Source: Mytilus edulis (lineage: Eukaryota). Taken from it: a stretch of 64,000 bases of DNA. The stretch covers positions 71,052,001-71,116,000 of the forward strand of contig NC_092352.1 in the NCBI RefSeq assembly GCF_963676685.1, read 5' to 3'. The translations under genes were made by a program, and so were the position numbers. Shown piece after piece: positions 1 through 64,000 of the stretch (positions are counted from its first letter, which is position 1; each line of letters begins with the position of its first letter). The notes beneath the pieces are model-generated. The model was not told the origin of the DNA, did no database searches, and saw only the letters and a program-made list of their open reading frames with translations.

Positions 1-3000
1 CTGGTGGCGTAACAACTTGGTTATTGATGGGGCCATCTGCCCTTCCACCTGACTTGTTTTGTTATGACATGATTTAAAAGATATATTTCTGATTGTTAAT
101 TTTCATGTCATTGTGTATGAAAAAGTATTGTTTTAAAACTTATGTTGCATTATCGTGGATTCATTTGTTTTTGTGGTCACAATTTTTCATGGATATATAG
201 GATTGAGGAAAAATTATATTTTGTTGAACATTAAAATTGGTGGTTCAGACTGCAACTTTAATTACCAATGGTTTTGATGCTTTGAATTTTGTTTATTTTT
301 TGTCATTCTTAACTTTGATCATGAGCAAACAAGACGAAACTTATTCCAATCATGTCTTTCTAATTAAATTGGCTTGTGAAAATGTCACATATATACAGTA
401 TATTAGTACATTTTAGAAGAAAATTTGTATGAAAATAATCTTGATGTTTACTGTGTTGGAACAGCTTATGGAAAAATCATGTTACATAAAAATATAACTG
501 ACTCATAAATTTATTTTTACTGCCAGTCTTGCTTTCAAGAACCTTAATCTCTGATTGTATTACCAGCCTCACAATATATACAATGGACTTAGATGAGATC
601 GAATGTCCATAATCCTTTTTATCAAACATCTTAGAATTGACTTTAAGTAAGATTTATGGAGATAAATTTCGGACAGATATTAAAAGACAATAGGACAATT
701 AATCAGGATCGGCAATCTCAGGGACGAGACAAATTGTCATTGTAGTTTATAATATTTTCTTAACTTTCGTCAAAGCAGGCAATGAAGAGCTACATCAATT
801 TTGTCAACGGTATTCATAACGACAGAAAATCAATCCAATTGTTGCTTCCGTCCACTTTTTACGACTTTTTCCGAAATATCATAAAACAAGAATGTGTATT
901 GTGTTTCATTATTGGTATATACAGTAATTAAGATATATTTGCATCCTCGGTAAATTAATTGTCTACAAGTTGTCTGGAATAATTACTTTTTGGTCCTTGT
1001 CTTTAAAATTAGTCATCCACCTATATCAATTAATTGTAAAAAAAAAGACAATAGACTTGAAAATAAAAGCGGCATAATGTCTACATTTATTACTGCAGGG
1101 AATTGCCTGTCTTTTCCATGTCATCTGCAATCAACAACCATTTGAAGTAACTCTCCTAATAAGAGGTGAAAAAAGATCAAAACCATCTGACATTTATGCA
1201 AGTGCTATCAATTTGGGAAGAATCCTGTCTTTAAGATGAAATTGAAGATGATTCTAAATTTTGATATGAAATTTATATTTATTTCTTATTTATTGGTGAC
1301 TAATAGATATGTCAGAAAATGTGGTATGAGTGCCATAGGCAGTCTCCATCTTAGTCACAATTTGTAAAAGTTAACCATTTTATGTCAAAGTATGGCCTTC
1401 AACCTGGAGCCTTTGCTCACACTGAACAGCTAGCTTAAAGGTAAGGTTAGATTTTGATGTGTTAAAAAAAAAAGCATATAAATTTAAAAAGATTTTTCAC
1501 TCAAAATATTGAAAACCAATTTTAATAAATGCAATATTAGAAAAAAGAAAATAATGTCTTTGACAAAGATTTCCAAGAAAAAGTTTGACTGCATTTGTTC
1601 ATAGATTGAGGAATATTTAAATTCCAAGTGCAAAACTTTGCACTTTCGAATAATACATCCATTTTTGTGTGCGATATGCAGATTTTTGCAATTAAGTATA
1701 AAGGAATTATGTATGGTTGACCAAATAAACATTATTCTGACCATTAAGTCCAGAATTATTCTCTTATCATTAGCATACTTGAACGATTCTGTAGGACTTA
1801 GATTCTTTTGTCACGAGTCTTTCTTTTCACTATATGCAAATTAAGACAATTAGTTTTAGCACTTTCATGGACACAGTTAGGCAAATAGACATACTCTGAA
1901 CAATAAAAGCGTGTATAATTCTCTTATCAGGGACATTAGTGGTGAAAGCAACTGGCTCTTTTGTAAGTCTTAATCCTAAATCGAGTCATTTTTTAACAAA
2001 ATATGCAAATAAGTTCTATTAATTTTACATCCGATGTCCAGTCCTTTATTAACGATAGCAGCGATCAGCTGGTGCTTTCATTTCATTTTGAATTATTTTT
2101 TGTCACCCAATTTCCTTCAATCAGCTTGTAGTCGTCTTTAATAGAAAAAAGTATTTACGATCTGGAGACGGGAAAAGGTTGCAGAATTTTACAGCTCATT
2201 TGCTCGGGTTTTATTTTCTACCTATTGAGATTTTTAGAAGCCGTTAATGTCCGTCTCATGAATAAAAAGGAAAAGTTAAGACCATAATTGATGGCTTATA
2301 GTATCGTATTTCTCTCCGTGAAAGAGAACACCTATTAATAGCAATATAATTAGTGCTATGCAAATCTCCTCAATTCTTTTAAACAATAGTTAATCCCGTC
2401 AATTGCTTCCATATCTGCTCATTATAGCGCGGGAAATTGACCATTCTTCGGCAGCTGTTGTATAACGGCTAATGGCACTTGGAAAAAAAACATACTCTGT
2501 CTTCTTGTCATACAGGCGACAAGCTAATCAAATGTCAAAATTACATTTCTTGTAACTGAAAAATACAATTATTTCCTTTCTACCAACGTATGGAGATATT
2601 GATGCCTTTTATAGCGAAATGAGATTGTTAGTGTCAATAAAATGTACATCTTATCTAGCAGCTCAATATCGCCCAATTGCCTCCTAGAATTAAATGTTGT
2701 TTTCATTTTAATGGATTGACAGGAACGGAATTGTGATAAGAAAGGAAGGTGCTATCTCTCGTGGAAAATCTTTATGACGGTTACATGCTTGTTCTGTCTG
2801 CTATGAACGTTTGGAACCAGTTTTGACAGGAGCATTGTTGTAAACATTCTTTTTTTCCTTTTTATGTGCAGGGCAGCAGAAGGTTTGGTGTCGATGGAAA
2901 CACATTGAGTAGGAAGATTAATTCGAAATTAGAACACTTGAAAACAAGGAGGATGATTTAGTTCTTTTGAATTACTCATATTGCTTTCAGTTGAAAATCT

Positions 3001-6000
3001 GGCAAATTTGAGGGAAATGTCTTTGTAAAGCTTATACTTTGGCTGCTTATTTTTCAATCTGAAACAATTTTCAACCTTGATGAAAAAAAATGATGCCAGT
3101 GAGAATTGTTTAAAATTTTTTGTGCCTCTCAATTATATTTTCTTCTATTTTACATAATCTATCTAAATAATAATTTTAAGGTTTGATCGAATCAGTATCA
3201 AATCCATAATCAAGTTTATAATGGGTTAAATAGCCAAGGCTTCTGCTTATATGCAGTCACACATGATAAAAAAAAACCTTCTTGCTGGTGTTGAGTCTGA
3301 CACTGAGAGTCATGTTGATTTGGAGTGATAATAGACTTTTCCATTTTGGTCCAGTCATAGAATATCTTGTATACCAATCTTAATTTGAAGAAATATATTT
3401 CAGACAGTAAGTGGCATTAATCAGCCACTGTCACCAAAAACAGTTACCGGTACTTTTACTTTAAATAGAATTTGCCAATTATTTTGCACCAGATGTGCAT
3501 TTGGAGAAATAATATCTCTTCAATTATTATTTTTAAAACCTGAAATTTAAGTATTGGAAGAGGTAATCTAAACAAAAAAGCATAAAGTTGAACTAAAAAA
3601 AACTTGTTGAATCTATTTTTTTTTTTTAATTATATTATACTGTCAGAAAACTATACTTGTAAATAATTGAGAAAAATCGGCTTGCTTTTATCATATGAAG
3701 TTGAGGCTTGAACCAGTTTATATGGATACCAAAAACTCTCACTTTATATAGAAGGGATTTTTACCTATTAAAAAAAGAAACAACCAATGCCATAACAGGA
3801 TGTCTCTCTTGCACCTTGCCATGTATGGTTGGATGAGTTTAATTAAAATGCTAGAACTAATGTCTTTAATCGACTGTAAATAAATAAGCAACGTATTAAT
3901 TCCTGCATGCACTTTTCTTATCTAAATATTTAAGTGTACCGAATACCTGTATTTAATTAAATGACAACATGTTTTCTTGTGGTTTGACAATTTCTAACAA
4001 TCGGCCATAGAGAAAACATAAATTGATTACATACAAAAATTAGAATTTATTAACTTAGCGGGACTTATTTAAAAGTTATCAATTGAAGCCTGAATAGTTC
4101 CTCAATAAATGCTGCTCAACTGCGGTAAATTAATTAAAAAAGCATCTTATGAAAATGTGACATCATACGATCTCGTATGTCACTAGCTTATTGTAGTCGA
4201 CAAATTTGAACGGGTTAATTCAGTTCGGGTATAATGTTGATTAAGTAGAGGTTTTTCAGTTTATACGGTACATTAAACTTTATCTTAGGGTCATATCAAT
4301 TTTCATTGGGTATATCAACAATGTATGAATAAAGGGAAAATTTGAATATATGTGTTTATGTCAATTATTACATTAGTTATGACGAAAGAACTTGATTTCC
4401 CAGTCAAATAAAAGCCGATTATTTCAAATGTAAAATGTTTTTTGTAATTTCACTCTTCTGACATCATTCACCAGAAGACCTGAATATTGTTCCTTGCATT
4501 TTACTTTTTTTTTTAACATTCAATGTAAACGTAAAGACCTTTGGTTTTCCTGTTTGAATGGTTTTACACTAGTTGTTTTTTGAGCCCTTTAAAGGCTTTC
4601 TCTGTGAGCCCATTATTAGGCTCTTTGTTCAAGACCATGACTTTGACACCTACCGTATAATGGTTTACTTTTATAAATTGTAACTAATGGATGGAGAGTT
4701 GTCTCATTGTCACTCATGTAACAACATATTTTTATATCTAAATATTGCAAAAAAATCAACATTAAACTGACATGATCGAAACATCAGAATTTTATGCATA
4801 ATCTTAATGTTTGTCTAAGCATTTCCCTGACTTAAACTGATTCCATAGAAATTGAAACAATTATGTTTTTAACATCTGGATTTGAATTGCCTTGGAAAAA
4901 ACACTTCCAATGGTAATTTATTATTTAAGAAAATGGCTTGAAGGACTTCTTTCCAGGAATGATTCTAATAGTTTCCTTGAAAATTAATCAGAATTTTCTT
5001 ATGCAAGAAGCTCCGGGATGTTAATGTTCATTGTTTATCAAATGCAGGGAAGATGGGTATTTCTCCTGGGTACCTCGTAATATCCTTTGATTAGTGGAGC
5101 GCGGTCTGTTTGTTTGTGATTGTAGAAGCTTTTTAATGAAGCAGAACAAATCAATCAATGTTAAAGATTTTTTTTTTTTTTAAATTTTGAGTTAACAAAA
5201 ATCTTTTTTTTTTATTTTGGCTAGAGACATACTGCAATGAATTCAACAAAGACATTTTTCATTTTGATGGATTAAATTTTGTCAATAAAACAGTGTGATG
5301 TATTACAACCAGCTTTGTAAAGCATATATATCAAGCTTATAATATTTAATAAAAGGAAGCGTGGTATAAAAATATATGTCAACCAGAAAGCAACTCAACA
5401 ACAAAAATTAACCATCTGAATGACAACAGACAATTATCTTCAACAACAGATATATATGTCTGCAGCTTTTATTAAAAGTTGCCCAAAGCTGAGAATATAT
5501 TTAACAGTTGTAACTAAATCAAAGATCTGCAAATCAAATCACAAAAAAAAAACATATAAAAACAAAAGACTGAAAGATTATTTCTGAATCCTGATGCTCG
5601 AATAGTTTTCAATTAATTGTCTCAATATTTTGTTTCCCCTCTGGCTTTTTCATAGATTATGCATTTGAAAATGAAAATTGTCCAGCGCATCCATTATACC
5701 GCTCTTGAAAATAACATCTGAAAAGAAACATAAAAAATGAAGATTTTGAAATTCATATTTTTCCTATTATATTGTGAGATCTCTTATTTTTGGTTTTAAA
5801 TATTGATTTTTAATCATAAGTGGTTTGAAATCAGAAATAAAACTTCAAATTGTAAACAAAATAAATATTATTTTGCCCTGTTGGAATATGAATTGAAAGA
5901 AATAATTTCCCCCAAGGTTAGAAGGTTTGGCTGTAACACACTGAAGTGCTTGTATGTCCTGAATAATGGAAACAACAATAAATTTAATATTTTTAATTCT

Positions 6001-7294
6001 CGAATAAAAATTTCCAATTTTAGTGAATAACTAAGATCAACTTATATTGAAAAGACATAGTCCCTGGAAGGACCACTTGTAATTTGTCAACTATGTGTAA
6101 TTTTCAAGATTTGGTTGAAATGTACATATTAATTATCTTAATCTTTGAAATTTACATGTAGATCAAAAAGCTATTTGAATGATCTGGTTTGTTTAGTTTA
6201 CCAGATTAAAGTGTAATAAAACTGGAACAAATATTAAACAAAGGTTTGATACAGTATTGTAATCTGGCTTTTGTCTAATTATAAATCAGGAAATACCCCT
6301 TTGATATCTTTTCTTTATCTAAAAATAAACAAGATCAACATTAAAGGATTTTTACAATGCCCTGAAGGGACTTAACAGGACTATAATTCATAGAGACCAG
6401 TTTCTGTAGGATTCATAGCAATATTATTGAAAGATTTAAAAATTTATGAAATTGATATTAATTTTACTTTGAAGTTAATTTCTTTGAAATAGTTTCATTT
6501 ATAATGATCTGTTATTGAGATTCCTGATAATGTAATAACTTCCAGGTATTTGTGGCATTTATAAAATTTGAAAAGCTGAATGCAAATACTTATCGTTACT
6601 ACAGAAAAGGCTTGGGGCAAATTCTCTACTAACTTTTTGTCCAATGTATAGCATCTTCAGCTGCCTGTGTTTGTTCTGTTGAATTTCATATATGAATAAC
6701 ATTAACCTAAGATAAAGGTTTGGCCAATGGATTGTTAAGATATTAAACTCAATGAGAATTATAATTAGATCAATCTTGAGTTATTTGGGGGAATGAGTTA
6801 AATTGGGGTTGACTGAATCATCATAAATGATGTCATTAAACAATTGGTCTTACAATATCATTATGATAACTTGTAAGCATTGTGACATTAATAAATATAC
6901 TGAAAAAGAACAAATTTCAAATCCTAATAAACCTATTAACTTAAGAATGGAAATGGGGAATATGTCAAAGAGACATGACAACCCCAAACAAAGAGCAGAT
7001 AACTATTGAAGGACACTAATGGGTCTTCACAGGAGCGAGAAAATCACGCACCCCGACATTACAAGACTTCCTTTGTCAAAGAATTCTATTTTATAAAGTT
7101 GCATGTTAGACCTGCCTTAGTTAAACAGTATTTCTTATTCTCTCAGTGAGTGGTTGACATAATCAGAAGTTTTAGACGGCAATATATCAAAACTTCCTGT
7201 TTCTAAGAATTGTCAATTTTACAAAGTTGCATGTCAGACTTGTGTACATCTAATTAATGGTATAACCATATTGATGTTTAACTTTTCCTTTCAG

Positions 7295-7374
7295 ATGTGA
7301 CCTGGAAGTTCTATTTAACTGCCTGTTTGGAGTTGATTGAAGATGAATCTCAAACATTGACGGTCAGGGAAAAG
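7295..7374 (+). CDS. UTP6: UTP6 coding exon (VTWKFYLTACLELIEDESQTLTVREK)
   Basis: Polypyrimidine tract + tttcag acceptor, AAG|gtattt donor; HAT-type W..Y motif. Confidence 0.85.
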
Positions 7375-10300
7375 GTATTTTTTATAGCAATAATTCAACT
7401 TGACAAGATATTGGGTATATGTCAATGTGACTGTAACAAAATGACAAAAAGATGGAACATTTTTACTGAATCCAATGATAGATATTTGACTGTCTGCACA
7501 ATATCAAGCTGACTAAATGGTCGAAAAAAATTATAAAATGTTTTGTATATAAGAATAAGTAGATGTAGTATAATGATGGCAAGTTTATAAGACAATTATC
7601 CATCATAGTTCAAATGAAGTTGATGTAAGCAATTGTAGGCAATTGTACTGTCAACAATAAAAACATTTCGCTAAATTTTGATTGTGATGAAAAGACACAA
7701 CACAAAGACAAACAATGGAAAGCAATAAACAATAAACAAAAAAACAAAAATGAGAAACAGCAAAATTAAGACAACCATTCAATTATAGGCTCCTGGTTTG
7801 GGATGGCCTCATATAGAATATTGTAACTAATCATAAATATTATACCATATAAATAAAATGAAACATTTCAGTTTAACTTGATCAGATAACATCAAAATCT
7901 CTTTTTTGGACTCTTACTACATTTTAGAAATATATTGCAGTTTATTGTGACAACAGTCTAGTTGCTATAATTATAAAAATCAAGATAGATTGGGATTTAA
8001 GCCAATTGCGGCAAAAATGTAAATTTTAGAATAATTAAAATCACTTAGGATTGGTAAAGAAGTGAAATTTCATGTACAAAGTTTATCTTAATCAATTATC
8101 ATGAGCAAAACTTTAAACTGTTTTTATTAGGTGTATTGTTAGGGAGACAAATTCTTGTGTGGTTTCTTTTTTTATTTGGGTATTAGTGAACAAATTTTCT
8201 CATTTCTAAGGCCCAAATGACAAATGACTTGTAATAGCGTTGTCATTTTAAATTACATGACATTTATCGTGATTTCAATTTATTTTCATTCACGATTGTT
8301 CACGTTAATTTCATTGCCACTACTAGAATGGTTAAGAGTGCATTACTTTTGTGAAATACAGGAACGCGAACGAAATAAATTGCTTTTAAAATCCGTTTTT
8401 CTGCAGCTTTCTTTTCAGGGTTTATGTTGATTTTACAATTTAATCTTTCGCTGAAGAAGTCCAGATTACAATAAAAATTGTAATTAACGAGATATAATTT
8501 TCTGGGGTTATTTTCGATTAATTCATTACCGATGGAAAATGACAGATGCCAAGTTTACTCTTTTTAAGGAATTAATAAAGTTATTGTCGGAACCTAATCA
8601 TGTGATTGCTGATTTCATCAAAATTGTCAGTCTTAATATACAAGCTGTATATTAAATCATACAGGTTAATTACATAATTAGTTGTAATTATACAAGTGAC
8701 TTATAAAATTGAGAATGGAAATGGGGAATATGCCAGAGACAACAACCCGACCAAAGAGCAGACAGCAGCGAAGGTGTAATTGTTATGATATGAATATTAA
8801 TAAATCATAATTAATTTAAACTTATCATTTTTATCATAATTGATTATTTAAACTTTGAAATGATTTGTTTATTTATGAATATGGCATTTTGGTTCCTTTC
8901 GACCTGCTTTGAGTTGTGTGTTGCCCTTCTTGTCATCACAGCTGATATAGCCAATTTTAATGTTTGATGTGGAGACTGTCTGGGTGGACATTTCTTAAAA
9001 ATAACAGAGACAACCAAATAGCTTGTCAGACTTATCATGTGTGTTTTTCTTGTTCTAAACATTCAAAAAAGAACTAAAAAATGATTGTGCATGCTCAACA
9101 TATTTTTTGGACTAACTTTAAACACAGACACACAGGTCCAGACTTATTAAATTGTTATTGTACTTTTAAAATAAGACTGCAGTCCAATAAAATCTAGCTA
9201 AAATTGAGCTTCAGACCTGAAATTCAAATGACGTATTATGAAGACTGATTATGTAGCTTATGGTACCAAAAGTTCGGAAATCTAAAATTATAAATCTTCT
9301 TGAGAGAATGAAACTGAAAGGTCTTTTAAGTGCTACAGCCTGATTCATCATGAAAAAAACATGTCAATTACCACTGGTCAAAGTTACGGTAAACTCTGAA
9401 AATATTGTTATGTTTTTGTTAGTGCGAAAAATGTGACAGGGATATAATTGCAATAATTTAAACTCCTATTTTCAAATTTTTTATATGAATAAAACAGGAT
9501 TTTTCTCAATATCGCAAAATATAAAATCGCATTTTAGTCTAAAATGACGAAATCGCAATGATTTCCGAATTTACAGTACCAAAGCAATGGCTGGTACAGT
9601 ACATGCAGGAACTGGTAGTCTACCAACAGCAGTACATATATTTACAGATTTTTACTTAAATTACAAGGAATATAAATGACATAATTGTAATCATGTACTA
9701 TCTACTCCCTGACAAATAAAACTCAGAAATATATCGAATAGTGCATAAAAAACAACCTTAAATAGAGAGTTTCAAACTGATCTGTCCAATAAACTTCTCA
9801 GTGTCAGTGAGATTAAGTCCTTTCTCTTTTATTTCTATCTAATCCTATTTATATGTTGAGATTTGAAGAAGTCCGTGTTGGTCCGTCGAATCTGTTTGAT
9901 TTTCAGATAAACAAACAAAAAATATACTACTTCAGTATTGACATATCAATTACATAGTGCTTGTTTACCTATTTGCAAATTTTCTGGCAAGTCATATGAA
10001 AGTAGACGATTATCCACGAAAAATAAACCATTATCTACGACAGTCCTGAGTATCACTTTCTAATTTGAAAAGATCGTACAAATCCCCATTAGAATCAAAC
10101 ATTGGAGAAGATTTATATATAGATTCTTGTATTATATTATGTTTATAATACGATCTTTGTTTAGGTTGAAATTTCATCTTTATTTGCATATGTGGTTAAA
10201 TGAAACTTGAGACTGGGTTTTCAGAAGTTGCGAAGAAGAATGATGTCTAGTGGTGGAAATCCTGCCGAGAGTTTGATTGACTCAGTTTAAAAAATGATTC

Positions 10301-13300
10301 TCAGTTTATTATAACATAATACAGTGTATATTTATTCATTTATTTTTATGAAAAAAATCTGTTGAGTAAAATTTTGCACCTGACATTTTTTCTTGAGATG
10401 CTTGTAATAAGTCCGTGTAGGAAAATATTTACTGACATATGGAATGTTACTGGTCTAAATTTTCCCATTGAATTGTTTCCGGTCTGTCGATGTTTGTTTT
10501 TTAGGATGATTGTTCTTTAATGAATGCTTATAACATTAACAGTACCAATTTTTCAGCACCAGATATGCTTTTCAACAACAAATGTCTCTTTTATAGTGAT
10601 GATTAAGGCCAAAATATTTGAAAATACAAAACTTTTTGATAATAAAAAAGTAGAAAGGACAAAAATATATTATCAAAATTATAAAAATAATTTGATGAAA
10701 CATTTGAATGATTTTAATTTCATATCATTAGTATTTTCTTTGTTCCAGAGGATCCACAAAGTATTGAGCCTGTTTGAATCAGCTGCCAAGGGAGACTTCT
10801 TATCAGACGATCTGTATTTAAAATGGGTATGAAATAGCATATATCTAAATATGATTAATAGATATGTGGTATGTAATAATTGCCAATGAGATAACTACTC
10901 ACTAGAGACCAAAGGATGTGGATGTCAGCAAAAAAACTCATCATATTAACTAGGGTTGAATTTTTATACCCCCGCTTTGAAAAAGGGGGGGTATACTGTT
11001 TTACCTCTGTCAGTCCGTCTGTGCATCCGTCCCTTCATGTGTCCGTCAGTCTGTCCCTATTCAGGTTAAAGTTTTTGGTCAAGGTAGTCCAATCAACTTG
11101 AAACTGTAAGTACACATATTCCCTATGATATGATCTTTCTAATTTTAATGCTAAATTGGAGTTTCTACCTTACTTTCACGGTCCACTGAACAAAGAAAAT
11201 GATAGTGCAAGTGGGGCATCCATGTACTTGGGACACATTCTTGTTTTCATCCAAAGTCCTGATTTTTTTTCTACAAAAACTACTACATAACAATGAAAAT
11301 ACTTAGGACAGTTACTACAAATTGTTTAGAATAAAGACAAATGAAAGACGTGAGTTTAAGCAGTATGGATTCTATAGGAATTAAAAGAAACATCTGATCC
11401 TAGTGTTCCAGATAAGTCTTATGTTCTTCAGCTACCCCTATTTGGATTGATTGATTGAGTTTTTGTGTTTTAATGCCACTTTCACCACTGTTGGCTATTA
11501 TTTGGCTAGTTTTTAGTAATGGAGGAATACAGAGTGTCTGGAGAGAACCACCTACCTTCAGCAGGAAAATTTGCAATACTACCTAGTCAATTATGATTGG
11601 GTCAAATGACCAGCGTAAAGTGGATTTTGCAACTTGTAGAATTGAAAAAGTTTCTCTATTTTAGCTCACCTACTAAATTGATCAATCTGAGCTATAACAT
11701 AAGATAATGTCATGAGAAATTTTCATTTTTTATGGCCCTGCATTCCGTCATTCGGCAACAAACCATTATAAAGAATTTTTATCTAAACGCCTTCAGATAT
11801 TGTGCTGATTTTTGGCATGTCAGTTAACCATGATGAGTTACAGATCAAGTTTAGGTTTCATTTCCGCTCAACTCATTTCTGCCAAAATTACAGGTTTTGG
11901 ACTTTGATAAATTGTTGAAAATCACAGTTATACAGACTATTTGTCTGTACGCCTTCAGATTTTGAGCTGATTTTTGATTTATGAGACTACCATCATGTTT
12001 GTGTCCACATGTGTTGTTGAAATTGCAGATTTTCTTTACTTTTTTGAGGTGGTATCATTCGTGTCGTTTTGACACATTTAGTTTTTTTTAAATTTTACTA
12101 ATCTTTTTTCAGATCAAAGTTTTGGTCAATGTTGGTTTGGTGGAGACAGCACTACAGACTGTACAAAGGACAGTATCCCAACATGCATTGAGTATGTTAC
12201 TATGGAGACAATATTTACTGCTGAGCATGAGAACACAGTGTGATGTCACAGAAGCAATTCTTATATTTAAAGAGTCACAGAAACATGTACCTGAAAAGGT
12301 TGGTGTCTTAAAATTATTAGAGCTAATTTTTGTATAGTATTTTGACTATGGTTGGCTATAGCTTGCATTGATTGTATAAATGATTGTTAAAGCATTGTAA
12401 TTAAGAGTGACATCTGCATACAGATAGATAGGCATAGTTATCCTGTATATGTTATATTTAAATTTGATTGGGTGTCATCCTAATTACAATTGTACAATAT
12501 ACAAACAAAGCAAGCAAGCTCTTGAATAAGATCTGCTTCACTCACTCGAAATTAAAACAACAGTCCTCTCTTTACTTCAAAATACCAATATTGTGTTGGG
12601 CCTTTTCAAAATTTTGGTTGTCATCACTTTTCTAGAACTCTTCATATCTGGCAAAAATCTTGGAGTGTTGTAGTTTACCATGAAGTCGTGGACACATCAT
12701 CTTGAAACTTTATACATGTGTAATGATATGAATAAAACAGATATAAGTAAAATTAGGGTTTGAACCCAGAATTTGAAGTTCACTATACATGAAAATGTGA
12801 TAGTCAGTTGGATTTGGTATCCTATGGACTAGGTTTTATTCTAATCTTTCTTTGAAGCTGTCTTTGTTCCAGTAACCTTAATTGTGACTTGCATGTTAGT
12901 GTGTAATATGCATTCTTCAAATAACTATGTAACAATATTTGGTAAGAATTAAAAGAAAAAAACATTTTTGTACATATTTCACATCTTACATTTAATTCAA
13001 AGTAAATGTGAATGATCAGCATGATGCCCTCCCATATAAACCCATTTTTGGCCTTTGACCTTGGATTATTGTGCTGAATCAATGCACCAACCATTCTTGG
13101 TGCATTTGCGGTGGAATTTGCGAGATAATTTTTAATTAAATTTTAAATATTTATTTCAGTATAATTAATTGAAATCACACGAAAAAAATATTAACTTTCA
13201 CTATAATTATCAAATTTGTCTGGCAAATTGAAATATACACCCCTTTTAAATATCCAAACAGTCGTCCCTTTCATGAAAGTCTTTACATTAATTTTTAGCA

Positions 13301-16300
13301 AGTTCTCATTTTTAAAACTAAAACTGTTTCTTTTGTGTCTCATTGGAAAAGATATTTGTTTTGTCAAATAAGAAATCGTATGTTTATTTTCGCACCTGTC
13401 ACTTAGAGTTATTCAATCAGTAAAGGAATAAACATGTGTATCTGTCTCGACCAATCAAGCAGAACCAGTGCTGTTATTAAGGTCACGACACAACAAGATT
13501 GATAGGTGATATCAGGTAAAATAAATATCGTGGGAATATTGAATTGATGAGAAAGTCTTCAAGATTATTTTTTTTGATAATTTTATTAGAAAAAAATCAA
13601 TTCTTAAGTATTTTTACTAAGTGGATTTTTATTTGTTTTTGTTTTTTCTGATCCAAAATTTGACTGAGCTATAATACTCACAAGAGCATGTACTCAACTT
13701 TAGAGATTCAACTCCAAAGTTCTATTTATCACATGGTGTATATTTTTTTTGCTCATTTCCTTATTTAAGGTAAAAATTTCACAAATACCCCTTTGTATAA
13801 ATTGTTCTATAAAGAAAATTAGATGAAACAAGTGCAGAAATGAAATAAAACATTTTACAGATTGTTGATACTGTTTATTATATTGGTGAGATCTAAGGTC
13901 AAGGTTTTCCAATAATATCTCAAAGTTGGGATGTCAAGAGTCATTTCTCCTCCTAGAAAATACAAATACAACTAACGTTAAGACCATTATTTAACAAATT
14001 TTGGAATAAAGCTAGCCCAAGAGATTTGTTTAATACAAATGTTTGATTTAGTCTTTAATACACATTGTTAATTGTATGTTTCATTTGAATAATTAATCAA
14101 AGTTTATAAACCAAAACATGAGTCGCTTTTTTTGTATTGCCTCACAATTAAAATTGATTCTCATCAAGTTCAATTATCTAATCTTTGCAATTCTAATTTT
14201 GCTGGTCTTTTGTCCTGGAGCTACCTCCCATTATAACATTATTTTTTTAAATATGGTTAGGAAGCAATATCATTGTACACAGAATGGTCACAGCTTGTTG
14301 AATTTCCAGTAAGAGGCAAAATTCTTTTACTCAAATAGGGATCTAATTTTTAGACACAAAGATTGAAAAAATACTCCAGATGCTTGTGAAAGAAATTTAA
14401 CAATTTGGATAAGTATGCAGGGGTTACCGTTAAACATGTTAGCAGGATCCCAACCCTCCCCTAACCTGGGACAGTGGTATAACAGTACAACATAAGAACG
14501 ATTATATACTGTTTTACTTATAAGGATAAAATTGATTTTGTTTGAAAAGTGCAATCAAGGAAAAATTTCATGTAATTTTATTAAACGATTCTTGCACTTT
14601 AACCGTGAGCGACTCACTATTAAATTAGAGAGACATGCATTGTGATCTCCTCACCGCACAGCATGACAGATTTTAAAGATGAAAAACTGAATTATTCACA
14701 AATATTGAATTTTAAAAGGAAAACATGTCAGAAGCATTGTCAAGTCACGTCTAACAATGGGTAGACGACTGGGAGGGGCAACTTCACTATATTATGAGAG
14801 AATTATCAGCTGCCAGGTACAAACATTTATAGAGGTCTGTAGGTTTGGGTAAAGTCAATAATTAAAAAGACGAAAATGTACACGGTATTGTTATCAGAGC
14901 TCCTGCGATGTTTACTTTACCCAGTCTGTAACTGCAGGAATAGATAATGTTTGTTTACTTTTCATTGTTGGGTCTTCACTGTACAAACTTGTTGAAAACT
15001 GTTGTATTGGTAAAAGGATAGACCTATTGTAGAAGTTTTAAAAGAAAACAAGTTGATCGCAGGCTCTTCAGAATGTATGAAGGTCATTTATTTTGAAAGG
15101 GTTGGCAGGTACAGATTTTGTATTAAATTAACAGACATATTTTAATCGGTTACCTTGTACAAGAAATTGCACAGTAGGATAACAAAAAATTTTGTAACAC
15201 TTTTCTCTAATTTTAACTTCTATATGTTAATATACCAGTACTTTTTTTATATTTACATATCTGTGTCTTGTATTAGAAAATTCTTGTGTATAGAAATAGG
15301 AAGATGTGGTATGAGTGCCAATGAGACAACTCTCCATCCAAGTCACAATGTGTAAAAAATAAACAGTCATAGGTCAAAGTAAGGCTTTCTTCACAGAGCA
15401 TTGGCTCACACCAACAAGCAATTTATAAAAGGCCCCAAAATGACTCGTTTTAAACAATTCAAACAGGAAAACCAAAGGTCTAATCTATGTTTAATTTTCG
15501 TCAGTTTGAAGGTAGACATTTCACCGCAAAATTTTTCTCTTCACAAAAATTTCAATGTTCATTTAAAATGCATTCTGGAAGGCCATCAAAAAGAGTTTTT
15601 GTGTATCATATTTTTGGTCTTATTAATAAAAAGAAACAGTTTTTCTATCGTTTAATGTATGAAATAACATTTTCCTTGTGAATCATTCTGACAGAAAATA
15701 TTGACTTCCACCAAAATGTAACGTAATCACTCTACGGAATATAATTTGCTTACTGCCCATTCATGCTTTTGTTTGGACACCTGACCCTTTGTCAGATAAA
15801 ATCAGTTTACATGTAACATTATAGTGATACATAATTGTTTTTATTTGTAGTCTAAAGTGCTAGACCTCATGTATTGTCTTTCTTTGGAGATTTTATTGAC
15901 ACATTTTCAATGGCTGCCATGTTTGCATAACTTTTAATTGATTTTGAAACAATGGTTATTCCATAATTGGCAGGATTTGTTTAAAAGTCAGTTTCTAAAA
16001 TTACAAATATAGTTGAGTCCGTGTCATTCAAGATCTATAGTACTACATAATAACTTTTCAGCTTAACAAACATTCAAGTGGTCCTGAATACCAAGTCACT
16101 TATGATGTTTTATTTAGCATCAATTGATCTTGGATACAGTCCGGATATATGCAAATTGACAGTTGTAATGAAGCCGCGGAACTATTAAAAGGCAATTTAC
16201 CTAGAAGTCGCCTGTCCAAACAAAGTTTAATGCATAAAACAACGATCAGTAAAAATTTAAAGTGAACTGTTTTCCTTTTCTTGTCAGCATAATGCATGGA

Positions 16301-19300
16301 TCAATAATTATATCTAAACAAATTTGGATTAAGGAGAAAAATTACATTATAAGTAATTTTAATGTCTGGTTTTTGAATTTTGTTGTTGTTTTAACAAATG
16401 AATTAAAAGGTTGGATCATGTATATATATGAGTATTTCGGACGTAAATGTTTGGGATCTATTGATGGAATGGTATACATGGCTACATTGTAATGTCATAA
16501 TATTTATTCTTTCCATTTTAAAAAGAAAAACTTGTAAATTTATTAAAGTTTGATCAGTAAATTTGTCATTTGATTGAAGTAGCTGGCTGACTCAGTAAAA
16601 CAGATATTTAAAGCTAAATGAATTCTTTTTAACAAACAGTTGTCCAATAAGCTTTCTAACTCTAAGGATGTTATATCTTTTCAAGACAATTCTGTTATAA
16701 AAAAAAAAAGTTTATTGCTGATCAGTTGTTTTTTTAAACCTCAAATTTCTATTTTCCTCTCTTATTAAACCATGTTTTTCGTAAAAAATAACACTTCACA
16801 GTTTCTTAAAGATTACATCAATCTGTTGTAAGGACAAAATCATTCATCCTGGTGAAATCAATCCCGCCATTTATACAAAACTCAAGCGGTTATCAGCAGT
16901 GACATCATATGTTAATTAAATTTAATGGCCCTCCTTTGCCGAAGACAGGTAGTTGGTCCAAAAAGAGATAATTAGATCTTTTGTTGGGCCGATTGTGTTA
17001 TGATTGAAATCGTATCTGAACAGCTCATCCCCTGTTGCTAATCGTAGATTTAATGTGATAGGGGCATAATATAATGCACGGAGAAAGTACAGCTCGTTCA
17101 GTGCAACACGAGCATGGTTGGTTTGATACGTCGCATACATGGCCCAACTCTATAGGTGTCCTAAGGAATTAAACACAATGGGACTGAATACCTCATTTGC
17201 AATTGAATACGTTAACTTGATCTCGCTCACTCTCAAATGCAGTGGTAGATATTATTGCATGTTTTTGAAGTGTTTTCATCAAATTTAAATGTACAAAATC
17301 TGTATTCATACGATGATCGATAGCTTTCTAATCTTGTTAACCTATCATGGCTATGTAACAATTTAGTAGATCATAACTCTTAAGAAATGTATGGATCAAT
17401 TTACAAATCATTTTTTATAATGAATTCACTTGCTTTGGTAATTTGTTTAAATGGAGTGTTGACAAAACTGAATTATATGTACATGTTTTAATGTAATTGA
17501 AGGGACAAAGTATAAATGAATTAGTTATACTGAATGTTTATATGATATGTTTTACTTCATAGTAGACTATCATACATTGATGACAAAGAGGCCCTTGGTT
17601 GTTGAGTGTGGTCTAAGTAATATATCTACTGTATCACTAGCCTGTCTACACTGAGGTTGTGAGTTTGAACCCCACATGTGGCAAGTGTGTTTTACTTCAA
17701 TTTTAATTTAACATGATTGTCAGTTTTCCTGTGTAAGGTTCTCTCTGGGCACTTGACTTCCTCCACCAATAAAAACTGAAAGCCACTTTTAAGGTGGTAC
17801 CCAACACTTTAACTAAAATTAATTTGGCTCGTTTAATTTTCTTAAAATTTTGACAAAGTATTTACTTTGACCCTTTTACAAAAATATAAAAATTTCAAAA
17901 AATTTGAACCAACCATTTTATCAGAAAAATTACACTGGTTATATAGCAGTTTGGCAAACACTTATTTTGATCATTGAGAAGCTTAATATTCCCTTAACAA
18001 CACAACGTAATTAAAACGTTTAGCTGATTTTACAGAGTTATCTCCCTGTATTGTTAGGTACCACCTTAATATAGCCAATATTGCTAAAAGTGGTGTTAAA
18101 ACATCATCAGTCAATCATTGATTGAAAAATCTTCTATGATTAACCTTCCACTGATGCTGCATCAAATATATGCACCAAATTTAAATGTGAAAGTCCAGAT
18201 GCTTTTGAATCCTCTGAAGTTACGATCTTTTGAAATATGGAGTCTTATGTAGACGAAACGCGCGTCTAGCGTACTAAATTATAATTCTGTTACCTTTGAT
18301 AACTATATTGTCCTTATTGAATTTGGTGGTCCATAAAAAAAAAAAAATGTAAGCTAAATTGATCCCTTTGTCAGTTTTAATGACTATAGTTATTTGTTTC
18401 AAAATTTTACCTATAGGCTTACATCATATTAAAGGCTACACCCAGTGTTAACATCATACATCTGTTTTAACTAGTCCAAAAGTTGAAAATGAGAGAATTT
18501 AAAAGTAAGAAGATTTGGTATCATTGCCAAAGAAAGAATTATTCACCATAAACAAAAGTGTAAAAGTGAGCAAAACCATACTGTATAGAAAGCTATTTTA
18601 TCATAATGTTAAGTAATCTAATCAGTTGATATATATATATATTTAACAGGCTATTATTTGAACTTGGAACTATTTTTAATTATGGAATTTGCATAATTTC
18701 TTGTGTTTAAAAATTTTGATAAATTCCATGTAATATTTGGTATTATGATTTTTTGAGCGGTTAATAACACTTTCCATACAATGTATTTTGGTTAGAAAGT
18801 GTTGTGCGCGGCACTACATTCTATTGAAAAATACTATTTTCTTTGTAATATAAAGTGTTGTGCGCAGCACAGAACATTTCAGTACAGAATAAACATGGAA
18901 TTTATTGAAAATTTCAATAACAAGAAATCAAGCAAATTCCATAATTAAAAATAATTCCAAGTTCAAATAATAGCCTGTTATTTGTTTTCTTTTATGGTTA
19001 TATATAATAAACAAATACATTGACATATTTTTAGTAGTATGTGATTGCATACCTGACTTTCATTTTATTCAAATGATTACAATGTTTTGTTCAAAATACA
19101 ATTTGATTAATAACAATTACCTTTCATTTTCCTTTCAAAATGGCTTACTCCCAATTGCCACATGATGCCCAAATTCCTGTAGGATGTGGTTTGTGTGAAC
19201 AAAGGAATAAAATACAACGGAAATGCATAGATTGTTCATTATTGATGTGTACCAAATGTAAGGATGTGGTCCATCCAAAGTTCAAAAATGCCACCACATA

Positions 19301-22300
19301 AAATTGTCGATATTAAAGAATTGGGACATGATGATTCCAAACGAGATGTAATTTGCAAGATCGTAAATGCAAAGAACATACCACACAAATCTGTGGATTT
19401 TATTGTAAAGATTGTAAACAATTTATCTGTGGCAAGTGCATTACAAAAGACCACTGTGGACATGATGCAGTAGATGAAGAAGAATATGAACATGAAATGG
19501 CCATGCTTCTTGCATCTCAGAAAGAGGCTGAGAGGAAGTTCAGAGAGCTAACCCTATCAAATCCAAGTGCAGTAAGTTCATATAAATCTGGATCCACAGA
19601 AATGGCAGAAGTAAGAATTATATTGATTAGACAATTTTCCACAGAATTTACCCGAATTTCCAAGGTCTTATCCACTACTGATGATTCTGCGTGGATAGTA
19701 AACCCGTCAGCTAAATTGATGCAGCATGTGAAAATGACAGAAGGCGGTCTCCAGGTCCTATCAGAGTTCAAAATGCACATTGGTGACATGGAATATATGT
19801 CAAAAAACAAGATATTTTTATCAGTTGGTGGTACACCATGGCTGCAGCTGCTTGATGAACAAATTGGAAAAATATCTTTTACCCACTACAATTTTAAACC
19901 CCTGTGGACTCGTGGCATACATGTAACAAGGGATCAGAAAATAATCATAGGAGCTGTCACACCAGGTTTACCAATCACTTTTTCCAGAAGACGTTTAGTG
20001 GTAGTCATGGATATTGACGGGACCGTTTTTAAACGATATGAATTTGACTGTAATCAGAAACCATTGTTTACACTTCCTTACAAAATAACTAGCACAAGTA
20101 ATGGTAACATCTGGGTGATAGATAAGTTAGCTACAACTGGTAGGGGTAGAGTGGTAGTGTTGGGACAGGCAGGAAACGGTATACATGTACAAATATACAA
20201 TGGTCATCATGATGTTAACTCGCATAGCAAACCATTCACTCCTACAGGCATAATTATTACACCCGCAGATAATGTAGTTGTGGCAGACAATGCCTGTAAT
20301 ACACTACATATACTCAACTGTGATGGCACATTCATGACATACATAAAAACTGATGGTATAGGGATTATATCCCCGTATTCTCTTGCCATATCTGGACCAG
20401 GACAATTCATTATAGGATGTGCTTCTAAAGGTTCTGTGAAAGCTAAACTTTATCAGCTACAATACTCTGGATTTTAAATGATAGTTTTTTAACTTGCTAA
20501 TGTTTTAGAATGGAATATATTCAACTCTTGTCTGAATGATATATATATATTAGTTGTTATCCATTTTGATGACTATACAAATTTAATGTAAGGAATTAAA
20601 TAAGTTTATCAGATTGCAATTTTCTTTTTTGAGAAACTCACCTAGTAGCATTAAATGCATTAATAAAAACTTAAAGTATTAATTTCTGCATTTAAAGTAT
20701 CAAAGAACCCTTAAAACTAGCAATAATCCTCTTCTTGTAATTCCCCCTGCCGTAGCGGAGGGGGCATTAAGTTTAACCCTTGTCTGTCTGTACAAGGCAT
20801 AGTTTAGGTTTCAGTTCTGTAACTTTAATTTGCCTCAATTAAATGTTATGAAACATAATGCTTATAACCACATGACACAGATCTAGTTTAAAATTTAGTG
20901 TTGTCATTTTATCGGTTCTAGAATTGTGTTCTCTTACTTTAGTTTGCCTCAACCAAATGCTATATGAAAATTATACACTATGTTTAAAATCATTACCACA
21001 AAATACAGATCAAGTGGGAATTTTGGTGGTGTCACTTTAACAGTTCTAAACTTATGCCCTTTTACAAATGGAAAAATTGCTGATCTTTTTGTTTCTGTTC
21101 TCTAACTTAAGTTTACCTCAACCAAATTTAGAAAACTGTATATACACTTATTACCACAACACTCAGATCAAGTACACAATTGGGTAAGGTCACATTTACG
21201 GTTCATCAGTTATGTCCCTTTATTATAAACTTTATTTAATATGCATGCGGGGTATCATCTGTGTCCCATGGACAACATTCCCCATTTATCTTTTTTTTCA
21301 ATTTACCTAACACAAATTATTTAATATTTTGCTTTATCTAGAAGATAAATTTGAGCAGGATGTTTTGTAAATCAAAGTATAATCAGCAAGTTAATCTTAA
21401 TAAATAAATAACAGTATCTTACTCATTATGTACATGTTACTATCTCCTACTTTACATATGGAAAATTATCAGTTTTGTATAAAAGACATCAAGCTCATAT
21501 GAATGATAAATTAGATTTTATAAGTGTTCAGTTCAGCTAAAATCAGTTTACATTCATTTTGTCAACACTATGGGGTACTCACAGTCAACACATAAGGCCC
21601 CTAACTCTGTCAGATACCAGTTGTGTGAGGGAGGGACACGACCAATCCAATGGAAATGCTGGGAATGCTCATTACTGATGTGTAGAAGATGTAGAAGTGT
21701 AGTCCATCCTATGTTAAATTATGCTGTCAGACATAAAATAGTTTTTATTAAAGAATCAAAAAGTGGTACTGCTGAAGGAAATGTTTCTTTTAGTGATTAT
21801 AAGTGCCTAGCACATACCTCAAAGATTTGCTGTTTTTATTGTAAGGATTGTGAACAATTAATCTGTAGGAAGTGTTCAACCAAAGCCCATCGAGGACATG
21901 ATACTTTGAACGAGGAGGACTATGTAAGAGAAATTAACAAGATTCTGAAAACTCTTAGAGAGAGTGAGAAGAAATTGAGCAATTTTACCTTGGCCAACAT
22001 TGTACTTGGAAAATTAAATTCATTAAAATCTGGAGCATCAGAGAAACCTGAGATTAAAGTTTTTAAAACATTTTCCTCGAACGTTAAATTTATTAGTTCG
22101 GTTATATCTTCTCCTGATGATTCAGTATGGATAGTAGACTTTTCAGCTAAAGTTTTGCAGCAAGTGAAACTGACAGGAGACAATATTCAGGTCATTTCAC
22201 AATGNNNNNNNNNNNNNNNNNNNNNNNNNNNNNNNNNNNNNNNNNNNNNNNNNNNNNNNNNNNNNNNNNNNNNNNNNNNNNNNNNNNNNNNNNNNNNNNN

Positions 22301-25300
22301 NNNNTGCACAAATAGCAACCACTGAATTAGGTTCCTGAATTGCGACATGCCTATCATTTCTTTTCATTTCATTGGAGGGTAAAATCCTGTTGACAGCATT
22401 ACAAAGGTTACGATACTTGGGTTGTACTCTTAAATTGTATATCTAGCAATACTATATGTTAGGTAGTACTCTTACTCAAATACCTAAACTAACAGGGGCG
22501 GATGCAGGAATTTTCGAAAGGGGGGGGGGGGGGGGGGGGGGGGGTGCTAACCCAGGGCACCCAGGGCAAAGGGGGGGTGCAAAACATATGTCCCGATACA
22601 AATGCATTGATCGGCAAAAATAAAGGGGGGGGTTGCGCACCCCCGGAAACCCCCCCCCCCCCCCCCCCCCCCCCCCCTGGATCCACCACTGACTACATCC
22701 TTAAAATTTTTACTGGGAAAAATATAAGTTGTTTATTGGTTGATGTGGTCTATTGTATTGTGTATTTTTTTGGGCGACTGCTTTTATCCCATTTTATTTT
22801 TATATGATAAAAAAAAAGTGAGTTTAAAATGAGGATTGATTTTTAATATGATATTAAGTAATCTGAACAACTGATCAACATCATATATTTATTATCAGCA
22901 ATTGTTTACTTTTATGGTGACATACATAACACATAAATAGACATATCATGTGCTGCATCTGATTGTGTACCTCACTTAGTTATATTTATATGATTAGTTC
23001 AGTTTTGTTTATTGTACAATTTGATTTTAAACAACTTATACAACTTACAATATCTCTATCAAAATGGCTGACTCAAATTTAAAAACTAAGGACAGATTGC
23101 AGTAGGATGCAGCGATAATCAAGAATCGACAAGTACTGATTCTGATGGATTTATAAGCTTTAGAGATATGAAATGCAAAGAACATGAGATGAAGGGCTGC
23201 AGCTTTTATTGTAAAGACTGTAAAGAATTTATCTGTGTCAAATGCATTACAAAAGCCCATAAAGAACATGATGTGGTAGACGAGGAAGATCATAATACTG
23301 ATAGGAACAAGCTGCTAAAAACTCAGAAGGAAACAGCGATAGAACTTAGCAAGATGTCATTGTCCAAAGTTAGTCCAATGACATCTGGATCTACAGTGGT
23401 GAAAGATGAAACAGAACAACAACAAAAACCTGAGTTAAAAGTTGTCCAACATATTTATACAGATTATAAACCTATTTATGGTTTGTCATCCTATTCAGAT
23501 GGTTTAGTATTGCTAAAAACTCATTGTTATGGAAATCTGGAATATGCGGAAGTGACAGGAGACAATATTAAGGTCCTATCCAGTTTCCCTGTTCAAGTGT
23601 TAGACATGACAGTTGATTCAATCAACAACATTTTTTTATCAGTTCAAAGCAGTACAAGACTGAAGGTGATCAATGTAATAACTGGGCAAATATCAGATTC
23701 TATATACAATGTAGCACCATTTTGGACCAGTGGTATACATATTACCAAAGATCAAAAAGTAATATTAGGAGTAGTAACACCAGGAAGACAAATGGTGGTA
23801 GTCATGGATGAGAAAGGGAATCATATAAAACTTTATGAACTTGACAGCACCAACAAAGCAATATTTACAGGTCCTTGCAGAATAACTAGCACCAAAAATG
23901 GTAACATCGGGGTGGTAGATGTTTTGGATACATCATGCAGAGGAAAAATAGTGGTACTGGGACAGACAGGAAGCATACAAATATACAATGGACATCCTAA
24001 TGTCAACAATCAGAACACGCCATTTAATCCTACAGGTATCCTTACAACACCAATGGATAATATTGTAGTGACTGACTGTAATAATCATACACTGCATATA
24101 CTGAGTTGTGATGGATTATTCATAGCATACTTCAGCACTAGTTTAAATGTAGATATACACTTACCATATTCTCTTGCTTGCTCTGGACCAAGATATTTCT
24201 ATATTGGATGTTCAGTAGGAGGCTACGGTTCTATGAGTACTAAACTTTTCAAAGTGCAGTACTCTGGATTTTGAAAAATTAAAAAACAATTATATAAGTT
24301 TTTAATTTCACAGTTTAATGCTGGTGTTTTCAAAATTGAATTGGTATGACTTTGTGACCAATTTTAACATTTATTCAAACTGGTCAATTACAAACTTTTA
24401 ATTATATTGCACATTGTTGAATACTAAGAAATGAAAATGAACATTAGATTTTGAACTCCCAAATATTTTTACCTCTAGCATTATTGACAACATTAATTGT
24501 TGAAATGTGCATCTGGTGCATTGAGATTGGTAATGTTAAAAGTTATTGTGCTTTTAACTATGCAAAATAAAATGAAAGACATGTTACTATTTTGAAATAC
24601 TAATTGTTTTAAAGGCATGTGTTCACTCTCAAATACTTCCTATGAGGACTCTATACTGATATGAGTGATTGACAATTTTTTTTAATTTAAAACCTTATTT
24701 ATAGTCTTTGTAATAGTTGAAAGTAATAAGCAGTAAGAAAAATTCAACTGTTTATTGACTTAATATTTGTGTTTGATTGGTACTGTAATTTTACTAAATA
24801 AAATATTTGGGTTATCTTGCATTTGTTTACACTTGTGTCAAGGAGTATTGATATATATTAGTTCTAAAAAAATAATAAATTGACTTTGAAGCTGAATTTC
24901 TCAATGCACATTGGTTTATAGATGTGATTTTGATTTGCTTTGTAACCCCCACCCCAATATTTTGCCAACATTGTTTTTTTTAATTATAGAGGAAACTGAA
25001 TAACTATTCTAACTACTAGTTACTATACTTTTTGTTGGTTTTTGTTTTGTTTGGGGGGGGGGGGGGAGTGTTGCTTTTCACTATTAGAAGCATTTTCAGT
25101 CCAATCCTATCCAATGCCAATGATGTAATTCATTGTATTTGTCACCAGCTATTGGAATGACATTTGGACATTTGTGTGAAGAGCTGGATGTCTCACATCA
25201 TATAATTTCTATCCGACATTATAAGTTTCCTTCTTGTAATTATTGTCTCATCTCCTTGACTTTGTGTTCATGGTTATTGGCTGTGGAGGAAATTGTTTGT

Positions 25301-28300
25301 GGTTTTTTTTATTCTTTGTTTTACTAGATATTTGTAATAGAACAAATGATTATTTCATCAATTCAATCCTTATAAAGTTTGCATGTTTGTCACTGTGTTC
25401 ACATGACCTTGACCCAATTTTAATGTTTAATTTATCCATATTATGTTTTCAAGATTAAGTCAACTGACTACATGTACTGTATAAAAGAACTGGAAAAGAA
25501 AACCAAAAAATACAAAGGCACATTCAAATTCACAAGGGAAAATGAAGCAACAACAACAATTTCAACATGGCTGAAAAGAAAAAAGACCAACACAAAACAA
25601 CAACATAAACAACATAAACCCAACCAAACACTGGGTCGCCTCAGATGTTCTGTAAAAGAAAGCAGATCCGGCTCCACATGTGGCATCCCTCACCTTGTTT
25701 AGTTTTAACAACACAACTTTCACATTTTTATCATATCAACACTGCACACCCGAGGTATCCACTTTAGGGGTTCTATCCAACTGAAGATTTACCAGGCATT
25801 TGTCACTATCATCTGTAATCTTTCATTATTTGTTGCGGATAAATAGTAGATTTTGTTACCATTTCCTCAAAATAATCTTGAGTGTCTAGTGATGGCTAAG
25901 GTGAGAACAAAATTAATTGAACTACAAGTCATAAAACTTTACTCAGTACTTGGAACACAAAATAGGGGCTAAGAAAGCTAAATCCAATATTTTGATCGGT
26001 TTATTTCTGAGTCTGAGTATGATATTTGAGACTCTTTATTTTTAATAGATGAGAGAACAGGAAGTTAGTGCTTCAATTTTGTTTTTACATTTAATAATTT
26101 TCTTGCAGGAAAGTTTGGAGATATGGAGACTGTTATTAGATTTCTGTGTTACATGTCAGTCTGAAAAAACGGAAGAATTATTTGAGGTAAGTTTGAATTT
26201 CATTGGTGTTCACCTTTTAGCATTCTCTGTAAGGAAGCTGATAGGGATTTTTTCGTCATTTCTATCTATTCATTTCATGATAGTAGTAGACATGGAATGA
26301 GTAAATAAAGTCTCTTATATCAATTCTTCTATTTCATTACACAAATTTAACCAAAAAAAACCCACTTTATTTTGAAGATTATAACAATGTATTCAATGTT
26401 ATTTAAGAATTGAATGCTTCTTTTTGTAACTACATAGGGGTATAAAAGCGTTGACCGAAGCACATTTTGTATGAAGTGCAGAAGTGCTTCATTCTAAAAA
26501 TATGTACACGGTCAATGCTTTTACAACCCTATGAAGTTACAAAAAGAAGCATTCAATACTTATAATTACATTTTTTAGCTTTGATCATGAAAACGTGAAT
26601 TTTATAATTTTTTTATTTAATTTACCTGTGCACTTTATTGTTGGACCACGTGTTATCATGAATGATAAGTTTTATTGAGTAATGCTATTGCTTAAGGAAT
26701 AACATGTGATGTGCAGTTAGCCAATCAGAATAAAGTATAATAATGAAACATACATCTAAAGTAATTATTAAAAAATATTAGGTATACTTTAAAGTACAAG
26801 TGCTTATATTTAGGGTATCTATATCCCCCCTTCTTATAATTAGAGATTATATTTTCAATCAATACCAGAGTCAAAGAAAGCACTTTAGAACTTGAAATAA
26901 ACCTACCAAAACCCAGAATGTCTTTATTCATTGTTGTTTCCCAAAAGTTCAATTCAGGATGAATATGTTATCTTTTAAGCATTGGATATTATCATTATTT
27001 TATGAATGATTATACATGGTAACAAAATTCCAAAAAAATGTACACAGTAGTAAACCTTCCTCCTTTCTATGCACTGCAAAGTCAGACAGGATGCCTCTGC
27101 TGGATTCTTCAAGTTAGCCTACTTGGCTGTAGAACAGATATTTTCATTACATGCTAATAGACCATAACAAGCAGATTTAGCATATTTAGTTATGCAGTGA
27201 ATATTATAATTTTATTCAGCATGTAATCATATTTTTTTAATGCAGAAAGGTATATGCAGCCATAGACAGGTGGCGTTACCACTCAAAGAGTATTACCTGC
27301 AGTGGTTGTACCTAACCAAAGGTGTACAGAAAGCCAGGACTTTATTCCAAAGGTACAGTATAGTTAAGGTGGAATTATTTGGATTTTTTTTATACATACA
27401 GGAGACAATAACGATCAAAACCAAGGAGTAAACAAAGACTCACAAAACCAAAGGATATTTACATCAACAGTTATAAATAATAAATAAGAAACAACACAAA
27501 CTCCCCTAAAAACCGGGAGTGAAATCAGGTGCTCCAGAAGGGTAAGCATTTCCCTTCACTGTATACGGCACCTGTCGTGTTATTTCTTTGTTCAGTTCGG
27601 TAATGATGGAAGGTTCTTATGACTGAGAAAGAATATCAGATATGATTTCTGACACACTTTTGTCATAATGGCCAATCAGCTCATGATGACGACCGTAAAA
27701 TTTCTTGAGTGATGACCTTAATTTGATTGGTTCATAGCCCTGTCTTAGCATCTTTTGAGAAAGCAGTATTCCTCGTTCAACAAAATCAACGTACTTTGAG
27801 CTAGCTCTAGAGTAACGTATCAATTGAGACACATATACTCCATATGCTGGTGCCGCTGGGATGTTGCTACACAGAAATGGAAAGTTGACTATAGGAAAAT
27901 TAAAATCATCGCGTTTGTCATAAATTTTGGTATTCAACCTACCATTAGTAGTCATTTCGAGAAAAAGGTCTAAATATGAAGCAGATTTATCTGTGTCGGT
28001 AGTATTTTATATTTCAAGTTCACTTGGATATATTAAATGTAAGTGATCACTGAATCTATTATTATTAAGAGACAGTACATCATCAATATACCAAAAGGTG
28101 AAATTAAAAGACTGGGCTAATTTCTTTTCTCCTTTCTGTACAAGCCCTTGGATAAATTCTGCTTCATAAGAATATAAAAACAAATCTGCAAGTAGAGGAG
28201 CGCAATTGGTACCCATTGGGATTCCAATAGTCTGTTGGAAGACCAAACCTCCAAATTCAACAAATATGTTGTCAATTAAAAAGTCCAGCAATTGGCAGTG

Positions 28301-31300
28301 ATATCCTGGTCGGTATATTTTTTCCTTGACTCTGTATGATTTTTCACAAAGTAAGCTGAATTCCAGCCCAAAACTAGATATTTAATACGTCTAGTGCCCT
28401 TTTTGTTAAAGAAACATAAGCTAACAAGTTCTTTCAGTCGAGCTTTAAGTTTAGTATGTGGAATAGTGGTATAAAGAGTTGAAAAATCAAAGGTTTTAAT
28501 GTTGGTACAATGTTTTAATGATTGAGATTGTAAATTCACCAATAACTCATTTGAATTATAGACTTTTAAAAGTTTTAAACTGAAGGATTCTCACACCATT
28601 TACTGTGCAAGGACTGTATAGCCAGTCAAGGTCGTTAAAAACTTTCATTTGTTGTCTACTTTTCTACTTTTAATTTTTTTCTTGTTTGTTTTCTGTCTCA
28701 GAATTTTTTATTTGTTGCTAATGGCAGAGGTTCCAAAGATTTTTTGGACCTCACTTGTCTGTTGGGCTAGGTATTGTTCAAATATTACTGGTTCAGTCAG
28801 TGCTTTAACAGTCTTTGACATTATGCATAGTATTACAAAATTCTTATTAAATACAGCAGTTGCAATAATTGATGGCATATTACTGGACCAAACCATTAAT
28901 TATTGGACATTGCCACATGTCTAATGAATCTTGGGAATGATGCCATTGTTACTATCTCAAAATTTTAGTTTTTTTGTTTGGTTACTGTCTTAGAATATTT
29001 ATTTTATTTTTTGGTTACTGCCTCTGTAACTACTGTATTGTCACTTTTGTATTTACTAATTACCTCCCTTTTTGGCATACATTTCCATGAGTACTGTAAT
29101 AAACCTTTATCATTGCCAAGTTAAGATTTATATTCAAATTAGACAATACACATTTAGATAACAATTTTTTTTTAAATCCTGACATATTAAATTAATCTTC
29201 AGGAACAAATTTCCCATTTATTGACTTTTTCAGAAAATCGTAATTCTTCAACACAGAAATTGGATCTATGGTCAAAAGAAGAGATCTTTTATGTCCTAAT
29301 TTTCTTTTGAAAAATGTCATTGTTTCAAGGCATATCAAGTGATGGCGGTAAAAGATTTAACAAGCCGATTCTAATTTGAAACAAATTGATTTCCAATAAG
29401 AACGTAGAAATACAAGGAGAGTTGTTTTTGTATATGCCTTAATCACCAGTAGAAAATCTTTGGATTATGGGTATGAAACATGCAACCTAGTCATTGCGGG
29501 GTATATTGTTGTATCACAATTTTCATTTGTAAAAATGCATTTGTCACTTTTATAATAAGTAGTTAGATAATAAGAGGTATAAAATATTTAGAAAAGTACA
29601 AACATTGATTTAATTTGAATTAATGTAATTTTGTCAGGCTTTTTTTACACCAAGGAGATGTTATTTTTCTAACAAGTTTTCATGAAACTATTAAAGTTGG
29701 ATATTTCCATTCTGAACTCATATAACTTCCTGCCCTCTCATCAGCATCTATAAATAAAGTGTTTAGAACTTTAACCTGATAATATAATCTAAAAGAGTTC
29801 ACTGTTCACATTTTCATACCTGTCAACTGACCCGGATTCTGCGGGTGTGACCCGAGATTTTCACAATTCTGAGGGATCATCCGGATCACCCGCCGGGTCA
29901 TTGAAATAACCCGGAAATTCCGAAAATGACCCGATTTCACCCGTATTTCTTAGCCTTGAGATTGATTTTCATGACATAAGTAATATTCCTTTGAAATACC
30001 GGCAAATTCGTAATTCTTCCATGAACATTCAGTTCATCTAGCTATGTAAACTGTCAAATTAAGTGACCCATTAAGTGCATGGCTTCACTTGACAGCTTTG
30101 GTGTCAAACACACTGTTGATTAACACCAATTACCTTAGCTTTAGGTCGTAAATAAATTGCCCTGTTGTTTTACAAAGATATTTCAACTAAGAGTTACTTC
30201 CCCTTATTTGTCACCATTCAAAATTATTCCTTATATTTACGTTTTATGGGTAAAAAAGATTAAATCATAATAATATAATATTCAAATACATATTGAAAAA
30301 TAACTTTTCATTATTTTTATGGTTCATTGATGAATGCTTAGTTTTTGTTTTGTCTTTGCAATACTAGTATTTTGTTGCATAAATTTAAAATCATATGATT
30401 AGGTCTGTTTATCAAATACTATAAACAGTAGGTCAACTTTATGGGTTGTAAGAATGATTGTCAGTCTGGCAGGTTTCATCTGACCTTGGCCTTATTTTCA
30501 TGGATCCTTCCTCAATGTTGAACTCCATTTAATCTGAAGTTTCATTCTGCTGTAAGTCCATGTATTGCCCTTTGCCATATTTATAAAAATAAGAAGATTT
30601 GTAATGATTGTCGGAAGGCAACTCTCTACAAGAGACTTTTTTGCATTGTTCAATAACGGCTAGAATGACCATAACAGCTGAGATGAACCAGACTTTTTTG
30701 TATTGTTCAATAACGGCTAGAATGACCATAATAGCTGAGATAAACCAGACTTTTTTGCATTGTTCAATAACGGCTAGAATGACCATAATAGCTGAGATAA
30801 ACCAGACTTTTTCATTGGGTCAGTTGATCCGTCTTTAGTATTTTATGAAGTCTTTGTCTTAATTTTGTCATTCTCTATTAACTTAATACTTTTTAGTTTT
30901 CTTTCGATATCTTCCTCTTATTTTTGAATAAAATTTTTGATTTTATTTGGCTGTCAGTGATTTATTAGATTGTAATGAGTAATCAGTTAGTATGATAACA
31001 AATGGTTTGTTTATTTTCAGATTGATTCAGACCAAACCTGTTTCCTTACAGCTGTTTTATGAATATATCAAGATAGAAAATGCACAGGTATTTATAATAA
31101 CATGTAGATTTGATATGTTAATTTTAACGATCACATGTTTAAAGTCTAAAAGATATAGGAGAAGGCCTTTAGGAAACTTAAGACAAATCCTGCCAAATCA
31201 AACTTGCCATCCCGAGCTCAATAGCTCAGAATGATTTTTGTTTAGCAAGTGCTGTTGGTTTGCTGCCTAATTCATGTAGCACTTTCGTGTTCACACATCC

Positions 31301-34300
31301 ACGTTTATTTCTGATGCATTCTATGATTCTCTTATTTATGTGGGTACCAATTCTATTCACAGAAGTTGTCTCATTGGCAATCATCACATTTTGATATACA
31401 TGCATTTGTAGAAGATACATTTCGTATATATTTAGAAATTTAAAGTCTATCTTTAGGTTTGATAACAGTATATAGATTTATCTTTGAATGGGAGATAACT
31501 CTATAAACTCTATAAACTTTTGCATCTGTGTAGTGTTAATAAATATTTATCAAATTTATCATTAGAAATTACAAGAGATTATTGTAAATCTGTGATAATT
31601 ATTTATTAAAGATGTATTTGTTTACATAAAGGTGTCATGACAAACATGTGTTGTGATAATTTTATTTTCTATTACACTGGATTTCTTCCACTTAGGCAGT
31701 TTAATGTTGATCCTTTTTGTTTCTGCAGCCAAAAAACTAACAAAAAGTAATAAAAATTATCTGAAAGTTTGTGTCCGATGGCCATAAAAAAAAACATTTG
31801 GTTAATTCAAGGTCGTAATTACCATCATGAAAGAATTTGAATTTAAATGCAAGACATTCTTATAAATATTTGATTCATACTACCATTAGGAAACTCCAGT
31901 TATATCATGTAGATATTGGGTCATGATAAAGTGGGGTGTGGGAATTCATCAGTTTATTGTTTTGTTACTGATGGCTTAGCAATAGATGAGTCTTATAATT
32001 AGCAGATCGTGACTCATTATATATATCTGATATAAGCGTATGTCATGTATACACTAGTCCATACAAATAACCAAAGATTTAATAATTTTCCCATCAGTAC
32101 TAATGGTCAATTATACAATTTTGATTAAGAATGAAAGGAGAATATGAGACAGCAACTTACAAAAAAAAAAAAAAGACCTAAAAATAGACAAATGTCAGCT
32201 TAAGAATGTCAAGCTGTTAACTAGTATAGAAAAGTTGTTTACAACGACCATCGTAGATCTGCTAAGACAGATCAATACCAAGTTATGTCAATCTTATTTT
32301 GCTCATTGTTGAAGGCTGTACAGTGATCTATAGATGTTGACTTTTATGTAGTTTGGTCTCTCTTGTCTCTCTTGCAAACATACGACATCTTCTTATTTTT
32401 TATTTTATGTTGAAAATTAAAAGATTCAGTTTAAACATTTGATAAATTAGAGCAGAGAGTTTGACTTTTTTATCAATTGGTATGAATGCACAAAATTTAA
32501 ATGCAACATTATAAAATTTCCATCAGCCAGTTTATAAACTAATTTTGAGATTTGACTACCAGTTGCTATACATTTTAACGGTGGTGGTAAAGGTGGATGC
32601 TTGCACGAAAAAAACTTGAAATAAGACATAATTTCACGTTGAACGTGAAATAATTTCTGTAATGAACGTTGCACGAAAAATAAATACTTTTATGTGAACC
32701 TTTTGTGACTGAGTCACTCTCTTCTTGTATATATTAACTCTTTGTTTTGATTGATATTCCCGATTTAGTATACACATTTATGATATAATTGGTTTACAGC
32801 TTTTAAAAAAGTATTTCTTGACGATCCCTGCCAAATGTTTGAATTTAATTTGAAAAATACCAAGCATGCAAAATAAGACTTTGAAAATCACGATGCACGT
32901 AAAATTAAATAAGCAGAACACGTTGAACGAGGCACACGTCTTGCACTACTGAACATCAAATAAAAAAGTAAAAACACGTTGAACGTCACATAAAAAACGG
33001 CAATCACGTTGCATGAAAATAACCCTTTACCACCCTCTTTAACTAGGTTTATTGTTTACAGATAGATTTGTCTTTGTTAAATATTCTTAATACTAAAGAA
33101 TGCTATTTATTACATGTATAACAAATTAGGTAATGAAAAAATTTATATTAAAAGTTAACCAGGTACCAAAGGATTCTGGTTTAATTAATTCTAATTTATT
33201 GACTCTGGACATGCAAAGTTTATGAAATATGTATTGAAAGTTATAGCAGCGAGTTAGTATTGGAATGTAATTTTACTTGTTCTCGTGTATGAATTATTTA
33301 AGGAAGCTGGCTTGTCATGTTTTGGATATTTTTTCAGATTTTCTGAATCCTCTGGTTTTATCCATTTGAATGCCTTGCAAAAATTTGCTCGGTGACCCCC
33401 ATTTTTCTTTTTGTAAATCTTTTACATGTATAATGATTTGCCATCTGTAAAAGTCTTATAAAATTTTAATTACTTTTTAACAGTTTTTGAGAACTTCACC
33501 TGGTCAATACTAAAGCTATGAAAAGTCAAGAGAGAATATTTTCCCGCCAAAATTTCAATGGCTTATATCTCGAAAACAAGCACGGTGACCTATATATTTG
33601 TTTTGCTCTATTGATTCCTTTATTAATCCCCTATCAATATAAGCTAGTGTTTTAAAAAGTTAATTACTTTGAAACTGAGAAGCGAACTACCTTAAGATGT
33701 TGAATAATGTTTATATCATGTGAGATTTAACCTATTTTTGTTAAAATGTAGTTTGTTTTTTAGTCGCTAACTACACATTAAAAAGAGTTCGGTTGACTAA
33801 TGTTTTGAGAATAGACGTATTTACACTTGTATGCAAATTGTCCGCCATTACGTAAAATCACACAGGTTCCCGTAAACTTTGACATCATAATTTAAATTAT
33901 TTGACGTCACAATTTAAAAGTGATTGTTGCTTGACGTCAAAAGGTGATTCGGAGTAGATCTAAGGTCATTCGGAGGCAAGATTCAGCTAAATACCAAAAG
34001 TGTAAATACGTTTATTGATCAGTTTTCTGCTTATATAGAAGACCATAAATTTTCTGTGTGATTTAGTGATCCTAGAACTAGAAATTCTATTAATAAGGGG
34101 GGAGGGGAGGCTAAATTATAAAGAATGAGGAAAATTGGGCAACGAAAATAATTAATCGTCAAAAATGACCTAAAAATAAAATTATAATGACCTAAAAATA
34201 AAATTATATTACAATTACCCTCCCCCTTTTTTCTCTGTTTTCCATCCTGACCATGGCAGTATAAACTTTATTTTCAAAGATCTGCCATAAACACCAATTA

Positions 34301-37300
34301 TCTTAACATTAAAATTCTAATAGGTTATCATGTTATGTTGGATCTTTAAAAAAAACAAATTCAGATATCTTTGAGTTTAACGAGATAGCAAATATCAGCT
34401 TAACCTTATTCTTTAACTGGAAGAAGACATATTTCTTATCATTTAAACCTCATCCTTAAAACTTTTGCATGTAATAAACAACATTTCCTTTTAAGTTTTG
34501 ATTTCTATCAAATAATTTTCAGTTGAAATGAGCCAAATTAAAACTTATCAAACAAAATAATAGCATTACGGCTATCTTCAAACAGTTCTTATAGTCCTTA
34601 AAAATCAGATATTTCAAATAACGAGTTATCAGTAGGAAAATTGGATTTAGGGATGCTACGATCGCTCAGGCGTAATATCTACATATGAAAAACAGCGATG
34701 ATAACACCAAAGGTTGGAAATTTTCCGCATGACCTGCCAAGCGGTTGCAATATATCTGAAGATAGTTGATAAAAAAAAGTCAATTTTTCACCATTCATTG
34801 AATTTATAGACAGTTTTCAATAAATATCACCGAATAGATTAATGGGTTTGTTAAAACATTTATCAGCAAACTGCCAATGTTCACAAAGACCTCATCTCAT
34901 TTTGTAGATATAATCTGCTTTATTTTGACAAGAAAGCATGAAATTTGAGATCGGATTAAGTTTATGTCTACATTTATACTTTCAATTATTTAAATGCACC
35001 AAGACTGAGCCCTACTTTGAAATTTGAGGAGAATTCTGTACACATTTGTTGTCAGTTTTTGTATTGAACCGATGCATAACCATAAAAGACTAGAATTAAT
35101 AATAGGTGTATCACAAAGGAAAAAAGAATTAAAACTGTTATCTCCCAAGAAGAACAGGGAAATTTGACATTTTAAAGTTTATTTTTACACCAGTTATTTT
35201 TCTGTTTATTTGGTTTATTTGCATAGTGGGTTGCAACATTATAATATAAGGTAGAAGTAAAGTTATCAACAGAAAGTGAATTATAAATAATTGTTGTCCA
35301 AATTGTGATTAAATTTCGGGGTTTAGGCAAATCCCTTTATTTGATGCATTTCAAACTTTGTAGAATTAATGATCATGATATGCAAACATGACCATGTAAA
35401 GAATTTTTATTCTGTTTAGTTTTTAATGTGGATTTTTTATTTATCTTAAGATGCCAATTTCCATGGTTTCATGGGTAAACATTTTTTAAATATAGTGCTT
35501 GTTATGCAGACTTTGACTCAAAACCACCAATCCAATATCCACAAACCTTAGATTTGTTTACCTGTGGTTTTTAACCAACTTTGTCCTCTCGACTTCTCCT
35601 TCATGATTAATCATATCTTTATTAAACCAAGTACATTGTTAGTTCCTATAACACAGATGGCATGGATGTGCACAAGTGTAGGATTTTTCACCATAGAAAC
35701 TTTTTTTCCAAATTTTGGCTACTTTATCAAAAATAAATCCCTTTTCACTGTAGAAATGCTTGCCCTGTCTAGCTCCAATAATTTATTCACTTTGTAGAAT
35801 AACCAATCATCTCAGATATGCACACATCACCATGTGATTCTATTTAGTTTATTAAACATTATGCCCTTTCACCTATTGACAATTTTCAGAACCAATCTTC
35901 TCACCTCACCTTCATGTTTATCGAATCCATATAACACTTGGTCTATTGCTAGTTCTGAATATACACTTTTTGTCCACAACATCTCTTTAAATCATATTAG
36001 AAAATTTTTCCCTCAGAAATACGTTTGTGATGGTTTTTTGTGTTTTAATTGTTCTAAATTTTGTCATGTATGGGCCTACAGGTGACTATATGATTTGGGA
36101 TTTACTCATTGTTGAGGGTGGTAAAATGACATCTTGTTGCTTACATCTGTATCATATGGTCACTGATGGAAAGTTATCCTATTGACAATTCAATCATAAA
36201 ACATCTTAGTTTATTCAAAGGGAGATAAGTCTAATTTTATTACCAGTATAAAACTTAAGTTTTCTTTTACAATGCAGCAAATACTGAGTTATATTGGGAC
36301 AACCGTCAAATGATTTGCTAGTATAATGTACTGTTGATTATTATTCTTGGGATACAGATTTTTGTGAATTTATTGGGTAAAGCTGAACCACAATTTAAAG
36401 CTCTGCAAGCTATATATGTAGGCCTGAAGGGAAACATTACATGTGAAATCAAATATCCACACAAATTGGTACCTGCTATAATAAATCAACAGTACTATTT
36501 AAAAAGATGACTATGAATGGTATCATGATTTCCATCCACAATTTTAATCTTTTGAGTTGCATAATTATTTGTGTACAATTTGGAAATTAGTATGGCGTTC
36601 ATTATCACTGAACTAGTATATATTTGTTAAAGGGCCAGCTGAAGGATGCCTCCGGGTGCAGGAATTTCTCGCTACATTGAAGACCTGTTGGTGACCTTCT
36701 GCTGTTGTTTTTTCTATGATCGGGTTGTTGTCTCTTTGACACTTTCCCCATTTCCATTCTCAATTTTATTTCCTTCTATTAGTAGCTTTCATGTAAGCAC
36801 AAACTTGTCCTCAAAAGAAAATAATATTACTTCATTACAATATATATAGCATTGATTATTATTCTATTCTCCTGCAGGCAATTTCAAAGATTAAACTTCT
36901 AAGAAGAGCGTATGAAGATGCTTCAATGGAGTTTGGAAACAGTAGTGCAGGTAACCAGATCTTGATTGTACTGTAAAGAAAATCTACATATACAAAATAA
37001 ACAGCTTGTAGCAGAGACGGATTTAGGGGGGGGGGGTGGTGGGCCCCCCCTTTTTGGGAAAAAAAATGGTTGCTTATATAGGGAATCACTGAAGCGTGAC
37101 TGGAGCGGGCCCCCTCTTAGGTCAGTCAGTGGGCCCCCACTTATGAAAATTTCTGGATCCGCCACTGTGTAGGATGATGTTTGGTTAAATTCTGATTATA
37201 CTGTATAATGAAGGTTTGGGACATCAACAAGTTTTCATCAATTTGTTTCTTAAATTAGAGAGTAAATATAACTGGAGGTACCATGACTTTATAGTACAAA

Positions 37301-38852
37301 TACCAATATTAATATTTGATGGAGTGGCCTTGAATTATAATTATAATTGAAGTGCAGCACATACAAGAATATGTAGATGTTTGTAACACATGTCTCAACT
37401 TGGTTAGTCAAATAAGGAAACATTTTCCCCTGAAAATGGTAGCCAATGGAAATATCTCAACCTACTTCATTTGAAACCTTTCTATTGTTGGGACTTCCAG
37501 ATGAGGGTCATAATGAGTGCAACTTTGAAGCCTACCCTCCTAGATGTCTTCAAGTTGTTTTTATACCCCATGCAACGAGGTTGCGGAGGGTACAATGTTT
37601 TTGACCCGTCCCTCTGTCAGTCCTGTTTCTTGTCATCGCAACTCTCAAACCACACAACAGAACTTCATGAAACCTTTTTAGATGAAAAGGACATATTATG
37701 TAGTTGTGCATATCGACAAGAAATTATGATTCAAATTTTTTTTCTAGGAGTTGCGCCCCTTTGAACTTATTTGCTTCAATGTACTACTGCAACAGTTTGT
37801 CATCGCAACTCCATCTGAAACCACACAACAGAATTTCATGAAACTTTGTAGATATAAATAAGGACATACTATCTAGATGTGCATATCGACAGGAAATTAG
37901 GATTCAAATTTTTTTCTAGGAGTTGCACCTCTTTGAACTTATTTGCTTTAAGGTACTACTTCAACAGTTTGTCATCTCAACTTCTCTGACACCACACAAC
38001 AGAATTTCATGAAATTTTGTAGATACTAAGGACATACTATGTAGATGTGCATATTGACAGGAAATTATTATTCAATATTTTTTCTTATACAATTTTTTTT
38101 TCTTACACTTATTTAATTTCTCCAATGACAATGTGGGGACCAGAGTGGGGTATGTGAGCGTGCTCACCAAGGTTCTTTAATTTTCTTAGTGTTGCTGTAA
38201 CCTTGATGTGTGCCAACTATCACCTTGTTTGGGGTTTCATGAATTACAAGGGTGAAAAATTTGTACCCATGAAAATAAATGAATCTACAATAACATAACT
38301 TACATACAGAGTTAATACTGTAAACCAACTTATTTTTCGCGGATACTTTTCTTCACGTTTTACCCTTTTTAGTCCACTTCGCGGCTATTTAATTTCGCGG
38401 TTTTCTAATTTACATGATGTACTTTAATAATGAAAGATCAAAGTTTAACATATTCGCAACGATTAATATTCGCGTTATTTAAATTATCTACTCGTGAAAG
38501 TTTGGAAAAATAAATCGTTCGCGAAAATAAGTTGGTTTACAGTATATGTATCTTACTGAAACAGAAACATATAAAACTGACAAAACTTTCTTGTTTATTT
38601 AAATTCAAATAACCATGTGCTTTATTAGGGATTATTAATGTGATCAGATTATTAATATCTTTTCTATCTATTTCAGATCTTTGGCTTGACTTCATTAGAA
38701 TGGAGATGACCCATCCAAAAGGTCAACCTGAGAATGTAGGAACTTTACACTACAGAGCTATCCACCAGTTAGATGGAGCGTTAAACCAGCAGTTTGTCAC
38801 AGAGTTCACCTTGCTGCAGACAGGTCATGATGTGAACACATTGGAAAGCTAA
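7295..38852 (+). CDS. UTP6: UTP6 (U3 snoRNA-associated protein 6 homolog, HAT-repeat SSU processome protein); 3' part of a spliced gene, 5' exons lie upstream of the window
   Basis: Eight GT-AG exons join in phase: 7295-7374, 10749-10826, 12113-12298, 26109-26186, 27246-27352, 31021-31087, 36878-36950, 38677-38852. The product ends ...KEYYLQWLYLTKGVQKARTLFQRLIQTKPVSLQLFYEYIKIENAQAISKIKLLRRAYEDASMEFGNSSADLWLDFIRMEMTHPKGQPENVGTLHYRAIHQLDG...LLQTGHDVNTLES*. This is collinear with the vertebrate UTP6 C-terminus as I recall it (DLWMDYMKEELNHPLGRPENCGQIYWRAMKML...QTGH). Confidence 0.92.
10749..10826 (+). CDS. UTP6: UTP6 coding exon (RIHKVLSLFESAAKGDFLSDDLYLKW)
   Basis: ttccag acceptor, TGG|gtatga donor, 78 nt, phase 0/0. 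Confidence 0.85.
10961..11245 (+). mobile_element. DINE-1/HINE-like (Helentron-associated) non-autonomous element
   Basis: T-run + tatacccc...ggggtata inverted repeat, GTCC/GTCT microsatellite, 3' acacattcttgttt; similar elements at ~11730-12085 and ~20740-21290. Confidence 0.6.
12113..12298 (+). CDS. UTP6: UTP6 coding exon (IKVLVNVGLVETALQ...SQKHVPEK)
   Basis: ttttttcag acceptor, AAG|gttggt donor, 186 nt open. Confidence 0.88.
17590..18118 (+). mobile_element. tRNA-derived (V-domain-like) SINE interrupted by a MITE
   Basis: B-box-like gagtttgaacccc (~17661), core ttctctctgggcacttgacttcctccaccaataaaaactg, tail gtggtgttaaaacatcatcagtcaatca; an antisense tail copy lies at ~11450-11610. Confidence 0.6.
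17793..18065. mobile_element. MITE with TTAA target-site duplication (Kolobok-type termini)
   Basis: TTAA-ggtggtacccaaca...tgttaggtaccacc-TTAA. Confidence 0.8.
18240..18306 (+). mobile_element. Remnant of a hammerhead-ribozyme-bearing retrozyme-type repeat (5' core missing)
   Basis: GAgtc-ttatgta-gacGAAAc-gcgc-GTC-tagcgta retains stem II, GAAA, stem III and the GUC cleavage triplet; CUGAUGA is reduced to GA. Confidence 0.6.
18644..18980. mobile_element. Foldback/MITE with ~49-bp terminal inverted repeats
   Basis: taacaggctattatttgaacttggaactatttttaattatggaatttgc and its near-exact reverse complement ending at 18980. Confidence 0.8.
19140..20477 (+). pseudogene. Intronless B-box/B-box + NHL-repeat (TRIM2/3/71-like, RING-less) gene, copy 1; frame-disrupted at the 5' end
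   Basis: ATG at 19140 gives MAYSQLPHDAQIPVGCGLCEQ...CIDCSLLMCTKCKDVVHPKFKNA, then TAA at 19299. HKIVDIKELG lies in another frame, and the original frame resumes at ~19353 with B-box 2 (CKEH..ICGFYCKDCKQFICGKCITKDHCGH) and an NHL propeller (FTPTGIIITPADNVVVAD). Two compensating indels; these could be assembly errors. Confidence 0.75.
21570..22204 (+). CDS. Intronless B-box/B-box + NHL TRIM-like gene, copy 2 (cut by the assembly gap)
   Basis: Open from ATG with two B-box motifs (LCE..IQWKCWECSLLMCRRC..VH; CLAH..CCFYCKDCEQLICRKC..AHRGH) and the start of the NHL region; runs into Ns. Confidence 0.8.
22205..22304. other. Assembly gap (100 N)
   Basis: Run of N; the sequence after it does not continue the NHL frame. 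Confidence 0.99.
22493..22691. mobile_element. Related G/C-run MITE
   Basis: actaa-caggggcggatgcagg...ctggatccaccactg-actac; explains the spurious poly-Gly/Pro ORFs. Confidence 0.7.
23168..24274 (+). CDS. Intronless single B-box + NHL TRIM-like gene, copy 3
   Basis: 368-aa ORF: CKEH..CSFYCKDCKEFICVKCITKAHKEH, then NHL repeats (FNPTGILTTPMDNIVVTD); ends QYSGF* like copy 1. The paralogous ATG at 23064 (MADSN...) is out of frame by a 1-nt indel and B-box 1 is deleted. Confidence 0.82.
   Translation: MKCKEHEMKGCSFYCKDCKEFICVKCITKAHKEHDVVDEEDHNTDRNKLLKTQKETAIELSKMSLSKVSPMTSGSTVVKDETEQQQKPELKVVQHIYTDYKPIYGLSSYSDGLVLLKTHCYGNLEYAEVTGDNIKVLSSFPVQVLDMTVDSINNIFLSVQSSTRLKVINVITGQISDSIYNVAPFWTSGIHITKDQKVILGVVTPGRQMVVVMDEKGNHIKLYELDSTNKAIFTGPCRITSTKNGNIGVVDVLDTSCRGKIVVLGQTGSIQIYNGHPNVNNQNTPFNPTGILTTPMDNIVVTDCNNHTLHILSCDGLFIAYFSTSLNVDIHLPYSLACSGPRYFYIGCSVGGYGSMSTKLFKVQYSGF
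25480..25705 (-). mobile_element. Non-coding fragment related to the RT element's 3' tail
   Basis: cctcagatgttctgtaaaagaaagcagatccggctccacatgtggc resembles tcaggtgctccagaagggtaagcatttcccttcactgtatacggc at 27525-27570. Confidence 0.5.
26109..26186 (+). CDS. UTP6: UTP6 coding exon (ESLEIWRLLLDFCVTCQSEKTEELFE)
   Basis: tcttgcag acceptor, GAG|gtaagt donor, 78 nt. Confidence 0.88.
26405..26560. repeat. ~155-bp imperfect palindrome
   Basis: ttgaatgcttctttttgtaac...agcgttgaccg / cggtcaatgct...gttacaaaaagaagcattcaa. Confidence 0.8.
27246..27352 (+). CDS. UTP6: UTP6 coding exon (KGICSHRQVALPLKEYYLQWLYLTKGVQKARTLFQ)
   Basis: tgcag acceptor, AG|gtacag donor; phase 2 matches the next exon. Confidence 0.88.
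27390..28556 (-). mobile_element. 5'-truncated, disrupted Penelope-like (non-LTR) reverse transcriptase element with 3' UTR
   Basis: Three - strand ORF pieces give TFDFSTLYTTIPH, QQTIGIPMGTNCAPLLADLFL, YIDD (28079-28090) and IYDKRDDFNFPIVNFPFLCSNIP. Frameshift at ~28290 and stop at 28007; no C-terminal endonuclease. Confidence 0.85.
30633..30812. repeat. 57-bp tandem repeat x3
   Basis: Units start at 30633, 30690 and 30747, with a partial unit at 30804. Confidence 0.9.
31021..31087 (+). CDS. UTP6: UTP6 coding exon (LIQTKPVSLQLFYEYIKIENAQ)
   Basis: ttttcag acceptor, CAG|gtattt donor, 67 nt. Confidence 0.88.
33302..33691. mobile_element. MITE with TTAA TSD and imperfect TIR (Kolobok-type)
   Basis: TTAA-ggaagctggctt...aagcgaactacc-TTAA (9/12 TIR match). 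Confidence 0.6.
33810..34016. mobile_element. MITE with 19-bp TIR
   Basis: aatagacgtatttacactt ... aagtgtaaatacgtttatt (1 mismatch). Confidence 0.7.
36878..36950 (+). CDS. UTP6: UTP6 coding exon (AISKIKLLRRAYEDASMEFGNSSA), not shown in the ORF track
   Basis: cctgcag acceptor, CAG|gtaacc donor, 73 nt; corresponds to the UTP6 segment IREYYERALREFGS and completes the D codon of the last exon. Confidence 0.88.
37012..37167. mobile_element. G/C-run MITE with CAG..CTG termini and 5-bp TSD (hAT5-like)
   Basis: tgtag-cagagacggattt...ggatccgccactg-tgtag. Confidence 0.75.
37558..38180 (+). mobile_element. HINE-like element with internal ~170-180-bp tandem units
   Basis: tttttatacccc start; about three repeats of gtcatcgcaactc...ccacacaacagaatttcatgaaac...gtgcatatcgacaggaaatta. 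Confidence 0.65.
38318..38542. mobile_element. Tc1/mariner-type MITE (TA TSD)
   Basis: TA-ctgtaaaccaacttatttt...aaaataagttggtttacag-TA; a related element lies at ~9385-9578. Confidence 0.8.
38677..38852 (+). CDS. UTP6: UTP6 terminal coding exon
   Basis: tttcag acceptor; DLWLDFIRMEMTHPKGQPENVG...QTGH; TAA at 38850-38852; AATAAA at ~38874. Confidence 0.92.
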
Positions 38853-40423
38853 CTGTCAACATTGATTTTGAAAAATAAAAGACTTTTTTATTATTATATT
38901 CTAAACTAATCATTTTTCTGGAAAGATAAAAATAAGTACCAACATGAAAGTAAAAGTTAACACTTTATTTTCTGGTAGTCAAATATATATAAAGTACTAC
39001 TTGGTAGGTAATATAAAATTAAGGAGATATGATTGCCAATGAAAAAAGTAAAATCACAAAAATACTGAACTCAGAGGAAAATCAATTCGGAAAGTCCATA
39101 ATCACATGGCAAAATCAAATAACAAAACGCATCAAAACGAATGGACAAGAACTGTCATATTCCTGACTTGTAGAAAATGGTGGATTAAACCTGGCTTTAT
39201 AGCGCTAACCCCCTCACGTTGATGACAGTCTCATCAAATTCTGTTATATTTACATTGATGTGTTAACTAAACAGACAATAAATAAAATAGTCAAAATATG
39301 GGTACATCAGTCATCATCGTATAACAATTTTAAACAACTATCAACCAGCGACTCAAGTACAAGCATGTAAATAACTATAGGGTACCATACAGTCTTGAAC
39401 AATGAACAAAACACAAAAGTGATTATGAGGTAAGCTATAAAATGCCACAACCATAACAAAAATAACCATTTATAACAAAATATAAAACAGCCTTATTTCT
39501 GCTCAAACAAATATGGCTAAAACAGAAACCAATAAATAACAGGTTCCAGACTGTGAACAGGAAATTAATAAAGGCTGTGGATGTGTTAAACCCTACCCTA
39601 AATTGAGTCAGTGGTGAGACAGCAAACTCAGTTGAAAAAGGCTTGACTCGTCAGATTGGGATGAACAAACAAAAAACTAAAGACAATATACACAAACCTA
39701 TGTGACCAGTTGATATTTCATAAATATGAATACTGGTACAGAATGGTTTGTTATTATGCATTCAAAGAAGAGTTGACCTTGGTATCTTATTGTCTTAACT
39801 ATAACAAAATTCTCAGAAGAGATATAGAGATGCTTATCAGGCCATGGTGTTAAATATTTGTATAAATCCGTTAATTTGAAAAGGAATCAGGCCTGGATGA
39901 TTTAACTTTGTATGCCGATGCCTTATGTTACAAAGTTTATGTCTGTCCATTATATTTGACCTTATGGATCAGTGATTGCTTAAAAAACTGGGGTTTTTTT
40001 TGTCATTCAATAATTCACGAGTACTGTAAATTCAGAAATTATTCTGAGTTTTTTTTTAATGTGAATAATGTGACTACTTCAGAATGATAATAATACAACA
40101 TCTAATATCTAGTATGATTGCAAATGAGACAACTCTCTAAAAGTGACCTAATGACATAGAAAGTACCAACTATAGGTCGCCGTTCGGCCTACAACAATGA
40201 GAAAAGCCCATACTGCATAGTCGGCTATAAAAGTCCCTGAAACGACAAATGTAAAACAATTCAAACGTTTTACCATGTTACAAAATGTACATTCTAGTCT
40301 GTTTCTGAATAGATCAACTGTAATTTTAAGGTGTGCATGTCTGTCAGGGGCAGGTAACAGCTGACTTTGATCTCATTTACATGGATCAATGATCATGTTT
40401 AGTTTATGTGATGTTTGTATTAA

Positions 40424-40622
40424 TAAAATTGAGAATGGAAAAGGGGAATGTGCCAAAGAGACAACAACCCGACCATAGAGCAGACAACAGAAGGTCACCA
40501 ACAGGTCTTCAATGCAACGAGAAATTCTCGCACCCGGAGGCATCCCTCAGCTGGCCCCTAAACAAATATATACTAGTTCAGTGATAATGAACACCATACT
40601 AAACTCCAAATTGTACACAAGA
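40424..40622 (+). repeat. Abundant interspersed repeat (aaattgagaatggaaatggggaatgtg...)
   Basis: Other copies at ~6941-7055 (+), ~8704-8775 (+) and ~36570-36768 (-). Confidence 0.75.
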
Positions 40623-40768
40623 AATCTTCATATTGAAAACCTGCAGCCTAAAATCAATAATAAGTAAGAGACAATTCAGTATGTGCCCTCTTGTTTTTAC
40701 TGTGGCAATCACAAGGCATTGGGTTATTAAATATATCTAAATCCTAAAAAATGTATGAAAGAAATTAT

Positions 40769-41803
40769 TCAATTTTTATTCACATTCACATGAACTCTAT
40801 TTATATGTCTCTGCACATGCTGACTTAGTCGAAATTCTTTACCACACACACCACATGAAAATGATTTTTCACCTGTGTGTATAGCATAATGATTTGTCAA
40901 GTTGTGACGATTACGAAAAGCCTTATCACACATATCACATTTATAAGGTTTTTCACCCGTATGTATTCTTAAATGAGATCTCAAGCTATGATGCTGATTA
41001 AAACTGTGCCCACATATAACACATTTGTATGGTTTTTCACCCGTATGGATGCTCATGTGCCTCGTTTTCGAATTTTTCTGACCAAATTGTTTCCCACATA
41101 CTTCACAAGAATATGGTTTTTCACCAGTATGGGTTGTTGCATGCATTTTAAGATTTTCAGCCAATCGGAATTCTTTCCCACAGATACCACAAGGATATGG
41201 TTTTTCACCTGTATGTTGTCGATGATGAACTTGAAGATGTCCACTCTGACTGAATGCTTTCCCGCACGTTTCACATCTATGAGATTTTTCACCAGTATGT
41301 GTTTTTAAATGTCTTGTCAAGCTTTGACTCTGAGTAAACTCTTTATTGCACAGATTACACTTATAATGTCTTTCGTTAGTATGGGTTTTAACATGTCTTT
41401 TTAAATTTCCTTTTTGGACGAATTGTTTTCCACATTCTTCACATTTATAAGGTTTGTCACCAGAATGTGTTTTTAAATGTGCATTTAAATTACTTATTTG
41501 TGTAAACACTTTATCACAGATGCCGCAATTAAATTGTTTTTCACCTGTGTGTATCACCATGTGTTTTTGCAGCGTTCCTTTTTGAGTGAACATTTTACCA
41601 CATTCATCACATTTATAACGTTTGTATCCAGTATGCGTAGGGTAATGTAATTTTAAGTAGCTAGGTTTCGTAAACTCTTTACCACATAGATCACATCTGC
41701 AACATTTAACGCTAGTATTAGAGAGTTTCAGGTTTTCAGTGTAATTCAACTCTTTATATACAAGTTCTTCAGTAATGAGGGATATTTCTCTTAAAGTTTC
41801 CAT
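40769..41803 (-). CDS. C2H2 zinc-finger protein, 11 tandem fingers, no effector domain seen
   Basis: Uninterrupted ORF from ATG 41803 (METLRE...) with 11 CxxC-12x-HxxxH fingers and TGEKPY linkers. Putative 5' UTR splice sites: acceptor at 41933, donor gtgagt at 43323-43328. Confidence 0.9.
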   Translation of the reverse strand: METLREISLITEELVYKELNYTENLKLSNTSVKCCRCDLCGKEFTKPSYLKLHYPTHTGYKRYKCDECGKMFTQKGTLQKHMVIHTGEKQFNCGICDKVFTQISNLNAHLKTHSGDKPYKCEECGKQFVQKGNLKRHVKTHTNERHYKCNLCNKEFTQSQSLTRHLKTHTGEKSHRCETCGKAFSQSGHLQVHHRQHTGEKPYPCGICGKEFRLAENLKMHATTHTGEKPYSCEVCGKQFGQKNSKTRHMSIHTGEKPYKCVICGHSFNQHHSLRSHLRIHTGEKPYKCDMCDKAFRNRHNLTNHYAIHTGEKSFSCGVCGKEFRLSQHVQRHINRVHVNVNKN

Positions 41804-42639
41804 TTTCAAGAAACAAACAAATATGCCCTGGTCAAGAGGTTTCAGTCTGTAAGTATCAGGAAAACTGTTGTTTATCCATTAATCTCAGTGAGATTTTCAG
41901 AAAAAGCTGTTCTTTGACCCAGTGAGCTGCATCTGAAGAACAAAAATATTGATACAGTGACCTTAATACACGGATAAATCTCCTGTTGACAGAGGTAGCT
42001 TAATCGGCAGAAAATGTTGTTTCTAAAAAAGTATGTGTGCTTGATTATCAGAAATAATAACTGTTGTTGTAACAGTGGTTAACAGAAAAGCTGTCGTTCA
42101 ATTTGTAGAAAGACTGTCCTTACCAGAATAAGTGGATATCAGCAGACTGACATTACAGAAAACAAATTAATGAATATTATAGAATGATGCAATGTTTTTT
42201 AATAAAAATCAAATTATATTTTATAATCTTCAACAATTAACATGATTAATTTTTAAATTGTTCTTTGTTTTTTGGAGGGAGTGGCTCTTTGATTGTTGTT
42301 TTAAAATATCTACAGATGGCATTTGCAATTAATTTTCACGGACAATATGTTAGTGTTGTTGTGTTGTTGTTTTTTTGCAGGGGGGGTTACTGATTCACTA
42401 CTGCTGATACAAAATTTTACCATATAAAAAAAAGTCATGCAAATCAGTATTCTATTTTAATTGTAAATGTCTTGAAAACATTTTTTTTTTTTTAGATAAA
42501 TAATATCCCCAGAGACACATTTAATTATGTATATTATACAATCATGACAATATTGTAGTCATTGTAGTATACATGGTACAGTGTATATGTCTCTGATGTC
42601 ACTTATTGTGTTACATACCTTTTGTGTACATCACATTAT

Positions 42640-42784
42640 CAGAGGCAGATTTCCGGCCCCCCCTTTTGAGAAAAAAATTTGGTTGCTTATATATATAGGG
42701 AATCACTGAAGCGGAGACGAAATCGGGCCCCCTCTTAGGCAGCCAGTGGGCCCCCACTAATGAAAATTTCTAGATCCGCCACTG
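42640..42784. mobile_element. Same MITE family (hAT5-like)
   Basis: attat-cagaggcagattt...agatccgccactg-attat; a decayed copy lies at ~42893-43064. Confidence 0.75.
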
Positions 42785-44045
42785 ATTATAATACCTATTT
42801 CTTTGGAAGATAAATTGAGTGTATCCTTTTGTCTTTAGAAGTATTAACCTTTTTATTGTTTTATAAATAAACAAGCTCTGATATGCTTTCATAAGAGGGG
42901 GATTTATGAAAGAGGACTCCTGCTGAGAGGACTCCTGCTGAGAGCACCCCTTTGAAGGAAAAAAATTGGTTGATTATATTGTGAATCAATGAAGCATGAC
43001 TGGATCCCCCCCCCCCTTTTTTTTTCCTTTACCCCCGTTTTGAAGATTTCTGGATCTTCCACTGTTCAATGCAATATAAATAATCTTGAAATCAAAGACA
43101 TATAATACAACTCTGTTCAGTTGAAATCAAAGCCAAACAAAGTGAGTCACGGTTCATAATATTTTCTTGTAAGGATTGGAAATTTGGAAGCATTACCTTG
43201 AAACGCATGGAAATTTCTCATAAACATTAATGAATTTTTCAACTTTATAAATGTAACCATTGAATACAGCTATTTACACAGAAATTACCAATAAACATAA
43301 ATACATATATATATATATATTTACTCACACAACAATCGTCTGAAAATGTGAAGATTTTCCAAGAGAGATAACTCTAAAGGTTAACGGCCTATCATAGGCG
43401 GAGAATTCAAAGATGCATTGTGTATATTGATTTGTAATTTTTTGCCAAGGAAGCTCACTGGAAAAAATCTGATAAAGGGAGAATTCCATATAATAATAGA
43501 TTTATATTAAATGTATCACAAATGTTAGGCCTCATAGAAAAATGCTAACTTATGTAGCGAGAGATGTAGCCATGGTAGAATGTGTTCTCAACTAAAATTT
43601 GTAATTCTCATATGCTTAAAGAGAATTTTTTGACAATTTTTGAATTTTTAAGGTAAAATTATGTTGTATTCTAATAAATTTTTCAATGTCCAGAGAAAAT
43701 GTAACGGCCATGTTCCATATTCAGAATATTTCTACTATATTGCATTTGTTTAAGTATCAACATATGCTCATTTTACCAAAAATCATACTAATTCATTTAT
43801 TTCTATGAATAGTAGATGCTACATAATGAATTTTATTGGGTCTTAAAGATTATGGATGCTCTCTCGATTATTTTAACAACTTTTGTAGTTGTGAAATTGT
43901 TTTGTATAAAAAGCACTTCTTATTTCTGTACATAGCATATTTCAAAAAAGTGTCTGCGGATAATGAAGAAAACGATTAAAATTGCATCTTCACTTTTGAT
44001 AGATGCTGATGTAATTCTTTTAATTTCATATTGAATACCTCAACG

Positions 44046-44425
44046 TTTGGATGCTGGCTTCCAATTATTTATAGATTCTGGCATCCCAACATATCCGGAA
44101 ACTGACATCCCAACATATCTGGATGCTGGCATCCCAATATATCTGGATGCTGGCATCCCAAAATATCCGGATGCTGGATACCCAATATATCTGGATGCTG
44201 CCATCCCAAAATATCGGGATGCTGGCATCTCAATATATTTGGATGCTGGCATCCCAAAATATCGGGATGCTGGCATCCCAAAATATTCGGATGCTGGCAT
44301 CCCAATATATCTGGATGCGGGCATCCCAAAATATCGGGATGCTGGCATCTCAATATATCTGGATGCTGACATACCAAAATATCCGGATGCTGGCTTCCCA
44401 AAATATAGGGATTCTGGCATCACAA
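44046..44425 (+). repeat. 24-bp minisatellite with internal palindrome GGATGC-TG-GCATCC (~15 units)
   Basis: Directly visible; causes periodic ORFs in four frames. Confidence 0.92.
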
Positions 44426-45515
44426 CCTTGCAGACATGTGCCATTTTTCATTATGACACGAATTTAAATGCTGCTTTCTAATCAATTGGATTTTAGTGTT
44501 AATCCACCAATATATCACACAGTACATTTCCTAAGGTTTTGATGTGTGTTGAATGCATATGAAAACAATCAAGTAAACATAAAAAAAAGCTACTGATGAA
44601 TGCCGGGAAGATTATATTTTTAGTCTTTGTTCATGTCCAGTGGCCAGTTTAATGCATATTGAGAATGTGACATCATAGGTCAGAGTGTGAAATGTATACT
44701 TGACCAACAAACTGAGTCTGAATTGTAAAGTGCTAGTTGACCATGTGAATGCTGATGTCAACAATTTGATATTTATAATTAACTATGTCAATGTACTACC
44801 GGTAAGTTTCCAATAATTAGCCAATTTTAATGTTATTTTCTGAATTTGATTACCATTATGTAAGACATGAGGTATACATGTTATTGACTATTGTGGTCTC
44901 GAGACAATACATTTATATATGATGACATCAGGACTATAATTTTCAAATCTGATATGCTCATGTTTCGAATGTTCATAGATTTTTTTTTTTAAATAAGCTT
45001 AATGCAATTGCCAGCTGAAATCATATCAAGTTTAGTAGTTTCCAAGGCTTTCAGAAATCAACTGGACAAAATTTAAAAAAAAATGCTGCTCATCTTGTAC
45101 GGTATTTTATCAATCAAATGAATTTGCCCAATGACCATCAACCTTGGGAATTTCTGATGAACTGAGTCATCCAGGACAAACACTCTACAAAACGGATTGG
45201 TGACTGTACCTTTAATAAAATCCTAAATATGAGGTGCGTTATATTTAAACCTGCATAATAATTTTGTTTTGTGTCTATGAGAAACCCCATTGGCATCCAA
45301 TGTATAAATTAAGGAGATTTGTTTCCCGCAATTTGCCTGTATACAATAAAACGTGTACCACAATGCAATATTTAAAAATAATCTATTATTGATACTAGTG
45401 CACAGTGTCTATGATCTGTACGTAATGGATATTGTCAGTATCTTTGGACTTGCTGTATACATCTTCCAATGAGTCAGTACATCATGTCAGGATCTTCTAG
45501 TACTTGAGCCTTTCA

Positions 45516-46604
45516 TTTTATTGTCGAGCCTGCAACTTTTGTTGCAGAAAGCTCGACATAGGGATAGTGATCCGGCGGCGGCGGCGGTGTTAGCTAACTT
45601 CTTAAAAGCTTTATATTTTAGAAGGTGGAAGACCTGGATGCTTCATACTTTGTATATAGATGCCTCATGTTACGAAGTTTCCGTCAGTCACATGTCCAAT
45701 GTCCTTGACCTCATTTTCATGGTTCAGTGACCACTTGAAAAAAAAGTTCAAATTTTTTGTAATGTTTAATTCTCTCTTATTATAAGTAATAGGATAACTA
45801 TATTTCATATGTGCGTACCTTGCAAGGTCCTCATGTCTGTCAGACAGTTTTCACTTGACCTCGACCTCATTTCATGGATCAGTGAACAAGGTTAAGTTTT
45901 GGTGGTCAAGTCCATATCTCAGATACTATAAGCAATAGGGCTAGTATATTCGGTGTATGGAAGGACTGTAAGGTGTACATGTCCAACTGGTAGGTGTCAT
46001 CTGACCTTGACCTCATTTTCATGGTTCAGTGGTTATAGTTAAATTTTTGTGTTTTGGTCTGTTTTTCTCATACTATATGCAATAGGTCTACTATATTTGT
46101 TGTATGGAATGATTGTAAGGTGTACATGTCTAGCGGGCAGATGTCATGTGACCTTGACCTCATTTTTATGGTTCAGTGGTCAATGTTAAGTTTTTGAGTT
46201 TTGGTCTTTTTATCTAATACTCTATGCTTACGTCAACTATATTTGGTGTATGGAAAATTTTATGATCTTTATGTCAGTCGCGCAGGTTTTATTTGACCGT
46301 GACCTCATTTTCACGGTTCATTGCACAATGTAAAGTTTTTGTGGTTTGGTCTATTTGTCTTAAACTATTAGTAATAGGTCAACTATATATGTTGTATAGA
46401 AGCATTGTTAGCTGTACATGTCTGCCTGGCATGGTTCATCTGACCTTGACCTCATTTTTAAGGTTCATTGGTCTTTGTTTAGTTATCTTGGTTAATGTTA
46501 AGTTTATGTGACAGTTGTTATAATGCTTAACTTTATACTTAGGACTCAACATAATATCAATGATTAGTATAGAAGGCGAGACATTTCAGTGTGTGCACTC
46601 TTGT
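45516..46604 (+). mobile_element. HINE-like element with internal tgaccttgacctcattttcatggttcag tandem units
   Basis: ~150-bp units repeated ~6 times; starts ttttattgtcgagcc, ends gtgtgcactcttgtt. Confidence 0.65.
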
Positions 46605-48284
46605 TAACAAAACTTACATTTTCTTTATTACAATCATTATTAAACTTGTATCTTTTTTTCTGTATTTTAAAATTTCAATATTTGTTAATCATTTAATCAA
46701 ATCAGTTACACGAAGTGGAACTTTCAAACTTTCTATTAGCATGTATTGCTAGTGATCTGAAATCAGCTGGAATCACAAAAGATCTGGTGCTGTTTGGATG
46801 ATTCGTCGTCTGAGTTTAACCTGTCCAATAACTATAAAGTGTTGCGATACATTAATACACAACACATGAATAGTAACCAGAAAGGTGAAGCCACTAAAGT
46901 CTTCTTTACAAATGCTGAAAAGAGAAATAAATAATTATATGAAATATTATCAACAATAAATTTTCGTTGTAACATCACACCACTAGGGAACGAAAAAACA
47001 CATTATTATTCGAAGAAAACCTTCATTTAAACTTCTTTTAAATTAAGTTTTCCACACCAATATATGCCTGTTGTTACTATTCAAAACACATACATTTGAC
47101 ATATGAACCACTAGTTCAATTGATTTTTTTATGGAACAACATCCAGGTCTATACTGTACATTATGAAAGGGAGAAAAGTGTTTTTTTTAGAAATACATCC
47201 TACATGTATTTAGCGACTTTCGTGAAATTTAATTCCCATCTAAGGGTGTATTCGGTTAACACTTTTTTTGAATTTGTGTGTTGTTTTTTTTTATTTTAGC
47301 CTAGTCCTGGAACACAAAACTCTTGTATCGATATTTACATTTTCCTCAATTTTCGTATTTTCTTTTCATTTATTTTGCAAATTTGCTATATATATGCATT
47401 GCTTTTATTATCAAGCTTCCACCGAGCTTCGTTTAAAAAAAAAGAAATAAATCACGAAAATATCAGCTTAAAATCATTTATGAAAAGATGACTCCGAGGC
47501 ATATCTGTAAGACTAGCTTGACCCATAAAACTATACATGTAACCTATTATTATTAATTCCTGCCAGTAAGCTAAGTACAAAATGTATATATATTAGAGTA
47601 AATTTATTTTGAAATCGGCAAATCTGTTATGTATGATAAGCGTTTCTTTCTTTTAAAACATAGTATTTCAAATTTTACATTCAATCTGATTCATATATGA
47701 CTATGCAGTATGGGTTTTGTTCATTGTTGGAGGCCATATGCCGACATTTAATTGTAAACTACTTAGTCATATTAGTGCTATATTATTTGGTCTCAGTCCG
47801 GTGGAGAGTTGTCTCATTAGCAATCATACCATTACTCAAATATTACTCGGACTCCAAACGGCTGCTTTGCAAGACAAGCTAGGCCCATGAGCGTAGGAAG
47901 TCAAGACTCAGAGTAATCTCGGACGGGCACAAGTTAACTGGTTTTAGACCCTTGCAAAAAAAAGGCAAACACATTCAATTTTCTAGACCGAAAATCAATC
48001 TGAAATTAAGTTTTTCATACTTTATTTTTCTTGAACTCAAAGGACTCTTACCAGTGATGCATTTTAATGATTTTCTTATAGGTTGTCTAGAGGTAAACAA
48101 ATTAATTTTGCGGACCCAATATTTTTACTGGCCATGGCCATATTGATGGTGGTTAATCGTCTCGGTGGGGTTTATGTCGATAATATTTTTGTCAAAACTA
48201 TTCATAACTTCATGAAAAAGTACATATTTCCATAATGCAAAAAAAAAAAAATATATGTGTATTTCCTATTTCCATACCTATAAC

Positions 48285-48455
48285 CAAAATAACGGGATGC
48301 AAGCATCTCAGTAAAACGGGATGCCAGCATCTCAATAAAACGGGATGCCAGCATCCCAATATGACTGGATGCCAGCATCCCAATAAAACGGCATGCCAGC
48401 AGCATCCCAATATGAATGGATGCCATTTCAATATATAGGAAATCCAGCATCCCCA
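48285..48455 (-). repeat. Inverted counterpart of the 24-bp minisatellite (gggatgccagcatccc)
   Basis: ~6 units whose core is the reverse complement of the 44.0-44.4 kb core. Confidence 0.85.
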
Positions 48456-49621
48456 AAAAATAAAAAAAATATTTAAAAAAAAAATATATGCAAAACTAGC
48501 ATCCTAGTAAAAGTAAGATGCTCCAGTACATTATTATTTTAACAACAGCATCTGCATCAAATTTTAATGCTGGAAGCATATAAAATCAAACAGACAGCAT
48601 ATGTACTATAAAAAGATGCTACCTTATACAAAATATGAAATAAATTCAGAAATACTTTGACAAATTATTCAAAATTAGCATCTTTTCATTGACATATGCT
48701 ATTTCCTAGTTATTTCACGGAATGTATGAAAAAAACTGTACATGAGAATTTGAAATTTTAGTTGAGAACGCATTGTAGCCGCCGACTCTGATTAAAATAT
48801 TTTAATTAAAAAACCGACAAAATAGCATATTTCTACAGCATAAAAGCGTACTTTTTTCATTTTTTCTTTAGTACTACAAGGAATTAAACCAATAATACAT
48901 CAGTGTAATACATAGCCTCAATTTCTTACTTAATGTTTTGTTATCAGAGTGTTTATTGAATATGCGTATCATAGTCTATAAATATATCACTATATTTGAG
49001 AATGTTGTCCACTTTTTTCTCATTTCATCAAAACCATACTTCTATATATAATAACATTTATCAACAAGAGCAATTTATTAATCTCGAAGCTAAATAACTG
49101 CGAGTAGGTCTGAAAAATGACGAAACGTATTTCATAACCAAAAGAGAAAAAAGCCTGAACATTAGTCATACACAAAATATTATTACATAAAAAAAATGAG
49201 CACTTCATTTCATAATTATTCTAGATACAATTTATTTTACAATAATCTTTGTCAATCATCCATATGACATTTGGACCAATTGTTGTACATGAAGAATTAA
49301 ACAATAACAGAAGTGACCATTGGCAAAAATTAAAGTGACCATTACTCCAATTATGTAAATCTATCCTGCAGACAAATATTAACCTTTTAAAGAACATGGA
49401 AGATCAAATGTTATAAAAACATACTAGCAACGTCTGAGAATCAAGCATTTAATATCATTATTCACTACACGTTGACATCTAAGTATTTAAACGATTCCGG
49501 ACCAGTGTGACCATTGTAAAGATTTTTACTTTCGATCATTCAAATTTTTGTATTTCTTGTAAAACGATATTATTCATTTCACTTCACATTCGTTTAAATT
49601 TGAGAAAAAATCCGTATTGAT

Positions 49622-50551
49622 ATGATGCATGAGGTTGAGGATTTAGTCACACCTAACGATACCTTACAAAGACACACAAGAACACAGACTGGTAATACAC
49701 TTCATGAATGTGATGTTAGTGCAAGAGAATTTAGTAAAGGTGTAGATATGAAGAAACACACGAGAACACACACTGGTGGAAACCGTCATGTATGTGATAT
49801 ATGTGGTAAAAGGTTTAGTCAGAATGGTGGTTTACAGATGCACATGAGAACGCATACGGGTCATAAACCCTATGCATGTGATGTGTGTGGTAAAGGGTTT
49901 AGTCAGAATGGTGGTTTACAGAGTCACATGAAAACACATACAGGTGATAAACCCTATGCATGTGATGTGTGTGATAAAGGATTTAGTCAGCATGGAAGTT
50001 TACAGATTCACATGAGAACACATACAGGTGATAAACCCTGTGTCTGTAATGTATGTGGTAAAGGATTTAGTCAGAATGGTAGTTTACAGATTCACATGAG
50101 AACACATACAGGTGATAAACCTCATGTCTGTGATGTATGTGGTCAAGGGTTTCGTCAGAAAAGTCATTTACGGGTTCACTTGAGAACACATACAGGTGAT
50201 AAACTTATATGTAAACTCCATGCATGTGATGTATGTGGTAAAGGGTTTAGATGGCAAGGTAATTTACGGAGACACATGAGAACACATACAGGTGATAAAC
50301 CCCATGAATGCGATGTATGTGGCAAAGATTTTAGTCATCTTGGTAATTTGCAGATTCACATCCGAAGACATACAGGTGACAAACCCCATGCATGTGATGT
50401 ATGTGGTAAAGCATTTATTGAACTTGGCGAGTTTAAGAGACACATTAGAATACATACAGGTGATAAACCTCATGACTGTGGTGTATGTGGTAAAGGGTTT
50501 ATTCAGCATTATAATTTAAAGCGTCACATGAAAATACATACAGGTGATTAA
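49622..50551 (+). CDS. C2H2 zinc-finger protein, unit A (9 intact + 1 degenerate finger)
   Basis: 309-aa open ORF with TGDKP linkers; ends at TGD* where the linker Lys is replaced by TAA. Confidence 0.8.
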   Translation: MMHEVEDLVTPNDTLQRHTRTQTGNTLHECDVSAREFSKGVDMKKHTRTHTGGNRHVCDICGKRFSQNGGLQMHMRTHTGHKPYACDVCGKGFSQNGGLQSHMKTHTGDKPYACDVCDKGFSQHGSLQIHMRTHTGDKPCVCNVCGKGFSQNGSLQIHMRTHTGDKPHVCDVCGQGFRQKSHLRVHLRTHTGDKLICKLHACDVCGKGFRWQGNLRRHMRTHTGDKPHECDVCGKDFSHLGNLQIHIRRHTGDKPHACDVCGKAFIELGEFKRHIRIHTGDKPHDCGVCGKGFIQHYNLKRHMKIHTGD

Positions 50552-51609
50552 CTACGTGAATTTGATGTATGTGATAAAAGATTTAGTCAGCATGAAAGTT
50601 TACAGGTTTATATGAGAACACATACAGGTGATTAACTCTATGAATGTGATGTATGTGGTAAAGGATTTAGTTTACATGGTAGTTTACAGATTCACACGAG
50701 AACACATACAGACGATAAACCTTATGACTGTGATGTATGTGGTGAAGGGTTTAGTCAGAATGGTAGTTGACAGATCCACATGAGAACACATACAGGGGAT
50801 GAACCTCGTGTCTGTGATGTGTGTGGTAAGGGGTTGAGTCGGAAAAATTGTTTACAGATTCACATAAAACACATACAGGTGATAACCTGCATGCATGTGA
50901 GGTATGTTGCAAACGATTTAGTCTTAGTAAATTGCAGATCCACATTTAAAGACATACAGGTAACAAACCCCATAAATGCGATGTATGTGGTAAAGGATTT
51001 AATCAGCATGGTCGTTTACAAATTCACACGAAAACACATCCCGTGTCTGTGATGTATGTGGTATAGGATTTATTAGCATGGTAGTTTACAGATTCACATG
51101 AGAACATATGCAGGTGATTAACCCCATGTCTGTGATGTATGTGGTAAAGGATACAGATTCACATGCTCGGGAACACATGCAGGTGGTTAACTCCATGAAG
51201 GTGATGTATGTGGTTAAGGGTTAATACAGCATGGCACTTACAGATTCACATTAGAACACATGCAGGTGATGATCTCTGTGAATGTGATGTATGTGGTAAA
51301 GGATTTATTCAGCATGGTTCTTTACAGATTCACACGAGAACACATGCAGGTGATAAACCCCATGTCTGTGATGTATGTGGTAAAGGGTTTAGTCAGCAAG
51401 GTACTTAACCGATTCACATGAGAACACATGCAGTTGATAAACCCTATGTCTGTGATGTATGTGGTAAAGGGTTTAGTCAGCATGGTAGTTTACAGATTCA
51501 CATGAGAACACATGCAGGTGATAAACCCCATGTCTATGATGTATATGGTAAAGGGTTTAGTCAACAAGGTACTAAACCGATTCACATGAGAACACATGCA
51601 GGAAACTAG
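50552..51609 (+). pseudogene. Degenerate zinc-finger tail of unit A
   Basis: 84-bp finger repeats continue past the stop with further stops and frameshifts. Confidence 0.8.
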
Positions 51610-52734
51610 GAGCAGTATACATAATTGTATTATATGTCTCTACAGGTACTTGTCTCAGACTTTGTTTCCCCTATATACATTAACACTGTTATATTAAGGT
51701 ATATAGGGAAAACAATGAGACAAGTGTCTGTGTATGTCTCTGGTTGTATAATGTGTCTCTAGTATCGCTATACATGCAACTCCTTGCTTTTTATGTTAAA
51801 CCGTGTGATATTTTGACTTAAGTTCAAATAAAGTATTTCCATGTCGAAACTATACCTTTTTCTGACATGTGTGGACAATGCAGCATATAAGCTGATTAGA
51901 GCTACTGGTTTTAGAGTACAGAAACCGATAATTCTTATTTGAGCACAGTGCAAATATGCTCTCCTATTTAAAGTTTTTTTTTTCAAAAGAAGCTTTCAAC
52001 AAAGGTTCTTCAGCTATCCAAAGTCCGTAGGCTTTCATTTGATATCAAGACTTACCGAAATATGTTACTTGTTGTTTTGTTTTAAATATGTACCTCTGTC
52101 TGATCTGGTACTAATTAGTAGTGCAGTATACCTATAACTGAACCAAAATAAAATGACTTCTGTTTTACACAATGAAAACTATATATGGATAATAATAGTG
52201 ACCAATGTGACTCAGACTCTTCCCATTAACACCAGTTCTAATTTGTTAATATCTACTCAAATGGAAAATGTCTTACCTAAGTGTCTTTCCTTTTGTCATC
52301 AGATTGTTTATTAAATATTAATATAAAAGTCTTTGCATCAAATATAAATGAGATTTTTGTCCACATTTTTGGAACTAACGGGAAGTTTGTTTTTTATCAA
52401 ACCGGCATACCTCAATATAATCTGGGACTATTATACTAACATAGTCTCATAGTCTCAGATATAATTACATTTATCAACAAGAGCAATTTATTTATCTCGA
52501 AGCTAAATGACTGCGAGTAGGTCTGAAAAAAAAGACGAAACTTATTTCAAAACCAAAAGAGAAAAAAAGCCTGAACATTAGACATACACAACATATATTA
52601 TTACATAACAAAACCAAATGAGAACTTCATTTTATGAATAGTCTATATACAATTTATTTTACAATCATCTTTGCCAATCATTCATATGACATTTGGACAA
52701 ATTGTTGTACATGAAGAATTAAACAATAAAAGAA

Positions 52735-54297
52735 GTGAATTATAATTTAAAGCTTCATATGAAAACGCACACAGGCGATACAATTCATGACTGTGGTGTA
52801 TGTGGTAAAGAATTTAATCGGTATAGTAGTTTACAGATTCACATGAGAACACATACAGGTGATACACATACACGTGATACACCTTATGTCTGTGATGTAT
52901 GTGGTAAAGGATTTAGTCAGAATGGTAGTTTACAGATTCACACGAGAACACATACAGGCGATTAACTCCGTTAATGTGATGTATGTGGTAAATGATTTAG
53001 TCAACATGGTAGTTTTAAGATTCACATGAGAACACATGCAGGTGACAAACCTTATGTCTATGATGTATGTGGTAAAAGATTTAATCAGCATGAAAGTTTA
53101 CAGATTCACATGAGAACACATGCAGGTGACTTAATCCGTGAATGTGATGTACGTGGTAAATGATTTAGTCAACATGGTAGTTTTAAGATTCACATGAGAA
53201 CACATGCAGGTGACAAACCTTATGTCTATGATGAATGTGGGAAAGGGTTTAGTCAGAATAGTAGTTTACAGATTCACATGAAAATGCATACAGGTGATTA
53301 ATTCCGTGAATGTGATGTATGAAAAGGACTTAGTCAGCATGGTAGTTTACAGATTCACATGAGAACACTTGCAGATGATAAACCCCATGTATTTGGTAAA
53401 GGATTTAGTCAGCATGGTAGTTTACATATTCACACGAGAACACATTCAGGTGATAAAACCCATGTCTGTGATGTATGTGGTAAAGGATTTAGTCGGCATT
53501 GTAGATTACAGATTCACACGACAACACATTCGGGTGATTAACTCCATGACTGTGATGTATTTGGTAAAGGATTTGTTCTGTATGGTTGTTTACAGATTCA
53601 CATGAGAACATATGCAGGTGATTTACCCCGTGTCTATGATGTATGTGGTAAAGGATATAGGAAGTATGGTAGTTTACAGATTCACATGAGAACACAATAT
53701 GTGTTTACCCCGTGTCTGTGATGTATGTTATTAAGGATTTAGTCAGTATGGTAGTTTACAGATTAACATGAGAACACATACAGGTGTTTAACCCCGTCTC
53801 TGTAATGTATAATGTTATAAGGGATTTAGTCAGTATGGTAGTTTACAGATTAACATGAGAACACAACATGTGATTTACGCCGTGTCTGGGATGTATGTGG
53901 TAAAGGATTTAATCAGTGTGGTACTTAACAGATTCACATGAGAACACATTCAGGTGTTTAACCCCGTCTCTGTGATGTATAATGTTATAAAGGATTTAGT
54001 TAGTATGGTACTTAACAGATTCACATGAGAACACAACATGTGATTTACCCCGTGTCTGTGATGTATGTGGTAAAGGATTTAGTCAGTATGGTACTTAACA
54101 GATTCACATGAGAACACATTCAGGTGTTTAACCCCGTCTCTGTGATGTACAATGTTATAAAGGATTTAGTCAGTATGGTACTTAACAGATTCACATGAGA
54201 ACACAACATGTGATTTACCCCGTGTCTGTGATGTATGTTATGAAGGATTCAGTCAGCATGGTACTTAAAAGATTCACACGAGAACAAATGTAGGTAA
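52735..54297 (+). pseudogene. Zinc-finger unit B, 5'-deleted pseudogene
   Basis: The upstream region (agaagtga, 52738) is joined directly to the QHYN-type finger; many stops; ~169-bp dimer repeats at ~53700-54240. Confidence 0.8.
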
Positions 54298-54964
54298 CTA
54301 GTTGCAGTATAAATAATTATATTATATGTCTCCACAGGCAATTGTCCTATAATTTGTTTTCCTATGCACAATAACACTGTTATATTAAGGTATATAGGGA
54401 AACAATGAGACAAGTGTCTGTGTATGTCTCTGGTGGGTTGTATTATATGTCTCTGGTATCGCTATACATGCAACTCCTTGCTTTTCATATATGATCATAT
54501 ATTAAACCGTGTGATATTTTGACTTAAGTTCAAATAAAGTATTTCCATGTCGAAACTATACCTTATTCTGACATGTGTGGAAAATGCAGCATATTAGCTG
54601 ATTAGAGCGTACTGGTTTTGGAGTACAAAAACCGATAGTTCGTATTTGAGCATCAGTGCACATACAAAATGTATGCTCTCCTATTTAAAGTTTTTTGTTC
54701 AAAAGAAGCTTTCAACAAGGGTTCTTCAGCTATCCCAAGTCCGTAGGCTTTCATTTGATACCAAAATTACCGAAATATGTTACTTGCTGTTTTGTTTTAA
54801 ATATGTACCTCTGTCTGATCTGGTACTAATCATATATATATATATATATAGTTGTTCAGTTGTTCAGTATACCTATAATCGAACCGAAATACATTGACTT
54901 CTGTTTTAACAATGAAAAATATATATGGATAATAATAGTGACCAATGTGACTCAGACTAACTTA

Positions 54965-55230
54965 AGTTTGGAACTATTGTCTAAAACCTAAATGTTTGGA
55001 ACTGGTCTGACGGTTTGGAACTATTGTCTGAACCCTAAATGTATGGAACGGGTCTGAAACCTAAATGTATACAACGGGGCTAAACCTTAATGTATCAAAC
55101 GGGCAGAAACCTAAAGGCATAAAACAGGGCTGAACCGAAATGTATCAAACGGGCTGGTTCCTAAATGTATAAAACGGGGCTGAACCTAAATGTATCACTT
55201 GAAACGGGCTGAAACGTATCAAAAATGTAT
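54965..55230. repeat. ~26-bp degenerate minisatellite (aacctaaatgtatNNaacgggNctga) within a unit-B-specific insertion (54959-55583)
   Basis: Directly visible; absent at the equivalent positions of units A and C. Confidence 0.7.
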
Positions 55231-56164
55231 GGAAACTTTTCCAACTGTTGTAAACTTTCGACGTCTGAAACTTTATTATTAAAATATATTTATAAAACTG
55301 TTGGAACAGGGTAGAACTAAGGTATGGTTTAACAGCAAACACTCACTGCAATAGTGAGAGATGTGGAACGCAAAACCTTAGCACTAACCCTGTTTATACG
55401 TCTTCTATGGAACCAGAACGGTCTATATCTTCTCAGCAGGTTTCAAACACTTCACTTTGTTTGACTAATCCTGCTACTCGTCTTTAAACATTAACGGTCC
55501 TACGTTTCTATTCTTCTTCTTTCAACGTCTCCGATACGAATGACAAAAAGGGCTGTTTTTATTTGATCAAAACAATAGTTCTGTATAATTACATTTAACA
55601 ACAAGAGCAATTTATTTATCTCGAAGCTAAATAACAACGAGAAGGTCTGAAAAAAAGACGAAACTTATTTCAAAACCAAAAGAGAAAAATCCTGAACATT
55701 AGACATACACAACATAGTTATAACATAAAAAAAATGAGGACTTCATTTTGTAAATATTATATATACAATTTATTTTACAATCATCTTTGACAATCATTCA
55801 TATGACATTTGGACAAATTGTTGTACATGAAGAATTAAACAATAACAGAAGTGACCACTGGCAAAAATTAAAGTGACCATTACTCCAATTAAGCTAGTAA
55901 ATGTATCCTGCAGACAAATATTAACCTTTTAAAGAACATGGAAGATCAAATGTTATAAAAACATGCAACGTCTTAGAATCAAGCACTTCTATCATATTTC
56001 ACTACACGTTTACATCGAAGTATTTAAACGATTCCGTACCAGTGTGACCATTGAAAACATTTTATTAACTTTCGATCATTCAAATTTTTGTATTTCTCGT
56101 AAAACGATATAATTTTATTTCACTTCACATTCGTTTAAAATTGAGAAAAATCAGTATTAATAGG

Positions 56165-58230
56165 ATGCAGGAGGTTGAGGATTTAGTCACACCTAATGAT
56201 ACCTTACAAAGACACACAAGAACGCAGACTGGTAATACACTGCATAAATGTGATGTTAGTGTCAGAGAATTTAGTAAAGGTGTAGAAATGAAGAAACACA
56301 CGAGAACACACACTGGTGGAAACCGTCATGTATGTGATATATGTGGTAAAAGGTGTAGTCAGAATGGTGGTTTACAGATGCACATGAGAACGCATACGGG
56401 TGATAAACCCTATGCATGTGATGTGTGTGGTAAAGGATTTAGGCAGCAAGTTCATTTACAGAGTCACATGAAAACACATACAGGTGGTGATAAACACTAT
56501 ATATGCATGTGATATATGTGGTAAGGGGTTTAGTCAGAATGGTGGTTTACAGAGTCACTTGAGAACACATACAGGTGATAAACCTCATGTTTGTGATGTG
56601 TGTGGTAAAGGATTTAGTCAGAATTGTGGTTTACAGATTCACATGAAAACATATACAGGTGATAAACCCTGTGCATGTGATGTGTGTGGTAAAGGGTTTA
56701 AACGGAATGCTGGTTTACAAATTCACATGAAAACACATACAGGTGATAAACCCTATGCATGTGATGTATGTGGTAAAGGGTTTAGTCGGCAAGGTTATTT
56801 ACGGATTCACATGAAAACACATACAGGTGATAAACCCTATGTCTGTGATGTATGTGGTAAAGGATTTAGTCAGAATGGTAGTTTACAGATTCACATGAGA
56901 ACACATACAGGTGATAAACCTCATGTCTGTGATGTATGTGGTCAAGGGTTTAGTCAGCAAGGTCATTTACGGGTTCACTTGAGAACACATACAGGTGAGA
57001 AATTTATATATAAACTCCATGCATGTGTTGTATGTGGTAAAGGGTTTAGTCGGCAAGGTCATTTACGGGTTCACATGAAAACTAATACAGGTGATAAACC
57101 CCATGTATGTGATGTATGTGGTAAAGCAATTATTGAACTTGGCGAGTTAAAGAGACACATTAGAATACATACAGGTGATAAACCTCATGACTGTGGTGTA
57201 TGTGGTAAAGGGTTCATTCAGCATTATAATTTATAGCTTCATATGAAAACACATACAGGCGATAAAATTCATGACTGTGGTGTATGTGGTAAAGAATTTA
57301 TTCGGTATAGTAGTTTACAGATTCACATGAGAACACATACAGGTGATACACCTCATGTCTGTGATGTATGTGGCAAAGGATTTAGTCAGAATGGTAGTTT
57401 ACATATTCACAAGAAAATACATACAGGCGATTAACTCCGTGAATTTGATGTATGTGGTAAAAGATTAAGTCAGCATGAAAGTTTACAGATATATATGAGA
57501 GCACATACAGATGATTAACTCTATGTCTGTGATGTGTGTGGTAAAGGATTTAGTTTACATGGTAGTTTACAGATTCACACGAGAACACTTGCAGATGATT
57601 AACCTTATGACTGTGATGTATGTGGTGAAGGATTTAGTCAGAATGGTAGTTGACAGATCCACATGAGATAAACCTCGTGCATGTCTTTGATGTGTGTGGT
57701 AAAGGGTTTAGTCGGAAAAATTGTTTACAGATTCACATGAAACACATACAGGTGATAAACTGCATGCATGTGATGTATGTTGCAAACGATTTAGTCGTCT
57801 AAGTAAATTGCAGATCCACATTCAAAGACATACAGGTAACAAACCCCATAAATGTGATGTATGTGGTAAAGGATTTAATCAGCATGGTCGTTTACAAATT
57901 CACACGAGAACACATCCCGTGTCTGTGATGTATGTGAAATAGGATTTATTAGCATGGTAATTTACTGATTCACATGAGAACACATGCAGGTGATTAACCC
58001 CATGTCTGTGATGTATGTGGTAAAGGATACAGATTCACATGCTCGAAAACACATGCAGGTGATGATCTCTGTGAATGTGATGTATGTGGTAAAGGGTTTA
58101 GTCAGCATGGTAGTTTACAGATTCACATGAGAACACATGCAGGTGATAAACCCCATGTCTATGATGTATGTGGTAAAGGGTTTAGTCAGCAAGGTACTAA
58201 ACCGATTCTCATGAGAACACATGCAGGTAA
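56165..58230 (+). pseudogene. Zinc-finger unit C: frameshifted ORF plus degenerate tail
   Basis: ATG at 56165 (MQEVEDLVTP); +7-nt slippage at ~56484-56505; TAG at 57234-57236; dead fingers to ~58230. Confidence 0.8.
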
Positions 58231-59669
58231 CTAGTTGCAGTATACATAATTGTATTATATGTCTCTACAGGTACTTTTCTCAGACTTTGTTTCCCCTATA
58301 TACCTTAACACTGTTATATTAAGGTATATAGGGAAAACAATGAGACAAGTACCTGTGTATGTCTCTGGTTGTATAATGTGTCTCTAGTATCGCTATACAT
58401 GCAACTCCTTGCTTTTTATGTTAAACCGTGTGATATTTTGACTTAAGTTCAAATAAAGTATTTCCATGTCAAAACTAAACCTTATTCTGACATGTGTGGA
58501 CAATGCAGCATATAAGCTGATTAGAGCTACTGGTTTTAGAGTACAGAAACCGATAATTCTTATTTGAGCACAGTGCAAATATGCTCTCCTATTTAAAAAA
58601 TTTTTTTCAAAAGAAGCTTTCAACAAGGGTTCTGCGGCTATCCAAAGTCCGTAGGCTTTCATTTGATATCAAGACTTACCGAAATATGTTACTTGTTGTT
58701 TTGTTTTAAATATGTACCTCTGTCTGATCTGGTACTAATTAGTAGTGCAGTATACCTATTTATAACTGAACCAAAATAAAATGACTTCTGTTTTACACAA
58801 TGAAAACTATATATGGATAATAATAGTGACTATGTGACTCAGACTTTTCCCATTAACACCAGTTCTAATTTGTTAATATCTACTCAAATAAAAAATGTCT
58901 TACCTAAGTGTCTTTCCTTTTGTCATCAGATTGTTTATTGAATATGAATATAAAAGTCTTTGCATCAAATATAAATGAGATTTTTGTCCACATTTTTGGA
59001 ACTAACGGGAAGTTTGTTTTTTATCAAACCGGCATACCTCAATATAATCTGGGACTATTATACTAACATAGTCTCATAGTCTCAGATATAATTACATTTA
59101 TCAAGAGCAATTTATTTATCTCAAAGCTAAATGACTGCGAGTAGGTCTGAAAAAAAAGACGAAACTTATTTCAAAACCAAAAGAGAAAAAAAGCCTGAAC
59201 ATTAGACATACACAACATATATTATTACATAACAAAACCAAATGAGAACTTCATTTTATGAATATTCTATATACAATTTATTTTACAATCATCTTTGCCA
59301 ATCATTCATATGAAATTTGGACAAATTGTTGTACATGAAGAATTAAACAATAAAAGAAGTGACCACTGGCAAAAATTAAAGTGACCATTACTCCAATTAT
59401 GTAAATGTATCCTGCAGACAAATATTAACCTTTTAAAGAACATGGAAGATCAAATGTTATAAAAACATACTAGCAACGTCTGAGAATCAAGCATTTAATA
59501 TCATTATTCACTACACGTTGACATCTAAGTATTTAAACGATTCCGGACCAGTGTGACCATTGTAAAGATTTTTACTTTCGATCATTCGAATTTTTGTATT
59601 TCTTGTAAAACGATATTATTCATTTCACTTCACATTCGTTTAAATTTGAGAACAATCCGTATTGATAGG

Positions 59670-62169
59670 ATGGATGAGGTTGAGGATTTAGTCACACCTA
59701 ACGATACATTACAAAGACACACAAGAACACAGACTGGTAATACACTTCATAAATGTGGTGTTAGTGCCAGAGAATTTAGTAAAGGTGTAACCTTGAAGAG
59801 ACACACGAGAACAAACACTGGCGAAAACCGTCATCATGTATGTGATGTATGTGGTAAAGGGTTTAGTCAGAATGGTAGTTTACAGATGCACATGAGAACG
59901 CACACGGGTGATAAACCCTATGCATGTGATGTATGTGATAAAGGATTTAGTCAGCATGGAAGTTTACAGATTCACATGAGAACACATACAGGTGATACAC
60001 CTCATGTCTGTGATGTATGTGGTAAAGGATTTAGACATCATGTTGGTTTACAGAATCACATGAGAACGCATACAGGTGATAAACCCCATACATGTGATAT
60101 ATGTGACAAAGGCTTTAGTTGAAAAGACGTTTTACAAATTCACATGAAAACACATACAGGTGATAAACCCCATGCATGTGATGTATGTGGTAAAGGGTTT
60201 AGTCGGCAAGGTCATTTACGGGTTCACATGAAAACACATACAGGTGATACACCCCATGTATGTGATGTATGTGGCAAACATTTTAGTCATCTTAGTAATT
60301 TGCAGAGTCACATTCGAAGACATACAGGTGAAAAACCCCATGCATGTGATGTATGTGGTAAAGGATTTATTGAACCTGGCGAGTTTAAGAGACACATTAG
60401 AATACATACAGGTGATAAACCTCATGACTGTGGTGTATGTGGTAAAGGGTTTATTCAGCATTATAATTTAAAGCGTCACATGAAAATACATACAGGCGAC
60501 TAAATTCATGACTGTGGTGTATGTGGTAAAGAATTTATTCGGTATAGTAGTTTACAGATTCACATGAGAACACATACAGGTGATACACCTTATGTCTGTG
60601 ATGTATGTTATAAAGGATTTAGTCAGCATGGTAGTTTACAGATTCACATGAAAATACATACAGGCGATTAACTCCGTGAATGTGATGTATGTGGTAAATG
60701 ATTTAGTCAACATGGTAGTTTTAAGATTCACATGAGAACACATGCAGGTGACAAACCTTATGTCTATGATGTATGTGGTAAAAGATTTAATCAGCATGAA
60801 AGTTTACAGATTCACATGAGAACACATGCAGGTGACTTACTCCGTGAATATGATGTACGTGGTAAATGATTTAGTCAACATGGTAGTTTTAAGATTCACA
60901 TGAGAACACATGCAGGTGACAAACCTTATGTCTATGATGTATGTGGTAAAAGATTTAATCAGCATGAAAGTTTACAGATTCACATGAGAACACATGTAGG
61001 TGACTTACTCCGTGAATATGATGTACGTGGTAAATGATTTAGTCAACATGGTAGTTTTAAGATTCACATGAGAACACATGCAGGTGACAAACCTTATGTC
61101 TATGATGTATGTGGTAAAAGATTTAATCAGCATGAAAGTTTACAGATTCACATGAGAACACATGCAGGTGACTTACTCCGTGAATATGATGTACGTGGTA
61201 AATGATTTAGTCAACATGGTAGTTTTTATATTCACATGAGAACACATGCAGGTGACAAACCTTATGTCTATGATGTATGTGGGAAAGGGTTTACTCAGCA
61301 TGGTAGTTTACAGATTCACATGAGAACACATGCAGGTGACTTACTCCGTGAATATGATGTACGTGGTAAATGATTTATTCAACATGGTAGTTTACACGAG
61401 AATACATGCAGATGATAATTCAAATGTCTGCGTGTATGTGGTAAAGGATTTAATCAGTATGGTAGTTTACACAGTCATACGAGAACACATTCAGGTGATA
61501 AACCTCCTGTCTGAGATGTATGTGGTAAATAGTTTAGTCACCATGGTAGTTTACAGATTCACATGAGAAAACATTCATATGGTTAACCCCATGTATGTGA
61601 TGTATGTGGTAAAGGATAAGTCAGCATGGTAGTTTACAGATTCACCTGAGAACACACTCAGGTGATAAATCTCATGTCTGTGATGTATGCGGTAAAGGGT
61701 TTACTCAGCATTATAATTTAAAGCTTCATATGAAAACACATACAGACGATAAAATTCATGACTGTTGTGTATATGGTAAAGGATTTAATCGTTATAGTAG
61801 TTCACAGATTCACATGAGAACACATACAGGTGATAAACCTCATGTCTGTGATGTATAAAGTAAAAGCTTTAGACAGCAAGGTCATTTACGGGTTCACTTG
61901 AGAACACATACAGGTGATAAATTTATATATAAACTCAATGTATGTGATGTATGTGGTAAAGGGTTTAGTCGGCAAGGTCATTTACGGATGCACATGAAAA
62001 CACATACAGGTGATAAACTCCATACATGTACATGTGATGTATGTGGTAAAGGGTTTAGTCGGCAAGATCATTTACGGATTCACATGAAAACACATACAGG
62101 TGATAAACTCCATGTATGTGATGTATGTGGTAAAGGGTTTAGTCGGCAAGGTCATTTACGGATGCACAT
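59670..62169 (+). pseudogene. Zinc-finger unit D: in-frame TGA at 60120-60122, stop at 60503, long tail interrupted by the LTR
   Basis: ORFs 59553-60122 and 60144-60503 share a frame; the tail contains 168-bp dimer repeats. Confidence 0.8.
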
Positions 62170-62763
62170 TGTTATGATATTGTAATTATTGTATTTATTT
62201 ATGTTGGCCTGATTTGTATTGTGTGGCCTGATAGTTGTTTGCAGAATAATTTTAGAAATGTGCAGTTTAGAAATCTCTGGAACAATTAGAGAATGATTGG
62301 AACTTTCCAGAATGATCATTATAAAAGATGTGTTATATAAACTTCTACCGTTTACTAGAAACTTCCGTTGTAACTTTCTAGGATGTTCCATTATAGAGTG
62401 TTCTAGAATTTTCCTTGACAATTATATATATACAGACACTAAAGTTAAACACACACTCTTGGGTTTGGACTTAGCCATTGATAGACATTAGTATTCACCG
62501 CATTTGGATTGACACTTTAATTCTACAAACAACATCATACTGGATTGTGACCGTAGTAGTGAACGTAATATTCAGATTGGATTCCGAAAGATATCCGGAT
62601 ACAGATAAAGATAAAAGATTGGACTCATATTTTAACAGTTAAGTTAACAGTAATATCTGTGTAATACTTCTTGTAAACTTTTGTATAATAAATATTGTTA
62701 AATTTTACTATTGATTTGTGTCTTTTGTTGGCTACAATTTAAAGGCGATTTCTGGCCGTAACA
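62170..62763 (+). repeat. 5' LTR (594 bp)
   Basis: TGTTA...TAACA termini; TATA-like run at 62423-62432; AATAAA at 62687-62692; followed by the PBS. Confidence 0.88.
62269..62414 (+). promoter_or_regulatory. Cluster of heat-shock elements (inverted nGAAn arrays) in LTR U3
   Basis: Perfect gGAAc-tTTCc-aGAAt at 62299-62313 and gTTCt-aGAAt-tTTCc at 62400-62414; imperfect or partial arrays at 62269-62283, 62357-62366 and 62375-62389. Confidence 0.65.
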
Positions 62764-62768
62764 GAAAT

Positions 62769-62786
62769 TGGGGGCTCGTCCGGGAT
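62769..62786 (+). promoter_or_regulatory. Primer-binding site, tRNA-Pro
   Basis: TGGGGGCTCGTCCGGGAT is the 18-nt complement of the tRNA-Pro 3' end (same as the MLV PBS), 5 nt after the LTR. Confidence 0.93.
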
Positions 62787-62853
62787 CTGAAAATATCTTA
62801 TTCAAAATTTGTTTAGTAATTTTTATTATAAATAGCCAACAAAATTCTACAAA

Positions 62854-64000
62854 ATGGCATTTGATGCTGGTAAACTTTTGAAAACGCCAGACCTGGAGGG
62901 GTTTGATAATTTAAAGAAAGAGGAATTAGTGTTGCTTGCAAAGCATCTGAAATTAGATTTTAAAGTATCTATGAGAAAACAAATTATAAAAAATTTGGTT
63001 ATAGACAAATTAGTTGACGCAAAGGTTTTAGGTGAAGAGGCTCTTGAACTTAAGGTCGAAAATATTGACGCCTTTAAATTAAAACAGCTTGAATTAGAAC
63101 ATGAACTCAAATTAAAAGAACTGGAATTGAAGGAGATGGAGAAAAGAAAAGAAGATGAACTTAAATTAAAACAAGATGAACTTAAATTAAAACAGGCAGA
63201 ACTGGAAATGAAGGAAAGGTTGGAAATGGATAAAAAAGAAAAAGAAGACGAATTTAAATTAAAAGAACTTGAAATGAAGTTAAAAGAACTTGAAATGAAG
63301 GAAAGGCTAGAGATGGAGAAAATGAAAATTGAAATGGTCAAGGAAGAAAGCAACACTAAAGTCCAGCAGAAATCAGAATATTTTGATGCAGCAAAAAATA
63401 TACGTTTGGTTCCCAGTTTTTGTGAAAAAACAGTCGATAAATATTTTCCACAGTTTGAAAAAATTGCTCATAATTTGAGTTGGCCAAAGCCATATTGGAC
63501 TACAATGCTACAAAGTGTTTTGGAGGGCCGCTGAAATATACTCCGCACTTCCATCAGAAAAAAGTTCTGATTATGACACGTTGAAACAGGAAGTTTTGAA
63601 AGCTTATGAGCTAGTACCAGAAGCATATAGACAGAAATTTAGATCTTATAAAAAGTTTGATTCGCAAACCTATGAGGAATTTGCTCGGGAAAAAGAAGAT
63701 CTATTTGATAAATGGCTTACTTCAAAGAAAACAGATAACAATTTTGATAACCTAAGACAATTGATGTTATTAGAAGAGTTCAAACAATGTGTTCATTTAG
63801 ACTTAAAAACACATTTAGACGACAAAACTGTTGGGACAATACATGATGCAGCTGTAATTTCAGATAATTATACCCTTTCACATAAAAGAAGTTTCAAGGG
63901 TCAAAATGTTAATAATTCAAGTGGAAATTACAAAAATCAAAGTACTGAGCGTACTGATAGTAAGCATGTTGCACAGAATAAGAGTCAGTCCAGTTATAAT
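62854..64000 (+). pseudogene. gag: gag (coiled-coil + capsid with SCAN-like domain), frameshift at ~63526
   Basis: ORF 62854-63534 (..IRLVPSFCEKTVDKYFPQFEKIA..W..LQSVLEG) continues in the +1 frame from 63527 to the window end: AAEIYSAL..DYDTLKQEVLKAYELVPEAYRQKFR..FDKWL..LRQLMLLEEFKQCV..AAVISDNY. Confidence 0.85.

Follow-up and report, generated by a model that had tools for sequence, protein, structure and literature searches.

A Gmr1-like Gypsy element with a SCAN-matching capsid interrupts a decayed zinc-finger array in the mussel Mytilus edulis

Introduction

Does a retrotransposon capsid domain that lies ahead of a zinc-finger array in a mussel chromosome mark the origin of a new gene, or is it a chance insertion? 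The SCAN domain descends from the capsid of Gmr1-like Gypsy retrotransposons (PMC4592553, PMC8321522). According to Matsushima et al. (10.1101/2025.03.03.638093), whose survey covers 68 vertebrate genomes, it was acquired once, when a KZFP gene captured an upstream element and gave rise to the SCAN-KRAB-ZF arrangement. Since that account describes SCAN capture as a single vertebrate event, a chimeric gene in a mussel would be of consequence. Molluscs, for their part, are described as possibly holding upward of a thousand tandem zinc-finger (ZNF) open reading frames (PMC10547256). Our literature search found no paper on an invertebrate SCAN-ZNF or on the mussel locus considered here.

We analysed a stretch of 64,000 nucleotides (the window; NC_092352.1, positions 71,052,001 to 71,116,000) of the 1.37-Gb Mytilus edulis genome, together with its surroundings; coordinates above 64000 are positions on this contig (C9) minus 71,052,000. 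A preliminary description, made from the letters of the window, held that a Gypsy element with a SCAN-type capsid had inserted inside a C2H2 finger array, and that the locus was either raw material for an independent SCAN-ZNF origin or a sign that the element targets ZNF clusters. We find this interpretation partly supported. In our reading, to which we assign a probability of roughly 85%, a Gmr1-like Gypsy element inserted at an ACAT site in a stop-ridden tandem C2H2 copy; this was most likely a chance event, and the copy was likely dead by then.

Anatomy of the insertion

The element and its flanks comprise the following features.

62166..62169, plus strand: 5' copy of the target site duplication (TSD) ACAT, within the finger ...LRMH
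62170..62763, plus strand: 5' LTR, 594 bp, TG...CA, with a family-shared primer-binding-type sequence from 62764
62854..63534, plus strand: N-terminal part of gag, K/E-rich; the frame from ATG 62854 stops at 63532-63534
63617..63889, plus strand: C-terminal capsid domain with the SCAN match, in a frame that differs from that of the gag ATG
63890..64000, plus strand: rest of gag to the window end; the Gypsy element runs on past the window
64122-66493: nested BEL/Pao element in gag, with identical 186-bp LTRs and TSD ATTAC (5-bp), gag-protease only
66494-70246, plus strand: pol, in the order protease-like region, integrase, reverse transcriptase (RT), RNase H
70247-70840, plus strand: 3' LTR, beyond the window, then TSD ACAT
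70841-72090, plus strand: resumed fingers, after the 3' LTR and TSD

The LTR starts at 62170 (TGTTATG) directly after the finger codons ...LRMH and is oriented in the sense of the ZNF array, in agreement with the preliminary description. That description had also predicted, beyond the window, a 3' LTR, a TSD for which ACAT was one option, and a resumption of the fingers. The 3' LTR was found at 70247-70840, the element is flanked at either end by the 4-bp TSD ACAT, and the finger that it interrupts picks up again at 70841 as ...MKTHTGDKP, 8.7 kb past the insertion point. The 5' and 3' LTRs show 8 differences in 594 bases (98.65% identity), and the element retains a polypurine tract, a primer site, paired TG...CA LTRs and the TSD. 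The anatomy of the locus as first described is real, and we consider it confirmed.

The SCAN signature reported in gag was recovered by the Pfam profile PF02023 at 63617-63889 (E 3.5e-12; 46.4 bits, where the cut-off is 27; profile positions 1-89 of 90), and the best match of this stretch among PDB sequences is the SCAN domain of ZNF24 (E 0.012), with ZNF42 in third place (0.066). No Met precedes the SCAN stretch, whose frame is not that of the gag ATG at 62854. In pol, Integrase_H2C2 and rve (~67350-67900) lie ahead of RVT_1 (~68800-69300) and RNase H. The integrase ahead of the RT is described as the mark of the Gmr1 clade (PMC6238403), and the Gmr1-like layout is given as SCAN-PR-IN-RT-RH (10.1101/2025.03.03.638093). 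Domain order and the SCAN capsid support the assignment of the inserted element as a probable Gmr1-like Gypsy, the identity that had been proposed for it. Pol is broken: it changes frame, runs into a stop at 68547 and is disrupted within RNase H by a 205-bp insert rich in AT (69639-69843). This insert (L002:893-1097) had no second copy among the fetched loci.

The nested BEL/Pao element (L031:4122-6493) contains DUF1759, DUF1758 and a protease in an open 652-aa gag-protease frame; it is a very young, internally deleted, non-autonomous insertion. Together with the broken pol and the 3' LTR, which carries an AATAAA, it fills the 6.9 kb between the end of SCAN and the resumed fingers. SCAN and the C2H2 fingers occupy separate frames and are not one protein, and no SCAN-finger protein is readable from the locus without splicing. 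The SCAN domain remains in its LTR and pol context, the whole element being present.

The host zinc-finger cluster

The interrupted array is one of the three to four tandem units, 91-95% identical, that make up a cluster with relatives on C11, C6 and C7.

49622..50551, plus strand: paralogous ZNF unit 1, an uninterrupted 309-aa open reading frame with 9 canonical C2H2 fingers; decayed fingers extend to ~51600
56165..58240, plus strand: paralogous ZNF unit 2; the ATG frame ends after 115 aa, the fingers lie in another frame, then decay
59670..62169, plus strand: interrupted host ZNF array, a mosaic pieced together from segments of paralogs; from ATG 59670 the frame runs for 150 aa to its first stop at 60120

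Ahead of the insertion, the interrupted unit has 21 stops in the frame of ATG 59670 as well as frame changes. Several of these stops recur in the paralogous segments, and because those segments are more diverged than the two LTRs of the element, decay of the host is likely older than the insertion. The common stops, in a mosaic and possibly gene-converted array, suggest that the host copy was likely dead before the element arrived.

No N-terminal effector domain was detected with Pfam in the ZNF open reading frames scanned, unit 1 included. The non-finger parts of the Mytilus homologs P0136 and P0187 matched nothing within 200 kb of sequence around the locus; P0136 is a PR/SET-finger protein, and a PRDM9-like origin of the host cluster was considered and rejected on this ground.

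A two-finger 168-bp unit with stops is present in near-identical tandem copies at 60681-61360 and 52975-53300, in two ZNF units, which suggests recent amplification by unequal crossing-over or conversion among dead fingers. On the minus strand, opposite to the cluster direction, 41878-40772 holds an uninterrupted 369-aa frame with 11 C2H2 fingers. At 19335-24271 of the window, three B-box frames, two of them with weak NHL matches, form a TRIM-like/B-box-NHL gene cluster. A finger array of ~7 kb that is related to the host cluster and has many internal repeats lies elsewhere in the genome (G000:C6:11.417-11.426 Mb). No tRNA genes were found.

The Gmr1-like family in the mussel genome

The element is one of a large family. 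At least 150 SCAN matches were identified genome-wide (150 of the 150 scored among 214 candidates). Many of them lie in frames 1400-1600 aa long, and the exact LTR ends of the family number 396. The nearest named proteins to the gag region, among the matches listed, are Mytilus records with 93-98% identity. For 139 of the 150 SCAN matches we retrieved 10 kb of surrounding sequence; the insertion locus itself and 10 matches on small contigs were omitted. Integrase and RT follow SCAN in 131 of these 139 loci, and in 131/131 the integrase comes first; a SCAN-matching capsid is the norm of the Gmr1-like family in this genome. Three of the 139 have neither integrase nor RT. Domestication of SCAN elsewhere in the genome was considered for these three and rejected, since all keep a family LTR and primer site upstream.

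An LTR pair with a TSD was resolved in 86 of the 139 loci. After removal of 4 segmental duplicates and 1 aberrant pair, the LTRs were more alike than those of the inserted copy in 64 of 81 elements, and identical in 24, which indicates that the family has been recently active and that the inserted copy is among its older members.

Five SCAN copies (L134-L138; C7:62.43 Mb and C13:3.27-3.73 Mb) have common flanks, the TSD CCGT and 91.6% LTR identity, and are one old insertion multiplied through segmental duplication; further matches with their 1388-aa frame lie on small contigs. Head-to-tail tandem Gmr1-like elements were seen at L143/L144, L195/L196, L199/L200 and L225/L226, with a shared middle LTR in at least one case (L024).

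Public gene models (P0008, P0016, P0026, P0040 and others) fuse the SCAN-type gag to host proteins that have no relation to it: LRP5/6, SMG7, ArgRS and, in 8 records, PF00209. These gag-host fusions are likely annotation artefacts of unmasked elements, if less surely so for the recurrent PF00209 fusion. SCAN-domain gene models of the giant clam have been attributed to unmasked elements in a published account (PMC11700175), in line with which SCAN matches in bivalve annotations are likely unmasked elements; SCAN near fingers is for that reason no evidence of a gene.

Insertion preference

Both finger detectors, an HMM built from the window's fingers and a generic pattern, recovered the insertion locus, with 5-25 fingers in each half; each found C2H2 fingers in 0 of the 139 10-kb windows of other SCAN loci. 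Likewise, at 28 other LTR loci the 1.5-kb flanks held no fingers. Genome-wide, solo LTRs included, a finger linker lies within 90 bp of just one LTR end, whichever orientation is considered, and this end is that of the insertion locus (the patterns required an exact linker and tested the 3' end only). None of the 150 SCAN matches lies inside the related clusters at C11 16.9-17.5 Mb, C11 54.1-54.5 Mb and C6 11.4 Mb. The suggestion that the family targets ZNF clusters finds no backing in the two surveys of loci or in the search for a second LTR-linker junction.

The TSDs of the 86 elements vary (ATAT 11, ATGT 7, ACAT 3) and weakly favour [A/C][T/C][A/G][T/G]; 10 of the 86 are ACAT or ATGT, which are reverse complements of each other. 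The site weight of ACAT is 6.4 times background, and that of finger arrays is 1.25 versus 0.97 for the rest of the window, an enrichment of ~1.28 times. From 970 exact finger linkers in the genome (control 22), we estimate 0.08-0.4 Mb of array DNA, and for 250-750 insertions the rough probability of at least one array hit is 7-20% at the larger of these estimates and 1-4% at the smaller. The locus was picked post hoc from all types of element and gene, so that the array hit does not show targeting. Given that such a hit is uncommon, the family may nevertheless be mildly enriched in ZNF clusters, or better retained there.

Transcription and the finger frame after the 3' LTR

The resumed fingers include one open frame.

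ATG 70843 to a stop ending at 71286, plus strand: finger open reading frame of 147 aa with 4 canonical fingers, adjoining the 3' LTR, without SCAN

It also encodes one further finger that lacks the second His. No ATG occurs between the TATA-like run of the 3' LTR and the finger ATG at 70843, which has A at -3.

RNA was sampled as raw reads from 6%, 18% and 6% of three runs, from animals that may lack the insertion. Among the reads listed from these runs, none, and no joint, crosses an element-finger junction, which is weak evidence given the share of each run that was sampled, the many rows beyond those listed and animals that are possibly non-carriers. Reads on the element come mostly from other copies (under 99% alike). 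RNA depth is at most 0.23 in the bin past the 3' LTR (runs X21, X24) and 0 at 62082-62159, before the 5' LTR (X22), and loose read ends at the edge of the LTR continue into the primer site or into other flanks. As to the presence of the insertion in other animals, in run X18, which may be the source of the assembly, a 60-base piece spans the 5' junction with no difference and has just 24 letters on the LTR side, fewer than the 31 required for a junction.

In run X21, first mates at L002:1-2040 map mostly to the plus strand on the element and to the minus strand on the fingers. If the library is of the usual stranded type, the element family is transcribed mainly antisense.

Discussion

How the locus arose can be sketched as follows. 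Integration would have proceeded via the weak [A/C][T/C][A/G][T/G] preference, which is met slightly more often in finger DNA; the insertion would have persisted because the host copy was dispensable; and the Gypsy element would later have decayed and received the nested BEL/Pao insertion. A true preference of the family for ZNF clusters, or preferential retention there as for young ERVs in mammalian KZFP clusters, would account for the same picture. It draws on the somewhat improbable single hit, if array fraction alone is considered, on the enrichment of LTR elements reported for mammalian KZFP clusters (PMC13709654), and on the greater density of favoured integration sites in finger DNA. 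Finger-free surroundings at every other SCAN and LTR locus surveyed, the lack of a further LTR-linker junction and the absence of SCAN matches from the related C11 and C6 clusters nonetheless leave this preference very improbable in our judgement, and chance insertion into a dead copy the preferred reading.

Two further proposals concern a product of the locus. The 3' LTR might serve as promoter for the 147-aa frame and yield a short finger-only protein without SCAN, as the position and context of its ATG, its four canonical fingers and its termination at a stop common to a paralog would permit. An ATG-free leader is, however, expected in any LTR of the Gmr1-like family, a transcript would need to escape the poly(A) signal near the LTR end, and the listed reads, joints and loose ends give no sign of a crossing from LTR to fingers; we deem such a protein improbable, if less so than cluster preference. 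Still harder to credit is an incipient, independent SCAN-ZNF gene in which the capsid domain is spliced to the fingers that follow the element. SCAN does precede these fingers and share their strand, and by sequence comparison it resembles the SCAN structures of ZNF24 and ZNF42. Yet SCAN has no start codon ahead of it and is separated by 6.9 kb and a poly(A) signal from the fingers; these, being interrupted mid-finger, lack an exon boundary of their own; no junction RNA is listed; and C2H2 fingers occur in 0 of 120 long homologs of the SCAN region (the best 120 of 1385). The narrower proposal that carriers of the insertion splice the capsid domain of the Gmr1 element to the four fingers left intact beyond the 3' LTR, an invertebrate SCAN-ZNF at birth, merits equally little credence; if true, the mussel would provide a second case of an event believed to have taken place once, in tetrapods.

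What survives of the "raw material" claim is geometry only, given a SCAN domain cut off from its ATG, the distance and poly(A) signal between it and the fingers, a dead host frame and no listed junction read. As it stands, this decayed insertion, one among hundreds, matters little. Mussels nevertheless hold the ingredients of a SCAN-ZNF: young Gmr1 elements with SCAN are numerous, finger clusters duplicate, and the two sometimes meet.

Comparison with known systems

The nested element shares DUF1759, DUF1758, a protease and the 5-bp TSD with BEL/Pao retrotransposons, and unlike them lacks RT and integrase between its LTRs. The host element resembles the Gmr1-like clade in its SCAN capsid, protease and integrase followed by RT-RNase H, its LTRs and its 4-bp TSD, and differs in that both gag and pol are disrupted in the mussel copy and two further insertions are nested in it. 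With the "arm-in-arm" model of mammalian KZFP clusters, as outlined in PMC13709654, the locus has in common nested LTR elements inside a tandem ZNF cluster; the mussel case is single, however, and no enrichment of the family was detected.

Among the finger homologs (long proteins, best 120 of 1091), 15 combine SCAN with C2H2 fingers, all with squamate names, and the mussel SCAN stretch is 19-24% identical to the 9 of these 15 that aligned over 50 aa. The likeness to tetrapod SCAN-ZNF genes (SZFP/ZSCAN/ZKSCAN) consists in a SCAN-type domain ahead of tandem C2H2 fingers on one strand, but the mussel locus has no common open reading frame, no SCAN-finger transcript among the listed reads and no KRAB that we found. 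The parallel with the vertebrate origin of these genes was overstated in the preliminary description: in the vertebrate event, as reported, a live KRAB-ZNF gene captured an upstream element, whereas in the mussel an element split the finger exon of a dead copy.

Follow-up and report, generated by a model that had tools for sequence, protein, structure and literature searches.

The long terminal repeat (LTR) of a young Gmr1-type Ty3/Gypsy retrotransposon family in the Mytilus edulis genome carries what, judged by its sequence, is a real and conserved promoter composed of heat-shock elements (HSEs) and a TATA-like run, and its mode of action would be like that of the HSE-bearing LTRs of Macrostomum lignano and of ONSEN. 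We consider it probable that this LTR is a heat-inducible promoter driven by heat-shock factor (HSF). Heat or other proteotoxic stress would lead host HSF trimers to bind the phased nGAAn arrays at 62299-62414, bound HSF would fire transcription from the TATA at 62423, and the result would be a stress-timed burst of genomic RNA from intact family copies. The reading is built on motif anatomy, enrichment, conservation, likeness to hsp70 promoters and a genomic HSF gene, a match to the HSF DNA-binding domain being present in the genome; from these we infer HSF binding and the start site, as well as induction and whatever gain in transposition it may bring. An initial annotation of the window (the whole 64,000-nt stretch of DNA that was analysed, in which the element begins) had described the family as wired to the host heat-shock response. 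That description holds in so far as the array beats AT-matched shuffles, is kept among copies, has no counterpart in 21 further LTR families of the genome and has an hsp70-like layout.

Table 1 Features of the element and its promoter in the window. Copy counts refer to 53 full-length family LTRs.
Feature	Position	Strand	Remarks
Decayed C2H2 zinc-finger tandem array	49604..62169	+	84-nt unit; element inserted in same orientation
Target-site duplication, 4 nt	62166..62169	+	second copy behind 3' LTR
5' LTR, 594 nt, TG...CA	62170..62763	+	partner LTR present; ends and junctions checked in 30 copies
Imperfect HSE, one core mismatch	62269..62283	.	badly preserved among family copies
Distal HSE, perfect three-pentamer	62299..62313	.	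gGAAc tTTCc aGAAt; imperfect fourth pentamer to 62318
Two further TATA-like runs 3' of distal HSE	62320-62327, 62334-62341	+	additional to the initial annotation
Middle phased pentamers	62352..62389	.	one-mismatch HSEs at 62352 and 62375
Proximal HSE, perfect three-pentamer	62400..62414	.	gTTCt aGAAt tTTCc; aGAGt just ahead
TATA-like run, likely core promoter	62423..62432	+	preserved in 52/53 copies
AATAAA poly(A) signal, then GT-rich run	62687..62692	+	in 40/53 copies
Primer-binding site (PBS)	62769..62786	+	17-mer with 156 exact genome matches
gag, coiled-coil-rich N-terminus and SCAN capsid domain	62854..64000, continues past window	+	SCAN match

The element has direct LTRs (TG...CA), a PBS, a polypurine tract and a target-site duplication. 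Its 3' LTR lies 8.1 kb downstream (G000:C9:71122247-71122840) and differs from the 5' LTR at 8 of 594 positions. The internal order is SCAN-gag, protease region, integrase, reverse transcriptase (RT) and RNase H, with a SCAN domain in gag (PF02023, E 3.5e-12) and, in locus L031, Integrase_H2C2 and rve ahead of RVT_1 and RT_RNaseH. This order is like that of the Gmr1 clade, which the passages available to us describe as carrying a SCAN-type gag followed by PR, IN and RT/RNase H (PMC6238403; bioRxiv 10.1101/2025.03.03.638093). We therefore assign the element to the Gmr1 type of Ty3/Gypsy on the basis of its SCAN gag and domain order. Among retrieved matches to the PBS 17-mer, 28 of 30 are members of the LTR family. 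The PBS is presumably of the tRNA-Pro type; ARAGORN detected no tRNA in either of the two PBS matches outside the family.

The window copy is damaged by a gag frameshift near 63520-63534, a nested BEL/Pao remnant, additional lesions in pol and an insert of 205 nt in RNase H, and is unable to move on its own. Constraint on the HSEs would stem from the active lineages of the family and not from this broken copy. The nested remnant (L031 2123-4494) retains only DUF1759, DUF1758 and a protease between identical 186-nt ends, which lack an HSE, and is flanked by a 5-nt target duplication.

The SCAN-bearing element sits in sense orientation inside the C2H2 array (window 49604-64000, L031/L032), both parts being broken. 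Such a juxtaposition of a SCAN element and a C2H2 array has been proposed as the origin of vertebrate SCAN zinc-finger genes. Targeting of zinc-finger arrays was rejected, as among 90 loci only the window insertion (L001, L002) lies in such an array, alongside one single-motif match. The suggestion that the 3' LTR could make the zinc-finger sequence behind it heat-inducible is likewise unsupported: an AATAAA precedes that sequence in the LTR and the array is broken by stops. The first ATG past the 3' LTR does open a frame of 147 codons with 4 intact C2H2 fingers (L031 8844-9287), but with the AATAAA ahead of it and the rest of the array stop-broken, a heat-inducible zinc-finger gene was discarded. 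The stretch from the TATA to the end of the LTR contains no ATG. Apart from the decayed array, the window contains an intact-looking 369-aa C2H2 zinc-finger frame on the - strand (40769-41878) and, read from translations only, three tandem B-box/NHL-like (TRIM-type) open frames (19335-24274).

Both perfect three-pentamer HSEs reported in the initial annotation, with the aGAGt extension of the second, were found where it had placed them (62299-62313 and 62400-62414), and they are the only two in the whole window. One-mismatch HSEs start at 62269, 62304, 62352, 62375 and 62395, and the TATA-like run that it placed beside the cluster is present at a gap of 8 nt past the end of the proximal HSE; transcription would be expected to start about 30 nt 3' of this run. 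The site at 62352, which has one mismatch in the window copy, is perfect in a second subfamily. The distal HSE and the two TATA-like runs behind it could possibly form a second HSE-TATA module: across the 53 copies the first run is present in 18, the second in 35 and either one in 49. At 62320-62327, 31 of 53 copies have an AATAAA-containing run without a TATA-like reading, a possible poly(A) signal within U3.

The array is enriched over a shuffled background. When the LTR was shuffled 20,000 times with dinucleotides preserved, 108 shuffles contained at least one perfect HSE and a single one contained at least two. The genome as a whole holds 22,192 perfect HSEs in 1.368 Gb (13,229 for the reversed-pattern control), a rate that gives 0.0096 expected per 594 nt; most of these sites are surely inert. 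About 4-7% of them belong to the LTR family. Among the 67 distinct perfect TTC-GAA-TTC sites with a TATA just behind them that were listed for 67 Mb of one contig, 38 were assigned to this family by eye. With approximate pentamer weights, as in all our HSE scores, the LTR array scores 16.5 at 5-nt phasing, compared with 3.9 at 4-nt and 6.5 at 6-nt phasing. STAT motifs have the form TTC-N3-GAA or TTC-N4-GAA, and since neither spacing occurs in the LTR, a STAT-responsive promoter was ruled out.

Control LTRs were drawn from the same genome. Of 38 stretches around other integrases, SCAN matches or odd PBS matches, 20 had a repeat pair; removal of 1 spurious pair, 1 of the same family and 4 duplicates left 14 families, to which 7 of 8 BEL/Pao stretches were added. 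None of the resulting 21 families, some with LTRs cut at the edge of the retrieved stretch, has a perfect HSE. In one other integrase-before-RT family with a different PBS (L154, G000:C1:124588000-124597999), a one-mismatch HSE precedes the TATA by 23 nt.

The HSE-TATA layout of the LTR resembles, at the level of sequence, that of the host's own hsp70 promoters. The intronless hsp70 promoters L069, L070 and L073 contain one-mismatch arrays whose distances to the TATA are 9, 9 and 14 nt and score 12.3-13.8, against 16.5 for the LTR on the same approximate weights. No perfect HSE occurs less than 1,500 nt from the start in the 10 readable hsp70-family loci of 14 checked. The idea that the HSE had been captured from the promoter of a host hsp70 gene was considered and rejected, because blastn gives no match between the LTR and 4 hsp70 loci and the likeness exists at motif level only. 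An imperfect GAATGATC run is common to the distal HSE of the LTR and the upstream arrays of hsp70 loci L069, L071 and L072, which have no wider likeness.

The initial annotation took ONSEN as its precedent. In this Ty1/Copia element of Brassicaceae, LTR HSEs recruit HSF and cause heat-induced transcription according to the source passages available (PMC12801592; PMC13602373), and the mechanism would be alike; ONSEN is however a plant Copia element of an unrelated lineage, and for it HSF binding and transposition have been demonstrated. The closest precedent is the heat-induced Ty3/Gypsy families of Macrostomum lignano. As described in the parts of PMC12801592 at hand, canonical HSEs occur there in 6 of 137 LTR families, of which 4 were induced more than 250-fold and 2 were uninduced, and HSE mutation abolished reporter activity. 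The HSE families named are Mlig-id115 (Mag), id36 and id55 (CsRN1) and id38 (Gmr1/Osvaldo), the induced set including one Gmr1/Osvaldo family with RT annotated before integrase. By that account the Macrostomum and Mytilus families have in common an animal Ty3/Gypsy LTR, 1-4 canonical three-pentamer HSEs ahead of the start and the same motif definition, and HSE-bearing families are a minority in both hosts (6/137 in Macrostomum, 1/22 examined in the Mytilus genome). They differ in phylum and lineage, and induction was measured in Macrostomum, whereas in Mytilus it is predicted. A shared lineage with id38 is unsupported: that family is annotated PR-RT-RH-IN, in contrast to IN before RT in the Mytilus element, and the PBS word did not turn up in supplement 5 of PMC12801592. 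The same source, as far as available, also describes heat-induced coral LTR elements and Helitron1_CE of Caenorhabditis elegans, which like the Mytilus family spreads HSEs through a genome but is a rolling-circle DNA transposon.

Could HSF bind these sites under conditions unrelated to acute heat? Its basal or developmental activity (germline, embryo) or metal, oxidative or hypoxic stress might provide the state to which the element is timed. HSF has roles outside heat shock, and the same sequence evidence serves this explanation equally, as it cannot separate one HSF trigger from another. We nevertheless regard it as unlikely: the spacing between HSE and TATA matches the one seen in the host's intronless hsp70 genes, and similarly built Macrostomum LTRs are heat-induced.

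The family to which the heat-inducible promoter would belong is numerous and young. The LTR search gave 748 candidates; 40 of these were scored, and 30 were retrieved. The genome has 396 exact copies of the LTR end sequence and 356 of the proximal HSE together with its flank, and there are therefore at least about 420 LTRs. In 10 LTR pairs the two members differ at 0-11 of about 594 positions, and a single open gag-pol frame of 1,570-1,600 aa is present in many copies; from this near-identity and these open frames we conclude that the family is young. At L038 and at G000:C1:54406757-54417819, head-to-tail tandem elements share LTRs, with three LTRs about 5.3-5.5 kb apart.

The family is present in 20 of 24 listed runs, which fall under four organism codes plus the label gut metagenome; runs available as contigs only show neither level nor strand. 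Over 62100-64000 we used four raw-read runs whose treatments are not given (6-18% of each run read), the sense direction in the three stranded runs being fixed by the zinc-finger flank. In these three runs of unstated treatment, antisense depth exceeds sense depth over both U3 (55-62 vs 8-18) and gag (17-25 vs 8-10). The fourth run covers the LTR and hardly covers gag, and no pile-up of read ends was seen behind the TATA in the runs over this interval. Such an excess is what might be seen if the LTR were an HSF-type promoter by sequence that the host has silenced through piRNA or methylation and that is not heat-inducible today, and the 2 of 6 uninduced HSE-bearing Macrostomum families fit the same picture. 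Because the run treatments are not given, antisense-rich RNA fits a silenced promoter and the off-state of an inducible one alike, the latter being likewise silent without stress; the very recent insertions and many open gag-pol copies moreover speak of recent activity. We accordingly give silencing little credence.

Conservation of the array was assessed in 53 full-length LTRs from 60 loci, after exclusion of 5 copies that were interrupted or partial and of 2 matches outside the family. The copies are young and related to one another, and for some elements both LTRs are among them, so the counts are not independent. At least one perfect HSE is present in 53 of 53 copies, which makes it a trait of the family and not an accident of a single copy; the proximal HSE is perfect in 49 and the distal HSE in 50, in agreement with the expectation that HSE phasing is preserved across the family. 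Copies are 85-99% alike. The second subfamily, 85-90% alike, has three perfect HSEs, L150 has four, and L161, which is only 81% identical, retains two including the proximal one (the latter read by eye).

Variants common to at least 4 copies fall at 0 of 30 pentamer-core sites, with the cores chosen from the window copy, but at 21 of 123 neighbouring sites (Fisher p 0.014) and at 4 of 20 spacer positions. Rare variants affect cores (12/30) and neighbours (49/123) alike. This pattern would be expected if multiplying lineages need the cores while inserted copies decay freely. Site rates from IQ-TREE differ mildly (0.79-0.81 for cores, 1.0-1.1 otherwise). The array also changes in length, by 10 nt in 15 copies, 20 nt in 3 and 5 nt in 1, with 1-nt events in 3 copies. 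Against the heat-inducible reading we count the mild difference in site rates and the non-independence of copies, together with the antisense-rich RNA, the lack of a read-end pile-up behind the TATA, the two uninduced Macrostomum families and the large number of mostly inert perfect HSEs in the genome.

Sister elements were found in other hosts. Scanning metagenome contigs yielded 75 loci, and scanning viral contigs for the PBS yielded 2; an RT search in viral contigs yielded 34 candidates, none of them confirmed. In an RT tree of 58 rows, all elements retrieved here, the LTR family and 16 metagenome rows form one clade (100/100), with L185 tagged RT-IN because the locus spans two tandem units. 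LTR-side DNA was available for 16 sister elements, 12 of them in the tree and four (L195, L208, L216, L250) placed by integrase identity or PBS. Where measured, RT identity to the sisters is 54-67%, and by blastn four sister LTRs are unalignable with the window LTR apart from one 39-nt match.

The sisters were scored for an HSE-like site of at least 12 within 45 nt before the TATA, a test designed after the sequences were seen. Such a site is present in 7 of 16 sisters (gaps 7-24 nt) and in 2 of 25 control LTRs (Fisher p 0.017), or, among TATA-bearing LTRs only, in 7 of 12 and 2 of 15 (p 0.037). Both control positives are other integrase-before-RT elements, and ordinary Gypsy and BEL LTRs give 0 of 19. 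The 9 negative sisters include several partial ones. Perfect HSEs among the sisters are confined to L185, a tandemly arrayed element with two (3700-4410), each with a TGATGTCA run ahead, and its tandem neighbours have one-mismatch sites. We take these TGATGTCA runs to be CRE/ATF-like, and they suggest a second stress input.

The sister elements suggest a lineage-wide tendency to HSE promoters, with which old retention and repeated gain both fit. It is possible, although we lean against it, that the HSE-TATA promoter is an ancient feature shared throughout one Gmr1-type sub-clade (with IN ahead of RT and a common PBS) in several animal hosts, kept through full turnover of the LTR. The array could instead be a by-product of short duplications of 10 nt within U3, or it could bind some other factor that recognises TTC/GAA (STAT or BCL6-like), its spread reflecting one recent founder. 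This view could draw on the 10- and 20-nt slippage events, on one run at 62375 that we presume to be BCL6-like and on the close likeness of copies, but is very improbable given shared variants that spare cores and not spacers, the lack of a STAT-spaced site in the LTR, the preference for 5-nt phasing and the like layout in sisters with unalignable LTRs.

The literature covered, outside which lie most subscription journals and preprint supplements, contained no account of a mollusc LTR with HSEs or of an HSE promoter shared by a whole clade. For the Gmr1 clade, the available passages of PMC6238403 and bioRxiv 10.1101/2025.03.03.638093 make no mention of HSE promoters, and the mollusc survey does not contain the word 'heat'. 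If induced, the family would add a mollusc and an element of true Gmr1 order to the few validated LTR retrotransposons that tap the heat-shock response. The signal among the sister elements questions the view of repeated, independent HSE gain taken for Macrostomum in PMC12801592, as far as that source was available, and suggests a stress-specialist lineage. Were the promoter indeed an old trait, the whole retrotransposon lineage would be a heat-shock specialist, and the family would provide a ready-made set of heat-inducible promoters in the Mytilus genome. Some 400-750 LTRs scatter hsp70-like promoters over this genome. With a young family and many open copies, heat waves could raise the activity of the element in a host that may face them.
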